Below, piece after piece: positions 1 to 64,000 of a stretch of DNA of 64,000 nt. A model generated the notes under the pieces. The model had not been told where the DNA came from. It did no database searches and saw only the letters and a list, made by a program, of their open reading frames with translations. The position numbers and the translations under genes are program-made. How positions within the stretch are numbered: position 1 is the first letter of the stretch; each line of letters starts with the position of its first letter. This stretch comes from a virus (taxonomy: Duplodnaviria; Heunggongvirae; Uroviricota; Caudoviricetes): IMG/VR virus record IMGVR_UViG_3300020050_014748; one strand, written 5' to 3'.

Positions 1-909
1 TTTGAGTTATACGATACATTCAAGGAAGAAATAGAATACATCCTTAAACCTGAGCAGGTAATAGCTGACAAACAAAACGCTAATTTCGATATCAGACAAG
101 GTTGGAATCTATTGAAAAACAAAAAAGAACCACTCAAAAAAACAATACTTTCAGAAAAAGCATTCAAAAAAAGAATAAAAGAAAAAGACCTAGATACAAT
201 AAGCAGTTTAGTTAATATTGCATACAATGAAGATGCAAATGTTGATATCTTTGCACAAAGAATAACACAAACTGTTGCAGCATTCGACTTAAACCTAAAG
301 AAAGAATATTTCTTATATGGAGTAAGAAAGGGAATCAATAGTTATATTGTAGCAAATAAGAAAACTGAAAAAATAATAGGTACAGACCAAATTCAAACAA
401 CAAGCGATGAGCAAGCAATTAAAAAACTTGTTGATAGAATGAGAGTAAAGGCTAAAGAAATAATGGGTGAAGAAGAAACAACAAAAAGACTTAACTTCAA
501 GACAGGAAAAAACGAAGAAATCAAAAAAGAAATCATACTCATTGGTATACCATACGAGGACAGAATGAGCATGAAAACAACAAAATTAATAGAACTTATA
601 TATGACATAGAAAAAGGTAAAATCAAAAAACCTACACGTAATAATAAAAACATTACAAACGACACCGAATTACCTGAGACAGAAAAGGGTCATATTTATA
701 AGAAATTAAACAAAATAGAAACAGAAGAAACAGCCCTAGATGCAATAGTAATAGATGATTCATCTGACACATCAGATGCAGAAAATAGAATAGAGCAAAT
801 TACAAGAGAAGAAGAAGTCATCGAAAACGAAACAGAACAAGTATTAAACGCAGAAACAATACTACCTGGGGAGGAAACATCGGAAGAAAGTCGAACTTCA
901 CCTAACTAA
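1..909 (+). CDS. hypothetical Lys/Glu-rich protein, 5'-partial (reading frame stays open to the left window edge; the TTG at 112 is just the first in-window start)
   Basis: Frame 1 has no stop codon from nt 1 to 909. Low-complexity charged protein. Confidence 0.45.
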   Translation, partial: FELYDTFKEEIEYILKPEQVIADKQNANFDIRQGWNLLKNKKEPLKKTILSEKAFKKRIKEKDLDTISSLVNIAYNEDANVDIFAQRITQTVAAFDLNLKKEYFLYGVRKGINSYIVANKKTEKIIGTDQIQTTSDEQAIKKLVDRMRVKAKEIMGEEETTKRLNFKTGKNEEIKKEIILIGIPYEDRMSMKTTKLIELIYDIEKGKIKKPTRNNKNITNDTELPETEKGHIYKKLNKIETEETALDAIVIDDSSDTSDAENRIEQITREEEVIENETEQVLNAETILPGEETSEESRTSPN

Positions 910-924
910 AAAAATAAAAACACA

Positions 925-2130
925 ATGTGTGGACTAATAGCAGCAATAAATAGCAATAAAGAAAAAGCACCCGTTAATGACAAAATCGTTGACATGTATG
1001 AAGAACAATACAGACGGGGAACAGAAGGATTCGGAATAATAACAATAGACAAAAACAAAAAACTAAATATCAAAAGAGCAACAGAACCAGCCAAGTTTAT
1101 GTACGATCTACATAACAACTTAGAAGCAATGGTACTTGCTCACCACAGAACACCAACATCTACAAAAAACAAATTATCACAAACACACCCAATACTAGTA
1201 GAAAACAATATACTAGATTACACTTATTATGTAATGCATAATGGGATGATAAGAAATTGTGATGAATTAAAAGATGAACATGAAAAAATGGGATTTATAT
1301 ATACAACAGAAATTCCAAAAGAAGAAGGTGTGGTAATATACAACGGGGCAAGATCTCATACTGCAAAATATAACGACTCAGAGTCATTAGCAATAGAAAT
1401 GGTTCTTTATTTAGAGAAAAAACAAAGTAAAGTATTCTTCGATGGAAGTGCAGCATTTCTAATAATAAAAATAGATAAAAAAACAAATAAAGCAATAGAA
1501 TTTATCTACGGAAGACATATAAATCCATTAAATCTAGAAATTAAAGACAATATACTAACACTTGCATCTGAAGGTCCAGGTGAGTTAATTGAAGAAGATA
1601 AAATCTTTACAATTAATCTTTCTTCAAACTCACTAGAAGCAACAGAACAAAACTTGAATTTCCCGATAAAAGAACCTACTCCAATTCCAAGTCCTTTTGG
1701 ATTCCAAAATCAAAAACAAACCCAAAATACAACAATACAAACAAACAAGAAAACAATATGGACAAAAGAAGATCAAGAAGAAGTTGATGATTATAATGCA
1801 GCATATCAGATTACAGAAAAAAATTGGGATAATGTAATGGACTTTTCAGTAGGAGAAGTACAATCATTAATGGAAGACTTCATACAGGAACTTGCAGAAG
1901 AAAAACTTGCATACACAGCAAACATCGAAGAGTATTTAATGCAATTCAAACAAATACTTAAGGAAGCAAAAGGAAACGCAATCAGCTATTACAGAAACAC
2001 AGAAGAGAATGCAGAAAGTATCATAGCTGATATCGAAGGATATACACCTAAACATTACCATGAAAGAGAGGTCGAAAATGATAATAATTTAGGTGAAGAA
2101 AGACAAAAAACATTATTACTAGGAGACTAA
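925..2130 (+). CDS. protein with N-terminal class-II (Ntn) glutamine amidotransferase-like domain; C-terminal half low complexity
   Basis: Begins MCGLIAA. Cys2 directly after Met is the hallmark of GATase type-2 / Ntn hydrolases (GlmS, AsnB and PurF start MCG). Confidence 0.4.
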   Translation: MCGLIAAINSNKEKAPVNDKIVDMYEEQYRRGTEGFGIITIDKNKKLNIKRATEPAKFMYDLHNNLEAMVLAHHRTPTSTKNKLSQTHPILVENNILDYTYYVMHNGMIRNCDELKDEHEKMGFIYTTEIPKEEGVVIYNGARSHTAKYNDSESLAIEMVLYLEKKQSKVFFDGSAAFLIIKIDKKTNKAIEFIYGRHINPLNLEIKDNILTLASEGPGELIEEDKIFTINLSSNSLEATEQNLNFPIKEPTPIPSPFGFQNQKQTQNTTIQTNKKTIWTKEDQEEVDDYNAAYQITEKNWDNVMDFSVGEVQSLMEDFIQELAEEKLAYTANIEEYLMQFKQILKEAKGNAISYYRNTEENAESIIADIEGYTPKHYHEREVENDNNLGEERQKTLLLGD

Positions 2131-2133
2131 AAA

Positions 2134-2559
2134 ATGATATATCCAACAAAAGAAGAAATACTGGAAAATCCTCCAGAAGGGATAAATGAAGACATTTTAA
2201 TCTTAGGAGAATGGAAAGAAAAACATTATAATAAGTGGAAAGAAAAAACAACTGAATACAAACATAATGCACTCTATGAACTAATAACAAGTTTATGTAA
2301 ATTATATGATAATCCTTGCTGTATAACAACAGAAGAAGAAAGAAATTATTACCTACAAGAAACAAGGACAATAAATATAAGCAAAAGTAAACCAAGTATC
2401 ATTAGTGCATTACATGAATTCGCACATCACATATTGGGTGAATCAGAGTTAAAAGCATGTAGTTACTCAGTATGGATGTATAAAATAGCATTTCCTAAAA
2501 TGTTCACAAAAATGAAATTTGACGGACATCTATTAAAACATGAAGACACAACAAATTAG
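2134..2559 (+). CDS. small protein with HExxH motif (HEFAHH), possible Zn-metallopeptidase-like
   Basis: HEFAHHILGE motif; the call rests on this single motif. Confidence 0.3.
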   Translation: MIYPTKEEILENPPEGINEDILILGEWKEKHYNKWKEKTTEYKHNALYELITSLCKLYDNPCCITTEEERNYYLQETRTINISKSKPSIISALHEFAHHILGESELKACSYSVWMYKIAFPKMFTKMKFDGHLLKHEDTTN

Positions 2560-2869
2560 AATCCCAGAAAATATAAAAATATGCTTAGACGTAGAAGAAA
2601 GGAATACTGGGATAATAGTACAGTTTAACCAAGATTTATGGGCTATATTCAGAAAAAACCCAGAAAATCAAGAAGACTATGGATTCCAATTACTAAATCC
2701 AAACACAAACGAAAGAGGAGAAGGTGTTTGGGGATTAACACAAATACAATGCACACGGGTTATTAATAAATTAATTAAAAACCCTGGATATGGATTTGGT
2801 AAAAAACAAGAAGACATTAAAAGAAAGATTACAAAAATAATTAAAAAAATTAAAACAACATATATATGA
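2540..2869 (+). CDS. hypothetical protein
   Basis: ORF in the + block; 20-nt overlap with the upstream gene suggests translational coupling. Confidence 0.4.
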   Translation: MKTQQIRIPENIKICLDVEERNTGIIVQFNQDLWAIFRKNPENQEDYGFQLLNPNTNERGEGVWGLTQIQCTRVINKLIKNPGYGFGKKQEDIKRKITKIIKKIKTTYI

Positions 2870-3312
2870 ATTACAACACAATCGTAGAAAAACTTAAGAT
2901 TATTGCAAGAGATGGACTTAGAATGAACATGGTTTCAAGAGTTCAAACACAAATTTCTGATATCGAAAAGAACATAAACGAACACACAGAAAACGTAATG
3001 AATCTCAAGAAAGACATCGCACGAGAAAACTTTGCAGAAACACAACTCGTTGAAGCAGATCCAGATTTTGCAGAAAAGAAAGAATATATAAAGAAAGGAG
3101 TAGAGATGATTGAAAAGTTAATTGTATCTGAAAATGAAAAAATTCAGAAACTCAATGAACTTAAGGATGAAAAGGTAAAGAAAATTGAAAGTATCCAAAA
3201 CGGTGAAATCAAAGTATCAATTGATGAACTTAATGAGAAAACAAATGAACTCATTAATGAGATCACAAAATCAACAGCAGTAAAAGCAGTTGAATCAGTT
3301 ACAAACAACTAA
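2866..3312 (+). CDS. hypothetical coiled-coil protein
   Basis: Charged heptad-like composition; followed by a terminator. Confidence 0.45.
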   Translation: MNYNTIVEKLKIIARDGLRMNMVSRVQTQISDIEKNINEHTENVMNLKKDIARENFAETQLVEADPDFAEKKEYIKKGVEMIEKLIVSENEKIQKLNELKDEKVKKIESIQNGEIKVSIDELNEKTNELINEITKSTAVKAVESVTNN

Positions 3313-3324
3313 ATAAAAGAAAAA

Positions 3325-3357
3325 GGTAGTAGATTAATTTCTACTACCTTTTTTATT
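3325..3357. terminator. bidirectional rho-independent terminator
   Basis: GGTAGTAGA-TTAATT-TCTACTACC hairpin with an A-run upstream and TTTTTTATTT downstream, between convergent blocks. Confidence 0.7.
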
Positions 3358-3623
3358 TACGGGGAATTAGGGGGAAAGTTCAGGCTTGGAGGAGCTGTGA
3401 TTTTTGATTTTCCACAGACTTATTGTGTTATATTTAATAAAAAATAGTTATTTTTTATATACCTTATTGGTTATATGACGACAAAATAAACAAGTTTTTT
3501 GTCCACATTCCCATCTATACAAATGATCAAAACCAAAAAGACATTTTAAAAGTTGCCATTTATTATTAAACCATCTTTTTTGATAATAATATTTCATAAG
3601 ATTGATTTATAATAGATTAAAAA

Positions 3624-3881
3624 TTATTTAGCACAATCTTTAAGCATTTTCATATCCCATCTTTTTGACGGTTTATAAAAACGAGATACATAGCCAACTT
3701 GATGAACACCACATTGACAATATCTATGTATCGCCATCTCACTTGGTGTACGACCTTCATATACAAGGTGTTCTACTGACCAATAATGTTTATGTTTTTT
3801 CTTGTATTTTTTTATATTGTTAGTTGGCATAATTAGTGTTTTACGCACAGATAAATATTTTCTTCTAATGTTCCACTGCAA
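3624..3881 (-). CDS. hypothetical basic protein
   Basis: First ORF of the minus-strand small-gene block. Confidence 0.4.
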   Translation of the reverse strand: MQWNIRRKYLSVRKTLIMPTNNIKKYKKKHKHYWSVEHLVYEGRTPSEMAIHRYCQCGVHQVGYVSRFYKPSKRWDMKMLKDCAK

Positions 3882-4021
3882 ATTATTTCATATTTTGGAC
3901 TAGCCCAATGTATTGCCCAAAATGATAACACAAGAACGAGAATAAAACAGGTTAACAAAAACATTGTTTGTACTATTACAATGAATAAATCTTTAATTGT
4001 TTTGTATTTGTATGCCATATA

Positions 4022-4450
4022 CTATTTCTCTCCCTTGGGGGTTAGGGTGGATAATTCATCTAGTTTTTGAAATGCTTTTTCAAGGGTCATTTTTGATAGT
4101 GATTGAACTGGCATATCCTCTTTCATGTGTTTTAGTAAACATTTCCTATGAAAAGGTGCGGAGCAATCAACACAAGCATAAGCACTTAGTATATTTACAG
4201 GTTCTCCACATCCCCCAATAAATGTTTTATCAGGCAATTCCATCAATTTACCGCACAGAACCGCTGAATTTTTTAATCCCTCCTCCACCGCCTTGTCATA
4301 TATGAGGGAGAGTTCGTCAGATAGAAATTCTTTGCCAAAATCTTCTTGTACTAATAAATGAATACCCGAAAAATCAGATGATTGCCAGTGTTCATTGGCA
4401 TATTTGTTCCATTTTTTAATACTTTCTTCTATAAGTTGTGATTTAGTCAT
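4022..4450 (-). CDS. hypothetical protein
   Basis: ORF tightly packed against the next gene (4-nt overlap). Confidence 0.45.
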   Translation of the reverse strand: MTKSQLIEESIKKWNKYANEHWQSSDFSGIHLLVQEDFGKEFLSDELSLIYDKAVEEGLKNSAVLCGKLMELPDKTFIGGCGEPVNILSAYACVDCSAPFHRKCLLKHMKEDMPVQSLSKMTLEKAFQKLDELSTLTPKGEK

Positions 4451-4902
4451 TGGGTTAAAAGGTTATTTATAAATAAAAGTGTTTCTTCTGGTTGGAGTTC
4501 AAGGTTGTCATTTTTGAGATTCCAGTAAATAGATATTTCCTTATCGTCTTTGTCTAAATAATCCATTCGCACCTCGCCTGTGGAATAGTAAAAGAAATTC
4601 ACTGGCTCATCTCCTATCGCCAAAAGCACATCAGCAATGCCTATCGTGCGACCGAGGATTTTAGTGATATGCTTTTCGTCAAACTGAACAAGACTTTCAG
4701 AACGACTTGCAAATCCCACAAAATCGAGAACATACTGCGTTTCTTCTACACGAACATGCCCTCTTTTATCTTCAATGATAGTAACACTTGTTACATAATT
4801 CTGAACAAAAACCTTACAACCAAATACCAAATCCAATATACTCGGATTCGCCTTGATAACTTCTTTTCGTATGTTTTCTATGAGTGAGTGTTTTGTTTTC
4901 AT
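4447..4902 (-). CDS. hypothetical protein
   Basis: ORF with 4-nt overlaps on both sides. Confidence 0.45.
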   Translation of the reverse strand: MKTKHSLIENIRKEVIKANPSILDLVFGCKVFVQNYVTSVTIIEDKRGHVRVEETQYVLDFVGFASRSESLVQFDEKHITKILGRTIGIADVLLAIGDEPVNFFYYSTGEVRMDYLDKDDKEISIYWNLKNDNLELQPEETLLFINNLLTQ

Positions 4903-5192
4903 TTTATTAAATTCTCTAATTTTAGTTTCTTTTGGTTTATCTGTGAAACGATGACTAATTTCATAACCTTAGATAATTCATTCATTGTCTCTCGGTCTGT
5001 TATTTTTTTCTCATAGCTCGGATTATCACTACCAGTCCATAAGTAAGATTTTACACAAAACATTGAAAACTCATTTCGCTTATTCTTTCCGTGAGTGGAA
5101 TCAATATCTGAATTTTCTAAAAGCCACAGTAAACTTTCTAATTCTTTGATATTCTCATTCAAACTATTTATTTGTTTTATTTTGTCTTCCAT
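4899..5192 (-). CDS. hypothetical protein
   Basis: ORF. Confidence 0.4.
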   Translation of the reverse strand: MEDKIKQINSLNENIKELESLLWLLENSDIDSTHGKNKRNEFSMFCVKSYLWTGSDNPSYEKKITDRETMNELSKVMKLVIVSQINQKKLKLENLIK

Positions 5193-5206
5193 ATATATTA
5201 TTCTTC

Positions 5207-5410
5207 TTAATCTACTAATTCCTTACAATCCCCACATCTCCCATCGACTATACCTGCGGAGCAACAGGGGGATTCGGGGGTAATATCACACAAGCAACAT
5301 TGCGTGTGATTCTCTATTTTTATACCGCAGGGTGGTACATTACCGAGATTTCTTTGCTCGTTATTCCAACAGTGAGTATGTGAGTGGTGTTCGTAATTTT
5401 GTGTGGTCAT
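5207..5410 (-). CDS. Cys-rich small protein (12 Cys in 67 aa)
   Basis: Multiple CC and CxxC motifs; metal-binding or disulfide-rich. Confidence 0.35.
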   Translation of the reverse strand: MTTQNYEHHSHTHCWNNEQRNLGNVPPCGIKIENHTQCCLCDITPESPCCSAGIVDGRCGDCKELVD

Positions 5411-5817
5411 GGGGTTATAAGTTTATTTTCTAGTAAATAGATGAGCATTTTTGCTCGTGCATCGGCTTCGGTACTTGCTTCTCTTGTTATTCTTCTTTTA
5501 CCAAGAGAGTATGAACGATACACAACTTCAAGATGGTGAGTTATTTCCAATCCACATCCTTCATCATTAAGATAGATTGTGTTCGGCAACATCTCCCCAA
5601 GCTCTGCGACTGTGAAGGCGGAGCAATACTCCCTAAAATCAGAAGTATCAACACGAGTAATATTCATTAACCCTAAATTTTCTTTATCTTCAAACGACAA
5701 TTTAATTCTAGGTTTTATAGCACCAGTTTCCCACAGGAAGATACTCTCCTGTATCACTCCTAATTCTTTCAGTTTTTTTGCAAGCTCTAATGAGCATACT
5801 TGTTGTTCGAGTTTCAT
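5407..5817 (-). CDS. hypothetical protein
   Basis: ORF. Confidence 0.45.
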   Translation of the reverse strand: MKLEQQVCSLELAKKLKELGVIQESIFLWETGAIKPRIKLSFEDKENLGLMNITRVDTSDFREYCSAFTVAELGEMLPNTIYLNDEGCGLEITHHLEVVYRSYSLGKRRITREASTEADARAKMLIYLLENKLITP

Positions 5818-5820
5818 ATT

Positions 5821-6276
5821 TTAAAAAGTTTTACTAATCGTATACCCTTTCGACTTGAGGGCTGAAATCATTTGTTCTTCGGTAAGGGGCAAAGGTTCAG
5901 AGAGACTAGGAGTACTAGGTTCCAAAGCGATTGCAGGAGAGAAGACACATCGCTCCGCAAGCCACTCGCCACGCCCGTCAAACTCAAAGCAGTAGAACAA
6001 CCACTGCCTATCGCTCCAGTACGCGAACACCGTAAGAGCACACCCATCTTCTGCTTTTACACAAAACACACACCCCCATACTATTTTATCGAACACACCC
6101 ACCACACCTCCAATCGTTGCCCAGAAGTCGGGGATTGACATTGGTTCGATGTTAAACTTTTGTGTGATTTGTGTGTCAGTGAGCCATTCACCGATTTTGT
6201 TGATTGTACCAAGGCGTACTGTACCACCTGATACTGGTTCGCCTATTTTTTGTTTGAATTTTTCGCTGTAGTACAT
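5821..6276 (-). CDS. hypothetical protein
   Basis: ORF. Confidence 0.45.
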   Translation of the reverse strand: MYYSEKFKQKIGEPVSGGTVRLGTINKIGEWLTDTQITQKFNIEPMSIPDFWATIGGVVGVFDKIVWGCVFCVKAEDGCALTVFAYWSDRQWLFYCFEFDGRGEWLAERCVFSPAIALEPSTPSLSEPLPLTEEQMISALKSKGYTISKTF

Positions 6277-6291
6277 AATGAGTATGTGGGG

Positions 6292-6573
6292 TTAGTTGAC
6301 AATTGATAAATAAAGTCCATTATTATCAATTTTTAATGGAAGTTCATTTTCTTGTATTAAATTATGAATAATTGAAGCGAGATACATATCTGCTTGTCTT
6401 GATGAATAATGATCAATAATTCTCATTTTTTCTCCAGTCTCCATTACGCACTCAATCAAAACATAAGCTAATAAAGTGGTTCTTCCACTACAGCGAGGAG
6501 CTGAATATAACCATCTGATTGATTCAATGTGTTTTTTCTGTTCTTTTGTAAGTTTTATTTTCATACCTATCAT
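6292..6573 (-). CDS. hypothetical protein
   Basis: ORF; a degenerate P-loop-like segment PRCSGRTT is not convincing. Confidence 0.4.
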   Translation of the reverse strand: MIGMKIKLTKEQKKHIESIRWLYSAPRCSGRTTLLAYVLIECVMETGEKMRIIDHYSSRQADMYLASIIHNLIQENELPLKIDNNGLYLSIVN

Positions 6574-6677
6574 GTGGGGTTAGTTTTATTAAAAATACTT
6601 TTGATACATTAGGGTAGCTAAAATCCCTGTTAAAATACCAATTGACCAGTAAATTAAAATCTCGATTTCTTGTTGTT

Positions 6678-7172
6678 TCATTTGTCTTCTTGATTATTTG
6701 ATAAGAGGGAGAGCATTTCGTTTCTAAAATCATTTCTCCCGTGGTAATATTCAACACTATTAGATTCTTCAAATGACCTATATTTTGGAATCTTCCCCGC
6801 CATTTCATCTTTCCATTGTTTTTCTTGGGATAGGAGGAGGGACTGTATGAATTGTTTGATAGGTTGTTTATCCAAAGCCCAATCTCCAACCAAATCAGTC
6901 GTTAAAAATCCGCCTTTTGCAAAAGATTCACAACATTTTTTATCAAACTCTTTCTCCCAATCTTCTCCTGTCGGAATGTGGGGGGAAGAGTTATGAATTT
7001 TCTTTAATCCTGTCCCATCACAAGCTTTGCAAGGATAATTATGTATTGAAGGTTTTTCTGAATAATCTTTATCGCCGATAAAATCTCCTCTAGCATTTAT
7101 TCCATGTATTTGAGAGTAAGTACCTTTACCTCCACAACTATAACATTCTTCTTTTTTTGTTTCGTTTGACAT
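6678..7172 (-). CDS. DnaJ-type zinc-finger (CxxCxGxG) protein
   Basis: CYSCGGKG and CKACDGTG repeats, plus further Cys pairs. The N-terminus MSNETKKE is shared with the next gene. Confidence 0.45.
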   Translation of the reverse strand: MSNETKKEECYSCGGKGTYSQIHGINARGDFIGDKDYSEKPSIHNYPCKACDGTGLKKIHNSSPHIPTGEDWEKEFDKKCCESFAKGGFLTTDLVGDWALDKQPIKQFIQSLLLSQEKQWKDEMAGKIPKYRSFEESNSVEYYHGRNDFRNEMLSLLSNNQEDK

Positions 7173-7177
7173 ATAAA

Positions 7178-7459
7178 TTACATATTACTAAATAAAAAAA
7201 CACCCACTAAGAACAAACCTAACCAAAACGTCACAAAATCTATTATTACTGTAATATAGTCAGTAGACATAGGGATACCACACTCATCACATAATACACC
7301 TTCAAAATAGTCATATCTTGAATACTCTAACCACTTTTTCACACCACACTTCCAACAACTGTGCCATCGCCACAGGAAACGGCGACCCCCATTACAAAGA
7401 TTACAATGACCGTAATCATTTGTAACTCGCACCTTATCTTTTTTTGTTTCATTTGACAT
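7178..7459 (-). CDS. zinc-ribbon protein, N-terminal paralog of 6678..7172
   Basis: Starts MSNETKKD. The upstream DNA (ttttttgtttcatttgacat) is duplicated. CNLCNGG and CDECG motifs. Confidence 0.4.
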   Translation of the reverse strand: MSNETKKDKVRVTNDYGHCNLCNGGRRFLWRWHSCWKCGVKKWLEYSRYDYFEGVLCDECGIPMSTDYITVIIDFVTFWLGLFLVGVFLFSNM

Positions 7460-7478
7460 AATTATTTATCTATAAACA

Positions 7479-7889
7479 TTAATCCCACCAGAGTCTTATT
7501 GTGTTATTGAATTCCCTAGATTTATCTTCGATAGATATTTCATCTGGATGTAAATTTCTTTTTAGTAGGGGTATAAATTTTTTTGCAGACTCTTCATTAC
7601 GACACCTAATCTCTATTTCATCTATATGGAATATGTCATCATCTATATCTCTTAATGCATAATGCTCAACAATAGGCATAACACCCACCCATTTATCTTT
7701 GTTTTTTATAAGATAATCAACTATATGTTCTCCATCTAAACCATTCATTGAGGCTCTTTTAATTAAATCAAAAACAATCATTTGGGTTGTGTTTATTTCT
7801 ACTTTTTGTCGTAAAAACCTTTCATGTCTTGTTGCATCCAATTCATTATCAAATTCTTTATTATCTTTTGTTTTATATATTATCTTCAT
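7479..7889 (-). CDS. hypothetical protein
   Basis: ORF. Confidence 0.45.
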   Translation of the reverse strand: MKIIYKTKDNKEFDNELDATRHERFLRQKVEINTTQMIVFDLIKRASMNGLDGEHIVDYLIKNKDKWVGVMPIVEHYALRDIDDDIFHIDEIEIRCRNEESAKKFIPLLKRNLHPDEISIEDKSREFNNTIRLWWD

Positions 7890-7892
7890 ATT

Positions 7893-8072
7893 ATAGTTCT
7901 AATAAATTTTCAATTGGTATATAGTGAAAACTACGATCAATAACTACGACTGCATATGGACGTTCGTCATACCCTGAAACATATCCATCCACATACCCAG
8001 TATCTCCGACTGAAACACCGTAACTGTTTCTCGAAAGAGAAATAATTTTTACCTTAGTTTTTGTGTTCATAT
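7893..8072 (-). CDS. small hypothetical protein (59 aa), below the ORF-track cutoff
   Basis: Manual translation gives MNTKTKVKIISLSRNSYGVSV..., which fits the gap between genes. Two further short minus ORFs follow at roughly 8076-8232 and 8237-8426. Confidence 0.3.
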
Positions 8073-8439
8073 CTTATGCATACCATTTAGGTAGATCTTC
8101 AAACGCACTAGTAATTTCTTTGTCACCTATAAATTCAAGTAATGCTTTATCAGCTGAGATGTGCACATACTCTGTATCATCTACGAGTTGGAGTTCAGCT
8201 AATCTTTTTAAAAGTTTTTCTTTGTTCATTTTGTTGGTATTTAATAATAAATTTACTATTTTGTATTAATTGATTCATACTCCTCATCTAAATACTGAAT
8301 CAAGGCATTAAGTAATCTCTCATTTTGTCTAGAAGTATACACAGTTTCAACTAGAGTTGTTTCATTAAAGTTATCTTTAAAAGGATTTTCTTTTAATATT
8401 TTCAATATCTTATCACTTGGTTTCATGTTTATTTAACAA

Positions 8440-9609
8440 TTAAGACTTAAAGACAATAGGAGCAACAACTGTTCGACCTCTATTTTTATCAATCAAAAAG
8501 AATGTTTGTTTTGGCCTTTCAAAATCACCCTTAATCATAACAGAGAAAGCATTCCAACCAATCATTGAACCATTACAGAGGAAGTTTCCACCATCTCTTG
8601 TTTGGTGAAGATGACCAAAACAATCAAGATCAGCATGTTCAATTTTTTGCCACTGAGAAATTGCTTTATATGTAGGAGGGTAAATACCACCAATTCCTCC
8701 ACCTGATTTTATTGCGTGTCCATGGTGGAAACGTATCTTATAATCATAAATATTAACAATTTGGTAGTAACTATCAGAGATTAAAAATGTTACTCTTTTA
8801 TTGTTCTTAAAATAATTAGAGAGATGATAATAAATTATTGTTTCAAGACTATTTCCTTGTTCTGTGGAAAAATGTATTTTGTGAGTTATTCTTGCATGGT
8901 TACCAACATGGCATGGGATAACAATATTCAAATCAGAGTTTTGGAGTAAAAATTCAATACCTGACACTAGGAGATTTTCAGCAAAGATAGAAGCATCTAT
9001 TGGTCTCAATGAACAGTTTTCAAGAAGTTCATCGTGTATATTACCACTTATGAAGTCACCGAGCAATGCCAATACAAGAGTATTTATCTTTACGTTCTGT
9101 TGTTCTTTTAATATAAGCTTTAAAGTGGATTGAAAAAATTCATCAGCTCTTTGTTTTGCAATATCAAGATTGTATTTATTCTTGAAATTAACCTTTTGTG
9201 GATCAACGGTTTCTTCAACGTGCCAATCTGATGCAAGTACAACAGCAGTAGCCTCAGAATCATACTTGCTTTTAATGTGCTTTATTGAATATGGTTTAAT
9301 AGATTTCTTTAATTGAAGAGAAGCCTCAAGTTCTTTTTTTATATACTCATTCTCTTCTAAGAGGATTTTATATTTTTTATCAAAATTCTTCTTATCCTCT
9401 TTTTCTTTCATTATATTTTTATCCTCAACTATTTGATCTTTTGTTGGGATAGTTAAATATATCGGTGGTATTTTTAAACCCATTCTTCGGAAACGATGAT
9501 CAACAGCGTCTCTGGTCATGCCTAGTTTTTTACTCAAGGCAGTAATACCTATGTTTTTATTTTTCTTAATAAAACTATTAATTTCATCAGATGTCATTTT
9601 TTTCTTCAT
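8440..9609 (-). CDS. HTH domain plus calcineurin-like metallophosphoesterase
   Basis: N-terminal HTH (ALSKKLGMTRDAVDHRFRRMG). Metallophosphatase motifs DWH, GDFISGN, GNHA, HHGH and GHLH. Confidence 0.6.
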   Translation of the reverse strand: MKKKMTSDEINSFIKKNKNIGITALSKKLGMTRDAVDHRFRRMGLKIPPIYLTIPTKDQIVEDKNIMKEKEDKKNFDKKYKILLEENEYIKKELEASLQLKKSIKPYSIKHIKSKYDSEATAVVLASDWHVEETVDPQKVNFKNKYNLDIAKQRADEFFQSTLKLILKEQQNVKINTLVLALLGDFISGNIHDELLENCSLRPIDASIFAENLLVSGIEFLLQNSDLNIVIPCHVGNHARITHKIHFSTEQGNSLETIIYYHLSNYFKNNKRVTFLISDSYYQIVNIYDYKIRFHHGHAIKSGGGIGGIYPPTYKAISQWQKIEHADLDCFGHLHQTRDGGNFLCNGSMIGWNAFSVMIKGDFERPKQTFFLIDKNRGRTVVAPIVFKS

Positions 9610-9643
9610 ATATATACGAAAACAGAATATTATTGTTATACTT

Positions 9644-9675
9644 CCATTATACTCCCCTATATTAAAAAAGTCAAG
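9644..9675 (-). promoter_or_regulatory. sigma70-like consensus promoter (phage promoter family copy)
   Basis: Minus strand reads CTTGACTTTTTTAATATAGGGGAGTATAATGG: -35 TTGACT, 17-nt spacer, -10 TATAAT. Confidence 0.65.
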
Positions 9676-9730
9676 TACTTTTACATAAATAGTGAATCCC
9701 CCAAAAACAAATAGTTTTCAGGGGATTGCT

Positions 9731-9964
9731 TTAGGCACAAAGCTTGGCTGCTTCTAGTGCGATTTCTGGCCTCATAGAGTGACACTTAATTTCATACAGT
9801 TCGTCTTTAGAAAACCATTCAAGGTCTTCTTTGGTTAAACGATCTTCGTAAATTAAGATACTCAACGAAATATTTAAAGAGCGAATTGAGTTCACGATTG
9901 GCGGAACTCTTGTTGTTTCTGGATCCATTTCTTTGTCTGGATCATTTTCAATTTCTAAACTCAT
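9731..9964 (-). CDS. hypothetical acidic protein
   Basis: ORF downstream of the promoter variant at 9985-10014. Confidence 0.4.
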   Translation of the reverse strand: MSLEIENDPDKEMDPETTRVPPIVNSIRSLNISLSILIYEDRLTKEDLEWFSKDELYEIKCHSMRPEIALEAAKLCA

Positions 9965-9984
9965 AATCTGTTTATTTATTAATT

Positions 9985-10014
9985 ACATTATACTCCGGTA
10001 TATTAAAAAAGTAA
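9985..10014 (-). promoter_or_regulatory. promoter family variant (TTTACT -35, TATAAT -10, spacer ...TATACCGGAG)
   Basis: Same architecture as the family, with substitutions in the spacer and the -35. Confidence 0.45.
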
Positions 10015-10019
10015 ATATA

Positions 10020-10256
10020 TTAAAACTTATAAACAAATGAGACAAACTTTTCACCGTGATGTCTATGGTGATACACATAACCAACCTTGTAACAAAACCT
10101 CCTATTCTCACAATTCAATAAAAATTTAAACGCAACATTTGATGAGTTGCGATAAAGGTGTTGGTCAACATAATGGTGACCACGGAAACTCCAGTGATAA
10201 TTCTGTGCCAACACCCTCCCAGAGAGCATTACGGCTAAAAGTACAATCTTTTTCAT
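10020..10256 (-). CDS. small secreted protein (signal peptide MKKIVLLAVMLSGRVLAQ)
   Basis: N-terminal signal-peptide-like segment. Confidence 0.4.
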   Translation of the reverse strand: MKKIVLLAVMLSGRVLAQNYHWSFRGHHYVDQHLYRNSSNVAFKFLLNCENRRFCYKVGYVYHHRHHGEKFVSFVYKF

Positions 10257-10258
10257 TT

Positions 10259-10273
10259 ATTATATTATACCAT
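10259..10273 (-). promoter_or_regulatory. extended -10 promoter (TGGTATAAT) placed for a leaderless transcript of 10020..10256
   Basis: Minus strand reads ATGGTATAATATAATAAATG; the ATG lies about 7 nt after the -10. Confidence 0.35.
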
Positions 10274-10276
10274 AAA

Positions 10277-10303
10277 AAATAACCCTCAAGAAAGGGTTAT
10301 TAA
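10277..10303 (-). terminator. rho-independent terminator after the lysozyme-like gene
   Basis: AATAACCCT-CAAGAA-AGGGTTATT hairpin followed by a T-run on the minus strand. Confidence 0.55.
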
Positions 10304-10374
10304 AAAATGATCTGTAGCCACTAAATACTTTATAAAATAAAATGTGTTATTTGTTGCGAGATCTTTTTGTAAAA

Positions 10375-10902
10375 CTATTTACATGTAACTGTAAAGTTTT
10401 TCTTTAGAAGCTTAGAGTAGAAAGAATATGTTCCACCATTTTTATATGAAACATATGTTGACCATTGGTTTTTATAAGAGTTACCCTTAGAAAAAGCCCA
10501 AGACATCATTTTTATTTGATCATAAGAAGAATTGTAATCTAAACTTTCATTATTTTCCTTCTTATATTTAACCAACCAAAAATCAAACGTCTTTTTATGG
10601 ATACCTGTTACACCCTTACCATGACCGCCATCATGAACAACGTTTTTAAATTTGCTTTCGCAGTACGCTATTTTTGATATAAGTTTAGGGTCTTGATTAA
10701 ACATTGGAGCCACTTCTTCAATAATTTGAGGAATGGTCATTTTGTCTCTTTTTTCCTTCAAGACCTGTTCGGGTGTTAACTCTAACACAATTGACTCTTT
10801 AATGTTTTCATCCTTTATGGGGACATCGAGAGTTTGTGCGTATGATATTGCACCATATCCTATTACAGATATTAGTACAAATAATATAAATGTTCTTAAC
10901 AT
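10375..10902 (-). CDS. lysozyme-like / transglycosylase-like protein with N-terminal signal anchor
   Basis: N-terminal TM segment. The IAYCESKF...HDGGHGKGVTG segment resembles the SLT/transglycosylase 'ES' active-site region. Sits next to the holin-like and amidase genes. Confidence 0.4.
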   Translation of the reverse strand: MLRTFILFVLISVIGYGAISYAQTLDVPIKDENIKESIVLELTPEQVLKEKRDKMTIPQIIEEVAPMFNQDPKLISKIAYCESKFKNVVHDGGHGKGVTGIHKKTFDFWLVKYKKENNESLDYNSSYDQIKMMSWAFSKGNSYKNQWSTYVSYKNGGTYSFYSKLLKKNFTVTCK

Positions 10903-10925
10903 AGTATCGGGGAAGCCCCGACAGG

Positions 10926-11111
10926 CTATACGATCTCTTTCGAAGTACTTGCTCTTAGCATAAAATCTATAACAGATTTTCCAACAGCAATGAATCCGAT
11001 AGTTTGAATAGTTGGGTCTACTGCAAAAATAGCAGCCATAACTCCAGCAATTCCCTGCAGGATCGCAATCCCTACAGTTCTACTTTGATACCACGGTTTT
11101 ACGTCTTTCAT
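10926..11111 (-). CDS. holin-like small membrane protein (2 TM)
   Basis: 61 aa, two hydrophobic helices, charged C-terminus; located between the amidase and lysozyme-like genes. Confidence 0.4.
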   Translation of the reverse strand: MKDVKPWYQSRTVGIAILQGIAGVMAAIFAVDPTIQTIGFIAVGKSVIDFMLRASTSKEIV

Positions 11112-11169
11112 AACAATTTTAAGTGGATTAGCCCACGAGGATAAAACGTTAATTTCTTATCCTATGATT

Positions 11170-11201
11170 ACATTATACTCTAGTATATTGAAAAAGTAAA
11201 C
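11170..11201 (-). promoter_or_regulatory. promoter family variant (TTTACT-N17-TATAAT)
   Basis: Minus strand reads GTTTACTTTTTCAATATACTAGAGTATAATGT. Confidence 0.45.
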
Positions 11202-11205
11202 TTGA

Positions 11206-11820
11206 CTATATTGAATTCATGTACTTTAATACTTTTTCCAATTTAGACTTAGGAACCATAACTTGGATCATTTCTTCCTTAACTTGTGGAATTATCCTTT
11301 TTATAACATCCTGAACAACATCAGATAGATTATCGCCCTTATAAGAGGCTATATCTGTGTGAGTGAGTATTGTATCAGCTTTTAATGGAACTTCGCTCTG
11401 TGAGGCTTGTAGGAGCTCACAGAGGGCTTTTAATTGCCATTCTGTGAGTGTTTTATCTATGGCGGTTATTTTCCCATCGCCATTAACATCATACCCCCAA
11501 GCCATTTCTACTCCAACAAAGAATTTGTTAGGATTATCAAAGTTTCCATCTAATTTCTTAGGTAGAACCTTTCTAGCGCGTTCGTTGGGATTTGATACAT
11601 TACCAGCGTGCCATGCAACGTCCTGTATTTTTACAAGCTGAAAAATTTCACCTTCATTTCTTCCTATAACAAAATGAGCTGACGAACGATTTTCACGATT
11701 ACCGTTAGATAACCATTCTATAGCACCCTTATAAGCACCTAGCGTACCGTGAATCACCCACCCAATCTTTTTTTCTTTCCCTATTGAGTAATTAGGGGTT
11801 TGTTTAAATGGTATTTGCAT
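11206..11820 (-). CDS. N-acetylmuramoyl-L-alanine amidase (Amidase_2/PGRP family), endolysin candidate
   Basis: WVIHGT, SAHFVIGRNGEIFQLV, AWHAGN and GVEMA motifs are typical of T7-lysozyme/PGRP amidases. Confidence 0.75.
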   Translation of the reverse strand: MQIPFKQTPNYSIGKEKKIGWVIHGTLGAYKGAIEWLSNGNRENRSSAHFVIGRNEGEIFQLVKIQDVAWHAGNVSNPNERARKVLPKKLDGNFDNPNKFFVGVEMAWGYDVNGDGKITAIDKTLTEWQLKALCELLQASQSEVPLKADTILTHTDIASYKGDNLSDVVQDVIKRIIPQVKEEMIQVMVPKSKLEKVLKYMNSI

Positions 11821-11843
11821 TTAAACATTATAACATAAAGACC

Positions 11844-12056
11844 CTAAATCTCTGTTCTGTGGGATGCACACTTCTTAGAACAAAACTTCCTGCCTATACT
11901 GGCAATATATTCAGAAACTCTAAAAGTTGATTTACAAAAATCACACTTTAATTCAACAAAAACTTTTACTTCTTTCTTCCTTTTAACTATTTGTATCTTT
12001 TGTTTTGGTAAACCAAAAACATAAAAGAAATCTTGTGGTTTTAATCTTTTGTACAT
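11844..12056 (-). CDS. small zinc-ribbon protein
   Basis: CDFC...CSKKC motifs. Confidence 0.35.
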   Translation of the reverse strand: MYKRLKPQDFFYVFGLPKQKIQIVKRKKEVKVFVELKCDFCKSTFRVSEYIASIGRKFCSKKCASHRTEI

Positions 12057-12058
12057 AG

Positions 12059-12133
12059 TCGGTCTGACTGGATTTGAACCAGTACTCGATCCCTTTTGAG
12101 GGGAGTGTCTCTACCAAATTGGACTACAGACCG
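12059..12133 (-). tRNA. tRNA, anticodon tentatively CAA (reads Leu UUG) but with a short variable loop
   Basis: Reverse complement gives acceptor CGGTCTG/CAGACCG, T-arm ACTGG-TTCAAAT-CCAGT, anticodon loop CTCAAAA and discriminator A. No encoded CCA. Confidence 0.6.
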
Positions 12134-12209
12134 GTAATGTAGAGCAATACCATTCTTGTCAGCTCATAGCTCTGACCGCATGAGTATCAAATTTGGTTTC
12201 TCTACATTG

Positions 12210-12283
12210 TCCGCCCAGCTAGATTCGAACTAGCACTGTGTGGGGTTTAAGTCCACTTCCTCTGCCGATTGGGATATGGGCGG
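12210..12283 (-). tRNA. tRNA, anticodon tentatively UAA (reads Leu UUA), short variable loop
   Basis: Acceptor CCGCCCA/TGGGCGG, T-arm GCTAG-TTCGAAT-CTAGC, anticodon stem GTGGA/CCCAC with loop CTTAAAC, discriminator A. Confidence 0.6.
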
Positions 12284-12304
12284 ATATTTAAATTTAAAAA
12301 CTAG

Positions 12305-12379
12305 TACCCCCGATGTGATTCGAACACATACTATCACGTTTCTAAGACGTGCGACTCCTTCCAGTTGGTCTACAGGGGC
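12305..12379 (-). tRNA. tRNA, anticodon tentatively UAG (reads Leu CUA), short variable loop
   Basis: Acceptor GCCCCTG/CGGGGGT with two G-U pairs, perfect anticodon stem CACGT/ACGTG with loop CTTAGAA, T-arm ATGTG-TTCGAAT-CACAT, discriminator A. Confidence 0.6.
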
Positions 12380-12542
12380 ATTTGCCATTCCAATATTTTT
12401 TAAAGAAGACTATTTCATGGCTCGATAAACTTCTAGTGAGTTTTTGTTGTTTTTGTTTTCTCACTGTATCGTGTTAGGTTTACGGATTTCTCCAGGTGTG
12501 TACCTTACGGCCTCTTACCCCAAGTATTCCACGATATAAAAA

Positions 12543-12779
12543 CTATTTCAAGTCTAATGCTCTAGTTAGTTCATCTTTAGAGAACCCAACAATAACCTTA
12601 TCGTCAATCGTTATAACAGGGACTCCTAGTTGCCCACTTTTTTCAATCATTTCTTTTTTCTTATCTGCATCTTCTGAAACATTAACTTCCTCAAATTCAA
12701 CTCCGTTTTCTTTTAAGAAATCTTTTGCAACAACACAATACTTACATGTTGGTGTACTGTATACTGTAACTTTTGACAT
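12543..12779 (-). CDS. glutaredoxin-like protein
   Basis: 78 aa with TCKYC active site, GVPVI and GF motifs; glutaredoxin/NrdH fold. Confidence 0.7.
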   Translation of the reverse strand: MSKVTVYSTPTCKYCVVAKDFLKENGVEFEEVNVSEDADKKKEMIEKSGQLGVPVITIDDKVIVGFSKDELTRALDLK

Positions 12780-12792
12780 AATTTTTTATTGG

Positions 12793-13080
12793 TTAACTTT
12801 GTAATTTACTTTCTCTTATTTTCTTAACATCTATTTTTGATTTTTCCCTGTGACATAATACACATAATATCTGACACTTAGAAACCTCAGATTCTCTTCT
12901 TTCTAACGAAAAACTCCAAATTCTATGTGTAACCTTTTTTGATGGATCAACATGATCAAGTTCGAGATTTTCTTTAGAATTACATTTAATACATTTCTTA
13001 TCTTTAAAAAACTCAAAACGTCTTCTTGCACACCATTCTCTTTGATATTTTCTTTTTGTTTCTATATTTTTCCAGGGCAT
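12793..13080 (-). CDS. HNH endonuclease
   Basis: LELDHVDP...CQILCVLCHREK His-Me finger. Confidence 0.6.
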   Translation of the reverse strand: MPWKNIETKRKYQREWCARRRFEFFKDKKCIKCNSKENLELDHVDPSKKVTHRIWSFSLERRESEVSKCQILCVLCHREKSKIDVKKIRESKLQS

Positions 13081-13107
13081 ATTTTACATATTATATTTAT
13101 AAAACAG

Positions 13108-13186
13108 TGCGTATGGTTTGAATCGAACAAACTCTCCCGAAGGCATAGATTTACAGTCTACTGTCCAACCATTGAACATCATACGC
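13108..13186 (-). tRNA. tRNA-Tyr (GUA), class II with long variable arm
   Basis: Acceptor GCGTATG/CATACGC, D-stem GTTC/GGAC, anticodon loop CTGTAAA, 13-nt variable arm GCCTTCGGGAGAG, T-arm GTTTG-TTCGATT-CAAAC. Confidence 0.75.
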
Positions 13187-13190
13187 ATGG

Positions 13191-13262
13191 CTAGCGGGCT
13201 AGGGGTCGGACCTAGAATCTATTGTTTCAAAGACAATCGTGTTACCATTACACTACCCACTA
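13191..13262 (-). tRNA. tRNA-Gln (UUG)
   Basis: Acceptor TAGTGGG/CCCGCTA, D-arm GTGT-AATGGTA-ACAC, anticodon stem ATTGT/ACAAT with loop CTTTGAA. The T-loop TCCGACC is atypical at position 55. Confidence 0.6.
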
Positions 13263-13675
13263 TTTTTTGATCTTTTAAAAGTTCTTATCCTGTGACAATT
13301 AGAACAAACAACTTCACATTTTTTAATCTCTTCTAAAATAATTTTTATGGAACATTTTATATTAACCGCATTAGACACTAGAAATTTTTTATCACGTATA
13401 TGATCAAAATCCATAACATAATAAGGATATATAATTCCACAATCAAAACATGGTTTATTTTTAGCTTCTTTTACTATTCTATGAATATACTCTGAACGTT
13501 TTTTATTATTTATTTTAAGTCTAGATTTTTCATTACCGTTCAAATAGTAAATATGTTTATAATAATCATTCCAACATTTTTTACACATAGAACCTAACCC
13601 GTCTTTTTTAGATTTATTTTTACTAAATTTATCAATTGATAAATTTAAATTACATTTATAACATTTCTTTTTCAT
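13253..13675 (-). CDS. HNH endonuclease with N-terminal zinc finger
   Basis: CYKCN...CKKC zinc finger, then MDFDHIRD...CEVVCSNCHRIR HNH motif. Confidence 0.6.
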   Translation of the reverse strand: MKKKCYKCNLNLSIDKFSKNKSKKDGLGSMCKKCWNDYYKHIYYLNGNEKSRLKINNKKRSEYIHRIVKEAKNKPCFDCGIIYPYYVMDFDHIRDKKFLVSNAVNIKCSIKIILEEIKKCEVVCSNCHRIRTFKRSKNSG

Positions 13676-13695
13676 AATTTTTATTACTCACCTAG

Positions 13696-13767
13696 TAGCG
13701 GGCCCCAGTAACGATCTGGATTTTTCAAAGTTATGAGCCTTGTGGGATCCCTGACCCCCCGCCCGCT
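13696..13767 (-). tRNA. tRNA with CAU anticodon (Met or Ile2), atypical T-loop
   Basis: Acceptor AGCGGGC/GCCCGCT, D-arm GGGG-TCAGGGA-TCCC, anticodon stem CAAGG/CTTTG with loop CTCATAA. The T-loop ATCGTTA is non-canonical. Confidence 0.45.
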
Positions 13768-13798
13768 ATTTAGGTAGATTTCTCTACCTAAAAACTAA

Positions 13799-13969
13799 CT
13801 ATTCACAAGAATCACACTTCACTGCATCCTGTGGATCTTCAGGCATAGAATCAATAGACTCTACAGCTTCTTGAACAGAATCAACAGTTTCAGTAACTTC
13901 TTCCATTGCAGGCTGTGCGTCTACAACTTCTACAGTTTCTTCAACTACAACATTTTCGTTATTTTCCAT
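13799..13969 (-). CDS. small highly acidic protein (56 aa, MENNENVVVEETVEVVDAQPAMEEV...)
   Basis: Manual translation of a minus-strand ORF between two tRNAs; about 40% Asp/Glu. Confidence 0.3.
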   Translation of the reverse strand: MENNENVVVEETVEVVDAQPAMEEVTETVDSVQEAVESIDSMPEDPQDAVKCDSCE

Positions 13970-13993
13970 ATTGTTTTAAAAATTAATTAATAA

Positions 13994-14067
13994 TGGTCAG
14001 AGATGAGAGAATCGAACTCCCGACTTACCCGTCCAAGGGGCATATGATACCATTTCAACAATCTCTG
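13994..14067 (-). tRNA. tRNA-Pro (UGG) with encoded CCA
   Basis: Acceptor CAGAGAT/ATCTCTG, anticodon stem TGCCC/GGGTA with loop CTTGGAC, T-arm GGGAG-TTCGATT-CTCTC, 3' ACCA. Confidence 0.7.
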
Positions 14068-15107
14068 TGGTGAACCATGCTTGCTAAGCCTGTGGTATAT
14101 GCCTTTAAGTATTTCTACCGGCAATCTTTTCTCTGGTACTAGCTTTGTGTACATTATTGGGTCAGTCAACCCGCGCCCCAATCTTCCTTCAGGTGGACGT
14201 GTAGGGAGTTACACCCTAATCTTTAATCGGTATCTTAACTTAATCTACATTGCCTGTCTGAATATACATCAGCGGTTTCCGCTTGGTTCACCAGCATATT
14301 TTATTTTTTTATCACTTCCGTATAATAAAAAAACTCCGAAAGCTATCTTGCAAATATTATGCGTACATCCACACTGCAAGAGTTATGTGGAGTACACACC
14401 GCTAGGCTGTTACGAGACCGAAGTCTGCGAAAGAGAAAAACGGAGAAACGATAGACTGGTTTGAGTTTATCAAGAGATCACTTTTAAGAGATATGATCAT
14501 ACTCTGCTATGCAAAATTAAAATAAACAACTAAATCGAAATTCGTCACGCCCAAGTGCAGGCCACGCGCTACCCATCACGGTTTCAAGTATACCCCTTGG
14601 TTTCACTCCAAAGTTACAACTATACCGTGCCTCACTACAGCCCCCATTTTTATCTGGGCTCTATAGAAGCCTTGTCCGCCTGCGAAACATTTAATTTTAA
14701 TGAACTGCGAGCCGACCTAGACTTGCACTAGGACGAACGGTTTTGGAGACCGAAATGCTGCTATTACATCATCGACTCAAGATATGTGAGTACGATATAT
14801 TGCTGAGTGCTATATAAACAAAACTTCAGTCAATCATAACGACAACACCACATATCCTCATTATTGCGACAATGGATAAGAGAAGCCTTAGCTGTTCTGT
14901 CCACTGCAATAATGAGAGTGTTACAGTAATGTAACACATGTGCGAGATAAGAGACTTGGACTCTTTTTTTCAGTTTGGAAAACTGACGTAATACCGTATA
15001 TACCAATCTCGCATAACTAATGGGACTTTAACAAAATAAATCATAATATGATTTAACCTGGTTTATTTCATTCACCAGAATCCCACTAATTCTCATCACT
15101 TACAAAT
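14068..15107 (-). ncRNA. candidate large structured non-coding RNA (about 1 kb, ORF-free, locally GC-enriched), transcribed from the consensus promoter at 15108-15139 toward the tRNA cluster
   Basis: No ORF of 60 aa or more on either strand across about 1 kb in an otherwise gene-dense genome. GC is higher than the flanks. Long-range helix TGGTGAACCA (14068-14077) pairs with TGGTTCACCA (14275-14284). Perfect hairpins include GTGTTACA-GTAA-TGTAACAC near 14925-14944. A family promoter lies immediately upstream on the minus strand and tRNA-Pro immediately downstream. Confidence 0.35.
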
Positions 15108-15139
15108 CCATTATACTCCCCTATACTAAAGAAGTCAAG
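15108..15139 (-). promoter_or_regulatory. promoter family copy with no protein gene downstream (drives the ORF-free region and tRNA cluster)
   Basis: Minus strand reads CTTGACTTCTTTAGTATAGGGGAGTATAATGG. Confidence 0.6.
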
Positions 15140-15160
15140 ACTATTATTCTACCATAAGTT

Positions 15161-15409
15161 TTACTTTCCCTTTCTTTTATTATTTGTCTGATCAGACTTC
15201 TCGTAAAACTCTATTATCTGATTAAGGAAAATAACGTGCTTTTTAATCTGTTCTAATTCTCTTTTGAATTGATATAAATACCACTCTTTACTTCCTTTTT
15301 CAGAATTCCATATCTTATTTAATAAACCCTTTATTTTATTACTCACCTTATCAAGACTCCATCTTTTAGGGGCGTAATGATTTTTTGTATTTTTCTTTAA
15401 ATTTACCAT
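15161..15409 (-). CDS. hypothetical protein
   Basis: ORF. Confidence 0.4.
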   Translation of the reverse strand: MVNLKKNTKNHYAPKRWSLDKVSNKIKGLLNKIWNSEKGSKEWYLYQFKRELEQIKKHVIFLNQIIEFYEKSDQTNNKRKGK

Positions 15410-15412
15410 ATT

Positions 15413-15886
15413 TTAATCACTGAGATGTTTAATTACATCATCAGCTATTTCTTTTGTAATTCCAGTTTTCCAAGACGTCTGAAAGAAGTTTTCTTGTTGC
15501 TCTGGTAGCATATCATTTTCATCATCTAGTATCGCATACTTCTCAACCTCTGGATGTTTATCCAACCATGCTTTAATTTCTCTTCCACGTTGACAGTTTT
15601 CTATTCCTCTTGGTCTGCTTGGGTCAAGCGGTTCACTTCCTGTTATGTCCAACAATGGTACAAGTTGTTTATTTATTTGCTCAACACTTTCAGGGTGGTG
15701 TCGCCACGATGATGATAAAACAACTTTGCAATTTGTATCTAGTTGTATTTTACCTACAAGAAAAGCCATATATGCATCAACAGGGAAATCTGTTTTAAAT
15801 AAACCACGTTTGTAGCAAGCCTCACTGTTCACTACACCGTCCATATCAAGAAACAACACCTTTATTTTTTCATTTATTTTATTCAC
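15413..15886 (-). CDS. HAD-superfamily phosphatase-like protein
   Basis: N-terminal VLFLDMDGVVN (DxDG motif I) and a downstream DD motif. Confidence 0.55.
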   Translation of the reverse strand: MNKINEKIKVLFLDMDGVVNSEACYKRGLFKTDFPVDAYMAFLVGKIQLDTNCKVVLSSSWRHHPESVEQINKQLVPLLDITGSEPLDPSRPRGIENCQRGREIKAWLDKHPEVEKYAILDDENDMLPEQQENFFQTSWKTGITKEIADDVIKHLSD

Positions 15887-16322
15887 CTCTTTTTATTATT
15901 TTACTTCCCTTAAGTATATCAAGTAAGTATCCATTAGAATTAAATTTAATAGCATTGAGACAATCTTCAATAGTTACCTCATCGCCCTTTTCATCTAATA
16001 CCTTATAGCCACGATGTATTAATCTAAAATCATTAATGTGTCTTACTAAAGACTTTGCCAATTCGTCTTTAGGTATACCTTTCTGCCAATTATCACTATC
16101 TCTCAATGATCCATCTTCCATCATCCTATGGCCGTGCATGTATTTAGCAAAAGAGTGATCAACAACTGGATTATTAAATCCTTCGTAATCAAATTTGCCT
16201 GCATCTGAATTCCTACTAGCACCACTAGTAAATACTCTTATTTTATTTTTAGAAATATTCACTTTCTTCTTCATCTTCTTCTTGTTCGTTTGTTTCATTG
16301 TTTGATTGATTATTTGTTTCAT
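15879..16322 (-). CDS. hypothetical protein (true start probably an internal Met; overlaps the upstream ORF)
   Basis: ORF with a 74-nt overlap with 16249..16839. Confidence 0.4.
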   Translation of the reverse strand: MKQIINQTMKQTNKKKMKKKVNISKNKIRVFTSGASRNSDAGKFDYEGFNNPVVDHSFAKYMHGHRMMEDGSLRDSDNWQKGIPKDELAKSLVRHINDFRLIHRGYKVLDEKGDEVTIEDCLNAIKFNSNGYLLDILKGSKIIKRGE

Positions 16323-16839
16323 TTTCTGGTAATATACCTAAAGAGTTTAATGCCTCGTTATACATAAATCTTTCTCGTGTTCGTACACCCTCTGGACCAG
16401 GAGGCACAGGTGGGCTATATGATGGTTGTGACAAAGATGGGTTTTCCAAAATACGGCGAAGTGAACTAATTTGAGCAAGTGATAATTGATGTGTGTATTG
16501 TACCCCATCTACATAATAAAATAATTTATTATTTCCAACTAATGTAATACCACGAGGCACATCACCTATAACAATATTGGAATGACCCAAAAAACGAATA
16601 GGGACAGATGTGAAATAATAATTATTAGATGGGTCAACAGTCACAATGGGGTCATTTATACGTGGACGCAAAGCTTCTTCATAATCTTGAAATTGAACCA
16701 TAGCGGGATCTGTGTATGGTATTTCTTGTATTTCACCAATCTGGTGACTGGTAATACCCCCCCCACCAAGAGTATTCCTCACAGCGTCATTAATATGATC
16801 AAGTGTCATACCGATCATTGGGTTATATTCATTTTCCAT
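16249..16839 (-). CDS. hypothetical protein with acidic C-terminal tail
   Basis: ORF; C-terminus is NETNEQEEDEEESEYF. Confidence 0.4.
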   Translation of the reverse strand: MENEYNPMIGMTLDHINDAVRNTLGGGGITSHQIGEIQEIPYTDPAMVQFQDYEEALRPRINDPIVTVDPSNNYYFTSVPIRFLGHSNIVIGDVPRGITLVGNNKLFYYVDGVQYTHQLSLAQISSLRRILENPSLSQPSYSPPVPPGPEGVRTRERFMYNEALNSLGILPENETNNQSNNETNEQEEDEEESEYF

Positions 16840-16847
16840 ATAATAGC

Positions 16848-17156
16848 CTAAGAATACAACTCAACGCACTCTTGTATTTTTTTTGACTTATAATTTTCTT
16901 CAACACACTGACTTCTAATTTCACTATTATCAATACCGTAACATGGGTCATTAGAAGTATTCACATCGACACTTTCTGTTGTTTTTTGTATTGCAGATTT
17001 TTCAAACTTTGAATTTCTGTCATCAAGATAAGTACTATTAATTACATCTTTTGATTCTTTATTTTCAGATACCGAAGCCAAGATTACAGAAATAAGTATC
17101 CCCATGATAGCAATTATTGTTAATACCTCTATTAATGTAAAACCTTTATTTTTCAT
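16848..17156 (-). CDS. type IV prepilin-like protein (class III signal peptide)
   Basis: MKNKG|FTLIEVLTIIAIMGILISV matches the prepilin peptidase site G|FTLIE with Glu at +5 and a hydrophobic helix. Confidence 0.55.
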   Translation of the reverse strand: MKNKGFTLIEVLTIIAIMGILISVILASVSENKESKDVINSTYLDDRNSKFEKSAIQKTTESVDVNTSNDPCYGIDNSEIRSQCVEENYKSKKIQECVELYS

Positions 17157-17157
17157 A

Positions 17158-18012
17158 CTATTTAATATTTATAAATGGAACAGAATTACCCATCATGTAC
17201 TGAGGTACATCACCTTTCCATTGTTTAATAGCTTGCAATTGAACATAATCAGCTCCACCCTGTGAGTTAATAGCCTGAGACTGAATTTTAATTGATTCTG
17301 CCTCACCTTGAGCTTGAACAATCTTCTGTTCCTTTTCGTACTTAGCTTGTTCTAGTTTATTTTTAGCACCTAGGGCACTTTGCTCAGCTGTAACTTTTAA
17401 TTCCACAGCCTCACTAAATGCTTTTGAGAATTCAAAATTGGTAACTGAGAAATCCTCAAGAATAGAGCTTTTTTCTGTGAGTTGCGTATCAAGTATCATG
17501 TTAACCTTGTCACTATATTCAGATCTCTTTGTAACAAGTTCCTCTGCTGTAAATTCTGCTGAGGTTGACTTAACAATTTGACGAACCATTGGTTCAATAA
17601 CATTTACTTCATAATTATCAACAGAACTATACTGTGAATATATTTGTATCGCCTTAGTTGGGTCAACGTGATATGTTACAACAACACCAATCTTTACATC
17701 TTGAAGATCTTTTGATGCACCAAATAATTCTGATGTATCCTTTGAATCTCCCTCTTTACCATTCTTATCGTAATTTATTGTTCTAGTCTTAACATCCATC
17801 TTGTAGACTTTTTCAATAACTGGAAACTTCAAATAAGGTCCTTGATTAATTATCCCAACTACTTTTCCGAGCCGTGTTTTAACTCCAACAGATCCTGCTT
17901 TTATAATCCCGAAACTGCTAAATACGAGAACAGTTAGAACCAAACCAATAACTATATGCTTAATAACCTTACCTACATTCAACTCACCATTTTCTTTTGT
18001 ATACATTTTCAT
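17158..18012 (-). CDS. SPFH/Band-7 (prohibitin/HflKC-like) membrane protein
   Basis: N-terminal TM, then an SPFH core and a C-terminal coiled coil (AEQSALGAKNKLEQAKYEKEQKIVQAQGEAE). Confidence 0.7.
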   Translation of the reverse strand: MKMYTKENGELNVGKVIKHIVIGLVLTVLVFSSFGIIKAGSVGVKTRLGKVVGIINQGPYLKFPVIEKVYKMDVKTRTINYDKNGKEGDSKDTSELFGASKDLQDVKIGVVVTYHVDPTKAIQIYSQYSSVDNYEVNVIEPMVRQIVKSTSAEFTAEELVTKRSEYSDKVNMILDTQLTEKSSILEDFSVTNFEFSKAFSEAVELKVTAEQSALGAKNKLEQAKYEKEQKIVQAQGEAESIKIQSQAINSQGGADYVQLQAIKQWKGDVPQYMMGNSVPFINIK

Positions 18013-18056
18013 TTAATTTTTATTATTAATATTGTAATACTTCGACTATTACAATT

Positions 18057-18088
18057 CCATTATACTCCCCTATATTAAAGAAGTCAAG
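18057..18088 (-). promoter_or_regulatory. promoter family copy
   Basis: Minus strand reads CTTGACTTCTTTAATATAGGGGAGTATAATGG; overlaps the 3' end of the helicase gene. Confidence 0.65.
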
Positions 18089-19739
18089 AGGTTCCTTCAA
18101 TTAAATAATCTAATTCTGATTTTTGCGTCTCAATAACTTGATTAAATATACTTGACTTCTTTTTAAGCAACCTTGCCATAAAATCATCAATTGTATTAAT
18201 GGCGTGCAAGCTATAAATATTAACAGAATCAGCTTTCTGCCCTGGTCGATGTAAACGATTAGCACCCTGTTCGTGATCAGATGGAGTCCAGCTGTAATCT
18301 ATAAAAATTACATTTGTTGCAGCGGTAAGAGTTATACCAGCACTTGCAGATTTAATACCTCCGAAAAATACCTTACAGTTTGGGTCTTCTTGAAATTTTT
18401 TGACCAACTCTCCTCTTTCACTAACACTTGTTTCAGCAATAATTAAAACAGAATCCGGATATTCATCACGAAGAATTTTTAATGGTTCATTGAAACAAGA
18501 GAACACAATCACCTTCTCTCCTGAATCTATCATTGAATCAATAAGTTCTCTTGTTGAATCTAATTTTCCAAGAGAAGTTAACTCTCTTAAGTAATTAATT
18601 TTCACAAGCTTTTCAGCAGAAAGAGATTTTTCAATTTGCTTATCTTTTTTACCTTTATTTTCACGAAGGTATTTTACAAACTCATCAGATATTTTTTTAT
18701 AATTTGATTTAAATTCTCCAGATAATTCAATCGGTCTAAAAATTTGGATCATTGGTGGTAACTCTTTTAATATTTGATCTTTTGTTCTTCTTAAAAAATA
18801 CTTACCAATCTTTTCACTAAGCTCTGCAAGGTTTGTTGCCCCTTTTGCTTGATACCCATAATATCCCTTCTGGCCGTCACAATATTTCTCAGCAAAACCA
18901 TAATAACTATTCCATGTTTTCGGATCTAGAATATTAAGCATGTTATACATCTCGATAGGCCTTGACAAGATCGGAGTTCCACTAAGCATTATTATTGAAG
19001 GTATATCTCTCGATAAAAGTTTAACAACTTTACTTCTTACAGATGTTGGTGTTTTTATTAAATGACTTTCATCACAAACCATTGTGTCAAATTTAACATT
19101 AACTAACCACTTATAAAATTTCTTAAGAATATCATAATTAATTATTATAACATCAACATCATTTGGAATTTCTTGTGTTTTTGTTTTTCCATCAACAACA
19201 AAAGATTTTAAATGTGTCCACCTTTCAACTTCTAACTGCCAAGAAAATTTCACAGACGCTGGGCAAATAATTAAAGATTTTTTAAATTTCTGTTTTACGA
19301 TAAAAGCAAGAGTCTGTAGTGTTTTTCCACTCCCTGGGGAATCCGCCAGTATTGCCCTCCCATTATTATTCATAAAAAACTCAACACCAATTTTTTGGTA
19401 ATTATATAATTCCCCCTTAATCCCATCAATAACAATATCAGAATCAATTGAATTTTTTATCCTCTTTGCATTCTCCTCTATCTCTGATTCACTTCTTTTT
19501 TCATCATCAGTTTTTTGAACAGCAGAAAGTGCCTCTTGGCTAATCACCACATCTGGGTATTTATTCTTTATCAAAAACATTATAGCAGAATCATTAAATC
19601 TCCATTTACCATTATTAAAAGTAAACTCTTTCCAACCATACGCTGATCTTATAAATCTACAGTATTCTATAATATCCTCATGAAATCTGAACTCAAATGT
19701 AAACTCATAATATTCTGTTTTTTCATAATTTATATACAT
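18084..19739 (-). CDS. SNF2-family DEAD-like helicase/ATPase
   Basis: Walker A ILADSPGSGKTLQ, DEAH-box-like MVCDESH, helicase C motifs (GGIKSASAGITLTAATNVIFID, QGANRLHRPGQ). Confidence 0.75.
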   Translation of the reverse strand: MYINYEKTEYYEFTFEFRFHEDIIEYCRFIRSAYGWKEFTFNNGKWRFNDSAIMFLIKNKYPDVVISQEALSAVQKTDDEKRSESEIEENAKRIKNSIDSDIVIDGIKGELYNYQKIGVEFFMNNNGRAILADSPGSGKTLQTLAFIVKQKFKKSLIICPASVKFSWQLEVERWTHLKSFVVDGKTKTQEIPNDVDVIIINYDILKKFYKWLVNVKFDTMVCDESHLIKTPTSVRSKVVKLLSRDIPSIIMLSGTPILSRPIEMYNMLNILDPKTWNSYYGFAEKYCDGQKGYYGYQAKGATNLAELSEKIGKYFLRRTKDQILKELPPMIQIFRPIELSGEFKSNYKKISDEFVKYLRENKGKKDKQIEKSLSAEKLVKINYLRELTSLGKLDSTRELIDSMIDSGEKVIVFSCFNEPLKILRDEYPDSVLIIAETSVSERGELVKKFQEDPNCKVFFGGIKSASAGITLTAATNVIFIDYSWTPSDHEQGANRLHRPGQKADSVNIYSLHAINTIDDFMARLLKKKSSIFNQVIETQKSELDYLIEGTS

Positions 19740-19751
19740 ACTACATAAATA

Positions 19752-19781
19752 AGTATACTCTCTTATATTAAAAAAGTCAAG
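19752..19781 (-). promoter_or_regulatory. promoter family variant (TTGACT-N17-TATACT), near-leaderless for the SNF2 gene
   Basis: Minus strand reads CTTGACTTTTTTAATATAAGAGAGTATACT; the -10 ends about 6 nt before the ATG at 19739. Confidence 0.55.
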
Positions 19782-19824
19782 TATTAAACAACAATAAACA
19801 AAAGCATAAATATCTAGTTACTTA

Positions 19825-19838
19825 TGCTATAATTATCA
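19825..19838 (+). promoter_or_regulatory. possible extended -10 promoter (TGCTATAAT) for the first plus-strand gene
   Basis: TGnTATAAT lies about 25 nt upstream of the ATG at 19863, in the divergent intergenic region; the -35 is weak. Confidence 0.3.
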
Positions 19839-19862
19839 AATTAACAAATTAAAATAAATCAA

Positions 19863-20144
19863 ATGGAAAATAAAAATAGCAATAGAATTTTTTCAACAAG
19901 AGACCTTTATCTAGCAACAACCCTTGTAACTCTCAAGTTTTACATGACAGGTATTGATGTTCAGTACGAAGGCAACAAAAACCAGTCTATCGGTTATTTC
20001 AAATTTGAAGATACCCCAGAAATACAAGATGCAAAGCAACAGTATATCCAGGGAATGCTCCAAGTTGAACCGAAAGCATTTGTGACAAACATGCATTCTC
20101 TCAAAGCAGAGATCGTGAATGCACAAAACAACCCCTCAAGATAA
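19863..20144 (+). CDS. hypothetical protein
   Basis: ORF followed by a terminator hairpin. Confidence 0.45.
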   Translation: MENKNSNRIFSTRDLYLATTLVTLKFYMTGIDVQYEGNKNQSIGYFKFEDTPEIQDAKQQYIQGMLQVEPKAFVTNMHSLKAEIVNAQNNPSR

Positions 20145-20158
20145 CGATATTTCAATAT

Positions 20159-20180
20159 CCCTCTCTTGAGGGTTTTTGTT
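20159..20180 (+). terminator. rho-independent terminator
   Basis: CCCTC-TCTT-GAGGG hairpin followed by TTTTTGTT. Confidence 0.6.
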
Positions 20181-20197
20181 GCTGCCTGGGTATGATG

Positions 20198-20226
20198 TTG
20201 ACTTCTTTAATATAGGGGAGTATAAT
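20198..20226 (+). promoter_or_regulatory. promoter family copy (TTGACTTCTTTAATATAGGGGAGTATAAT)
   Basis: Exact TTGACT-N17-TATAAT. Confidence 0.7.
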
Positions 20227-20255
20227 GTAATTACAAGTTTAAATCTTAAAAGATT

Positions 20256-21029
20256 ATGAAATATAATATAAATATAAATCAAAAAGTTTTAGAAAAAAGC
20301 ACACTAAATTTAATAGATTGTGCTATTTTGGACTGGGTAATAACAATATGCTCTTCAAAAAACGACTCAATTGAAGAAAAAAGAATCGAAGGAATGACAT
20401 GGATTGATTACAATACCATTATTTCTGATATGCCCCTACTTCGCATCAAAAGCAAGAGTGCATTAACACCAAGGTTTAAAAGGATAGAGAACGAAGGATA
20501 CATAAAAACAAAAATGGTTGGTACTGGTAGTGCCCAAAAGATGTTCGTTTCACTCACAGAAAAGATAGACAGCCTGTTCATTGAAACGAACGGACCGTTC
20601 ATAAAAATGAATGGAGCCGTTCACGAAAACGAACAGGGAGCCGTTCACGAATGTGAACATATCATTATACTAGATACTAATCATTATACTAATGATAAGG
20701 ATATGTGCAATGATGGTAAAAAAGAAGATTCTTTTAACCAATTTTGGTTGGAATACCCAAAGAAAGAGAACAAAATAAAAGCAAGAGAAAAATGGTTTAA
20801 AAAAGGTTTTGAAAAAGATATAGATAAAATCCTTGGTTTTATAAAAGAGGCAAAAAAAACAGATCGTTGGAAAAAAGGTTTTATAAAAGACCCAGTCACT
20901 TTTTTAAACAAGCAATCTTGGTATGACGACCTGACTGAGTATTACGACCGCTCGTCATCCCCAGCAGGGGTCCATAAAGACCGCAATGAAAATGATTATA
21001 TGAAAAATGTTATAAAATTAAAAAACTAA
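20256..21029 (+). CDS. replication initiation / replisome organizer-like protein (DnaD-like C-terminus), contains internal iterons
   Basis: C-terminal FNQFWLEYPKKENKIKAREKW is typical of the phage replisome-organizer/DnaD-like domain. An internal direct-repeat cluster lies at 20591-20658, and a DnaC-like loader follows. Confidence 0.45.
   Translation: MKYNININQKVLEKSTLNLIDCAILDWVITICSSKNDSIEEKRIEGMTWIDYNTIISDMPLLRIKSKSALTPRFKRIENEGYIKTKMVGTGSAQKMFVSLTEKIDSLFIETNGPFIKMNGAVHENEQGAVHECEHIIILDTNHYTNDKDMCNDGKKEDSFNQFWLEYPKKENKIKAREKWFKKGFEKDIDKILGFIKEAKKTDRWKKGFIKDPVTFLNKQSWYDDLTEYYDRSSSPAGVHKDRNENDYMKNVIKLKN
20591..20658. repeat. iteron-like direct repeats (3 copies of G(G/A)NCCGTTCA) plus inverted repeat GTTCAC-GAAT-GTGAAC inside the initiator gene; candidate replication origin
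   Basis: cggaccgttcat, ggagccgttcacgaa and ggagccgttcacgaa at 20591-20651; palindrome at 20643-20658. Confidence 0.45.
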
Positions 21030-21030
21030 T

Positions 21031-21588
21031 ATGCTTAAGACACAAATAAAACCTCGGTACAAAGATTCTTCCGTTAAAAATATAAATTCTGGTATATATA
21101 AAATGCTCGAAGAATCTATAAAAAAAAGAGAACCACCTTGTTTATATATCTTTGGTGACACAGGAGTTGGGAAAACATACATTGCATATGCAATTTATAA
21201 CCTAGTTACGGAACACGGCCTTCCGTGTGTCGTAGTGAGGGGCCTAGATATTGTTGAAGCAATAAAGGGAACATTTACAGGTCTCCCCCATTACGAAAGT
21301 CCCCAATATGAATCAACGGTTGAAATGATGCAGTTTCTAAAAGATTTAAGTGAGTATAAGGGACTTTTAATTATAGACGATGTTGGTGTTGAAAAATCAA
21401 GTGAGGCGGTGATTGTAAAAATGTTTCAGATTATAAATGACCGGTACGAATGGATGTACCCAACAACTTATACGAGTAATCTGGACCTTAACGAATTAAA
21501 AGAAAAAGTTGGAGATAGAATAGTTGGTAGAATTGTTGAGGATTGTGAAATTATAAAATTAGAAGGTAATAATAAAAGAAATGAATAA
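21031..21588 (+). CDS. DnaC/IstB-like AAA+ helicase loader
   Basis: Walker A GDTGVGKTYIAYA, Walker B LLIIDDVG. Confidence 0.65.
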   Translation: MLKTQIKPRYKDSSVKNINSGIYKMLEESIKKREPPCLYIFGDTGVGKTYIAYAIYNLVTEHGLPCVVVRGLDIVEAIKGTFTGLPHYESPQYESTVEMMQFLKDLSEYKGLLIIDDVGVEKSSEAVIVKMFQIINDRYEWMYPTTYTSNLDLNELKEKVGDRIVGRIVEDCEIIKLEGNNKRNE

Positions 21589-21746
21589 TAAAATAGAATT
21601 AAAAAAAGAAATAGTGACAACAGTTAAGGAAAATGAAATCTTAATGTCTTTTAATAACGACTCAGATGCTGAGTTATACGTCCAATGGTGGAATGATGTT
21701 GGACGTGAGTTGATTGAAGATTATTTGTTTGATAAGAATTTTTAAT
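21582..21746 (+). CDS. small hypothetical protein (54 aa)
   Basis: Manual ORF; ATGA overlap with the upstream stop codon. Confidence 0.3.
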
Positions 21747-21764
21747 AATTAAATTAAATGAAAT

Positions 21765-21962
21765 ATGATAAGTGATTATATTCTGGTGGACAAAAAGGGT
21801 CCATATTCAGTAAAGAGATGTCGTTTTTGTTATAACGTTATTTGGGGAGACCAAGTTTCAGCTGGTGATTTTTGTGATATTCATTGTAAGAATGACGGAT
21901 TATCACAAGATAGAAAAATAAAAAGTAAAGAGAAAAAAGATAGTAAATCTACGAGTTTATAA
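21765..21962 (+). CDS. small Cys-rich protein
   Basis: CRFC...CDIHC motifs. Confidence 0.35.
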   Translation: MISDYILVDKKGPYSVKRCRFCYNVIWGDQVSAGDFCDIHCKNDGLSQDRKIKSKEKKDSKSTSL

Positions 21963-21979
21963 ATTAACAAACGAGATAC

Positions 21980-23734
21980 ATGATAAATGAAAAATTATTA
22001 AAAATAGCAGAGAGAGCAATTTCTATCGGGTGGTCTTTAATCCCCGTAGGGGAAGATAAAGTTCCTCTTATTCCTTGGAAGAAATACCAGACAGAAAAGG
22101 CTGATCTTGAACAGATAAAAAAATGGCTTGAAATATATCCATCAATGCAACTTGGTGTAGCTACTGGCAAGTTAAGTAATTTACTTGTAGTTGATTTCGA
22201 GAATGGTGCAGATTTTGATTTGATTAAAGATAAAACATTTAAGGTCCGTACTGGGTCTGGTGGAGTTCATGCTTATTTTCAGCACGAAGAAGGATTCAAG
22301 AATGCAGTTAGAATATTCCCATTAGTGGATATACGTTCAGAAGGTGGGTACTGTGTAACGGTTGGTTCAAAAACAACAAAAGGAGAATATTCAATTTTAA
22401 ATGATTGTCCTATTGTAAAAATGTCACCAGAAACTAGGGCTCTTCTATTGGGTGGGACAAAAAAAGAGGTAGAGATTAAAACAGAAAAATCAGAACCAGC
22501 TTCTGAAGAAATACAATCAGATGCATTCTTCCTTCTTGAATCATACCCAGGTTACGGCAAGGGTGTTCGCAATGAAGAAATAACTAGGTTTATTGGAAAG
22601 GTTCTCTCCAGAATACACCCTGCACACTGGGAGACATACGGATGGGAGATTATCGTGAAAGCTAACCAGAAAAACACCCCTCCATTATCAACAGGAGAGC
22701 TCTACGCATCGTTTAGGAGCATAAAAGGTATTGAGACCCGAAAAACTCCATTAACGGCCTCTACGGTCAAAAATGAGCCGAATAACGCCCTCCTCGAGCA
22801 CCTTTCTGACGGTAGTGACGAAGTAAAACACATCTCAATTGTAGCTTCTGAACAAGTTGTTGACCAAGATGATGTTTACCCACTCGAAATGAAATGTTTC
22901 GATGACTTGATAATGGGCGGTGCCTCACCAGGTGACCTTGTTTCGGTTGCGGGAAGAACAGGTGAGGGTAAATCGTCTATTGCTCAAGATTGGACACTTA
23001 GTTTTATCAGAGGACCCAAAAAGGCACCTGTACTTTGGTTCTCTTATGAACTTTTACCAAGTCACCTTTGGAAGAAGTTTAAAACAATGGGAATGACAGA
23101 AGATGATATTACTGTTATACCAGCCAAACACACATCAGGAAATGTTGCATGGGTTGAGGCAAAAGTTAAAGAAGCAAAAGAAAAATTTAATATAAAGGTT
23201 GTTGTGATAGACCACCTCGGATTTCTTCTTCCAAAAACAAATGGAATACTAGGAAAGAATATGTCACAAAACCATGCTACTTTTGTAACACAAATAGTGA
23301 GAGACTTAAAAACAATAGCATTAAGTGAAGAAGTTATAATTGTTCTACCTGTACACGTAAGAAAAACAAACGGAGCATTGGATATTGAAAGTATAAAGGA
23401 CACCGCGGGGGTAGCTCAAGAAAGTGACCTTGTGTTTTTAATAGAAAGAGAAAGAGATACAGGTAAAGATTCAAAGGGTTATTTTACTGAATATACAAAA
23501 ATAACATTAGCAAAAAATCGTAAGACAGGACAAACACTATCAGCATGGTTTACGATGATAAATGAAAGATTCGCTTACTCAGATCGAAACGAGGATGAAA
23601 AGAAAGCAGTCGAAGGATGGAATGAAATGACAAGTACAACAACTCCATCATCGTATCAAGTTCCAGAAGAAAAAGAAGAGAAAGAAGTGGTTGTTGTTAC
23701 AAAAAGTATGTTGGATGAAATAGACGATGAATAA
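21980..23734 (+). CDS. primase-helicase: N-terminal bifunctional Prim-Pol domain plus C-terminal DnaB/RepA-like (RecA-fold) helicase
   Basis: N-terminus SIGWSLIPVGEDKVPLIPWKKYQ...LLVVDFEN is Prim-Pol-like. C-terminal Walker A VAGRTGEGKSSIA and Walker B VVVIDHLGFL. Confidence 0.65.
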   Translation: MINEKLLKIAERAISIGWSLIPVGEDKVPLIPWKKYQTEKADLEQIKKWLEIYPSMQLGVATGKLSNLLVVDFENGADFDLIKDKTFKVRTGSGGVHAYFQHEEGFKNAVRIFPLVDIRSEGGYCVTVGSKTTKGEYSILNDCPIVKMSPETRALLLGGTKKEVEIKTEKSEPASEEIQSDAFFLLESYPGYGKGVRNEEITRFIGKVLSRIHPAHWETYGWEIIVKANQKNTPPLSTGELYASFRSIKGIETRKTPLTASTVKNEPNNALLEHLSDGSDEVKHISIVASEQVVDQDDVYPLEMKCFDDLIMGGASPGDLVSVAGRTGEGKSSIAQDWTLSFIRGPKKAPVLWFSYELLPSHLWKKFKTMGMTEDDITVIPAKHTSGNVAWVEAKVKEAKEKFNIKVVVIDHLGFLLPKTNGILGKNMSQNHATFVTQIVRDLKTIALSEEVIIVLPVHVRKTNGALDIESIKDTAGVAQESDLVFLIERERDTGKDSKGYFTEYTKITLAKNRKTGQTLSAWFTMINERFAYSDRNEDEKKAVEGWNEMTSTTTPSSYQVPEEKEEKEVVVVTKSMLDEIDDE

Positions 23735-23915
23735 TTTACAGAGATGTGGAGCGTGTGGAGAATGGCAACAAGATCCAAGTTTATTTTCACAAGAAGAACA
23801 AAATATGCCGGAGTTGATTCATTGTGGATGTGAAAATGAAGAAGAGATTAGGTATGTAAGTAGGGATATGGCTATTGATGCAGGTGACTTATCATTAGAA
23901 GGTCAAAGATATTAA
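23727..23915 (+). CDS. small Cys-containing protein
   Basis: ORF with an 8-nt overlap with the upstream gene. Confidence 0.35.
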   Translation: MNNLQRCGACGEWQQDPSLFSQEEQNMPELIHCGCENEEEIRYVSRDMAIDAGDLSLEGQRY

Positions 23916-23917
23916 TT

Positions 23918-24151
23918 ATGGATGAAAAGAAAATAACACAAATACTAGAAAGTTTTGATGTTCCACTTGAAAAAATAGATGAGATTGTTCTTGTTATGTT
24001 AAAAGAGGCAGAACAGGGTAAAGTACAAAGAACAATATCAGAGAAAGAAGAATTTATAACAAGATCACATTTGCAACATTTAATTGATAATGAACCAGAC
24101 TGGAGAAAGAAGGCATTGATAGCCGGTTACTTTTTCGGCAAGATAGTTTAG
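23918..24151 (+). CDS. hypothetical protein
   Basis: ORF. Confidence 0.4.
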   Translation: MDEKKITQILESFDVPLEKIDEIVLVMLKEAEQGKVQRTISEKEEFITRSHLQHLIDNEPDWRKKALIAGYFFGKIV

Positions 24152-24157
24152 TGATAC

Positions 24158-24186
24158 TTGACTTCTTTAATATAGGGGAGTATAAT
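24158..24186 (+). promoter_or_regulatory. promoter family copy placed for a leaderless mRNA
   Basis: Identical 29-mer TTGACTTCTTTAATATAGGGGAGTATAAT; the ATG at 24193 lies 7 nt after the -10. Confidence 0.7.
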
Positions 24187-24192
24187 GGAATT

Positions 24193-24906
24193 ATGAATAA
24201 AGTTGTAGTCATAGGAGATATTCACGGGAGGGATATCTGGAAAAAAATTACAGAGAAAGAGAAAGATGCCGATAAGATAATATTTATGGGAGATTATTTT
24301 GATAGTTTTGATATACCATTCTATGAACAGTTTGATAACTGGATAGAGATAATTAAATTCAAAAAAGAAAATCCAGAAAAGGTTGTGTTGTTGATCGGGA
24401 ACCATTGTTTTCATTACATATCAGAAACAGAAAAATATTCAGGATATCAAAGAAATTACGCTCTAAAGATCGGTACAAGTATACAAAATGCGATAGATAC
24501 CAACTTGATGCAAATATCGTATCTTAATAATAAATTCTTGTTCACTCATGCTGGTGTTTCTCAAAAATGGCTTGAGTCACACGTTGAGAGTATGTTGGAT
24601 CTAGAATACACACCAGATGTTGCGTTAACTAAATTATTTATAAGTAGACCTGAATCTTTTAATTTTAATGGATCAGATTCATCAGGTGATGACATAACAC
24701 AGTCACCTATATGGATAAGACCGAAGAGTCTAGACAAGGTGAGAGTTCCAGGATTTATTCATGTAGTTGGACATACAGGAACAAGGGGTATAGAAACGTG
24801 GCTTCAACCACCAAAGTTTGATGAAGGAATAATATTAGTAGATTCATTAAGGTATAAAGAGTATTTAATAATTAAGAATGACCGACTAGAAGTTGGTAAA
24901 ATATAA
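24193..24906 (+). CDS. PPP-family Ser/Thr protein phosphatase (lambda PPase/ApaH-like metallophosphoesterase)
   Basis: VVIGDIHGR, FMGDYFDSF, LIGNHCFH, FTHAG and VGHTG motifs. Start moved to 24193 (MNKVVVIGD) because the 24151 Met lies inside the promoter. Confidence 0.7.
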   Translation: MNKVVVIGDIHGRDIWKKITEKEKDADKIIFMGDYFDSFDIPFYEQFDNWIEIIKFKKENPEKVVLLIGNHCFHYISETEKYSGYQRNYALKIGTSIQNAIDTNLMQISYLNNKFLFTHAGVSQKWLESHVESMLDLEYTPDVALTKLFISRPESFNFNGSDSSGDDITQSPIWIRPKSLDKVRVPGFIHVVGHTGTRGIETWLQPPKFDEGIILVDSLRYKEYLIIKNDRLEVGKI

Positions 24907-25690
24907 AATGATAAATTTTTTTAAAAAAATAATATTAGGAGATAAAAAGAAAGGGTTTGTTTTTACTACAAATAACATACGAGTAAGAACAGGTAATGGT
25001 GATCTTATAAACCAGCCAGAGTTCGGTGGGTGGACACCTATTTCTAGTTTTATGGTTGATTCCTCGGATGTTGGAAATGTTGGTGTGAATACTGGTAGTA
25101 ATTCTGTTGCTGTATTTACTGGTCAGCAAAAGCAAGAGGATAGTAGAATAGCTGTCGAGCCAAAGGCGGTTTTTGAGGAAATCAAAAGAGAGTCACCGGA
25201 AATATCTTTTGAAAACTTAGAAGAGAAAATAAAAGTTGTCACAGAAAGAATAAATATACTTAAAGACCACCTTAGTGATGAGCATTTGAAAGATGAACAT
25301 CGTTCTGTTTTTTATCTAAAGAATAGATTAAAATACCTTAAGACAAAAACTAAAAATCCATTAGATTGGGCCATGACAACAAATGAGGCAGTTGTTGATT
25401 TATGTAAAAGATATAAATTAAAAGTTGTACCCTTGAAGCAATATTACACTCTTGTTCCGAACGAGGGTATCCAAGAAATGGATCGTTACACAAAAGCATA
25501 CAAAGCAATAACTGGTGACACACCAATCTTTACACTTGTTGTAAAAGACACAGAAGTTAAAGAACAAACAAAGAAAGACAGAGATCCTATCTTGTTAGCA
25601 AACTCTCCACTTGGAAATTTTATGTTTATACTCGGAGCCTGGGACGATGAAATTTTATACATTGATGAGATAATATATGGCGGTAAGTAA
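24893..25690 (+). CDS. hypothetical protein
   Basis: ORF. Confidence 0.45.
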   Translation: MVKYKMINFFKKIILGDKKKGFVFTTNNIRVRTGNGDLINQPEFGGWTPISSFMVDSSDVGNVGVNTGSNSVAVFTGQQKQEDSRIAVEPKAVFEEIKRESPEISFENLEEKIKVVTERINILKDHLSDEHLKDEHRSVFYLKNRLKYLKTKTKNPLDWAMTTNEAVVDLCKRYKLKVVPLKQYYTLVPNEGIQEMDRYTKAYKAITGDTPIFTLVVKDTEVKEQTKKDRDPILLANSPLGNFMFILGAWDDEILYIDEIIYGGK

Positions 25691-25840
25691 ATGAAAACAA
25701 TATCAATGAATGACGTACAGACAGTAGAAAGATTTTATTGTCCATACAAAAAATGTGAAGCAGAGAATGAGTCTTATTATCTTGAAGAGGGAGAAATAGT
25801 TACATGCATCTCTTGTGGTATGGATATAAAGATAAAATAA
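25691..25840 (+). CDS. small zinc-ribbon protein (49 aa)
   Basis: Manual ORF with CPYKKC...CISCG motifs. Confidence 0.3.
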   Translation: MKTISMNDVQTVERFYCPYKKCEAENESYYLEEGEIVTCISCGMDIKIK

Positions 25841-25871
25841 AATTTACTAATAATTAATTGTATAAAATAGC

Positions 25872-25985
25872 ATGAATGATGATTATTTAGATTTTGAAGA
25901 GGAAGATAGTTTTGATGCTGACTTTGGTGAATATATTGAAGATGACGAAGAAGATGATTATTATGATAATTCAAGAGAGATATGA
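25872..25985 (+). CDS. 37-aa highly acidic peptide (MNDDYLDFEEEDSFDADFGEYIEDDEEDDYYDNSREI)
   Basis: Manual ORF; ATGA overlap with the next gene. Asp/Glu content above 50%. Confidence 0.25.
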   Translation: MNDDYLDFEEEDSFDADFGEYIEDDEEDDYYDNSREI

Positions 25986-26170
25986 AGAAACCCAAATATA
26001 GAATAGGAGATATTGTTTTGTATGAAAATATAGATAGAGATGGATTAATGTATATGGTTAAGGTGATTAGTGGGTATAAACATAACAAAACATGGCACTA
26101 CAGGATTGAATCACCTGGACAATGGTATTGCCCTAGTGTACCAGAGAGTGATATTATTAGTTTAAAATAA
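25982..26170 (+). CDS. hypothetical protein
   Basis: ORF. Confidence 0.4.
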   Translation: MKKPKYRIGDIVLYENIDRDGLMYMVKVISGYKHNKTWHYRIESPGQWYCPSVPESDIISLK

Positions 26171-26176
26171 AAAAAT

Positions 26177-27211
26177 ATGGCAAAGAAAAAAGAATTAGAA
26201 GATGTAAATAACCCAAACGAGCTTGTTGAAGATGTAATGGCTCGGATGCAAAAAAAATATGGAAACGACATGGTTATTGTCGATGAGGATCTTGATGTTT
26301 CAGAAGTAAAAGCAATACCAACTGGGAGTTTTGGACTAGATTCAGTTTTTGGCTGTGGAGGTATTCCACGGGGAAGAATGATAGAATTGTTTGGTCAGGA
26401 GTCTAGTGGAAAATCAACACTGTCTCATTATTTAATCGCGGAAGTTCAAAGACAAGGTGGAAGAGCTGCCCTTATTGATGCTGAATTCTCTTATGATCCA
26501 CGCTACACATCTTCTATTGGTGTTGATACATCAAAACTACTTGTTACACAACCATTACACTTAGAAGCTGCAATGGAAACACTCAGGGAGCTTGTTGATA
26601 CAAATGCATTTGATATCATTGTTGTAGATAGTGTTGCGGCTATGGCTCCAATGACAGAAATTGAAGGAGATTTTCTTAAGGATACAATGGGTCTTCAAGC
26701 AAGAAAGCTCGGTGCTGCTCTTAGAGTACTAACTGGTTCAATATCTCGATCTAAAACAATTGTAATATTCATAAACCAACTTAGAGAGAAGATTGGTGTT
26801 ATATATGGAAAAAAAGAAACCACTCCTGGAGGAAAGGCGTTGAAATTTTTTGCATCAGTAAGACTTGAGGTATCTAAGGGTGAAAAAATAGTTGATTCAG
26901 ACGATAAGCAGATAGGAAATTTCTTGAATATTACAGGGGTAAAAAATAAAGTCGGATTCCCTTTTATGAAAACATCAGTTGAATTATATTATGGTAAAGG
27001 ATTGGATTTACATGGCGATGCTTTGGATTATGGGGAGAAAATCGGGGTCATTAATAAGACAGGTACAACCTATTCATTTAATGATACGAAACTTGGAGTT
27101 GGACGCAATAATGCAAAAAACTTCCTTATTAAGAATGGAGATACTTACGAGGCCGTACTTAACGCAATTAAAGAAGAAATAAAATGTCAAAAAGAATCTC
27201 AAGTAAAGTAA
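26177..27211 (+). CDS. recA: RecA recombinase
   Basis: GSFGLDSVFGCGGIPRGRMIELFGQESSGKSTL (Walker A), IIVVDSVAAM, and conserved RecA blocks throughout. Confidence 0.85.
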   Translation: MAKKKELEDVNNPNELVEDVMARMQKKYGNDMVIVDEDLDVSEVKAIPTGSFGLDSVFGCGGIPRGRMIELFGQESSGKSTLSHYLIAEVQRQGGRAALIDAEFSYDPRYTSSIGVDTSKLLVTQPLHLEAAMETLRELVDTNAFDIIVVDSVAAMAPMTEIEGDFLKDTMGLQARKLGAALRVLTGSISRSKTIVIFINQLREKIGVIYGKKETTPGGKALKFFASVRLEVSKGEKIVDSDDKQIGNFLNITGVKNKVGFPFMKTSVELYYGKGLDLHGDALDYGEKIGVINKTGTTYSFNDTKLGVGRNNAKNFLIKNGDTYEAVLNAIKEEIKCQKESQVK

Positions 27212-27675
27212 AGGAAATCTACGATTACATAACAAGTAAAAATAAAGAATCCGTGCAAAATGGAAACAAACTATTACCTATCTGTTATGCAGTGATCTTA
27301 GATAAAAATAAAACTGTTTCAATAATGGACATACCGCTTTACAATTATGTAGCCGGGGAGGTTGATAGAATATTAAAAGAAACTGGGAAAGTATTAAAAC
27401 AAAACAAAGCAAATGTTAAGATGTTTATGTACACAACACAAGGTAATGTAACAAACAATAAAACAGGAGAATCAAGTGAATGTTTAATATTTTCAGCAAG
27501 AGATTGTTATAATAATAAATACTTTCAAATACTAGAGATACTACGGGGTGAAAAAATAGATTTTAAAAAAAAGATCTCACACTCACCAAAAGACTGGAAG
27601 GATGGGAAAAAGAAGAGTGATTTTAAAGATACCCTCCTTGACATAATATGGTTTGAGTATAAGAATGTTAGGTAG
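27184..27675 (+). CDS. hypothetical protein
   Basis: ORF overlapping the recA 3' end by 28 nt. Confidence 0.45.
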   Translation: MSKRISSKVKEIYDYITSKNKESVQNGNKLLPICYAVILDKNKTVSIMDIPLYNYVAGEVDRILKETGKVLKQNKANVKMFMYTTQGNVTNNKTGESSECLIFSARDCYNNKYFQILEILRGEKIDFKKKISHSPKDWKDGKKKSDFKDTLLDIIWFEYKNVR

Positions 27676-27678
27676 TAC

Positions 27679-27707
27679 TTGACTTCTTTAGTATGGGGGA
27701 GTATAAT
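27679..27707 (+). promoter_or_regulatory. promoter family copy placed for a leaderless mRNA
   Basis: TTGACTTCTTTAGTATGGGGGAGTATAAT; the ATG at 27714 lies 7 nt after the -10. Confidence 0.65.
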
Positions 27708-27713
27708 GTAAAT

Positions 27714-28154
27714 ATGATAAAGAACAAGGATAAGAAGAAAGATGTATATCATGCCGATCCGAGGAATGATATAGAAAAGTTTCTAGTGTCAAATTTACCC
27801 ATAATTCTTGATGCTCACGGAATCAATAAAATAAGTTTTTATATGGTGACGAAGAGTGATTGCGATGATGATACTGTGATGTTTTCAATTGTGTATAGTG
27901 ATACATATAAAACAGCATCAGTAACTATTCATACATTAGCACAAGAATTATTTAAGAGGGGGGAATTTGCAACAGTGTTAAATGGATTTGTTCATGAAAT
28001 AAGTCACATTTTAACAAATAAATTAGGTGAGTTAGCCCTAAACAGGCATTCAACCAAGAGGGAGATAAGAGATTCAGTAGAGGAGTTAACTGAAACAATA
28101 GCACAAATAGTAAGGGTATTATTATCAAAGACACACCCAAAAATATTTAATTAA
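27714..28154 (+). CDS. hypothetical protein (start adjusted to lie outside the promoter)
   Basis: MIKNKDKKKD...; the 27693 Met lies within the -10/-35 elements. Confidence 0.45.
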   Translation: MIKNKDKKKDVYHADPRNDIEKFLVSNLPIILDAHGINKISFYMVTKSDCDDDTVMFSIVYSDTYKTASVTIHTLAQELFKRGEFATVLNGFVHEISHILTNKLGELALNRHSTKREIRDSVEELTETIAQIVRVLLSKTHPKIFN

Positions 28155-28177
28155 TAACATAAAAACATAAAAACAAT

Positions 28178-28801
28178 ATGACAAATATATTTGAACAAGG
28201 AAAAGCAGTTATTGTAGAACCATTTTATTTTAAAGAAGTAGGTGATTCAATACAAGGAACATATGTAGGTAAGAGAACAGGAGAGAAGGATAATTTTGGA
28301 AATGAAGTAATTGTATATGAACTTAAAACAGAATCTGGTACAATCAAAAATGTATCATTCACTGTTTCAAAGAAAATAAACGATGATATGAATTACGTCA
28401 GATTCGGTCAGATCGTTGGATTCAAGTTTCTTAGTAGAGACAAGTTTATGAAGAATGGAAGAGAAACAGAGTTTAAGAACATTAAGGTTTTCGCAGACCC
28501 AAAGATTGTTGATCAGGACTGGCTTAATACACATGAAGGTGGAAGTAAAAATGATAGTGGTGTAGGTATGATCGAAACTGAAAAAATGATAGATCTCGAT
28601 GGTTTCGCAGCTGAACTCTCAAATGGAGTTGATATTACGTCACCAGATTTTCAACTTAAGAAAATAGCAGATCTTGCAAAAACAAAACTTGGAGTTTCTG
28701 ATCCACTCGTTGTTAAGGATAAAGTAATGGAAACAACAGGACTTGCATTTATACCAGCGAACTATTCAAGAATAATTGAATTGCTAGAAGATCCATTTTA
28801 G
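28178..28801 (+). CDS. possible single-stranded DNA-binding protein (SSB-like acidic C-terminal tip ...ELLEDPF)
   Basis: The C-terminus resembles the bacterial SSB tail (DDDIPF). Sits in the recombination module next to recA and sbcD. Fold not verified. Confidence 0.3.
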   Translation: MTNIFEQGKAVIVEPFYFKEVGDSIQGTYVGKRTGEKDNFGNEVIVYELKTESGTIKNVSFTVSKKINDDMNYVRFGQIVGFKFLSRDKFMKNGRETEFKNIKVFADPKIVDQDWLNTHEGGSKNDSGVGMIETEKMIDLDGFAAELSNGVDITSPDFQLKKIADLAKTKLGVSDPLVVKDKVMETTGLAFIPANYSRIIELLEDPF

Positions 28802-28810
28802 TAGTATAAT
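28781..28810 (+). promoter_or_regulatory. possible promoter TTGCTA-N18-TATAAT upstream of the sbcD-like gene
   Basis: Sequence match only. Confidence 0.3.
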
Positions 28811-28855
28811 TAAAAGACATAATAAAATCTATGGGAAAAAGGGTAATAAAATAAT

Positions 28856-29890
28856 ATGATAACTAAGAATAAAATTGGAATTTTGGGAGATATGCATTTT
28901 AAGGACTTACTAAGTTATCATGAGTATGTTAAAGACCAAAGAATTCCAGAGAGAAAAGAAATACTAGATTTTATCGTATCTTCTTTTTATGACTGTGATA
29001 CTGTGATTTTCATGGGTGATAACTTTGATCGAAAAAATAATTCATCAGAAGTTATAAAAGACTTTGTGCAATTTGTAGAAAGGTTTAATGATAAGAATAT
29101 ATATATTCTAGCAGGGAATCATGAAAAAAAAGGAGATGGTAAATCAGCAATAGATTTCATGAGAGAGATCAATAAACCTAATTGGACAATAATAACAACA
29201 CCCCAAGTTGGCACAATCGGTAAAGATGATGTATATTTTCTACCATATATGTCACGTCCAGAATTAGGAGTATTAAATGATACAGATGGGTGTAAAGCAA
29301 TACTAGATAAAATGATTGGTGGTAAATACTTATTTGCACACCACGCCATATCTGATACATTCTCAAATGGCAATGTGTCAACTAATACATTCCATGAGGT
29401 GATCCTTCCAAAGAAAGAGCTCGAAGATAAGTTTGATATTGTTATGGCTGGGCATATACACAAACCACAGCAAGATGGTAAAACTATTATATCTGGGAGT
29501 GTTTTCACAAATGAGGCCGGTGAAACAGAGAAGTTTATATGGAAAATAGACACGTCAAATAATACTGTTGAAAAAATAAAACTTCCAGGAAGAGGAATCT
29601 ATAAGTTAGAGAATCCTACAATCGAGAAATTAAGTGAAATACCGTTAAATTCTATCGTTAAGGTAATTATCACATCCAAAGATATAAAAGCAGAAGAAAT
29701 AAAAGAGTACATTAAAAGATTTGATACATTTATATTTTTAGAAAAATACCCCAACGAAAGAAAGAAGTTACATTTTGATGAGGGTGCAATAGATTTTTCT
29801 ATCAACAGTCTACTTAATATGTATAGTGCTGAAAAGGGTATTCCACTAGATAAATTAACAAGAGGTATGGAATTAATTCTTGATAAATAA
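28856..29890 (+). CDS. sbcD: SbcD/Mre11-like nuclease (metallophosphoesterase)
   Basis: GDMHF, FMGDNFDR, AGNHEKK and AGHIHKP motifs. Confidence 0.7.
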   Translation: MITKNKIGILGDMHFKDLLSYHEYVKDQRIPERKEILDFIVSSFYDCDTVIFMGDNFDRKNNSSEVIKDFVQFVERFNDKNIYILAGNHEKKGDGKSAIDFMREINKPNWTIITTPQVGTIGKDDVYFLPYMSRPELGVLNDTDGCKAILDKMIGGKYLFAHHAISDTFSNGNVSTNTFHEVILPKKELEDKFDIVMAGHIHKPQQDGKTIISGSVFTNEAGETEKFIWKIDTSNNTVEKIKLPGRGIYKLENPTIEKLSEIPLNSIVKVIITSKDIKAEEIKEYIKRFDTFIFLEKYPNERKKLHFDEGAIDFSINSLLNMYSAEKGIPLDKLTRGMELILDK

Positions 29891-30257
29891 TATGAACACA
29901 GAATTAACAGAGGAAGATATTGCATATATGGATATCGCTAATAATCAATCTGAATTCTTTGATCATCTTATGATGGAATCAGATAAGTTAAATAATTTAA
30001 TCAACAGTGGTTATTTTTCAGAAGAAGCAGATGGTGAAGAAGGTACAGCCTTATTAAATCTATCTAATCGGTTTAAGAAAGAAGATTTAGCTCGTGAATA
30101 TAAACGATTTAAAGCACATAGAGTGATATACTCAATAATGAGCAATCTAGAGAAGAATGGTTTTATATCAATACATAAACCAGTTAAGGGTAAGGATTTC
30201 AGAAGTGAAGCTTTAACACTATATAATAATTATAAAAAAAGACTTAATAATGAGTAA
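29880..30257 (+). CDS. hypothetical protein
   Basis: ORF. Confidence 0.4.
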   Translation: MINNMNTELTEEDIAYMDIANNQSEFFDHLMMESDKLNNLINSGYFSEEADGEEGTALLNLSNRFKKEDLAREYKRFKAHRVIYSIMSNLEKNGFISIHKPVKGKDFRSEALTLYNNYKKRLNNE

Positions 30258-30786
30258 ATCAATTGTTTCAATGGGGATAGATCTTTCTTTGACAGGCACC
30301 GGAGTTGTCTTATTAAAGAACGGTAAGGTTATTTTAGAGAAGTTAATTAAGTCAAAACCATCAGGAGATAAGCCCATTGACGAGTTGATAAGGATAGAAA
30401 ATATTGTTAAAGAAATATATACATGTATGAATGGTTTCTCTGTTGATATTGCTGTGATAGAGAACCTCGCTTTTGGGGTTAGGAATGCTACATCGCTTAC
30501 ACAATTAGCCGGTCTAAATTACTTCACTCGATCAATGCTTTATGCAGAAAAAATACCTTTTGTTCTAGTTGCACCAACTAGTTTGAAGAAATTTATTACT
30601 GGTAGTGGTGCTTCAAAGAAGGATGTTATGTTGATGGAGGTTTACAAAAAATACAATGTTGCTTTTGTAGATGATAACATAGCTGATGCATTCTCTTTGT
30701 CAAAAATAGGTGAATGTTTATTGTTTAATCACAAGTTAAATACCACAGAAAAAGAGGTTATAAATCTAATTAAAAAACAATTATGA
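30250..30786 (+). CDS. RuvC-like Holliday junction resolvase
   Basis: MGIDLSLTGTGVVLL (RuvC motif GIDPG.TG.G) and an acidic IENLAF segment. Confidence 0.55.
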   Translation: MSKSIVSMGIDLSLTGTGVVLLKNGKVILEKLIKSKPSGDKPIDELIRIENIVKEIYTCMNGFSVDIAVIENLAFGVRNATSLTQLAGLNYFTRSMLYAEKIPFVLVAPTSLKKFITGSGASKKDVMLMEVYKKYNVAFVDDNIADAFSLSKIGECLLFNHKLNTTEKEVINLIKKQL

Positions 30787-31058
30787 GTCATGAAAAGGTA
30801 AAAAATAATGATCATCTCTTGATAAAATATATCTTAACACCAGAACAAATAGTTGCACTCTGTGAAGCTCATAAAAAAATCATAGAAACAGGTCTTATAA
30901 AATTAGGGTTTGAATATAAGGAACATGAAAGTTATATTGAATCATCTGAAAAAACATTTAATTCATTAATAAGAGAAACACAAAGAATTCTCGCAGAGAA
31001 AGGAGTTAAGGAACAAATAAGGTTAGAGATTAAAAGAGATACTAAAAATACAAAATAA
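30783..31058 (+). CDS. hypothetical protein
   Basis: ORF. Confidence 0.4.
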   Translation: MSHEKVKNNDHLLIKYILTPEQIVALCEAHKKIIETGLIKLGFEYKEHESYIESSEKTFNSLIRETQRILAEKGVKEQIRLEIKRDTKNTK

Positions 31059-31327
31059 TGACAAATATAATAAAAACAATCGTGCCTACTGTGTGTCCAT
31101 GTTGTAAAGGGGATATATTGGTTGAGTTTACAAATAATTCTCCAGAGATATCATCTGTTTTTACACTTGAGGACGCAAGAACAGCAAAAGATGATGCAAT
31201 ATCAAGAGTTGGATTTTTATCTATTGATGAGGATAAAAAGAATCAAGTTATAAAGTGGATAAATGATGAGAATACAGTGTTTGGTCCATCTGAGGTATCA
31301 GAAATAATCAATAGTTTATTAAAGTAA
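31058..31327 (+). CDS. hypothetical protein
   Basis: ORF. Confidence 0.4.
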   Translation: MTNIIKTIVPTVCPCCKGDILVEFTNNSPEISSVFTLEDARTAKDDAISRVGFLSIDEDKKNQVIKWINDENTVFGPSEVSEIINSLLK

Positions 31328-31332
31328 TAAAA

Positions 31333-31962
31333 ATGAGACATATAGATTTAGTAGGACAAAGATTTAATAAACTGACTGTTTTGAGTAAGACCCATATTAA
31401 AAAGGGTCACTTCCTGTGGTTTTGTAAGTGTGATTGCGGTAAAGAAACATATGTCCATCCCAGTAATTTAAAGAATAACCATACAAAATCCTGTGGATGT
31501 TACAGAAAAGCATGGGCTACTGTTAGTGGAAAACATTTTAAAAAACATGGACTATATAAAGATCCCATATATCAATCATGGAAGGGTATTTTTTCTAGAT
31601 TAAAAAAAGCAAAAAGTCAGAAGAAATATCATCATTACCTAGAGGGAAAAATTAAAATTTGTAAGAGATGGCATAAATTAGAAAATTTCATAGAAGATAT
31701 GAGTAAAACCTGGTTCCATGGAGCACAGATTGACCGAATAAATAATGACGATGATTACAAGCCATCAAACTGTAGATGGGCGACTAGGAAACAACAAATG
31801 AACAATACTAATCATAATGTAATTTTAACTTTTAAAAATAAGACACAAAATGCTACCCAGTGGGGAGAAGAACTAGGAATGAGTCCAGAATTGATTAGGA
31901 ACAGAGTCAGAAAAGGATGGTCAGTCAAAAGATCACTTACCCCATTACAAAGAAATAAATGA
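31333..31962 (+). CDS. HNH homing endonuclease-like (HNH_3 type) with zinc finger
   Basis: CKCDCG...CGCYRK motifs; IDRINNDDDYKPSNCRWATRKQQ is typical of HNH_3. Confidence 0.5.
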   Translation: MRHIDLVGQRFNKLTVLSKTHIKKGHFLWFCKCDCGKETYVHPSNLKNNHTKSCGCYRKAWATVSGKHFKKHGLYKDPIYQSWKGIFSRLKKAKSQKKYHHYLEGKIKICKRWHKLENFIEDMSKTWFHGAQIDRINNDDDYKPSNCRWATRKQQMNNTNHNVILTFKNKTQNATQWGEELGMSPELIRNRVRKGWSVKRSLTPLQRNK

Positions 31963-34070
31963 TATTACTAAAAAATCTAAAACTTAATAATTTTCTTTCG
32001 CACGAAGATACAGATATTGTGTTTAATAAAAACACAAAACTACTTATTGACGGCAAATCAGGTACTGGGAAGAGCTCTATAATTGATGCCATAATATGGT
32101 GTCTTTATGGCGTTTCTAGGACTGATAACAAGAGCATTATAAAACACGGAGAAAGTAAAACTACTGTTTCTTTAGAGTTGGTAGAAAGCAATCTTAATAT
32201 ATCTTATTTAATAACAAGATCAACAACAGATAAGGCCAAGAATACACTTGAAATAAGTGAGACAACAGATGACGGCATTGTTCCAATAAGTAGAAATGGT
32301 TTAAAAGATAAGCAGGATTGGATTGAAAAAGAATTACTACGTTGTTCTTATACTCTTTTTGTTAACTCTATCGCGTACCCACAAAATAACGTTGACAACT
32401 TTGTTTATCAGAATGCTCCACGAAGAAAAGATTTACTTCTTGAAATAGCTAATATTAGTGATTTTGATTTATATTACGCAAGAGCTCGCGATCTACTACA
32501 GTTAAAGAATGAAGAAAAAATAAGATTAGAATCACTACTATCAATCAATACAAGATCTATAGATGAAAAAAAACTCTTGGTCGTAGATATAAGTGAACTA
32601 AAGACAGAGTTGGATAGTATTAATTTTGAACTAACAAAAGAGGGTTCAAACTTGGAGTTGCTTATTTCTGAGAAGTCAAAAATAGGTGATTTTATGCCAC
32701 AGATTAACGGTATAAAAATAAATATACATGAAAAAGAAAAAGATGTATCTTTATTAAAAACAAATATTGAATCAAAGAGAAGAAATATTGAAATCTGTGA
32801 GGCGATAGATATTGAATCATTAAAAGAAAAGACAAAGGATTATGAAATTCTTAAGAATAGAAAGAACGAATTAGAATTAGCATATTCCCAGGAAGTTGAA
32901 AGAACAAATAGACTTCTTGCTCTTATGTCAAATAAACCGACAGAAAGAGATTATGATTCAGAGATATCTCAACTCAACCAGAGATTAATACCACTCATTA
33001 AGGAAACTGGTAGTTGCCCGGCGGGTGATAACTGTCCATTTGTTCTACCAATAAAGAGCCAGATTAGTTACCTTGAGGAGCAGATAAAAGAAAAAACAGA
33101 ACTTAAAGGGAAGCTAGATCAAGAAAAAAATGAATATACAAAAAGAGTATCAGAAATAGGTTTGTCTGCTTTCTCTGATGAAAATAAAGTTGAATTACAG
33201 TCAGTTAAAACACAAGTGTCTTCATGTGAAGAAGCGATATCAAAATTGGCTATTGCTCAAGCACAAATAGACACACTGCCAGTTCTACGATCTGAATTAT
33301 CTGAACTCGAAACAAGGTTATTTAAGTTAAATGATGAAATTAGTGTATTAAAAATAGAATTACTACAAAAGGAAGAAGCTCAAAGGGGTATTGACACAAC
33401 TGCATTTACTATAAGAGAAAGAGATATACGCTCTAGAATTAATGATCTATCTGTAAAGGCAAGTATATTAAAACACAAAATGTCTGTATCTGATGATGCA
33501 AGTAAAAGTATCGACAAGTTAACAGAAGAAAACAGTAAAATCATTAGTGATGTTGAAAATGTAAATAAAACAATAGATGATCTTTCTTCTATTAAGGAAG
33601 CATTCGGCTCAAAGGGTCTTAAGACAGTTGTTATAGATTACCTCATACCGAGACTTGAAGAAAAGATTAATGAAGTACTATCATCTCTCTCTGATTTTAG
33701 AATTACACTAGATACACAAAAAACAGGTTCAGATGGTGAAAGTATTATTGAAGGTTTGTTTATAAACATATACAATGAGAACGGTGAAAAACTTGATTTC
33801 GCTTCATATAGTGGGGGTGAGAAAATTAAGATAAGTATGGCGATATCCGAAGCACTTGCTTCACTCTCTAATAAGATAGGATTTAGATTATTAGATGAAG
33901 CAATAAACTCACTTGATAATGAAAGTACACAAGATTTTATAACTGTTCTGTTGAAACTTCAAGATAATTTCCCTCAGATGGTGTCAATATCACACATACC
34001 TGAGATTAAAGATATTTTTGAGGATAAGATACAAATTATTAAAAACCGTGGTGTAAGTAGAATTATATAA
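31959..34070 (+). CDS. sbcC: SbcC/Rad50-like ATPase
   Basis: N-terminal Walker A LIDGKSGTGKSS, long coiled coils, C-terminal signature SGGEKIKISMAISEALA and Walker B RLLDEA. Confidence 0.75.
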   Translation: MILLKNLKLNNFLSHEDTDIVFNKNTKLLIDGKSGTGKSSIIDAIIWCLYGVSRTDNKSIIKHGESKTTVSLELVESNLNISYLITRSTTDKAKNTLEISETTDDGIVPISRNGLKDKQDWIEKELLRCSYTLFVNSIAYPQNNVDNFVYQNAPRRKDLLLEIANISDFDLYYARARDLLQLKNEEKIRLESLLSINTRSIDEKKLLVVDISELKTELDSINFELTKEGSNLELLISEKSKIGDFMPQINGIKINIHEKEKDVSLLKTNIESKRRNIEICEAIDIESLKEKTKDYEILKNRKNELELAYSQEVERTNRLLALMSNKPTERDYDSEISQLNQRLIPLIKETGSCPAGDNCPFVLPIKSQISYLEEQIKEKTELKGKLDQEKNEYTKRVSEIGLSAFSDENKVELQSVKTQVSSCEEAISKLAIAQAQIDTLPVLRSELSELETRLFKLNDEISVLKIELLQKEEAQRGIDTTAFTIRERDIRSRINDLSVKASILKHKMSVSDDASKSIDKLTEENSKIISDVENVNKTIDDLSSIKEAFGSKGLKTVVIDYLIPRLEEKINEVLSSLSDFRITLDTQKTGSDGESIIEGLFINIYNENGEKLDFASYSGGEKIKISMAISEALASLSNKIGFRLLDEAINSLDNESTQDFITVLLKLQDNFPQMVSISHIPEIKDIFEDKIQIIKNRGVSRII

Positions 34071-34086
34071 TATTAAATTTATAAAT

Positions 34087-34656
34087 ATGGATGAATCAAA
34101 AAAAGAAGAAATTGTTAGTGTTGAACCGGAAAGTGAAGTAAAAGAAAATACTATTGATCAGAAAAACGCAGAAGATAAGAAGGATGAGCCGATAGATTTT
34201 CTTCTTAGAATTGTCCCTGAACACAGAAAGGTGAGTAGGGAAGTTACAGAGGGTGATATTGAAAGAGTGATAGAAGAAGCAAAAGTACTTTTTAATATCT
34301 GTTATTCTCAGAATGGTCCGTATAATGGTGCACTTGCGATGGCCCATCCACAAATAGACGATAAGGATCCACTTAGATTTTTTGTAACTGCAAGTGCTGA
34401 ATTAATAATAAATCCAGTTATTGTGAGACGAACAAAAACTACAATAGATTCAGTTGAGGGTTGCTATACATACCCAAGCTTACCACCACTTAAGACCGTC
34501 CAAAGATCAAATAAGATTGAGGTTGAATATCAAACAATAGAAGAAGACGGGAAACTATCAAGGGTGTCATACAAGGGGGTAAGTGGGAAGGAAGCAAAAG
34601 TTTGGCAACACGAAATTGGGCATTTGGATGCAGTTTATATATACGATAATAATTAA
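34087..34656 (+). CDS. hypothetical protein
   Basis: ORF. Confidence 0.45.
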   Translation: MDESKKEEIVSVEPESEVKENTIDQKNAEDKKDEPIDFLLRIVPEHRKVSREVTEGDIERVIEEAKVLFNICYSQNGPYNGALAMAHPQIDDKDPLRFFVTASAELIINPVIVRRTKTTIDSVEGCYTYPSLPPLKTVQRSNKIEVEYQTIEEDGKLSRVSYKGVSGKEAKVWQHEIGHLDAVYIYDNN

Positions 34657-34674
34657 TATTAATAATACAAAAAT

Positions 34675-35217
34675 ATGTTTAGAAGAATATTTAAAATGAG
34701 TAATAAAGTAGAGAATCATGTAATCAAAGGGGATGCAAGTGGTAATATTGTTGATGATAATAGTGTATTAGATCCTATTTGGGACGATACAAACAAAGAA
34801 ACAAAACCAATACATATGAGTGTTACATTAAATAGAATGGATAGTATGTATAATGACATAAATGATTTCAATGGAAGTATGTCACTTTTATCTTTATATG
34901 CAAATGAAACAATCCTAGTTGAACCATCACGTAAGTTTAATGTTAACTCGTGGATTTCAGTAAAATTACCAGAAGGTGTTATGTGTCTTATAAAAGAAAC
35001 ACCTGAGATGCTCAAAGAGGGTTTCCATGTATTAGGTGGCTTACTGGATGAGACACACAATGGTGATATTGATGTAACATTGATTAATTCTTCAGATAAA
35101 GCAAAAATGATAGCAGAGGGTGATAAAATTGGTCAACTATTTTTCATCCCAACTCTTACTGTTGATTTCAATAAAACAGAATTACAAGAAAAAGAAGAAA
35201 TTAAAATAGTTGATTAA
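34675..35217 (+). CDS. dUTPase/dCTP-deaminase-like protein
   Basis: GGLLDETHNGDIDVTLIN resembles dUTPase motif 3 (G.IDxxYRG...N); other motifs not seen. Confidence 0.35.
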   Translation: MFRRIFKMSNKVENHVIKGDASGNIVDDNSVLDPIWDDTNKETKPIHMSVTLNRMDSMYNDINDFNGSMSLLSLYANETILVEPSRKFNVNSWISVKLPEGVMCLIKETPEMLKEGFHVLGGLLDETHNGDIDVTLINSSDKAKMIAEGDKIGQLFFIPTLTVDFNKTELQEKEEIKIVD

Positions 35218-35220
35218 AAT

Positions 35221-35835
35221 ATGAAAGAAATTAAAGCACATGATTTTCCAAGTGTATACAAAGACCTTAATATAGATTTGTCTAAATTGGGTTGTGTGAT
35301 GCTTGACGTTGACCCAATTTATAATAATACAGATGTTGATGATGAGGAATATTCAAGGTTTTATTATGTTGAGCCTAAATATTTGTATTACGCAAAAAAT
35401 AAAGATAAATTTTGGATAAATGGATGGGTAGCAGAAGAGACACCCCACATGACACTTCTTTATGGTTTAATGAAGGAAGCAGAAGAATACAAAGATCAAA
35501 TAAGAGAACTTCTAAAAGACTGGAATTGTAAATCTGTTCAAATAGAAGACATTGATTCATTTGATTCCCCTTATGAAGATGAAGAGTATTATTGTATTGT
35601 TGCGAAACTTAAACTTACTGATAATATAATTGAGGGTCATAACAGGATGCAGTTACTCCCACACATTGACACATATTCAGAATATAAACCACATGTTACA
35701 ATATGTTATATACAGAAAAATGACAAACTAAGAGATGAGATAATTAAGGATTTAAAGGAGACATTAGTGGGAAGAAGATTGTATATTACCAATATTAATT
35801 TAGGTGGAAATAAAAATGAGAAACGAACAACCTAG
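35221..35835 (+). CDS. 2H phosphoesterase superfamily protein (LigT / cyclic phosphodiesterase / Acb1-like)
   Basis: Two H-x-T-x motifs about 80 aa apart: ETPHMTLLYGL and YKPHVTICYIQ. Confidence 0.55.
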   Translation: MKEIKAHDFPSVYKDLNIDLSKLGCVMLDVDPIYNNTDVDDEEYSRFYYVEPKYLYYAKNKDKFWINGWVAEETPHMTLLYGLMKEAEEYKDQIRELLKDWNCKSVQIEDIDSFDSPYEDEEYYCIVAKLKLTDNIIEGHNRMQLLPHIDTYSEYKPHVTICYIQKNDKLRDEIIKDLKETLVGRRLYITNINLGGNKNEKRTT

Positions 35836-36754
35836 CCCTAATGATGAGGGTGTGTGGGATATAAGCGAATTAGAGGAGAAGGTTAATAAACCAAACCAAT
35901 GGGGATCTGTTGGATCTAAGGTATTTAAAGCCCTCAGTGTAACTCACGAAAGAATACCGTCAGGATGTTATTCTGTAACTGTAGATAATAGAGATGGTCA
36001 ATCAATATTTATGGGAAGAGATATTAAGATTGATTCAATACAAACATTCAAGGGTGATATTATTGGTTCAGTTATGAATGAAGTCAATGACTTCTGGGGT
36101 AAGGAAAAGATTTTTAAAGATAATGGTTTTCTTCATCGTAGGGGGTATTTATTTTATGGCCCCGGAGGGTCTGGTAAGAGTAGTATGGTATGGCAAATAG
36201 CACAAGATGTTATCAAAAGGGGTGGAATTGTTTTTGTTTGTGATCACCCAAAATTCTTCGTTCAAGGATTACATACATTTAGAAAAGTTGAACCCAATAG
36301 ACCCATTGTTTGCGTGTTCGAAGACATTGATGCTATAATAGCAAGATACGGAGAGTCTGATATACTTCAATTACTTGATGGTGATAGTCAGATAAATAGA
36401 GTTATTAATATTGCAACAACAAATTACCCAGAACATCTTGACCGTAGAATTGTTTCTCGACCTAGACGTTTTGATAGAATATACAAAATTGTTGCTCCAT
36501 CTGATGAAGTTAGAATTCAGTTCTTAAAAAATAAACTACCGAAATCACAGAAAGTAAAAGAATGGATAAGTAAAACAAAAGGATTATCGTTTGCTTCTCT
36601 AACTGAATGTCTTATTTCTGTCATCTGTCTAGGAAATAACCTTGATGAAACAATTGCAGTCTTAAGGGAAATTGAAAGTGATAAACCAAAAAGTTCTGAT
36701 TTTGCAGATAAAAAAGGTGATATAGGATTTGGTCCAAAAGAATTAGAAGATTAA
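35804..36754 (+). CDS. AAA+ ATPase
   Basis: Walker A GPGGSGKSS, Walker B IVCVFEDIDA, sensor-1-like ATTN. Confidence 0.6.
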   Translation: MEIKMRNEQPSPNDEGVWDISELEEKVNKPNQWGSVGSKVFKALSVTHERIPSGCYSVTVDNRDGQSIFMGRDIKIDSIQTFKGDIIGSVMNEVNDFWGKEKIFKDNGFLHRRGYLFYGPGGSGKSSMVWQIAQDVIKRGGIVFVCDHPKFFVQGLHTFRKVEPNRPIVCVFEDIDAIIARYGESDILQLLDGDSQINRVINIATTNYPEHLDRRIVSRPRRFDRIYKIVAPSDEVRIQFLKNKLPKSQKVKEWISKTKGLSFASLTECLISVICLGNNLDETIAVLREIESDKPKSSDFADKKGDIGFGPKELED

Positions 36755-36766
36755 AAAATATTAAAT

Positions 36767-38398
36767 ATGGCTATAAATAAAGAAATTACATTTGGGGAAG
36801 GTGCATTAACTCGAATACAAAAAGGTATAAATACAGTAGCTGAACTAGCTGGTGTAACACTCGGCCCTCGTGGTAGAAATATCATTGTTGATAGAGGTAT
36901 TATGCCACCAAGTATCAGTAATGATGGCCTTGATGGCATACGAACAGTTATACTAAAGGATCGTCTTCAGAATATGGGAGCAGACATTGTTAGAGATGTT
37001 GCAATTAAAACTAACGATAAAGCAAGAGGAGCAAGAACAGCTTCTATTGTGTTAACACAATCAATTTTTAATGAAGGTTTTAGCCAGATAAAAAAGGGTG
37101 TTAATGTTATTGCAATTAAAAAGGGTATTGAAAAGGGTGCTGCTTATGTAATTGAAGAACTAAAGAAAAGAGCTACTAAGATTGAAACAAATGATCAATT
37201 GAAAGCAGTTGCTACTATATCATCTGAATCAGAAGAATGTGGTGCTATTGTAGCTGAAGCATTTGATAAGGTGGGTAAAGATGGAATCGTCAAAGCAGAG
37301 GAGTCTACTTTGAGTAGTGGTATTACTCTTGAAATTGTTGATGGAATGAAAATAGAGAGAGGTTGGATTAACCCGTGGATGGTCAACAATCCAAATAAGA
37401 TGGAGGCAGAATACGATAATGTTGCAGTTATGATTGTTGATAAAAAGATGATCCAAATCAAAGACTTTCTTCCTATTCAAGAAAAAATGGCAACATCTGG
37501 TATTGGAGAACTTCTTATTATAGCAGAAGATGTTGATGGTGAGGCGCTTGAGACACTCGTGGGTAATAATATGAGAGGAGGATTTCGTGTTGTTGCAATT
37601 AAATCTCCAGGGTTTGGTGTTGAAAAGAAAGAGATACTTAAGGATATTGAAATATTGACTGGTGCAAAGATAATCTCAGATGAAACAGGGAACCCAATGA
37701 AGACAGCGGAACTTGATAGTGTTGGTTTTGCAAAGAAGATTGTTGTATCTAGAAATGAAACAGTAATCATTGGTAATCCAAATACAAAAGAACTTGTTAA
37801 TAATAGAATAGAAGAACTTAAAACTCAACTTTCAGAACTTAAATCAAACATTGATATTAAGAATATGGAGTCAAGAATAGGAAAACTCTCTGGAGGAGCT
37901 GGTATAATAAAGATAGGAGCATTAACAGAAGCCGGAATGAAATATCTTAAAATGAAGATTGATGACTCTATTGATGAGGCAAGAAATTCACTTCAGGAAG
38001 GATTCGTAAAAGGTGGAGGCTCTGAGTTGTTTAGTATTGCAGACAGTATGTCACTTGAAAGTAAGGAAATGACAGCAGAAGAAAAAATTGGTTTCAATAT
38101 TGTCATGGAATCAATTAAGATGCCACTCAAGAAAATCATGATAAATGCTGGTGAGAACGATATTGAAGCAATGGAAAAAGAACTCTCTTTGAGACTGAAA
38201 GAACATAAAGATTCTGGTTATGATGCAATATCTGGTAAGATTGTTGATGATATGATAGAAGCTGGTATAATAGATTCTATTAAGGTTATTATAATCGCAT
38301 TACAGAATGCAGCAGAAGCAGCGGCAACTGCACTCACAATAGGAGCATCGGTCTCAGATGAAATAAAAGATAAAGAAGAAGACAAGAATAATTATTAA
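36767..38398 (+). CDS. GroEL/Cpn60-like chaperonin (divergent)
   Basis: VTLGPRGRNII, NMGA and apical/equatorial blocks are conserved; lacks the C-terminal GGM repeats. Confidence 0.8.
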   Translation: MAINKEITFGEGALTRIQKGINTVAELAGVTLGPRGRNIIVDRGIMPPSISNDGLDGIRTVILKDRLQNMGADIVRDVAIKTNDKARGARTASIVLTQSIFNEGFSQIKKGVNVIAIKKGIEKGAAYVIEELKKRATKIETNDQLKAVATISSESEECGAIVAEAFDKVGKDGIVKAEESTLSSGITLEIVDGMKIERGWINPWMVNNPNKMEAEYDNVAVMIVDKKMIQIKDFLPIQEKMATSGIGELLIIAEDVDGEALETLVGNNMRGGFRVVAIKSPGFGVEKKEILKDIEILTGAKIISDETGNPMKTAELDSVGFAKKIVVSRNETVIIGNPNTKELVNNRIEELKTQLSELKSNIDIKNMESRIGKLSGGAGIIKIGALTEAGMKYLKMKIDDSIDEARNSLQEGFVKGGGSELFSIADSMSLESKEMTAEEKIGFNIVMESIKMPLKKIMINAGENDIEAMEKELSLRLKEHKDSGYDAISGKIVDDMIEAGIIDSIKVIIIALQNAAEAAATALTIGASVSDEIKDKEEDKNNY

Positions 38399-38415
38399 TT
38401 ATATATAAAACAAAA

Positions 38416-38823
38416 ATGAGCACAATACAAAAAACATTTAAACAACTTAGGGATTTTGACCAAATGGTTGGAAAACTATTTGAAGAAAACCCAGAACTTA
38501 AGAATACAAAGTTCGGCTATTCAGTTAAGAGGTTTAATGAAAAGAATTATATCCCCGTTCTTAAAAAATACAGAACTGCAGTTGAAGATATTTATATTGA
38601 ACATGCTCTTGTTGATGAAAAAACAAAAGCTATTATCCTTGATAAGGACTCAAACCGTGGGTTCGCTTATTCAAAAGACGGATTGAGAAAGGTTATTGAA
38701 GCAGAAGGTAAAATAATGGAAGAATGGGATCAGAAATTATTTGATATTGAAACTTATGTTTGTACAGATCTTCCTGAGCTTACTGAGGAACAACTAGTAT
38801 TAATAGATGGTATATTGAAATAA
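38416..38823 (+). CDS. hypothetical protein
   Basis: ORF. Confidence 0.45.
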   Translation: MSTIQKTFKQLRDFDQMVGKLFEENPELKNTKFGYSVKRFNEKNYIPVLKKYRTAVEDIYIEHALVDEKTKAIILDKDSNRGFAYSKDGLRKVIEAEGKIMEEWDQKLFDIETYVCTDLPELTEEQLVLIDGILK

Positions 38824-38827
38824 TATC

Positions 38828-39211
38828 ATGGAAAATACCGTAAATAATCAAGAGGCATATCTTGTTGAATATAAAAAATTCATTGAGGAATACAAAAGGA
38901 GTGAAGTTAGTGGTGAGGAGGTTGGTGAGGTTATCGCGCGACTTGCAAATTACTTTGCTATGTTTAATATGCGTATGGTTGCTGATGATAGAAGACTTTC
39001 TTTAGTTGCAAGAGATATTGAAGGAAGAGCTGACGAATCTGGCAAACCAATATCATCAAGTAAGGCAAAGATATACACAGATGCAACAGATGAAGCTAAT
39101 GATTTCAGAATATCAAGAGCTCATTTGCAGAATATTGAGCAGATGATAAATTCGCTTAAGAGTCTACAGAAAGGTGTTTTACAGGAGTATTCACATTTAG
39201 GTAATTCTTAG
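38828..39211 (+). CDS. hypothetical protein
   Basis: ORF. Confidence 0.45.
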   Translation: MENTVNNQEAYLVEYKKFIEEYKRSEVSGEEVGEVIARLANYFAMFNMRMVADDRRLSLVARDIEGRADESGKPISSSKAKIYTDATDEANDFRISRAHLQNIEQMINSLKSLQKGVLQEYSHLGNS

Positions 39212-39214
39212 ATT

Positions 39215-39508
39215 ATGCAAATAGAACGCTCTTGTAAAAATTGTGGGAGTAAGTTTTTTGCTAAAAAACATAAGCAATTATTCTGTAGTAGACGTTGTTT
39301 TAAACAAGATTACTTTAAGAAAAAGAAAGCTGAGTTTGAGGGGAAGTTCCCAGCATATAAATGTTCTAAGTGCTTAAAATCAACAAATCTTAATTTTGAC
39401 CCAGTTCAAAATACTCTTAGGTGGGCTGAATTCAAGTGTCCACACTGTAATGATCCAGACATTAATATATATGTAATATTCTCAATAGAAACATTTATAG
39501 TATTTTAA
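39215..39508 (+). CDS. zinc-finger protein
   Basis: CKNCG...CSRRC...CSKC...CPHC motifs. Confidence 0.45.
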   Translation: MQIERSCKNCGSKFFAKKHKQLFCSRRCFKQDYFKKKKAEFEGKFPAYKCSKCLKSTNLNFDPVQNTLRWAEFKCPHCNDPDINIYVIFSIETFIVF

Positions 39509-39510
39509 TA

Positions 39511-39546
39511 AAAAACAACCCTATTAGTTAGGGTTGTTTTTTATTG
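39511..39546. terminator. bidirectional rho-independent terminator between convergent blocks
   Basis: AAAAA-CAACCCTA-TTAGT-TAGGGTTG-TTTTTTATT; the hairpin overlaps the stop codon of the giant gene. Confidence 0.7.
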
Positions 39547-42500
39547 TGTTAGTTAAATTTGAGTATTTTTGAGTTGGTGTGTCAATGTTCGGTGTCTCAG
39601 GGTTTAATGAGAAATCAACACCTTCAGATGCCTCAAGATAAGCCTTAGCAACCTTAGGTGATGCATTAATTATAGTATTAAGTCTATATACATACCGGGG
39701 GGTATCGTACTTACCTGTGTCAAATGAAATATTACCATCTTTTGTTACTGCAGCCCATCGAGCGATTGAATCAATGTCTTCTTGTGTATATGTTCCATTA
39801 TCAACATTATCAAGGAAAAAATCTTCAATTTCTTTTATTAATTCCTTTTTATTTGCTTTTGATATTCCTTTTTTATTGTATTCTTTTTTTATGTTTTTAA
39901 ATAATTTTATAAACTGATTTAATGATTTATTTTCGAGTGGTATATCAGTCAATGATTCTCTGACATTTTTAACACCAAGTTTATCAGCATCTAATCTTAC
40001 CTTGTCTGGTATTCTAAAAGTTATTGTTTCTGGTAGGCTTAACCACTTCTCTTGATATGGAGTTATTCTTCCACCACTTTCTTTTATATTTTTAATTAAT
40101 TCAATTGATGGTTTTAATCTAGTAAAAACCTCATCAAGATTTTTACTTTTTTCTGATATTTTTTCAATATTAAATATTTTTTGGATATTTGACATTGCAC
40201 CTTTAATTGATCTTGCTTCACTATTTGATATCGTATCTCCTATTTTTTCTTCTGTTTTTTTAATATTAAATTTTTTTTGAATGTTTAGTATTGTATCACT
40301 ATATGTTTCTTTTTCTTTTGTTGATTTTTTTATATTTTTAGGTATGTTTTTATCACTCAGTTTTTTAAAAACTTGTTTTATCATCCAAGATGGATTATTG
40401 TCTTCACTTCTATTTACTATATCTAGTGATTTTTTGGAGTCAAGGGCTTCCTGTAGGGCCTGACTTCTTAGTTGTCTTTCTGTTTTACCCCAAGATGGAA
40501 TTGCGATAAAATCATCTGGACTTGAATTAGTAAAACCAGACTCAACAAGATTTCCATTTGAAAAAATATCATATTTTGACCTACCCTCCCCTGGTTTTAC
40601 TTTGTAAATTTTAATTTTTAAATCATTTTCTATTATTGTATCCATAACACGATTTACTACAGATATGTGACTTGTCTGATCATCTCCAACAAGCTGATTT
40701 TTGATAACATTAATTATGTTCTTTGATGTAACATATCCAGATTTTGTAACATTAACTTCAGTGAATGGTGTCGCCAGATTTCCTCTCTTGAGTACAGCAT
40801 TAGCATAACTCTCAGGAACACCACCCTCACCAACTTTTATAATAAGCATCTTGTCCCCATCTTGGTCAGCTTGGTGTATAACTCTCTCGTTAAAATGACT
40901 CACAACAGCATGTTCTCTTCCAAGACTCTCGTGCCCTAATTTTGTGCCGTTAATAGCCTTAGCAACTGTGATGTTGTTAATATCATAAGAAGGATCGCGC
41001 ATAATCATAACCTTATCACCTTCTTTTATATCCCTCTTCTTCATAAATTCAGCACCTAGTACAACTTCATCATCTTTAACATACCGCCATGGTTTATTAG
41101 GTCCATCTATTGGTAATTTAATGGATGGTGAGTAGAATAATCTACCACTATTAGGTAGGTTGTCAGACAATACTGTTTCCATAAACATGTTCTTTGATAT
41201 CTTCTCGAGGTTGTGGGCAAGGTTTACTCTTGCGGCTCCAAGCTTAAATGATTCACCCATTGGTCCGTAGAATAGTTCATCTTTATCTAAGTTATATTTT
41301 TCTGCGTATTTATCTATGACTTTTTCTAGTTTTTCTTTTGTATTTGCTTCCATTGCCTCCTTGTTAAAGGCCTCAAAATCTTTTCTTCTTTTGGCTGTTT
41401 CCGCAAGCATATCTTCTGTTACTTTTGGATCATTACTTGAGAATTTTCTTTCTAGGGATGATTTAACACGTCCATCCTCACTTGCGCTAATAGGTTTAAA
41501 ATATATATCAGATATATTTACATCGAGTGATCCCTCCTTTGGTCCAAGTTTCATGTTTGTATCAAAAGTTACTATTTCATTTCTTCCAAGATCTAAACCA
41601 TATTCTTCTTTGAGCATTTTTCTATATGCAGCATCAGCTCTTGTCATGTGGCTTTTCATTATTATTTTAACTTTTGACCCATCAGCTTTTTCTACATATC
41701 CAGAAATAAGAGGTTTTGAACCTGTTGTGTATTTTGTTGGGTCATAATCAACTCCCCCTATAGATTTATCAAAAAAATCTTCACCTGCTATTGTCTTACC
41801 ATCGACTTCTGATCCCTTCTTAAATGATTCTACTGCTTTTCTTGCTTTTTCACTTTGTGGATCTTCAAACTTAGATGAATCTATGTCTAATTCTTTTCGA
41901 TCTCCTATTGTTTTTGCCTTTAAAATATGCATCTTTACCTTACCTGTTTCTTTTGAAACATCATAGCGATGAGTATTCAAGTTTGATCTTTTAACAAAGT
42001 CACCAGCTGTTGCATCTTTAGGCCAACCTAAAACATCAACAGAGAAAGTTCTTATAAATTTATCATCCGAAGAAAATTCTGAGGTTTTTTCACCCTTATT
42101 TAAATATTTTAAAGGATTAGTATCAAAATCCTTAACAAGTTTAGGTTCTTTTTTTATGAATACTATACCATCTGATCCTTTTTTAACAATCCCGAGTGGG
42201 GTATAACCTTTTTTGTCAAGATGTTGTATTTCGTCTGTTAAATAATAAAGTATATTCCTACTATCAGTTGGATTTTTTATTTCATCGCGATAATTATTAT
42301 TTTTCCCAACATGAATAATCTCCATTGAGTCTTCAGGGAGTCCGTTTTCTTTATTGAATTTTTTTATATCCTTATCTAGTTGTCCAATGTTTTCTTTAGA
42401 TCCTTCTTTAAATACCAATCCATACCCACCTTTATTAAGAATAATCTCCTTTCTTGTCCCAGAATTTGCTTTTCTTCTATATAGCCAACTTAGATCTCTT

Positions 42501-45500
42501 AAATCTTTTGTGTTTGTAATTTCAAAAGAATCATCTCCTGTTGCTTTTTTAATCTTATTTGTAAATATTTCAATAAACTTAGGCCATCCTTCGTTTATAT
42601 TTTCGCCATTATTAGATACCTCTTTTGCTAGTTTTGTTATGTTTTTTTCCGTAAAATCTCTCCTTGTTTTAGGATCTGATATTATTGAAGCAACTCCAGC
42701 ATTAACACCTTCCTCTCCTCTTCCTGTCATTATAAAGTTTCTAAAATTTGGAGATTTTACTTTTTTAACTGTTTTTTCAACGGGTGTCATATCAGCTCTG
42801 TCAGATTCATTTACAATAGTATTCTCAATATTTTTTGATGTAACATAACCACTATCTTGTGTTGTTGGTATTTCAGGTGTTTTAACTATTGTTTTTTGTT
42901 CAGGGATTATCTCTGTTTTTCCGATAGTATCTATATTGGTACCATCGTTCTGTTTTTGTATTGTCGTATCAACTACCGGTTTTTTATTTGGTACCTGTTC
43001 TACTGATTCAACTACTGGTGTTGCTGGATTGTTAGATTCTTTTGCTAATCTTTCTGTGTTTATTGAATCTTCAAATCTTCCGTCTGTAAGTTGTACTCTT
43101 AGGTGGTATTCTTGTTTTCCACTACTCTTACCCCCCTTAGTGGTCATTAATCCTGTTTTTAACGGAAGAATTCTTCCCCAAACACCCTTAATTCCATTAT
43201 CTCTCAGTGATTGACTTAATGTATCTTTATTATTAAATTTATTGTATTCAATAAGGCTATCTGGTCCTTCTGTGTTAACCTTTTCGTTCATTTTTGGTAT
43301 TCTACTTTCTCTCGCAACAAAACCAAGTGAAATAAAAGTATTTTCACCTGTTTCTGGATGTTTTATAACACCAAATGCTTCAACTGTATTTTGTGGATTT
43401 TTAAATGGAGTAAACTCACCTTTGTCTATTTTTTCTTTAGGTGTTGTTTTATTTAAAAACTCCATTTTGTTTTTATAATCACTACCTCTATCCATCAAGA
43501 ATACATTATCACCAAACGGAGCTTCTCCTGATTTTACTGCTTTGTCAAATGCTTCTATGTTTAATCTAGTCTTTCCTTCATTAATAGTACTTCCACCTCC
43601 AGTTAATGGATAAATACCTGTAGCTGAGAATTTACCACTAGGTTTTTCTGTGAAATTAACAGGTGAAAGATCCTTTTGTGTTGAATTGCCGTATGTTTCA
43701 TAAAGATGATTAGGAATTTTATCACCAAGTACACCCGTAATTGTTTTTGATTCTTGTAATTGTTTTGCTATAGATTTTACATCAGCAATATCTGCACGAT
43801 CTCTGATTATAGCACCCATACCTCCTTTATCTAATTGTCTAACAGAAGCAAGGGCTTTCAGTAACTCAGAGTCAGACTCACGAGGTGTCCAACCTTCATC
43901 ATAAGCAGCTTGTTCTATGTTTGTTAAAGCTTCTTCTTTTATTGACTCTAATTCTTTTTGTGTGTATTTTCTTGATCCATTTCCACTCTTAGTTGTATTA
44001 ACGGGTGCCCATTTATTAAGAACATCATTAGAAGCCTCATCAGCAACCTTGTTCATTTCTCTAACAATAACATCCTCATATTTCTCACCCTTATTAACTA
44101 TTGTTGAGTGTTTATCTCCCTTCCAATTCATTACATCTCTAGATAATGGTGATTTTTGCATCATCTTACTACCCATGCCGTGCAAACCTACCATTGTAAC
44201 CGCGCTGGCAAATGCATCTTCTGGTGATTCTCCGTTTATTGTACTTAGAACAAGTGCAGGTGCTACCATTTTTGCATATCCTTTTAGATTTTGCCCTGCT
44301 GTTGTGAACAGTGAACCCATTATTGCTTCTGTTGCAAATGTACCCGCATAATCCATAAAATCAGACTCACTTTGTGTATCTAATCCATCATGTATTGCTT
44401 GCTTAGCAACACCAAAAGACCCGAAATTAAAAGCATTTCGAAGTATAGGGCTATATTTTATACGAGCTGCAACTCTTTTGTCTATTTCCATTGGGATTTG
44501 TTGCAAGTCAAGATTACCTTCTGCTTTTGCTAACCTATTTGCATCCTTAAGTGCCTTTGTTGCATTCACAACTTGTGTTTTTGATATTTTCCCAGTTTCT
44601 TTGCCAAAATTATTAATTTTAGAAAGAGCGCTCTTTACTTTTTCAAACCCTGGTATTTTAATTTTACTAGATAACTCTGGTGCTATTGTTTTAATTGGAT
44701 TCATATCAAAAAGCCCGGCATTCCACGGTAATGGTTTAACAACATTTGATACAGGACTTTTTGCAAAAACCTTACCCAAACCTGGTATTTTTGATAATAC
44801 TATTCTTGTTTTTGTTAATCCTTTGATAAAACCACCGAGTGTTCCTATTGTTGATATACCATATCCAGTACCGTATGCTATTTTTTCTGCAGTAGTACGC
44901 TCTTCTGGTTCTTCAAGAATAGCCAAACCAGCAGGAGATCCCATGACAAGACCCTTTCCGAATTCACCAGCTATTGTATTTTCACCCTTGTCATTTTCTC
45001 CAAATTTTGCGAATACTGAAGGGATTTCCTTCCATACAGCTTTTACTGAGTCAGTAAAAGAATGACCGAAAGTCCCCTTAGGGTGCTGTACGTCAAATTC
45101 AAATTTTTGTTTCGCCTTAATTGCTGCATCATCAAGACCCAGGAGTTTATAATATTCCTCTTTAGCTTTATTTTTTTCTTCTCTATCTAGTCCGTACGCA
45201 ATCTTTGATAATTCATCAGCTTTTTCTCTTGGAAGATTTGTTATCATTCCAAATTTATCAGGCATTGGAAGATCATCTACATTGTATGACTCCCAGTTGA
45301 GTGCCATCGTAAATGCTTCATCCCTTGTTATTTTACCTTGAGTCAATAGTGTAAGAGGAATGGCCTGTGCTTTTGTTTTTCTAATATGGTCCTTTGTATT
45401 TAAAACCTGCTTGTTTTCGAGTGTGTCTAATCCACCTAGCCATAAGGGTATGATGTGATCTATTTGAACTTCAATTTTTGATCTTCCACCTCTTAGTATT

Positions 45501-45913
45501 TTATTCTCTTCTGGTTCGTATCCTCTACTCGATTTTATTATTATACCAGGTTGGGTTGGATCTAGTGCATATTGCCCGCCACCCATTTTTTCTGATATGT
45601 TTCTTGCTACTGTTTTATCAGATGGATTACCCCACATAACCTCACCCTCTGGTGTTTTTTGTCCAGGTAAAAAATTTGATGAAAGATAACTCTCTGGAAG
45701 TTCTTGCATTTTAGATGAAGAAGGAAGTGATACTTGGACCTTCTCTGGCATAAGTGATTCACTTTCTATCCCCGTCTCTATTTTTTGAGGTGTTCTTATA
45801 TATGGTGATACATAAGAACTAGAAATACCACTCTGTACACTTTTTTGTAAGTTCTTAAAATTAGATGGACTTATTTTGTCTAAATATTCTGAATTTTCTT
45901 TTATATTTGCCAT
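39524..45913 (-). CDS. giant virion-type protein (2129 aa) with N-terminal HNH-like motif and a DxDGD (RNA polymerase beta-prime double-psi beta-barrel-like) motif; candidate virion-packaged RNA polymerase or injected protein
   Basis: Uninterrupted 6.4-kb ORF. Near aa 150-180, QIDHIIPLWLGGLDTLENKQVLNTKDH is a His-Me finger. At nt 40847-40870, ADQDGDKM (compare universal beta-prime NADFDGDQM) is preceded by RDPSYD...H. Confidence 0.7.
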   Translation of the reverse strand: MANIKENSEYLDKISPSNFKNLQKSVQSGISSSYVSPYIRTPQKIETGIESESLMPEKVQVSLPSSSKMQELPESYLSSNFLPGQKTPEGEVMWGNPSDKTVARNISEKMGGGQYALDPTQPGIIIKSSRGYEPEENKILRGGRSKIEVQIDHIIPLWLGGLDTLENKQVLNTKDHIRKTKAQAIPLTLLTQGKITRDEAFTMALNWESYNVDDLPMPDKFGMITNLPREKADELSKIAYGLDREEKNKAKEEYYKLLGLDDAAIKAKQKFEFDVQHPKGTFGHSFTDSVKAVWKEIPSVFAKFGENDKGENTIAGEFGKGLVMGSPAGLAILEEPEERTTAEKIAYGTGYGISTIGTLGGFIKGLTKTRIVLSKIPGLGKVFAKSPVSNVVKPLPWNAGLFDMNPIKTIAPELSSKIKIPGFEKVKSALSKINNFGKETGKISKTQVVNATKALKDANRLAKAEGNLDLQQIPMEIDKRVAARIKYSPILRNAFNFGSFGVAKQAIHDGLDTQSESDFMDYAGTFATEAIMGSLFTTAGQNLKGYAKMVAPALVLSTINGESPEDAFASAVTMVGLHGMGSKMMQKSPLSRDVMNWKGDKHSTIVNKGEKYEDVIVREMNKVADEASNDVLNKWAPVNTTKSGNGSRKYTQKELESIKEEALTNIEQAAYDEGWTPRESDSELLKALASVRQLDKGGMGAIIRDRADIADVKSIAKQLQESKTITGVLGDKIPNHLYETYGNSTQKDLSPVNFTEKPSGKFSATGIYPLTGGGSTINEGKTRLNIEAFDKAVKSGEAPFGDNVFLMDRGSDYKNKMEFLNKTTPKEKIDKGEFTPFKNPQNTVEAFGVIKHPETGENTFISLGFVARESRIPKMNEKVNTEGPDSLIEYNKFNNKDTLSQSLRDNGIKGVWGRILPLKTGLMTTKGGKSSGKQEYHLRVQLTDGRFEDSINTERLAKESNNPATPVVESVEQVPNKKPVVDTTIQKQNDGTNIDTIGKTEIIPEQKTIVKTPEIPTTQDSGYVTSKNIENTIVNESDRADMTPVEKTVKKVKSPNFRNFIMTGRGEEGVNAGVASIISDPKTRRDFTEKNITKLAKEVSNNGENINEGWPKFIEIFTNKIKKATGDDSFEITNTKDLRDLSWLYRRKANSGTRKEIILNKGGYGLVFKEGSKENIGQLDKDIKKFNKENGLPEDSMEIIHVGKNNNYRDEIKNPTDSRNILYYLTDEIQHLDKKGYTPLGIVKKGSDGIVFIKKEPKLVKDFDTNPLKYLNKGEKTSEFSSDDKFIRTFSVDVLGWPKDATAGDFVKRSNLNTHRYDVSKETGKVKMHILKAKTIGDRKELDIDSSKFEDPQSEKARKAVESFKKGSEVDGKTIAGEDFFDKSIGGVDYDPTKYTTGSKPLISGYVEKADGSKVKIIMKSHMTRADAAYRKMLKEEYGLDLGRNEIVTFDTNMKLGPKEGSLDVNISDIYFKPISASEDGRVKSSLERKFSSNDPKVTEDMLAETAKRRKDFEAFNKEAMEANTKEKLEKVIDKYAEKYNLDKDELFYGPMGESFKLGAARVNLAHNLEKISKNMFMETVLSDNLPNSGRLFYSPSIKLPIDGPNKPWRYVKDDEVVLGAEFMKKRDIKEGDKVMIMRDPSYDINNITVAKAINGTKLGHESLGREHAVVSHFNERVIHQADQDGDKMLIIKVGEGGVPESYANAVLKRGNLATPFTEVNVTKSGYVTSKNIINVIKNQLVGDDQTSHISVVNRVMDTIIENDLKIKIYKVKPGEGRSKYDIFSNGNLVESGFTNSSPDDFIAIPSWGKTERQLRSQALQEALDSKKSLDIVNRSEDNNPSWMIKQVFKKLSDKNIPKNIKKSTKEKETYSDTILNIQKKFNIKKTEEKIGDTISNSEARSIKGAMSNIQKIFNIEKISEKSKNLDEVFTRLKPSIELIKNIKESGGRITPYQEKWLSLPETITFRIPDKVRLDADKLGVKNVRESLTDIPLENKSLNQFIKLFKNIKKEYNKKGISKANKKELIKEIEDFFLDNVDNGTYTQEDIDSIARWAAVTKDGNISFDTGKYDTPRYVYRLNTIINASPKVAKAYLEASEGVDFSLNPETPNIDTPTQKYSNLTNTIKNNPN

Positions 45914-45914
45914 A

Positions 45915-48071
45915 TTAATATATGAAATCTATTAACGCTTTTGCTGTTGCTTGTTCTTTAGGTACACCACTATAATCCACTGATGATGGATTTGGTTGAC
46001 TTATTAGATCTATGTATTCTCTTAGGTTAAATTCTGGATTTCCCTTTTTTGCAGTTTCGTTTTGTTTGTAAATTGCAGACAATATCATTGGATCTATGTT
46101 TTTATTGTCTTTAATGAACTGATCTTCTGTTTTCGGTGCCTTTGGCTTCGCTAGAAATGTACCCCAGAACGTATTATTATCACCACTTAATTGCTTAACG
46201 GCTTTATTTATATCATTGTAATTAGAGAGAATATATCCAGTTATTCCTGTTCCTTGTCCATCTTTTATGTCTCCGATTGCACCGCCAAGTAGTGATTGTG
46301 CCATACCCAATACTCTAGGTGCTAGACTTTTTGCGGTATTTTCATTAATAACACCACTATTTACATAAAGGTTAAAACTATCTACAATTGCAGATGAATA
46401 CTCTTGGGCCTTTTTTAATCCTTCAGGTGATGTATCTGGTGATTGTGTTAGATCGTAAACTTCTTCAATCCCAGCTCTTGTCCATATATCAATTCCAGCC
46501 ATAGCGTCTGCATCTCCATAAACAGAGAAGTTTTGTATTATACCAGGGAGGTTTGCTGTTTTTTTGATTCTACCATTTTCGTCAAGAATACTATCCTTGA
46601 AAACACCGTAATCTTTATAAAAGTCAGTTCTTCCTGATGCTATATCTGCATTCTCTCTTAGTAACTTACTAAGATTTTGTTCTTGTGTAAGTCTTGTGAG
46701 CATCTTCCCAGGTGCATCCTCTAGTGTTTTATACATATCAATAAGAACCTTCTTTGTTTCATCATATCTATCTTCTATATTATCCATTGCACTAGTGTAT
46801 AATCCTTGTGCTTCAGTGTATTGAGTCTTTACATTATCAAGATCTGATTGGAAATTTTTTATATTATTATCAACATAATCTGCATATCTCTGGTTTTGTC
46901 TCCCCTTGAGGGTATACAAATAATTCTTGTAATTTTTATACATAGCGTCAGTAACAGGATTACTTGTGTCTGTATTTGCAACAGTTTCATTAACATCATC
47001 AATCATTTTATTGATATCAGAAACATATTGATCTCTTGCTTTAACGTAGTCAATACTTGTATCTACTGCATTTGGAGACATATCCTGCAGTTCTTTTGCT
47101 TTATTAAGAAGTTCAGTAACACCATATTTTTTATCCAGCTCTTCTCCTAATTTTCCGATTTGACCTTCTTCCATTAATCCAAGCATTTGTTGTGCGAAAT
47201 ATTCAGATCCTGTATTTTTTCCGATAAAAGAAGGCGCAACACCCATAGCGTCTTCTAATGTTGCGTATCTTGGTGTAGTAGAACTTGGTGTCCCAGTAGA
47301 TGTTGTTGTACTACCTCCCGTTGTTTTAGGTACTGTAACATTTCCGACTTTCTGGGTTGTTTGTGATCCAGTTTGAGTTGGTGTAGTTTTTGTTGTTGTT
47401 GAAACGGTTCCGTCAGATTTCTTTACCGTTGTCTGAGTAGTAGCAACTGGTGTATTGTTTGATTTTAATTGATTAAGTTTTATATTATCTTGAACACTTT
47501 TCTGGAATTCATCAAAAGCTGTAAGTTTTGTTTTTGATCCACCCGCTAAAAACGATGTATCTTCTACTTTTTTAAGAGGGGAAAGAGTTAATGGTTCTGT
47601 TTTTGTGGGTGTGGTTGTTTTTGTTGTACTTGGAGTATAAGAATTACCAAACATGCTCTTCATTATGCTGTCTATGTTTGTATCTAATTTATTCGTGTTT
47701 GTTTTAAGAGTGGGAGCACTTGGAAACACCACAACTTTTGTCCCTTTTGTTGTACTTACTGGAGGGGTCGTTAAGCCACTTGAGCCAGATGAAGATCCTC
47801 CAAGTGAGAGACCTGATATTGGTGTAAAATTAGACGGTATTGAAAGACCTTGTGATGAAGATGTGTTCAGTGAGTTACCTTGTGCTCCTATATTCAATGG
47901 TCCACCTTGTCCATCATACTTACTCATTGATTTTTTTACAATAGAAAGTATTGATTTTGCTTTTGCACGTTTTGTGCTTCCAATAGGCGCATTAACTGCA
48001 TCATAAATAACCGAAGATAGCTTCGGGTGGTTCATAATTGAATTTATAATAGCATCTTTTTCTTTACTCAT
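45915..48071 (-). CDS. Thr/Ser-rich virion protein (718 aa)
   Basis: Long low-complexity T/S linkers and a coiled-coil region; in the structural block next to the giant protein. Confidence 0.55.
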   Translation of the reverse strand: MSKEKDAIINSIMNHPKLSSVIYDAVNAPIGSTKRAKAKSILSIVKKSMSKYDGQGGPLNIGAQGNSLNTSSSQGLSIPSNFTPISGLSLGGSSSGSSGLTTPPVSTTKGTKVVVFPSAPTLKTNTNKLDTNIDSIMKSMFGNSYTPSTTKTTTPTKTEPLTLSPLKKVEDTSFLAGGSKTKLTAFDEFQKSVQDNIKLNQLKSNNTPVATTQTTVKKSDGTVSTTTKTTPTQTGSQTTQKVGNVTVPKTTGGSTTTSTGTPSSTTPRYATLEDAMGVAPSFIGKNTGSEYFAQQMLGLMEEGQIGKLGEELDKKYGVTELLNKAKELQDMSPNAVDTSIDYVKARDQYVSDINKMIDDVNETVANTDTSNPVTDAMYKNYKNYLYTLKGRQNQRYADYVDNNIKNFQSDLDNVKTQYTEAQGLYTSAMDNIEDRYDETKKVLIDMYKTLEDAPGKMLTRLTQEQNLSKLLRENADIASGRTDFYKDYGVFKDSILDENGRIKKTANLPGIIQNFSVYGDADAMAGIDIWTRAGIEEVYDLTQSPDTSPEGLKKAQEYSSAIVDSFNLYVNSGVINENTAKSLAPRVLGMAQSLLGGAIGDIKDGQGTGITGYILSNYNDINKAVKQLSGDNNTFWGTFLAKPKAPKTEDQFIKDNKNIDPMILSAIYKQNETAKKGNPEFNLREYIDLISQPNPSSVDYSGVPKEQATAKALIDFIY

Positions 48072-48072
48072 A

Positions 48073-48501
48073 TTATTTTAGATATTTCTTTGGATTTTTA
48101 AATTTGCCGAAAGAATCTACAATTCTATAATCTAAGTGGTCAGATGGGCCACCAGAATTTGAATAACTAGATCCACTGTCACCCATTGATCCAATGATTT
48201 TATTCTTAGGAACCATTTCCCCTGGTTTTACCATAATATCACGAAGGTGGCTATATCTATGTACGTTATTCTTTTTATCTTTTACTAAAATAGAATTCCC
48301 AAAACCATGATCTCCGTTTTTTTGCCCCGGCTTTACACCCACAACCTGACCTTCCTCCATGTTTGGAATAGGTGTTCCCTTTTTATTAGCGATATCTACG
48401 CCAGGGTGAAACTTTTCGTACTTAGTCTTACCTCCGTATTGGGTGGTAATATTCCCTAACGATGACAAGTTTGGATATTTCTTTTTTGGGACATTCTCCA
48501 T
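48073..48501 (-). CDS. M23-family peptidase (LytM-like endopeptidase)
   Basis: HPGVDIA (HxGxD) and a C-terminal GDSGSS...HLDYRI (HxH-like) motif. Confidence 0.6.
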   Translation of the reverse strand: MENVPKKKYPNLSSLGNITTQYGGKTKYEKFHPGVDIANKKGTPIPNMEEGQVVGVKPGQKNGDHGFGNSILVKDKKNNVHRYSHLRDIMVKPGEMVPKNKIIGSMGDSGSSYSNSGGPSDHLDYRIVDSFGKFKNPKKYLK

Positions 48502-48525
48502 ATCAAGCCATTATATCATAAGTTT

Positions 48526-51500
48526 CTATTTTTTACTTGCTTTTATGGCAGCAAGCGTGTCTTTACCAAGAATACCGTCAGGTGTAACCCCCGCCTTAAT
48601 TTGATATGCCTGGAGTGCACTTGCTGTTTTTTGACCAAATATTCCATCTACTGTTCCTGCACCATAATTGTTTTCATTCAAGAAGCTTTGTAGTTCACTA
48701 ACATAATTACTTTTTGCAGATCCTTGTTTTAAGTTACCATTCGTTAACCATGAATCATAATTGTATTTTGATCCAGTTACAGCAGTTGAAGCGCCATCTG
48801 TGGTACCTGTACCCATGTTACCAGCTGCTTTACTTGAATTTTCGAGTCCTTGGTTTTGCACGTTATAAGTAGATGGATCGTACTGTTTATTTTCTGATCC
48901 TGTTGTACTAAAAGTATCCTTATTTGAAGGTGAGTCAAATAAGTTTTCCTTATTACTCATTTCTTTTTCTTTTGCAAGTTTTAACTCAAGCTCGCTATTT
49001 GTCGTTAATAATTTGTTGTTTTGAAATTCTCTTGCTTTTTCTGAATTTGTAAGTTTATCTTTATAGAAATTAGTATAAAGACTACTTCTATAGTTTCCAT
49101 TCTCATCAAGAACAGAATCTCTATAAGCCTGTGCTTCTGCATCTGTTAATGTTGGATCAGCTTTCTTTATGTTTTCAAGACTAAACTTTTCTAGAATATC
49201 AGAAGATGGGGTTAATCCGAGTCTTTGTCTTTGTTCCGCAGAAAGAGCAGCTATTTGAGCTGGTGTTCCATATGTTCTAAGGTTATTCATCTCGGTTCTT
49301 TCTTCTTCTGTTAGTTTTATGTTTCTATTTCTTGAGTCAGCTAATCTTGCAGATTTCAGAACTTCATCAACGGCTTCATTTTTAAGTCCACTTTGTTGTA
49401 TACCTCTTTGGTTGTATGTTTCTTCAAGATTTTGAATCTGCTTCCATGCATTATTTGAATTATCACTAAGTGTTATTCCAAGGTCTCTCTCTACATCTTC
49501 CCTGAACTGTCTCATTTTTTCATCAGCAAGAGCTTTTTGTTGTTCTGTTTCAGCAGAAGCAACATCTGTTAATGCATCATAATATTGAGTTTTTATTTCA
49601 GATGCTAAGGCTTTCCATTCTGGTGTACCAGGTTTAGGGAGTCTCTCTGAGTATGCAGCAAAGAAGTCATCAGGTAGGTCACTTAATCCGTACTTTAATA
49701 TCTTAGGATCAAGTGTTCTCATCTTTGAATTAGACGGTAATAGTGTTTCCATTGCCTTAGAAGCTGCTTTTCCACTATCTGTTAACACGTAATCTGCTTT
49801 CTTTGCTGTTGGGTCTATAAATTTAGCCTCAGGAACTGTTTTCCCAAGTTTCTTTTGTTGCTGTGAATACATATCAGCGTAAATATCTCCCATTGTGTAT
49901 CCACCATAAGCTAAGGCACTTATATAGAACGCCATTTGTTTTGGGTCGTTTTTTATTTTAGTGACAAAGTCTTGTGTTAATTCACCAAACACTTTACCGA
50001 TATCTGCTTCGTCTTTAATAAACTTAGAAGCAGACCTTTCTGCTGATTCTGCTCTCTGGTTTCCATATAGATTTAGCGAATTAGATCCTTGTGTTGTTGA
50101 ACCCGATTGTGAGTTTGTTTGTGATCCTGTTTGTGATCCTGTTTGTGATCCTGTTTGTGGGGTATTTTCAACTCCAGGTTGAACCCCAGGTTGCACTTCT
50201 GTTTGTTGATTACCACTACCGGTGTTATTGGTATTTGTTTTTGGTTTTGAGTTATTTATTGCTTCTACAGTGCGTGGTCCTACAATACCGTCATCAACAA
50301 GTCCATTTTCTTTTTGGAATTTTTTAACAGCGGCTTCAGTTAATGGTCCAAACTTTCCATCTGCTGTAAGATTTGCACCTTTTGTATTTAAAAACTCTTG
50401 AAGTTTCTTGATATCAGTAGAAGATCCTGTATTTAATTTCAAGTTTCCAGAAAAGGATAACTGTTGCATGTTATTTGTTTGTGCAGTTGTATCAACACCC
50501 ATATTATTGCTTTCTTTTGTAGAAGTATTAATTCCACTAAAACCAACATCCCCTGCTTTTGCGTTATTAAAATTATTATTTTTTTGTACAAGTTGTGTTA
50601 ATTCTTGAACTGTATTAATGTTAGATATATCAATACCTGCATTTTTTGCTTGACCTTTTGCTTCATCAAAAAAAACTTGGTGATCTAATGCCCCTTTTAA
50701 ATCACTGCCTGTATACCCACTTTTTTTTGCTGTGTTTAATAAACCAATGTTATTTAAAACATTATTATAAGTACCTTTTTCTGTTAGAAACTTTTTAGCA
50801 ACCTCGTCCACTTTTACATAATCCAGCCAGTGTGATCTTTTGCTTTTTCCTAATTCTGGAACATACCCCTTAGCTAAAGCATCATCATAAGACATATCTT
50901 TTAACCCTTGCTTTGCCGCTTCGTCAAACAACTGTACTGTTGCAAGTAGTGATGAATATTTTTGTAGTGTTTCTGGGTTTTTTAGATCATCCCTATGTTT
51001 TATTGAATAATCTAATTCAGTAACTGCATCTGGGTATGTGTATTTTAGAATAGTTGGGATTTCTGGTGTATATTGGATGTTACTTGGTGATGTGTTAACA
51101 CTTTGATTTGATGATTGAGGTGTATTTTGTTGTGGTGCTTGTTGATTAACGACCGACTGTGTTGTTTTTTTGTTTATAACACTTAATGTATTTGGACCAA
51201 CAATACCATCAGGTGTTAAGCCGTTTGAGTTTTGGAATTTCTTGACAGCTGCTTCTGTGAGGGGTCCAAATTTACCATCAGCGGTTAATCCAGCATTCTG
51301 TGTAGTATTTAAAAAATTCTGAAGTTTCTTAATGTCCTCACTTGACCCTGTATTTAATTTAAGATTCCCCGAGAAAGATAATTGTTGAATATTGTTATTT
51401 AAAGCACTTGGTGTTGTATTTTTATTAATATTACTTGTATTTGAGCTTTGTTGAAACGCTTTTTCAGATGCAACATTAGAATAATCACCTTTTACATCAG

Positions 51501-52314
51501 ATGACATATCTATAATTGTTTTATTTACCTGTCCAGTTCGTGGATCATAAGCATCACCGTATAAATCCTTAGTATCAACTCTTGTTATATTTTCTAGTGG
51601 ATTCGGTATTGTGTTTTTGGATGAATTTGGGTTATATCCATTCCATGGAATACCTAATGCTGTTGTTATTTCTTTTATTGAAGTACCCAAACTTCCCGTG
51701 ATTGATTTTTTCTCTCCATTATTGTTATAGGTCCAATACTCAACAGCAATATTACTTCCACTTATATTTGGATCTATGTAATTTGTTTGATATATAACAC
51801 CGGGTGTTTTGTATTTACTGTGTGGGTCTCCATTATCATCAACAAGAGTTCCACCAACAGGAATAGATCCTGTTGTTGTGTACATCTTTCCATTAAGAAC
51901 ATATTTTTGTTCCTTTTGAACCTTTGGTGATGTTGTATCGTATGTTGAAGGATTTGGGCCCATGTCAGGTGCCATAACGGCCTTAATCTGATTTAGGTCA
52001 CCTTTATAACCAGATTGAGCTGCTTTTTGTACAGCAAGATCATTGAGTGACATTAAATTTGTTTTTATAGCGTTATCACTCCCGAAGTCTTTTTTTGCAT
52101 CACCTTGACTTATATATAAACCAAGTTCCCCCCCTGTCAAGGATGGACTTGCTAGAAATTTTTGTGTTAAATCTTTTGGATTATAAACAATATTCTCGTA
52201 TGGATTACCTGGAATAGGAGACCATTTCCAATCTCTTGTAACCTGAAAATCACCGTATTGATGATACGGTGCACTGTATAATTTTTCGTAATAAGCGCGG
52301 GATGCAGCTGACAT
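48526..52314 (-). CDS. large virion protein (1262 aa) with three peptidoglycan-binding (PG_binding_1) domains; tape-measure/ejection-associated candidate
   Basis: Three copies of LQ.FLN...LT.DGKFGP.T..AV..FQ...GL..DGI.GP.T. Low-complexity QTGS repeats. Confidence 0.6.
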   Translation of the reverse strand: MSAASRAYYEKLYSAPYHQYGDFQVTRDWKWSPIPGNPYENIVYNPKDLTQKFLASPSLTGGELGLYISQGDAKKDFGSDNAIKTNLMSLNDLAVQKAAQSGYKGDLNQIKAVMAPDMGPNPSTYDTTSPKVQKEQKYVLNGKMYTTTGSIPVGGTLVDDNGDPHSKYKTPGVIYQTNYIDPNISGSNIAVEYWTYNNNGEKKSITGSLGTSIKEITTALGIPWNGYNPNSSKNTIPNPLENITRVDTKDLYGDAYDPRTGQVNKTIIDMSSDVKGDYSNVASEKAFQQSSNTSNINKNTTPSALNNNIQQLSFSGNLKLNTGSSEDIKKLQNFLNTTQNAGLTADGKFGPLTEAAVKKFQNSNGLTPDGIVGPNTLSVINKKTTQSVVNQQAPQQNTPQSSNQSVNTSPSNIQYTPEIPTILKYTYPDAVTELDYSIKHRDDLKNPETLQKYSSLLATVQLFDEAAKQGLKDMSYDDALAKGYVPELGKSKRSHWLDYVKVDEVAKKFLTEKGTYNNVLNNIGLLNTAKKSGYTGSDLKGALDHQVFFDEAKGQAKNAGIDISNINTVQELTQLVQKNNNFNNAKAGDVGFSGINTSTKESNNMGVDTTAQTNNMQQLSFSGNLKLNTGSSTDIKKLQEFLNTKGANLTADGKFGPLTEAAVKKFQKENGLVDDGIVGPRTVEAINNSKPKTNTNNTGSGNQQTEVQPGVQPGVENTPQTGSQTGSQTGSQTNSQSGSTTQGSNSLNLYGNQRAESAERSASKFIKDEADIGKVFGELTQDFVTKIKNDPKQMAFYISALAYGGYTMGDIYADMYSQQQKKLGKTVPEAKFIDPTAKKADYVLTDSGKAASKAMETLLPSNSKMRTLDPKILKYGLSDLPDDFFAAYSERLPKPGTPEWKALASEIKTQYYDALTDVASAETEQQKALADEKMRQFREDVERDLGITLSDNSNNAWKQIQNLEETYNQRGIQQSGLKNEAVDEVLKSARLADSRNRNIKLTEEERTEMNNLRTYGTPAQIAALSAEQRQRLGLTPSSDILEKFSLENIKKADPTLTDAEAQAYRDSVLDENGNYRSSLYTNFYKDKLTNSEKAREFQNNKLLTTNSELELKLAKEKEMSNKENLFDSPSNKDTFSTTGSENKQYDPSTYNVQNQGLENSSKAAGNMGTGTTDGASTAVTGSKYNYDSWLTNGNLKQGSAKSNYVSELQSFLNENNYGAGTVDGIFGQKTASALQAYQIKAGVTPDGILGKDTLAAIKASKK
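50117..50160. repeat. 12-nt tandem repeat (tttgtgatcctg, about 3.5 copies) encoding (QTGS)n
   Basis: Direct tandem copies visible in the sequence. Confidence 0.7.
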
Positions 52315-52317
52315 ATA

Positions 52318-52893
52318 TTATTTTCCGTTATAGTAAATCATTCCCTCTTCAGGTCCCGACTGATTAGACCCTCCGACACCCATAGCCTGTTCTGGAGGCA
52401 TAGGTGGTTGTCCCATTGTTTGTTCACTTGGCATTCCAACCTCAGCTGGTGTTTCTGGTGCTTCGTCCATTGGAGCACCCATAGATGAGAATAATTTATC
52501 AAGAGCAGAAACCGCCTTGTTTTCAGCTCCATCATCTACTGGTTGTCCATATCTTTGACCTAGCTGGTAAGGGCTAAATTCAATTTCCTTCATTGATCCA
52601 TCTGGACCAATACCGTACTCATTATTAAGAACTTCATAATCTTCTAGTATTCCACCTTCACCAAGTTCATTGCTTGATAATTTCACAACGGCCCTTTGTG
52701 CTTCTGCTGGATTATCAAAAAGATTATCAAACTGAGACTCATCCATAAATGGTCTAAGGGTTTTATTTGTAGAATCTACAAGCCAAAGAGACGTAGAGTC
52801 TTGGTCTGATTCATTAACTAGTCTAATAAGGGCTGATTTTCCTATAAATATAGGGGTACCTTTAGATGGTTGTTTTGGGAGTTCGTTTGGCAT
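52318..52893 (-). CDS. hypothetical virion-block protein with Pro/Met/Gly-rich C-terminus
   Basis: ORF. Confidence 0.45.
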   Translation of the reverse strand: MPNELPKQPSKGTPIFIGKSALIRLVNESDQDSTSLWLVDSTNKTLRPFMDESQFDNLFDNPAEAQRAVVKLSSNELGEGGILEDYEVLNNEYGIGPDGSMKEIEFSPYQLGQRYGQPVDDGAENKAVSALDKLFSSMGAPMDEAPETPAEVGMPSEQTMGQPPMPPEQAMGVGGSNQSGPEEGMIYYNGK

Positions 52894-53135
52894 ATTAGTT
52901 TTGTTTTACTTCTTCGGTTTCTTCTTTTTTGCTTAACATTTTCATGTTTTTTATAACAAGATCAAGTATCCCACTTAGTTCTATTAAGCCAGTTACCTCA
53001 GCTTTTGCAACCCTAACAGTATCACCATCTGTTTCAATTATAATTTGTCTTATTTTGTTATTTTCCATATATTTTTTAGAAATTGTATTAATATTGTTAT
53101 TATAACATTAGTACATCTTATAATAACAATAAATA

Positions 53136-55088
53136 TTACTCATTTGGGTCTTCTGAGATAGAGAATGCTGAACCAACTATCATTTCCGTTGATGACCTTG
53201 CTATACCTATGGAATTTCTTGTTAGGCCACTACTTGACACAGTTCCACTACCTGAGTTTTCAGTTAAAACAAAAGCCAAGTCTTTATTTGTATCAGACAC
53301 ACCAGATAGCCATAATTCCCCACTTGAATAAACACTAGAGTTTGAATATCCAATATTGAGTTCACCTGAATTATTTGCTTGAAACTCAAAAAGATAATTA
53401 TAACTACCAATTAAACCGTTGGTTATATTATAAACACTAATAGAGTCAGGGTATCGTGAGTTTTTAACAAGTGGTATTGTTATAAAATTTTCACCAGTTC
53501 CTACAATACTAGCATTTCCTGTTACTACCCATTTGGCAGCTCTATAAGTATAAGTAATAGTCCCGGTTGCTGGAGTTGTTGGTGTACCAGAGACAGCATA
53601 TGTAACCGTTGTTGTTGTTGGTCTTGTTAATATTTTATGCCATCCATTATATTCAGATTCATTGGCTCCCGCTATAAAAATATAATCACCGACAATTGCC
53701 TCACTTGAAGGTAAGGTTGCGGTTGTTGTAACAGTAGCAGTACTTCCAGATCTTGTTATTGATGTAACACCGGCACTTGTGTGAATTGACCTATTTGACG
53801 GTCCGCCTTCTGTATCAAATAATTCATAAAATCTAGCTGTATAACCATAAGATCCTGTTCCCAGTGGCGATGTTAACCTAAGTGATATACTAACTGGTGA
53901 TATTCTTAATAATTTAATTGTTTGCCCGACACTTAAACTCGCATCGTATGTTGCATTTCTTGTGTCTTGCCTTATTGTTGTTTTGTTTGTTGAATAGACA
54001 TTACTAGAGTCTGGTAGCATGTATAAATTACCAGCTGTTAGCCCTGTTGTTTTATATATACCGTTTCTAACTACTCTTATTTTTTTATTTGCATCATATG
54101 TAAATGTTGCATTACCTCCTCCTCCTGTTAATGTTAATACGTCTCCATCTGTATATCCAGTTCCGTAGTCAATTATAAATAAAGATATTACTACACCAGA
54201 TCCATTTGATGAGTATGAAACAACACAACCAGATCCTGTTCCGCCTGTTGTTGTTGATGTTCCTGTAACATTAGCGGTAAATCCTGTTCCACCTGAAATA
54301 ATCTCAGCTGGTGATCCAGAATCAAGTGCGATTCCAGTTCTTCTTTGTGCTGGAAAAAGACAACTACCCTTAATTATTTTACCTTTATTATCATCATCAC
54401 CACCTACTAATACTACAAAATTTCCAGCAGAGATATCTTCTCTTGTAATAAATTTATTAATAAGAGTAAAATCAGAAACCTGAAGACCATCAGTTGTTGA
54501 ATAAGACATGCTTGAATCAGTGTTTCCAATAAATAGATCACCTGACTCGTATACCCTAAAAACAGCATTTTCCTTGTTATTAAAAGTAGATCCAGCCCAA
54601 AAACGAACATCATCACCACCTGTTATTTCAGATGAAAGACCAAAACTGTCAGCAATATCAGTGATATAGTTAGGTCCTATTATAAATCCCCCAATATTCC
54701 CAGTTAATGCATTAATATTACCAGAAACATATACATTGACAAACTCAGCGTACCCAGTAGGTCCATCAAGCCAAAAACCTTGTTTTTTAGGTTTCCAGTT
54801 TGAAGACTTTATAAATGTATTTATCCATAAATCAGAAATAGCTCCACTGTCTTTAGTAGGCATGTTTTCTGTGTTTCCATTACCCGCAGTATTCTCTGTT
54901 GTAGCAACTTGGCTTGAACCTAAATTTGTTGCAGTTTCAACACCTTCACCACTACCAACAGGAACACCCTCTGACCCAGCGGTATTTAGTGAGTGTAGGG
55001 AATCAGAAGTACCCGAAGCGCCTTGTTCAGCACCACGGTTCATGAAAGAATCATATGGGGAGTCAAGAGTTTCGTAGTTTAATGCCAT
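53136..55088 (-). CDS. Gly/Thr-rich tail fiber-like protein
   Basis: 650 aa, G/T/S-rich; shares a degenerate copy of the GGTGY...GGNATFT repeat domain with the next gene. Confidence 0.5.
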   Translation of the reverse strand: MALNYETLDSPYDSFMNRGAEQGASGTSDSLHSLNTAGSEGVPVGSGEGVETATNLGSSQVATTENTAGNGNTENMPTKDSGAISDLWINTFIKSSNWKPKKQGFWLDGPTGYAEFVNVYVSGNINALTGNIGGFIIGPNYITDIADSFGLSSEITGGDDVRFWAGSTFNNKENAVFRVYESGDLFIGNTDSSMSYSTTDGLQVSDFTLINKFITREDISAGNFVVLVGGDDDNKGKIIKGSCLFPAQRRTGIALDSGSPAEIISGGTGFTANVTGTSTTTGGTGSGCVVSYSSNGSGVVISLFIIDYGTGYTDGDVLTLTGGGGNATFTYDANKKIRVVRNGIYKTTGLTAGNLYMLPDSSNVYSTNKTTIRQDTRNATYDASLSVGQTIKLLRISPVSISLRLTSPLGTGSYGYTARFYELFDTEGGPSNRSIHTSAGVTSITRSGSTATVTTTATLPSSEAIVGDYIFIAGANESEYNGWHKILTRPTTTTVTYAVSGTPTTPATGTITYTYRAAKWVVTGNASIVGTGENFITIPLVKNSRYPDSISVYNITNGLIGSYNYLFEFQANNSGELNIGYSNSSVYSSGELWLSGVSDTNKDLAFVLTENSGSGTVSSSGLTRNSIGIARSSTEMIVGSAFSISEDPNE

Positions 55089-55090
55089 AT

Positions 55091-57379
55091 TTATTCTTCG
55101 TTAGTATCGTTAACTGTACCTGGTAGATATATAACACTTAATCTTATTATCTTTGGCGATTGTAGTGAACTATCTCTTAATGAAAGAGAAAATGTTCTAC
55201 ATGGCACAGCTTGCCCACGTTCTGGGTCTTTGGATGTTATTTTGAGAAGTGAGACACCCTTTGTTGCCGTTCCATCTATTTCATACCAACTTGGATTACC
55301 TTCTGCGGTAGAAACAAAGGCCTTCAATGAACTACCTCTTTCTGTTTCTATAATAAGAGAGTTTAATGTATTTGTATTCTCATAATTACCTTGAAGATTC
55401 ATCTTATTCAAATCAATTCTAAAGAATATTTCACTACCGTCATCTGTACTCCCCTCCAAAAATGATTTAACCGCTTTATTACCTGCTGTATCTATAAACA
55501 CAAGACGATCAGAATCAAGTTCACTTACAAAAGTGGTAAATTCACTTGCTTTAACATTAGTATGAATAAACCAATTCTCTTGAGTTAAGCTATATTCAAG
55601 GCAAACATCTCTAAGTGTTTTTTCGATTGATCCATCGGGATAATATAATGTTACATCACCTAATGTGAAGAACACACTTCTACCCTTTTTCCCTGCAGCA
55701 CAAGCTTCCTTACCTGCTTTTGTTGCGCCATTAATATATCTCTCAACTTTATTAGAAATAAGTTTAGGTATACCACCAGATGTACTATATATACCCGTAT
55801 AATGCAAGAAATAAAGACTTCCGAGTAATTTTACATTACCCTTTTTTGACACATTCCCGATACCGAGGTCAAAGTTCTCGAGAGTGTAATCATTCCAACT
55901 TGAAAGACTATTTTTGTTAGCAATCATCATAACATTACCGATGTTCTCCATCATTGTAATACCATCGTTATCACCCCCACTTAATTTAAATGTATCGTAT
56001 TGCTTTACATCTCTTCCTGTGATTGATCCATTATTAACCCATCTGAATTTTTTCGGCCCTGTATATGTTCCACTCACCCATATCTCATCTGAGGCAAGGA
56101 ATGTCGTAAATGAACCTGAGAATGTGTATGTACAAGTTACTGTTGTGTCTTGAATACTAACAAGTGAAATATCAGCAACCTTATTTGGTCCTCTATAGAC
56201 TTCATATTCTTTAGCACCAGTTGCTGTGTATAAATACTTTGTATCTGTTACACTTAATGTTATTGTACCAGACGGTGTTAAATTATCTGCACTTATTAAG
56301 GATATAATTCCTAGTGGGAAAGACGATCGGAGTACAGTTGTTGGATATACAGTTTGGTTTGTACTTATTGTAAATGTTGCATTAGTGCCACCACCAGAAA
56401 CAGTTATTGTTTCATTTTCCTTGTATCCAGATCCAGCCGCATTAATAGCGATTACAGTCACAACACCAGTAGAGGTTGTTATGTTTACAGTAAGCCCTGT
56501 TCCTGATCCTCCAGTTGTAGCAACTGCAGTTCCATTAGAATACCCTGTTCCACCAGAGATAATAGTGGCACCATTAACTGTTCCTTTTTCTTGTTTAAAA
56601 TTAGCAAGATATAATCTATTTTTATAATAGTTTATAAATTGAGCTTTTGGTGAGTTATAAAGATGTCCCGCTGCATCAGCAGAATCATAAACAGTAGTCC
56701 CGTCATCTCCACTTATGTAACGATTATAATCAGCGTAATTCGAAATATAATAATTCTCTTCTGCTTGTGTTCCGTCCATAACACCAGCGAGAATATCTGC
56801 ACCTTTTCCTGTGAGTGGTGTCCATGCATTTACTGTTGTTATTGTGAATGTTGCATTTGCTCCACCAGTTGAAACAGTTAATGTTTCCCCGTTAGCATAT
56901 CCAGTTCCTCCAGCGTTTACTGATATTGCTGATATAACCCCTCCAGATGCTGTTATATCGACCGTACAGCCACTTCCAGAGCCTCCAGTAGTGGCAACCG
57001 CAGTCCCGGTTGTATAACCCGTTCCACCGCCTTTTAAAGTGACCGCTGTGACAACTCCAGCTTCACTTAAATAAAATAATATTGCTTTATTTGCAGTAGC
57101 TGCTTCACTCAAACGGTAGAGTCCCTGATTTGTTGCGATATCAGGGTTAAAGTAAAAAATACCATAATTATTATTTGTTGCGAAGGCCGTTCCACCTACC
57201 GCCTCTCCTACAACTATCTGTCCTCCTCTTTTTTCAATAGAACCTATGTTTACAGATCTTGCGTTTTCAGAAGCATATAGTTCTGTTTTTTTTGCAACAT
57301 TAAAACTCACAAGCGAGTTCACGCCTTCAAAATACTCAACATTTATTCTTTTTTCATTTGAACCAATTTCTGTTGCCAT
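55091..57379 (-). CDS. tail fiber/receptor-binding-like protein with two internal copies of a roughly 65-aa GGTGY...NATFTI repeat domain
   Basis: KGGGTGYTTGTAVATTGGSGSGCTVDITASGGVISAISVNAGGTGYANGETLTVSTGGANATFTI and ISGGTGYSNGTAVATTGGSGTGLTVNITTSTGVVTVIAINAAGSGYKENETITVSGGGTNATFTI. Confidence 0.5.
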   Translation of the reverse strand: MATEIGSNEKRINVEYFEGVNSLVSFNVAKKTELYASENARSVNIGSIEKRGGQIVVGEAVGGTAFATNNNYGIFYFNPDIATNQGLYRLSEAATANKAILFYLSEAGVVTAVTLKGGGTGYTTGTAVATTGGSGSGCTVDITASGGVISAISVNAGGTGYANGETLTVSTGGANATFTITTVNAWTPLTGKGADILAGVMDGTQAEENYYISNYADYNRYISGDDGTTVYDSADAAGHLYNSPKAQFINYYKNRLYLANFKQEKGTVNGATIISGGTGYSNGTAVATTGGSGTGLTVNITTSTGVVTVIAINAAGSGYKENETITVSGGGTNATFTISTNQTVYPTTVLRSSFPLGIISLISADNLTPSGTITLSVTDTKYLYTATGAKEYEVYRGPNKVADISLVSIQDTTVTCTYTFSGSFTTFLASDEIWVSGTYTGPKKFRWVNNGSITGRDVKQYDTFKLSGGDNDGITMMENIGNVMMIANKNSLSSWNDYTLENFDLGIGNVSKKGNVKLLGSLYFLHYTGIYSTSGGIPKLISNKVERYINGATKAGKEACAAGKKGRSVFFTLGDVTLYYPDGSIEKTLRDVCLEYSLTQENWFIHTNVKASEFTTFVSELDSDRLVFIDTAGNKAVKSFLEGSTDDGSEIFFRIDLNKMNLQGNYENTNTLNSLIIETERGSSLKAFVSTAEGNPSWYEIDGTATKGVSLLKITSKDPERGQAVPCRTFSLSLRDSSLQSPKIIRLSVIYLPGTVNDTNEE

Positions 57380-57394
57380 ATTATACTTGAATTA

Positions 57395-58537
57395 TTACAC
57401 GTTAGCCTCAGGAGCAATACCACACCAGTCAAGGGCAGCGTCTCTATCAACAGAAGCAACAACCATATCATTTAAATTTTGAATGAACATTTTATAGTCA
57501 TTCATGTAATTAGGATTTCCAAACTTACGTCCAGCTCTATACATCATAAAATCCTTAACAACATAACACCCATTATCAGGTAGATCAATAACATCAGAGT
57601 TAGATGTAACTCTATCTGTTTTTGTTAAATACATATAGTGGTATGTAGGTGAATTTTGTGGTGTAGGTAATATGCCAATATATTTACCTCTTATGTAATA
57701 TCTTGGTGCACTACCCGTGTAGGTGAATGCTTCTCTTAATGAGATGTAATCAATAGGATACTTTCCTTGATTATTTAAAGCAGTTGGATCAGATGTTTCA
57801 AGGCCACCAGTAATAGATACTAGTTGATAGAAATCATCAGGTAGTAGGTATTCACTTGTTCCAGAAACAATAGAGAGAGTAGAGAGCGCAGATGCAGAGT
57901 ATTCTCTATTTGAAAGATTTAATTTGTTTCTCATTAAAGAGAAACCTTCGTTTAACCACGAAAGAGCATCGTCACGTGTGACTAGCTTTAATTCTTTGTT
58001 GTTAAGTAAACTAAAGAAGTCATTAAGAATATCTTCTACTGTATCTCTTTCAAACCCAGCATACGGAAGACTATTAGATTCATTAGAAACAGCAGTTGAG
58101 GTAGAATTATAAAATACAAACCATCCATACCCAGCTACGTGAGTAGAATCATCATATGTTGTGAACCAGTTACCAGGTTGTATATCAACAGTAGCAAGTA
58201 ATGTACCCGTACTAAATGTTTCCGTAACTGTGTAATAAAACTTAACTTGGTTATACGGAATAACACTTACCCTTGAACTTTCTGAGTGTGAAAACTTTGT
58301 TGAGGTCGTAAAAGTAAGCAAGCCCGTACTAGAGTTAACTGTTGAAATCTTGAGTATTTCAGCTTCATCAGCACCTACATTTCCTATTAAAACATATGCA
58401 TCAGTTGCAAAAGCAGGATCTGTTGCGTTTGTAATAGTTAAACTAGAAACACCTGATATATAATTGGACACCAAGTAAGAATACTTAGCAGATTGGAGTA
58501 ATATTCGATTGTCAGCCTGTAATGTGGTGATAGCCAT
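57395..58537 (-). CDS. structural protein (unknown role)
   Basis: 380-aa ORF in the virion block. Confidence 0.45.
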   Translation of the reverse strand: MAITTLQADNRILLQSAKYSYLVSNYISGVSSLTITNATDPAFATDAYVLIGNVGADEAEILKISTVNSSTGLLTFTTSTKFSHSESSRVSVIPYNQVKFYYTVTETFSTGTLLATVDIQPGNWFTTYDDSTHVAGYGWFVFYNSTSTAVSNESNSLPYAGFERDTVEDILNDFFSLLNNKELKLVTRDDALSWLNEGFSLMRNKLNLSNREYSASALSTLSIVSGTSEYLLPDDFYQLVSITGGLETSDPTALNNQGKYPIDYISLREAFTYTGSAPRYYIRGKYIGILPTPQNSPTYHYMYLTKTDRVTSNSDVIDLPDNGCYVVKDFMMYRAGRKFGNPNYMNDYKMFIQNLNDMVVASVDRDAALDWCGIAPEANV

Positions 58538-58565
58538 AATGGTTTTATTATAACATAAATCTATT

Positions 58566-60491
58566 CTATCTCGACATTTTACCAGTTTTTGTGCTCATTC
58601 TTGATATAGAGCCCATCTTCTGGTTGTTTCTATTTATTGAACCACTCTTAGAGGATATTTGATTAGAAGATCCACCTATAGACCTTTTACTCATTGATCC
58701 ATTAGGTCTTTTTCGGAAGACCCCAAATGGTATATAAAGGAAATCTATAAGGTTGGATAATCGTAGTGTTTCAGAAATGGTTCGGAAATACATTTTTACA
58801 GTAGAAAGTATATCACTTAATTGTATTTCTTCTGTGAAAATAGGAGAGAGACTTTTTATAACAGAAAGAACATTACTCAATCTAAGTGTTTCAGATATTG
58901 TTCTACTTGTGTTTTTTGTAACACTTGCAGTTAATCTTAAATTCTCTGTAATCATTAAATTAAGAACACTTATACTTGTAAATACCCCTGTTAAGTTGAG
59001 TGTCTCTGAAATAACCCTAGAAAATGATCGTATTGTTGTGTCAGTAAGAGATATTGATTCAGTTAAAATTCTTGCAGTTATAGAACGTAATACATCTGCT
59101 GTTAGTATTAAGTTTTCCGTAAGTACTCTTGATGAACTTTTTATTATTGTACCTGTCAATGAAAGATCATTTAATATTGTCTTTGATAGACTTTTTATGA
59201 GTGTTCCCGTTAGATTTAAGTCTTCTGTGCATGTTTGGGTGTAAAGAGAAGTTGCTGGGTTTAATCCTATTGCGATAAAATCCCACTCATTTCCAGTAGT
59301 ATTGATTGTTAAGGTTGAAGAAGTTGGGGTAACAACAACATCTGTTGTACTAACAATAGCAGAAATATCCTGACTATTTGTTTTAATCAAGGTTGTTGTA
59401 TTTGAACCATTACTAGAATAATCTCTTACAAAATAAAAACCAACAACATATGCGTTATTAACCGTTGTAGTGACTGAAACAGAGGCAGTAGAAGAAGTAG
59501 CCCCAGCTGTTGTAGTACCAGTATAAGGTGTAGTTTGATCAACATTATTAGCAGACACAGCACCGCCGTTTACGTTAGCACTATTAGAAACAGCAATTGT
59601 GTTTGTTCCAGTTGCTGGGTTTACTAATCCCCAAAAAGTTAGATATCTAGCAGAGAGTGTATTTGTCATCGTTGACCCTATTTGGGTCATTGAAACACCA
59701 CCATAAGTAACACTAACAGCACCGTTGGATGTTTCATTTAAAGCTACAAGTAGGTAATCTCCATTATTATTATGAGACCAACTTGTTGTCCCCTGTGATC
59801 CGTTTCCTGATGTGTTACCAAACTCTATTACCTGGAATGGATATTGAATACCGTTCCCAGCTCTATATAAAACCCTAACTTGGTATGCTGTTAATGCGTC
59901 ATTCCAAACACCAACTTCATCAACAAGGCCAGAGAAATAACTACTCCCATCATCTCTTCCAATATTAAAAAATCCAGTAGAAGAAGATCCATTCCCACTA
60001 CATGCAACAGTATCAACGAGTGTTCCATTAATATATGCTTTTAGATTTGTATTATCGTACGTTAAAACAAGATGGTGATAATTACTCGTACCTAAATCAT
60101 AAGCATAATCAGACCCTTGGTTTGAAGTACCAACCCTGTCACGTCTAAATCGAACAGATTTTGTTCCACCATTATCTCTGTATTCTAGTTTATATTGAAC
60201 ATCAGAAGAAGAACCACCCTGTGCTAGGATGGTGTGAATAGCGTTAGATGGTGCTGTTGTTACCTTAACCCAACAAGATAAAGTTATCGCGCCCCCATCA
60301 ATACCTAGGTTGTTGTTAGTTGATAGGTATTTTGTGGAATTAGATGAACCGAAATCTGCCCCATTATTTATCTTAGCTGAAGCATAACCAACAGTGTTAT
60401 TGTTTGTTAAATTATAACCACCAACAGTATCAGTGGCATTACCACTGGATTCATCTAGTTTATAATATGCAATTATATTGTCTAGTAGCAT
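58566..60491 (-). CDS. LamG/concanavalin-like lectin domain protein with C-terminal roughly 13-aa tandem repeats
   Basis: N-terminus ...LSCWVKV...HHLVLTYDNTNLKAYINGTLVD...GLVDEVGVWNDALTAYQV is a LamG pattern. C-terminal periodic repeats of the form xxRxIxExLxLxx. Confidence 0.5.
   Translation of the reverse strand: MLLDNIIAYYKLDESSGNATDTVGGYNLTNNNTVGYASAKINNGADFGSSNSTKYLSTNNNLGIDGGAITLSCWVKVTTAPSNAIHTILAQGGSSSDVQYKLEYRDNGGTKSVRFRRDRVGTSNQGSDYAYDLGTSNYHHLVLTYDNTNLKAYINGTLVDTVACSGNGSSSTGFFNIGRDDGSSYFSGLVDEVGVWNDALTAYQVRVLYRAGNGIQYPFQVIEFGNTSGNGSQGTTSWSHNNNGDYLLVALNETSNGAVSVTYGGVSMTQIGSTMTNTLSARYLTFWGLVNPATGTNTIAVSNSANVNGGAVSANNVDQTTPYTGTTTAGATSSTASVSVTTTVNNAYVVGFYFVRDYSSNGSNTTTLIKTNSQDISAIVSTTDVVVTPTSSTLTINTTGNEWDFIAIGLNPATSLYTQTCTEDLNLTGTLIKSLSKTILNDLSLTGTIIKSSSRVLTENLILTADVLRSITARILTESISLTDTTIRSFSRVISETLNLTGVFTSISVLNLMITENLRLTASVTKNTSRTISETLRLSNVLSVIKSLSPIFTEEIQLSDILSTVKMYFRTISETLRLSNLIDFLYIPFGVFRKRPNGSMSKRSIGGSSNQISSKSGSINRNNQKMGSISRMSTKTGKMSR
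58740..59230. repeat. degenerate roughly 39-42-nt tandem repeats inside the LamG gene
   Basis: Recurrent AGTGTTTCAGAAAT...-like units. Confidence 0.45.
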
Positions 60492-60506
60492 TTCCTAGTG
60501 ATTCAA

Positions 60507-61163
60507 TTATTTAAATCTAGTTTTTTTACCGATATCTGAATGTACTTTCTTGTGGCAAGACCTACATAATGTTAGTCCATTATCAATATCAAACCTTAAT
60601 TCTGGGTACTCATTAAAGCCTTTTATATGGTGAGCAACTGGACTCTTTTGTTTAATGTTACACATTCTACAAGTCCAATAATCTCTTTTATATACACCTT
60701 TTCTCCAAATGTTATATTCTTTTGATTTTCGAATCAAATGGTTTGCTTCAGTTTTCCCACCTTTCCAGTTCCAGTGATTTTCTCGTGAGAGTTTTTTTAC
60801 ATGATCGGCACTTTTAGGCTTACCCTTATTCCCTGCTGATATATTATTCCGATGGCTTTCTGTGAATTTTTTACCTAACCATACTTTAGTAATATAACCA
60901 GTGTGGCCCTTTTTAAAAAAGCCGTATTTTAATGGGTCAAGATTTCTATATTCTCTTCTACACTCACTAGAACATGTTACTATTTTATTCAACCTGGATT
61001 TTGATATCTGTATTTCTTTTTTACAATTCTTACATAAAATAATTATTCTATTTTTATTATAAGAACAAGATCTTGAACAGAATTTTATTTTAGCCCATTC
61101 ATATTTTTTATAATTACAACTTCTTAGTATAATATTACACCCCTCACATTTTTTTGTTTCCAT
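60507..61163 (-). CDS. HNH endonuclease with N-terminal Cys-rich zinc fingers
   Basis: C-terminal AHHIKGF...LTLCRSCHKKVH motif. Confidence 0.55.
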   Translation of the reverse strand: METKKCEGCNIILRSCNYKKYEWAKIKFCSRSCSYNKNRIIILCKNCKKEIQISKSRLNKIVTCSSECRREYRNLDPLKYGFFKKGHTGYITKVWLGKKFTESHRNNISAGNKGKPKSADHVKKLSRENHWNWKGGKTEANHLIRKSKEYNIWRKGVYKRDYWTCRMCNIKQKSPVAHHIKGFNEYPELRFDIDNGLTLCRSCHKKVHSDIGKKTRFK

Positions 61164-61196
61164 TTATCAATTATAGCACAAGGGTGTAGATACCAC

Positions 61197-61886
61197 CTAA
61201 CTTGAACATTGGACCTTCCAAGAAATTTGCATTGAATCGCCATTCACTACGTTAATAGCAGAGAACACTTGACGACAAAGCAAAACACCAGATGAGGCTG
61301 CGTTAAGTACCCCTGATTCTGTCACCGCTTTTGTACCGGTCACAGTGAATGTATTAACAAGCTGAGCCGTATCATTTGTTTGTGTAGTTGTTACACGTGA
61401 AGCAGTAGCATTAGCACGAGACAAACCAGAATCAGCTATTTCAGTTTCGAGTGTTGTATCTGCAACGTTAGCTGCTGTCGTACCCGTCCCAGTAGCGATA
61501 TATGTAAACGCAGCTTCTGATCCAGCACCATTTAAGCGTGAGGCAGCACCAGCAAAACCAGCGTTTGTTATAAGATTTGAAATAACAGATTTATCAGACC
61601 AACGGCCTAGAATATATGGAATCTTCTTAAAATGAGGAGAAACAATCCCATGTTTTATTAAGAATGTAAATAGTTTATTCTGTTGAAAAACAGGTTTTAT
61701 TTTACCATCTTTATCACGAAGAACATACTCAACGTTTTCTCTTACGCGATTTCTCGACTTATTATTTACCTTTTTCTCAACTTTCTTCTTTGTGTTTTTC
61801 ATAATAATACTATTATATAATAATTGAATCCTTAAGATCAGAAATGACCTTATCTGCATTCTTTTGAGTTTCTTCAAAATCAGCAT
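61197..61886 (-). CDS. hypothetical structural protein
   Basis: ORF. Confidence 0.45.
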   Translation of the reverse strand: MLILKKLKRMQIRSFLILRIQLLYNSIIMKNTKKKVEKKVNNKSRNRVRENVEYVLRDKDGKIKPVFQQNKLFTFLIKHGIVSPHFKKIPYILGRWSDKSVISNLITNAGFAGAASRLNGAGSEAAFTYIATGTGTTAANVADTTLETEIADSGLSRANATASRVTTTQTNDTAQLVNTFTVTGTKAVTESGVLNAASSGVLLCRQVFSAINVVNGDSMQISWKVQCSS

Positions 61887-62106
61887 TTTCTATACTTCTC
61901 TGCTCGTCACTCATTCTTACATCAAGATATTTCTTAAGCTCAGCCTCTATCTCTTCTGTAGTCTGGTCCATGCCAAACTCAAGAGAAAGACTTTCAAGAA
62001 CAGAATCATCTTCATCTAAAAGATTAAATTTAACATTAAGGAAATCCCTCCCTTCTGCTACATAACGATCCTTTATTGTGCTGGTAATTTTTATTTTCTT
62101 TATCAT
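61813..62106 (-). CDS. hypothetical acidic protein
   Basis: ORF overlapping the previous one by 74 nt. Confidence 0.35.
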   Translation of the reverse strand: MIKKIKITSTIKDRYVAEGRDFLNVKFNLLDEDDSVLESLSLEFGMDQTTEEIEAELKKYLDVRMSDEQRSIENADFEETQKNADKVISDLKDSIII

Positions 62107-62109
62107 ATA

Positions 62110-62556
62110 TTATGCTCTTTTTTTGAGTTTTTTAAGTTTCTTTAGTAAATTAGATGGTGTCTCAACTCCAGCCTTGCTTACATTTTCAATAATTGAAATA
62201 AATTCAGTTATTGCAATAAAACCGAGCATGAGATCTGCAAAGAGTTGACCCTGATCTATGACAAACCTATCAGTGATAGTTGCAGCTGATACAAGTATAC
62301 CATAGACAACCATTTTAAGGATTGTTCTACTGCATTTTGCACTTGTTATCTTTTCATTGTTCTTAAGTACAGCAATTAATGCGGTAATAAAGTCAAAAGT
62401 TATAAGCGCAGCAACTGCAAGGTATAACTCTGTCTTGAGTGGGTTAAACAAAAATGCGTACACTGAAAGTAATCCTGAAAAAAACAGTTTTAATTTCATG
62501 TTAGACAATGTTACTGTCCCTACTGATATTAAATTTTCCAAAGTAAGAGCCTTCAT
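62110..62556 (-). CDS. holin-like membrane protein (3-4 TM, charged C-terminus KKLKKLKKRA)
   Basis: Hydropathy pattern typical of phage holin families. Confidence 0.4.
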   Translation of the reverse strand: MKALTLENLISVGTVTLSNMKLKLFFSGLLSVYAFLFNPLKTELYLAVAALITFDFITALIAVLKNNEKITSAKCSRTILKMVVYGILVSAATITDRFVIDQGQLFADLMLGFIAITEFISIIENVSKAGVETPSNLLKKLKKLKKRA

Positions 62557-62569
62557 ATCTAAAACTGTT

Positions 62570-62782
62570 TTACTGTTTTTCTACTACTTCTAATTTTTCT
62601 GCTTCTAATTTCAACACCAAAAAATTTTCCTTTCTCTGTGAAATCTCTGCTTCTTGAATTGCAATAAACTCAAGTTCTCTGTTTATTTTTTTAAGATCAA
62701 AAACTTCTTCTTTTGATTTTGAAGGTGTTATTGTTGTAACTTTGATTTCTGTGTCGCTATGTTTTGTGATTTGTTCGCTCAT
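62570..62782 (-). CDS. hypothetical protein
   Basis: ORF. Confidence 0.35.
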   Translation of the reverse strand: MSEQITKHSDTEIKVTTITPSKSKEEVFDLKKINRELEFIAIQEAEISQRKENFLVLKLEAEKLEVVEKQ

Positions 62783-62803
62783 ATATTTATTATTAATTTA
62801 TAA

Positions 62804-63817
62804 TTAGTTTAATTTAACCCAACCGCCATCATATCCCCACCATCCTGTTGATGTGATAGTTGCACCATCGCCATCATTACAGAATATAAGAAGTCCGTTT
62901 GCTGGTGATGAGATTGCTTCTGCTTCTGAACCTCTCATTTGTGGAGGTAGAAATCCTTTTGTCGTTGAGTTCATATGAAGCAATGCACTTGCATTTGGAT
63001 TTGTTGCTGCTGGATTTGAACCAATACCCATTATCATTCCTGATGTTGTACCATCTGTGTATAGGAATGCTCCTGAATAGAGATGTACTCTATCACCTCC
63101 GAATGTTGCTCCAAAACCTGCCACTTGGAATGAACCAGTATTTTCTGACATGAAACCGTATTTTGCAAGCACCCCCTCTGGTGTATTGATATCAGAGCGA
63201 ATAGTGAGCATATTGTCGCCTGTGGTGTTTGTGACTTTTAGAAGGTAATCATAGAGTGTTTGTCCTGTAATGTGTAGATACGCTGTTGGGTTTGTGTTTC
63301 TTATACCAACATATTTATCTGTTTTAATGAAGATACTATCAGTTGCCCCATTGATACCAAAGGCGAGTGGTGTTGCTCCTGATGAAGATGAGAAATATGC
63401 AGTTGTACCAGAAGTTCCAGCAACAAATCCATTCGTAGCAGAATCAAGGAAATATGCGATTTCACCTGCTCCTCCAGTTGTTCTCACATCAAGTCGTACT
63501 GCTGGAGTTGCTGTTCCAATTCCGAGTCTATTATTTGTATTATCCCAAAAAAGATTTGAGTTGTCTTGTTCTACTGCTCCACCTGTGCCAAGGAAAAGAA
63601 TTGACCCAGCCGTTAATCCAGGTAGAGATAACCCTGCTAAACTTAATATATTTGTTGAATCATTATAATTAAAGTTTGCATTATCTTGATTTATAAACCC
63701 AGTCGAGTCAACAAACAAAACAGAACCAGAAGTTCCTCCAGTTACCGTTGTTGTTCCTATTGTGATTCCACCAGATGTTACTGGAGAAGCTTGTGGTTTA
63801 TCTTGATAGAGAGGCAT
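62804..63817 (-). CDS. Gly/Thr/Asn-rich fiber-like protein
   Basis: 337 aa of G/T/S/N-rich sequence. Confidence 0.45.
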   Translation of the reverse strand: MPLYQDKPQASPVTSGGITIGTTTVTGGTSGSVLFVDSTGFINQDNANFNYNDSTNILSLAGLSLPGLTAGSILFLGTGGAVEQDNSNLFWDNTNNRLGIGTATPAVRLDVRTTGGAGEIAYFLDSATNGFVAGTSGTTAYFSSSSGATPLAFGINGATDSIFIKTDKYVGIRNTNPTAYLHITGQTLYDYLLKVTNTTGDNMLTIRSDINTPEGVLAKYGFMSENTGSFQVAGFGATFGGDRVHLYSGAFLYTDGTTSGMIMGIGSNPAATNPNASALLHMNSTTKGFLPPQMRGSEAEAISSPANGLLIFCNDGDGATITSTGWWGYDGGWVKLN

Positions 63818-64000
63818 ATATTATATGTAGTTTTGTGCTTCAACTTCAATATAGTTTATATCCATATTGTCTGCGTTTGCGTTATGAGCATATGTACTCA
63901 AAGCAACCTTAGGAACAGAAGCGTCATTAATAAAAGCAACTCTATATCCACCTACATAGAATTCAGCTGAAAAACCGTTGAATACGATTCTAAAATCTGT

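Follow-up and report, generated by a model that had tools for sequence, protein, structure and literature searches.

Genomic context of the giant gene

The window, the whole 64,000-nucleotide stretch of Caudoviricetes DNA analysed here (IMG/VR record IMGVR_UViG_3300020050_014748), carries at 39524..45913 on the minus strand a single open reading frame of 2,129 amino acids with an ATG start, whose translation includes ...VVSHFNERVIHQADQDGDKMLII... and whose stop codon lies at 39524-39526 (minus strand). The genes of the operon run toward lower coordinates (all its features below are on the minus strand), and the giant gene is its last member, ending at a bidirectional intrinsic-terminator-like hairpin between convergent operons (39506..39546, both strands; an 18-pair stem with T runs). 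The upstream neighbour is a 718-aa protein without a family match (45915..48071), and beyond it lie an M23 metallopeptidase of 142 aa (48073..48501; PF01551, 1.9e-17) and a 1,262-aa protein with three PG_binding_1 domains (48526..52314; PF01471, 1.9e-50) that matches endolysin PHROGs. A sequence-only reading of the locus had given the ORF and these neighbours correctly but had placed the giant gene at the head of the module. Relatives show the same order of a PG-binding or LysM protein, an M23 peptidase, a protein of 718-942 aa and the giant protein; this order, kept at only 20-25% identity, converges on an SbcCD/RecA module.

The structural operon includes the Pfam families SU10_portal, SU10_MCP and SU10_adaptor. 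For the major capsid protein and the portal, the only matches are to 119X-like, EBPR podovirus and N4-like phages, with no identity above 30%; among the matches listed, those of the portal are N4-like portals plus that of Bacillus phage PK1. No tape-measure match was found, and the SU10 adaptor and portal present are of the podovirus type. Judged from these genes, the phage is a podovirus with an SU10/N4-like capsid, portal and adaptor, and is not crAss-like.

The replication genes are served by nine sigma70-type promoters that are nearly identical to one another, none of them left of 9600. To the left of the window, a further 10 kb hold about 20 tiny unannotated ORFs of a kind typical of early genes. 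Neither the window nor these left-hand 10 kb yielded a separate recurring promoter motif that could belong to a phage polymerase. In principle, infection could begin from host-type consensus promoters with no polymerase brought in by the virion. The window also encodes a primase-helicase (21980-23734).

The giant protein belongs to a metagenome-only family without a name, in which an HNH nuclease domain almost always sits at the opposite end from the polymerase. The identical protein (P0001) was found on 5 metagenome contigs. A HMMER profile search against 1.84 billion representatives returned 98 clusters, almost all of them proteins of 2000-2700 aa in which the domain lies at roughly aa 1200-2000.

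HNH domain and N-terminal chassis

A conserved N-terminal domain (aa 96-215, 45269..45628; AlphaFold2 pLDDT 80-93) contains an HNH (beta-beta-alpha-metal) motif recognized by profile and by PF01844. The HNH core (aa 148-181, 45371..45472; IDHIIPLWLGGLDTLENKQVLNTKDH starts at aa 151), within Pfam and PHROG HNH stretches covering aa 146-183, comprises D152-H153, N167 and H176. D152 and N167 are invariant in homologs, H153 is nearly so, and position 176 is H or N. Profile A3 of this region matches solved HNH domains with E-values from 1.5e-5 to 4e-3, including Cas8f-HNH (1.5e-5), ZRANB3 (7e-4) and McrA. PF01844 is matched by 23 of 25 members (best 2.4e-7); the excised domain of the window protein scores 21.3 bits against a cut-off of 21.4, and the full protein 16.3 bits. 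The model shows a strand (149-153), a second strand (168-172) and a helix (173-191) at pLDDT ~90, bearing out the N-terminal His-Me finger that had been noticed from the sequence. The same reading had called the union of HNH and polymerase elements in one polypeptide unusual; instead, the HNH is present in 75 of 77 full-length representatives. From these profiles and alignments, the domain is real and family-wide and its combination with an RNA polymerase is the standard architecture of the family, with nuclease activity as a prediction.

The remainder of the N-terminal half consists of a glycine-rich, partly hydrophobic helical region (aa 284-606, 44096..45064) modelled at low confidence (pLDDT 27-56), with 10.6% Gly and one mildly hydrophobic 19-mer (aa 314-332), which may contact a membrane or channel, and a middle region (aa 612-960, 43034..44080; pLDDT ~60-90) with a helical bundle and an alpha/beta domain that has no recognizable relatives in the PDB (Foldseek, best E 0.37). 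A poorly conserved linker rich in Pro, Thr and Lys follows (aa 961-1060, 42734..43033; conservation minimum at aa 951-1050). Of 33 homologs found, 14 possess the C-terminal module, and 19 are N-terminal homologs without it at the same genome position, so the polymerase is dispensable for the function of the chassis in these sister lineages.

Predicted catalytic motif and invariant residues

The octapeptide ADQDGDKM occupies aa 1682-1689 (nt 40847-40870), as first reported, and within it D1683-Q-D1685-G-D1687 (40853..40867) is the predicted Mg-binding catalytic triad. D-x-D-G-D is expected by chance 0.043 times in a protein of this size and composition, and D-x-D-[GA]-D occurs only once among the window's ORFs of at least 60 aa; a lone D-x-D-G-D is weak evidence and not significant. 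The motif goes beyond chance because it is invariant across homologs: [GA]DxD[GA]D is found in nearly all homologs possessing the polymerase domain, and all three Asp, in the form D-x-D-[GA]-D, are kept in 79/79 family representatives. The 79 clusters compared share as little as ~20% identity, and G1372, K1420, K1455, R1639 and P1641 are likewise invariant in every one, with K1400 kept in 78 and N1453 in 77.

The R-x-P motif R1639-D-P1641 (40991..40999) belongs to the segment RDPSYD, which starts at aa 1639. The sequence-only reading had likened this segment to the NRAPTLH of beta-prime at a spacing of about 37 residues. The segment is there, 43 residues ahead of A1682, and hhalign does place it on NRAPTLH of Escherichia coli beta-prime, in an alignment that is not statistically significant. 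R1639 and P1641 also align with WRDPTHD and HRDPMQD of Pfam-anchored proteins.

Predicted two-barrel fold

The AlphaFold2 model of aa 1230-1900 (40214..42226), built from 13 sequences only, reached a pLDDT of 81.4 and a pTM of 0.78 and shows two beta-barrel modules with a helical connector between them and a long helix after, in line with the two barrels that had been anticipated around the motif. The upstream barrel (aa ~1370-1475, 41489..41806; strands at model residues 144-244, pLDDT 85-96) is a candidate beta-like DPBB-B and bears G1372, K1400, K1420, N1453 and K1455. K1420 and K1455 may be equivalent to the beta-subunit lysines; sequence alignment around them has zero confidence, and both fall inside the modelled barrel. 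The connector (aa ~1486-1585, 41159..41458; helices at model residues 257-353) leads to the beta-prime-like barrel DPBB-A (aa ~1589-1700, 40814..41149; strands at model residues 360-465; hhalign 94-97%), in which the Asp triad is modelled in the loop preceding a strand.

After DPBB-A comes a 33-residue helix (aa 1730-1762, 40628..40726; model residues 501-533) with G1743 kept in 69/79 and R1755 in 70/79 representatives, a candidate bridge helix by its position in the model. Also by position, aa 1858-1891, which are variable and modelled at low confidence, might be a trigger loop. The core is flanked by a conserved region at aa 1061-1229 (42227..42733; conservation 0.39-0.47), perhaps part of the polymerase N-terminal domain, and by a C-terminal region (aa 1901-2129, 39527..40213) conserved at its end (W2053, N2061, A2089 and Y2092).

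The best PDB fold matches of the model are two-barrel RNA polymerases, headed by the crAss-like phage virion RNA polymerase (6VR4) and followed by P23-45-type phage polymerases, RDR2/QDE-1 and beta-prime-type subunits. Two independent structure-comparison programs put two-barrel polymerases at the top, the Foldseek ranking agreeing with that of the other program. The model superposes on gp66 over 527 of 671 residues and on other single-chain two-barrel enzymes over 322-414. These models predict that the C-terminal third is a two-barrel RNA polymerase resembling the crAss-like phage virion enzyme.

Sequence links to known polymerases

The weakest significant profile matches of the family (P0123-P0126, giant proteins as well) bear Pfam RNA_pol_Rpb1_2 above the gathering score, and P0124 additionally bears RNA_pol_Rpb2_6. 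With hhalign, the giant protein's family is joined at 94-97% to the P0123-P0126 regions with RNA_pol_Rpb1_2; sequence support reaches one barrel only. Single-protein searches of Pfam, PHROGs and PDB sequences gave no polymerase match, Pfam and E. coli RpoC gave no direct significant match, and the family profiles fell short of gp66 and of both beta-prime and beta of E. coli. Against gp66 orthologs the hhalign probability was 0.2-0.3%, with no match in the PDB sequence search and none to a crAss PHROG. Collectively, modelled fold and family-wide conservation support the polymerase part of the sequence-only reading computationally, and neither of the two outcomes named there as refuting it (no barrel fold with a second barrel, or a motif that orthologs lack) was observed; its likeness to the crAss-like enzymes holds for the predicted fold and not for membership of the gp66 family by sequence.

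A candidate early transcriptase carried by a proposed ejection protein

We consider that the product of the gene is probably a modular ejection protein, internal to the virion of an uncultured podovirus, and that it carries a two-barrel RNA polymerase that would transcribe early. The N-terminal ~950 residues would be a chassis that recurs in further giant proteins encoded at the equivalent locus, made up of the HNH domain (aa 96-215), the glycine-rich helical region and two domains of unfamiliar fold. Behind a flexible linker, the C-terminal ~1070 residues would form a single-chain two-barrel (double-psi beta-barrel) RNA polymerase, with D1683, D1685 and D1687 binding the catalytic Mg2+, R1639-x-P1641 in the same barrel as this triad, and K1420 and K1455 in the other. 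Gene order and analogy suggest that the protein is packaged in the virion and ejected. We infer that it would be made late and packaged in the capsid, expelled at infection along with the products of the three preceding genes (peptidoglycan-binding protein, M23 peptidase and 718-aa protein), and catalytically active inside the cell, where it would transcribe the first phage genes from a DNA template. Most other genes of the window, with their strong host-type promoters, would be left to the host polymerase.

It is rather unlikely that the enzyme is an active two-barrel polymerase expressed late and not carried in virions, serving for example late genes or priming, with its operon position incidental. 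The polymerase is fused to a chassis of ~1000 residues that also occurs polymerase-free at the same locus, right after the M23 and PG-binding genes. Such a fusion suits an ejection protein, whereas an enzyme working inside the cell would offer no ready reason for it, and the size and end-of-operon position mirror those of phi14:2 gp66, which is proven in virions.

The odds are lower still that the two-barrel module acts as a motor or anchor pulling DNA in by transcription, or as an RNA primer maker or RNA copier, rather than as a dedicated early transcriptase. QDE-1 and RDR2, close fold relatives, use RNA or single-stranded DNA templates, PolD demonstrates that the same fold is able to make DNA, transcription by P23-45 gp96 is proposed to accompany DNA translocation, and a phage-specific promoter motif was not found in the window or the left-hand 10 kb. 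However, a primase-helicase is already among the window's genes, the top fold match transcribes early genes from DNA, and none of these alternative roles rules out early transcription.

We regard it as very unlikely that the barrels are a structural relic without polymerase activity, in an ejection protein that has an HNH domain and whose role is only structural or to form a channel. In sister lineages a protein without the polymerase suffices at this position, and most of the giant protein has no recognizable enzymatic fold. However, inactivated enzymes normally lose active-site residues, and here the three Asp, R-x-P and two Lys are invariant in 79 clusters down to ~20% identity, which indicates purifying selection on an active site. 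Least credible of all is that the motif arose by chance in a giant protein of a repetitive or tape-measure-like kind and that the model is an AlphaFold artefact, a reading which the expectation of 0.04 such motifs per protein of this size and the polymerase-free results of the single-protein Pfam, PHROGs and PDB sequence searches would favour, but which is refuted, as far as computation can go, by a pLDDT of 81 and pTM of 0.78 from only 13 sequences, the first rank of two-barrel polymerases in two independent structure-comparison programs, the family-wide motifs, the Pfam-anchored sequence bridge and a podovirus-type adaptor with no tape-measure context.

Comparison with known systems

Unlike the multisubunit RNA polymerase beta-prime (Pfam RNA_pol_Rpb1_2), the predicted enzyme has both barrels in one chain. 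QDE-1 and RDR2 (PDB 2J7N, 5FSW and 7W84) are eukaryotic cellular RNAi polymerases acting on RNA or single-stranded DNA templates. In sequence they bear no resemblance to the giant protein, and they have neither a virion context nor an HNH domain. The vRNAP of N4-like phages (Schitoviridae), gp50, is a T7-like right-hand polymerase of a different fold, and no right-hand T7-like structure is among the fold matches listed. It offers a functional analogy, with packaging of the giant protein presumed here: gp50, also a giant polymerase, travels inside a podovirus capsid and leaves it along with two further ejection proteins, gp51/gp52 (PMC13434306).

In P23-45, gp96 is a tape-measure-fused virion RNA polymerase, proposed to transcribe during DNA translocation, while gp64 (P74-26 gp62) is a non-virion one (PMC10770324; PDB 8H2N, 8F5M). 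The polymerase of gp96 is N-terminal and fused to a siphovirus tape measure with membrane and metallopeptidase domains. In the present podovirus the polymerase is C-terminal and fused to a partner that includes an HNH domain, and the M23 peptidase has its own gene; a tape-measure-fused enzyme of the gp96 type was rejected on the podovirus SU10 genes, the lack of a tape-measure match and the C-terminal polymerase.

The closest parallel in fold is phi14:2 gp66 (PDB 6VR4), a virion RNA polymerase whose presence in virions is proven (Drobysheva et al., bioRxiv 10.1101/2020.03.07.982082). The giant protein has no detectable sequence similarity to gp66, even profile to sequence. Its motif is D-x-D-[G/A]-D, with Gly or Ala at the fourth position in every family member listed, whereas all crAss-like phages are reported to have DFD[I/V]D (10.1101/2020.03.07.982082), and its family bears an HNH domain at the N terminus. 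Its phage has SU10/N4/119X-like genes for capsid, portal and adaptor, not those of Crassvirales, and the polymerase gene is the last of its operon, whereas the phi14:2 gene is placed between g067 and g065. Membership of the crAss gp66 family was rejected, with sequence homology, the DFD[I/V]D motif and a Crassvirales background all lacking. Like gp66, the giant protein is a single chain of ~2100-2200 aa; it is predicted to share with gp66 the two barrels, the helical connector (~140 residues in gp66 and QDE-1) and a long helix after them, and its predicted catalytic motif likewise falls in the C-terminal half. As in phi14:2, where the virion RNA polymerase and two giant virion proteins occupy an equivalent end-of-operon position, its gene closes a short-tailed phage's structural operon, among genes for giant and presumably virion proteins.

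The giant ORF and its family

The giant protein is encoded on the minus strand by a single long ORF with an ATG start (39524-45913, 2129 aa), and the strings quoted from it in the sequence-only reading are all present in its translation: ADQDGDKM at aa 1682-1689 (nt 40847-40870), RDPSYD starting at aa 1639, and an HNH-like string starting at aa 151. A protein of this size and composition is expected to contain D-x-D-G-D 0.043 times by chance, so the motif alone is a lead and not evidence. The copy of D-x-D-[GA]-D in the giant protein is unique among the ORFs of at least 60 aa in the window.

A search of 5.8 billion proteins identified 33 homologs, all of them metagenomic and none with a functional name; 14 include the C-terminal part. 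An alignment of 13 C-terminal-bearing homologs, with identity to the query down to 18-22%, shows that R1639, P1641, D1683, D1685, and D1687 are invariant. An HMMER profile of aa 1230-1900 was then compared with 1.84 billion cluster representatives and matched 98 clusters (79 at <1e-30), nearly all of which are 2000 to 2700 aa long with the matched domain at approximately residues 1200-2000. Eight residues (G1372, K1420, K1455, R1639, P1641, D1683, D1685, and D1687) are kept in 79/79 long matches, K1400 in 78, and N1453 in 77; the DxDGD motif picked out in the sequence-only reading is therefore conserved in orthologs. Almost everywhere in the family the catalytic motif takes the form [G/A]-D-x-D-[G/A]-D, and the classical GDFDGD or GDYDGD is frequent. 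Such conservation is that expected for an active site under purifying selection.

The family comprises approximately 80 clusters at 50% identity. All members checked come from metagenomes and lack a functional name, and ten clusters that were looked up had none from any source. No tblastn match was found among 50,697 GenBank phage records with the window protein and two divergent members as queries, scans of GTDB genomes and IMG/VR gave no close relatives, and a word-indexed homolog search with A1, a profile from the giant protein family, returned one protein. We found no publication in the literature describing this family, though one may exist. Three full-length homologs (P0006, P0007, and P0008; 2295 to 2388 aa) carry an extra precomputed Pfam match to PF00300 (histidine phosphatase superfamily), which the window protein lacks.

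Predicted fold of the polymerase module

Single-sequence searches of the whole protein against Pfam, PHROGs, and the PDB found no polymerase; the PDB search was blank, and Pfam and PHROGs gave weak HNH matches alone (aa 146-183). The A1 profile also found nothing relevant among PDB sequences. The AlphaFold2 model of aa 1230-1900, built on the 13-sequence alignment (pLDDT, 81.4; pTM, 0.78), displays an upstream beta-rich module at aa ∼1370-1475 that contains K1400, K1420, N1453, and K1455, followed by a helical connector of ∼100 residues and a second beta-rich module at aa ∼1589-1700. In the latter, R1639-x-P lies at a strand end and D1683-D1687 form the loop preceding the last strand, after which comes a 33-residue helix (aa 1730-1762).

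[quoted passage not shown] Lower scores were obtained with RDR2 (11.1), isolated double-psi barrels (about 11; 1.9 A), QDE-1 (10.8), and PolD DP2 (8.7), while archaeal, vaccinia, ASFV, and bacterial beta-prime-type subunits score 9 to 12 in the same comparison. Foldseek agrees with this picture, with E values of 2.2e-11 for 6VR4, 7e-9 for QDE-1, 8e-7 for RDR2, 5e-5 for gp96, and near 1e-3 for beta-prime-type subunits. A double-psi beta-barrel around the motif and a second barrel, the two structural elements predicted in the sequence-only reading, are both seen in the model, and the outcome named there as refuting did not occur. We regard a two-barrel polymerase fold for aa 1230-1900 as very likely, and the predicted polymerase is probably catalytically active.

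A sequence link to known polymerases is provided by P0123-P0126, the weakest significant profile matches, which are other giant or mid-sized metagenomic proteins. Pfam RNA_pol_Rpb1_2 recognizes all four, three of them above the gathering cutoff (P0124 reaches 17.8 bits against a cutoff of 25.3 bits); for RNA_pol_Rpb2_6, P0124 is above the cutoff and P0123 just below it. In hhalign, the family catalytic barrel matches P0123-P0126 with 94 to 97% probability, pairing HRDPSYD with WRDPTHD and DQDGD with DFDGD. Profiles of 13 and 79 sequences gave no significant hhalign match to Escherichia coli RpoC or RpoB or to phi14:2 gp66. The nonsignificant RpoC alignment sets RDPSYD opposite NRAPTLH and ADQDGD opposite NADFDGD, as proposed in the sequence-only reading. 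Extended sequence alignments of the upstream barrel had zero confidence and yielded no usable lysine mapping, so K1420 and K1455 are candidate counterparts of the beta-subunit lysines on the basis of their invariance and their position in the model.

The N-terminal chassis and its HNH module

A profile of aa 95-215 matched solved HNH domains, with Cas8f-HNH (1.5e-5) and ZRANB3 (7e-4) ahead of McrA and the Cas9 HNH, and PF01844 is matched by 23/25 members. The conserved residues D152-H153, N167, and H176 (H or N in homologs) sit on a strand-strand-helix unit with an AlphaFold2 pLDDT of ∼90. These results bear out the N-terminal His-Me finger noted from the sequence. AlphaFold2 produced a mixed model of aa 1-960 (pLDDT, 62), with a glycine-rich helical region of low confidence at aa 284-606 and a helical bundle plus an alpha/beta domain at aa 612-960; neither region has recognizable structural relatives. 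Foldseek found nothing in the PDB with this model (best E value, 0.37); in so large a query, the signal of the small HNH unit was probably lost.

The HNH module is present in 75 of the 77 full-length polymerase-bearing representatives, and the two that lack it look N-terminally truncated. By hhalign, its profile has no similarity to the free-standing HNH endonuclease gene of the window (218 aa; 60507-61163, minus strand, inside the structural operon), which belongs to a different subfamily. The free-standing gene also occurs at L003 11394-12050 and L004 6244-6900 among the retrieved loci and is absent between the same flanking genes in L005, a contig of NCBI GCA_013558375.1; such a presence/absence polymorphism is typical of homing endonucleases.

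Nineteen of the 33 first-round homologs (P0010, P0012, P0015-P0027, and P0029-P0032) share only the N-terminal, HNH-containing ∼600 to 900 residues. All 19 lack a polymerase domain, and D-x-D-x-D occurs nowhere in the 16 of them that were scanned. One of these, P0021 (L013 10001-16015), occupies the same genome slot, after genes for a PG-binding protein, an M23 peptidase, and an 886-aa protein. The shared N-terminal part and the shared position indicate a modular protein, in which a common chassis carries a polymerase payload.

Genome context and probable packaging

The window is phage DNA, encoding a primase-helicase, UvsX, SbcCD, a helicase, an exonuclease, GroEL, and peptide deformylase, together with eight tRNA genes (three Leu plus Tyr, Gln, Met, Pro, and Gly; 12058-15012, minus strand). 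Its minus-strand operon begins with terminase, an SU10-type portal, an SU10-type major capsid protein, holin, and the HNH gene, continues with a LamG fiber protein, an SU10-type adaptor, and 762-, 650-, and 191-aa proteins, and ends with a 1262-aa protein bearing three PG_binding_1 domains, an M23 peptidase, a 718-aa protein, and, last, the giant protein. A hairpin at 39506-39546 (18-bp stem with flanking A and T runs) lies between the convergent operons, overlaps the stop codon of the giant gene, and looks like a bidirectional terminator. Capsid and portal matches are to assorted podoviruses only (119X-like, EBPR podovirus 3, and N4-like portals) at <30% identity, with no Crassvirales among them. 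We rejected a crAss-like phage on these structural-gene matches and a tape measure protein on the podovirus adaptor and portal.

The order of PG-binding/LysM protein, M23 peptidase, 700- to 940-aa protein, and giant protein, with the block converging on an SbcCD/RecA module, is kept in relatives whose polymerase cores are ∼20% identical. Short-tailed phages encode internal ejection proteins at such a position. Phage phi14:2 has a comparable arrangement, in which the corresponding end of its structural operon holds g066, its proven virion polymerase, along with two giant virion proteins. On balance, we favor packaging of the giant protein and its ejection to transcribe early genes, and the sole basis for this is the conserved gene order and the phi14:2 parallel. 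The virion-packaged two-barrel RNAP with an N-terminal HNH proposed in the sequence-only reading is thus supported as far as computation allows, its packaging from gene order.

Other features of the genome were also recorded. An intein-splicing domain is encoded by the gene directly upstream of portal (L003 1-622), which is probably that of the large terminase, and the ribonucleotide reductase of a relative (L013 18105-20801) contains an intein and HNH_3. Just upstream of the convergent terminator, on the plus strand, are genes for a GroEL-type chaperonin (36767-38398; PHROG, 2.8e-114), peptide deformylase (34087-34656), dUTPase (34675-35217), and a weak 2′,5′ RNA-ligase-like protein (35221-35835). 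The structural operon includes a holin (Phage_holin_4_1; 62110-62556, minus strand), and an Amidase_2 endolysin (11206-11820, minus strand) is encoded outside it; together with the PG_binding_1/LysM/M23 cassette and a GC content of 33%, they hint at a Gram-positive host.

Promoters and possible targets

Nine near-identical sigma70-type promoters CTTGACTTCTTTAATATAGGGGAGTATAATG precede replication/recombination genes between 9.6 and 27.7 kb, on the minus strand at 9646-9674, 9987-10015, 11172-11200, 15110-15138, 18059-18087, and 19752-19780 and on the plus strand at 20198-20226, 24158-24186, and 27679-27707. They have a conserved 17-nt spacer, with GGGGAG just before the -10 element, and conservation is limited to the span from -35 to -10 plus a few downstream bases. 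This promoter is the only repeated intergenic element found, and it is absent both from the structural operon and from the sequence left of 9600. Most simply, the genes behind it are transcribed by the host.

The 10 kb left of the window contains ∼20 tiny ORFs without family matches and at least three tRNAs (L011 1635-1705, 2304-2376, and 2522-2593). Beside these tRNAs, at L011 414-1531 (∼8.5 to 9.6 kb left of window position 1), a gene-poor stretch has five long inverted repeats (arms of 27 to 33 nt, 77 to 91% complementary) that bound noncoding elements of ∼100 to 190 nt. The elements, which have no Rfam match at E ≤0.1, may represent structured RNAs or signals for replication or packaging. 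At the left end of the window, five plus-strand genes (1-3312) have an unusually low GC content of 0.29 to 0.31, and the AT skew is very high, reaching 0.39 over the first 2 kb; the upstream neighbor of this block, outside the window, encodes a COOH-NH2 ligase domain. The left-hand 10 kb is the obvious place to expect early genes that an injected polymerase would transcribe. A repeated motif fit as a phage-polymerase promoter was found neither there nor in the window, so this assignment is conjecture. A DxD[GA]D scan found no second polymerase candidate in the window or the flanks read, and the other ORFs of at least 700 aa (SbcC and the 718-, 762-, and 1262-aa proteins) have no polymerase match.

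Possible coupled action of nuclease and polymerase

The near-constant fusion of HNH and polymerase (75/77) raises a testable question, namely, how the enzyme obtains its template. We consider it improbable, though worth stating, that the HNH of the injected protein cuts or nicks DNA and so makes the template for its own polymerase. The DNA cut in such a coupled mechanism may be the host chromosome or the phage genome as it enters, the cut may give the single-stranded or open template preferred by gp66- and QDE-1-like two-barrel polymerases, and one polypeptide may thereby prepare and transcribe its template without a promoter-melting factor. We know of no RNA polymerase for which template-preparing initiation by the same polypeptide has been described. 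If true, the coupled mechanism would represent a new mode of transcription initiation and would also define an independent lineage, the third, of virion two-barrel polymerases.

Comparison with known virion polymerases

To our knowledge, experimental evidence for virion-carried two-barrel RNAPs is confined to two phage groups, the crAss-like phages and the P23-45-like Thermus phages. The present proteins add a third family, unrelated in sequence to the known two and found in a different podovirus lineage. If its activity is confirmed, the injection of a cellular-type polymerase would be a recurrent solution among tailed phages, and the family would offer both a more canonical DxDGD relative for the study of unfolding, tail passage, and refolding and a natural experiment, as this N-terminal chassis also occurs in sister phages that lack the polymerase. 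The phage clade proposed as the source of eukaryotic RNAi polymerases would also be sampled more widely.

With its family-wide HNH fusion and polymerase-free sisters, this is a third lineage of virion-type two-barrel RNAPs, which may already be listed in the PMC10770324 catalogue of 23 two-barrel families. Compared with P23-45, the giant protein is not of the tape-measure type. By fold, size, chain organization, and genome position, its closest counterpart is the virion RNAP of crAss-like phages. From the crAss-like RNAP it differs in that its family has no detectable sequence homology to gp66 and has Gly/Ala in the motif where the crAss-like enzymes have Ile/Val, and in that its genome background is not crAss-like.
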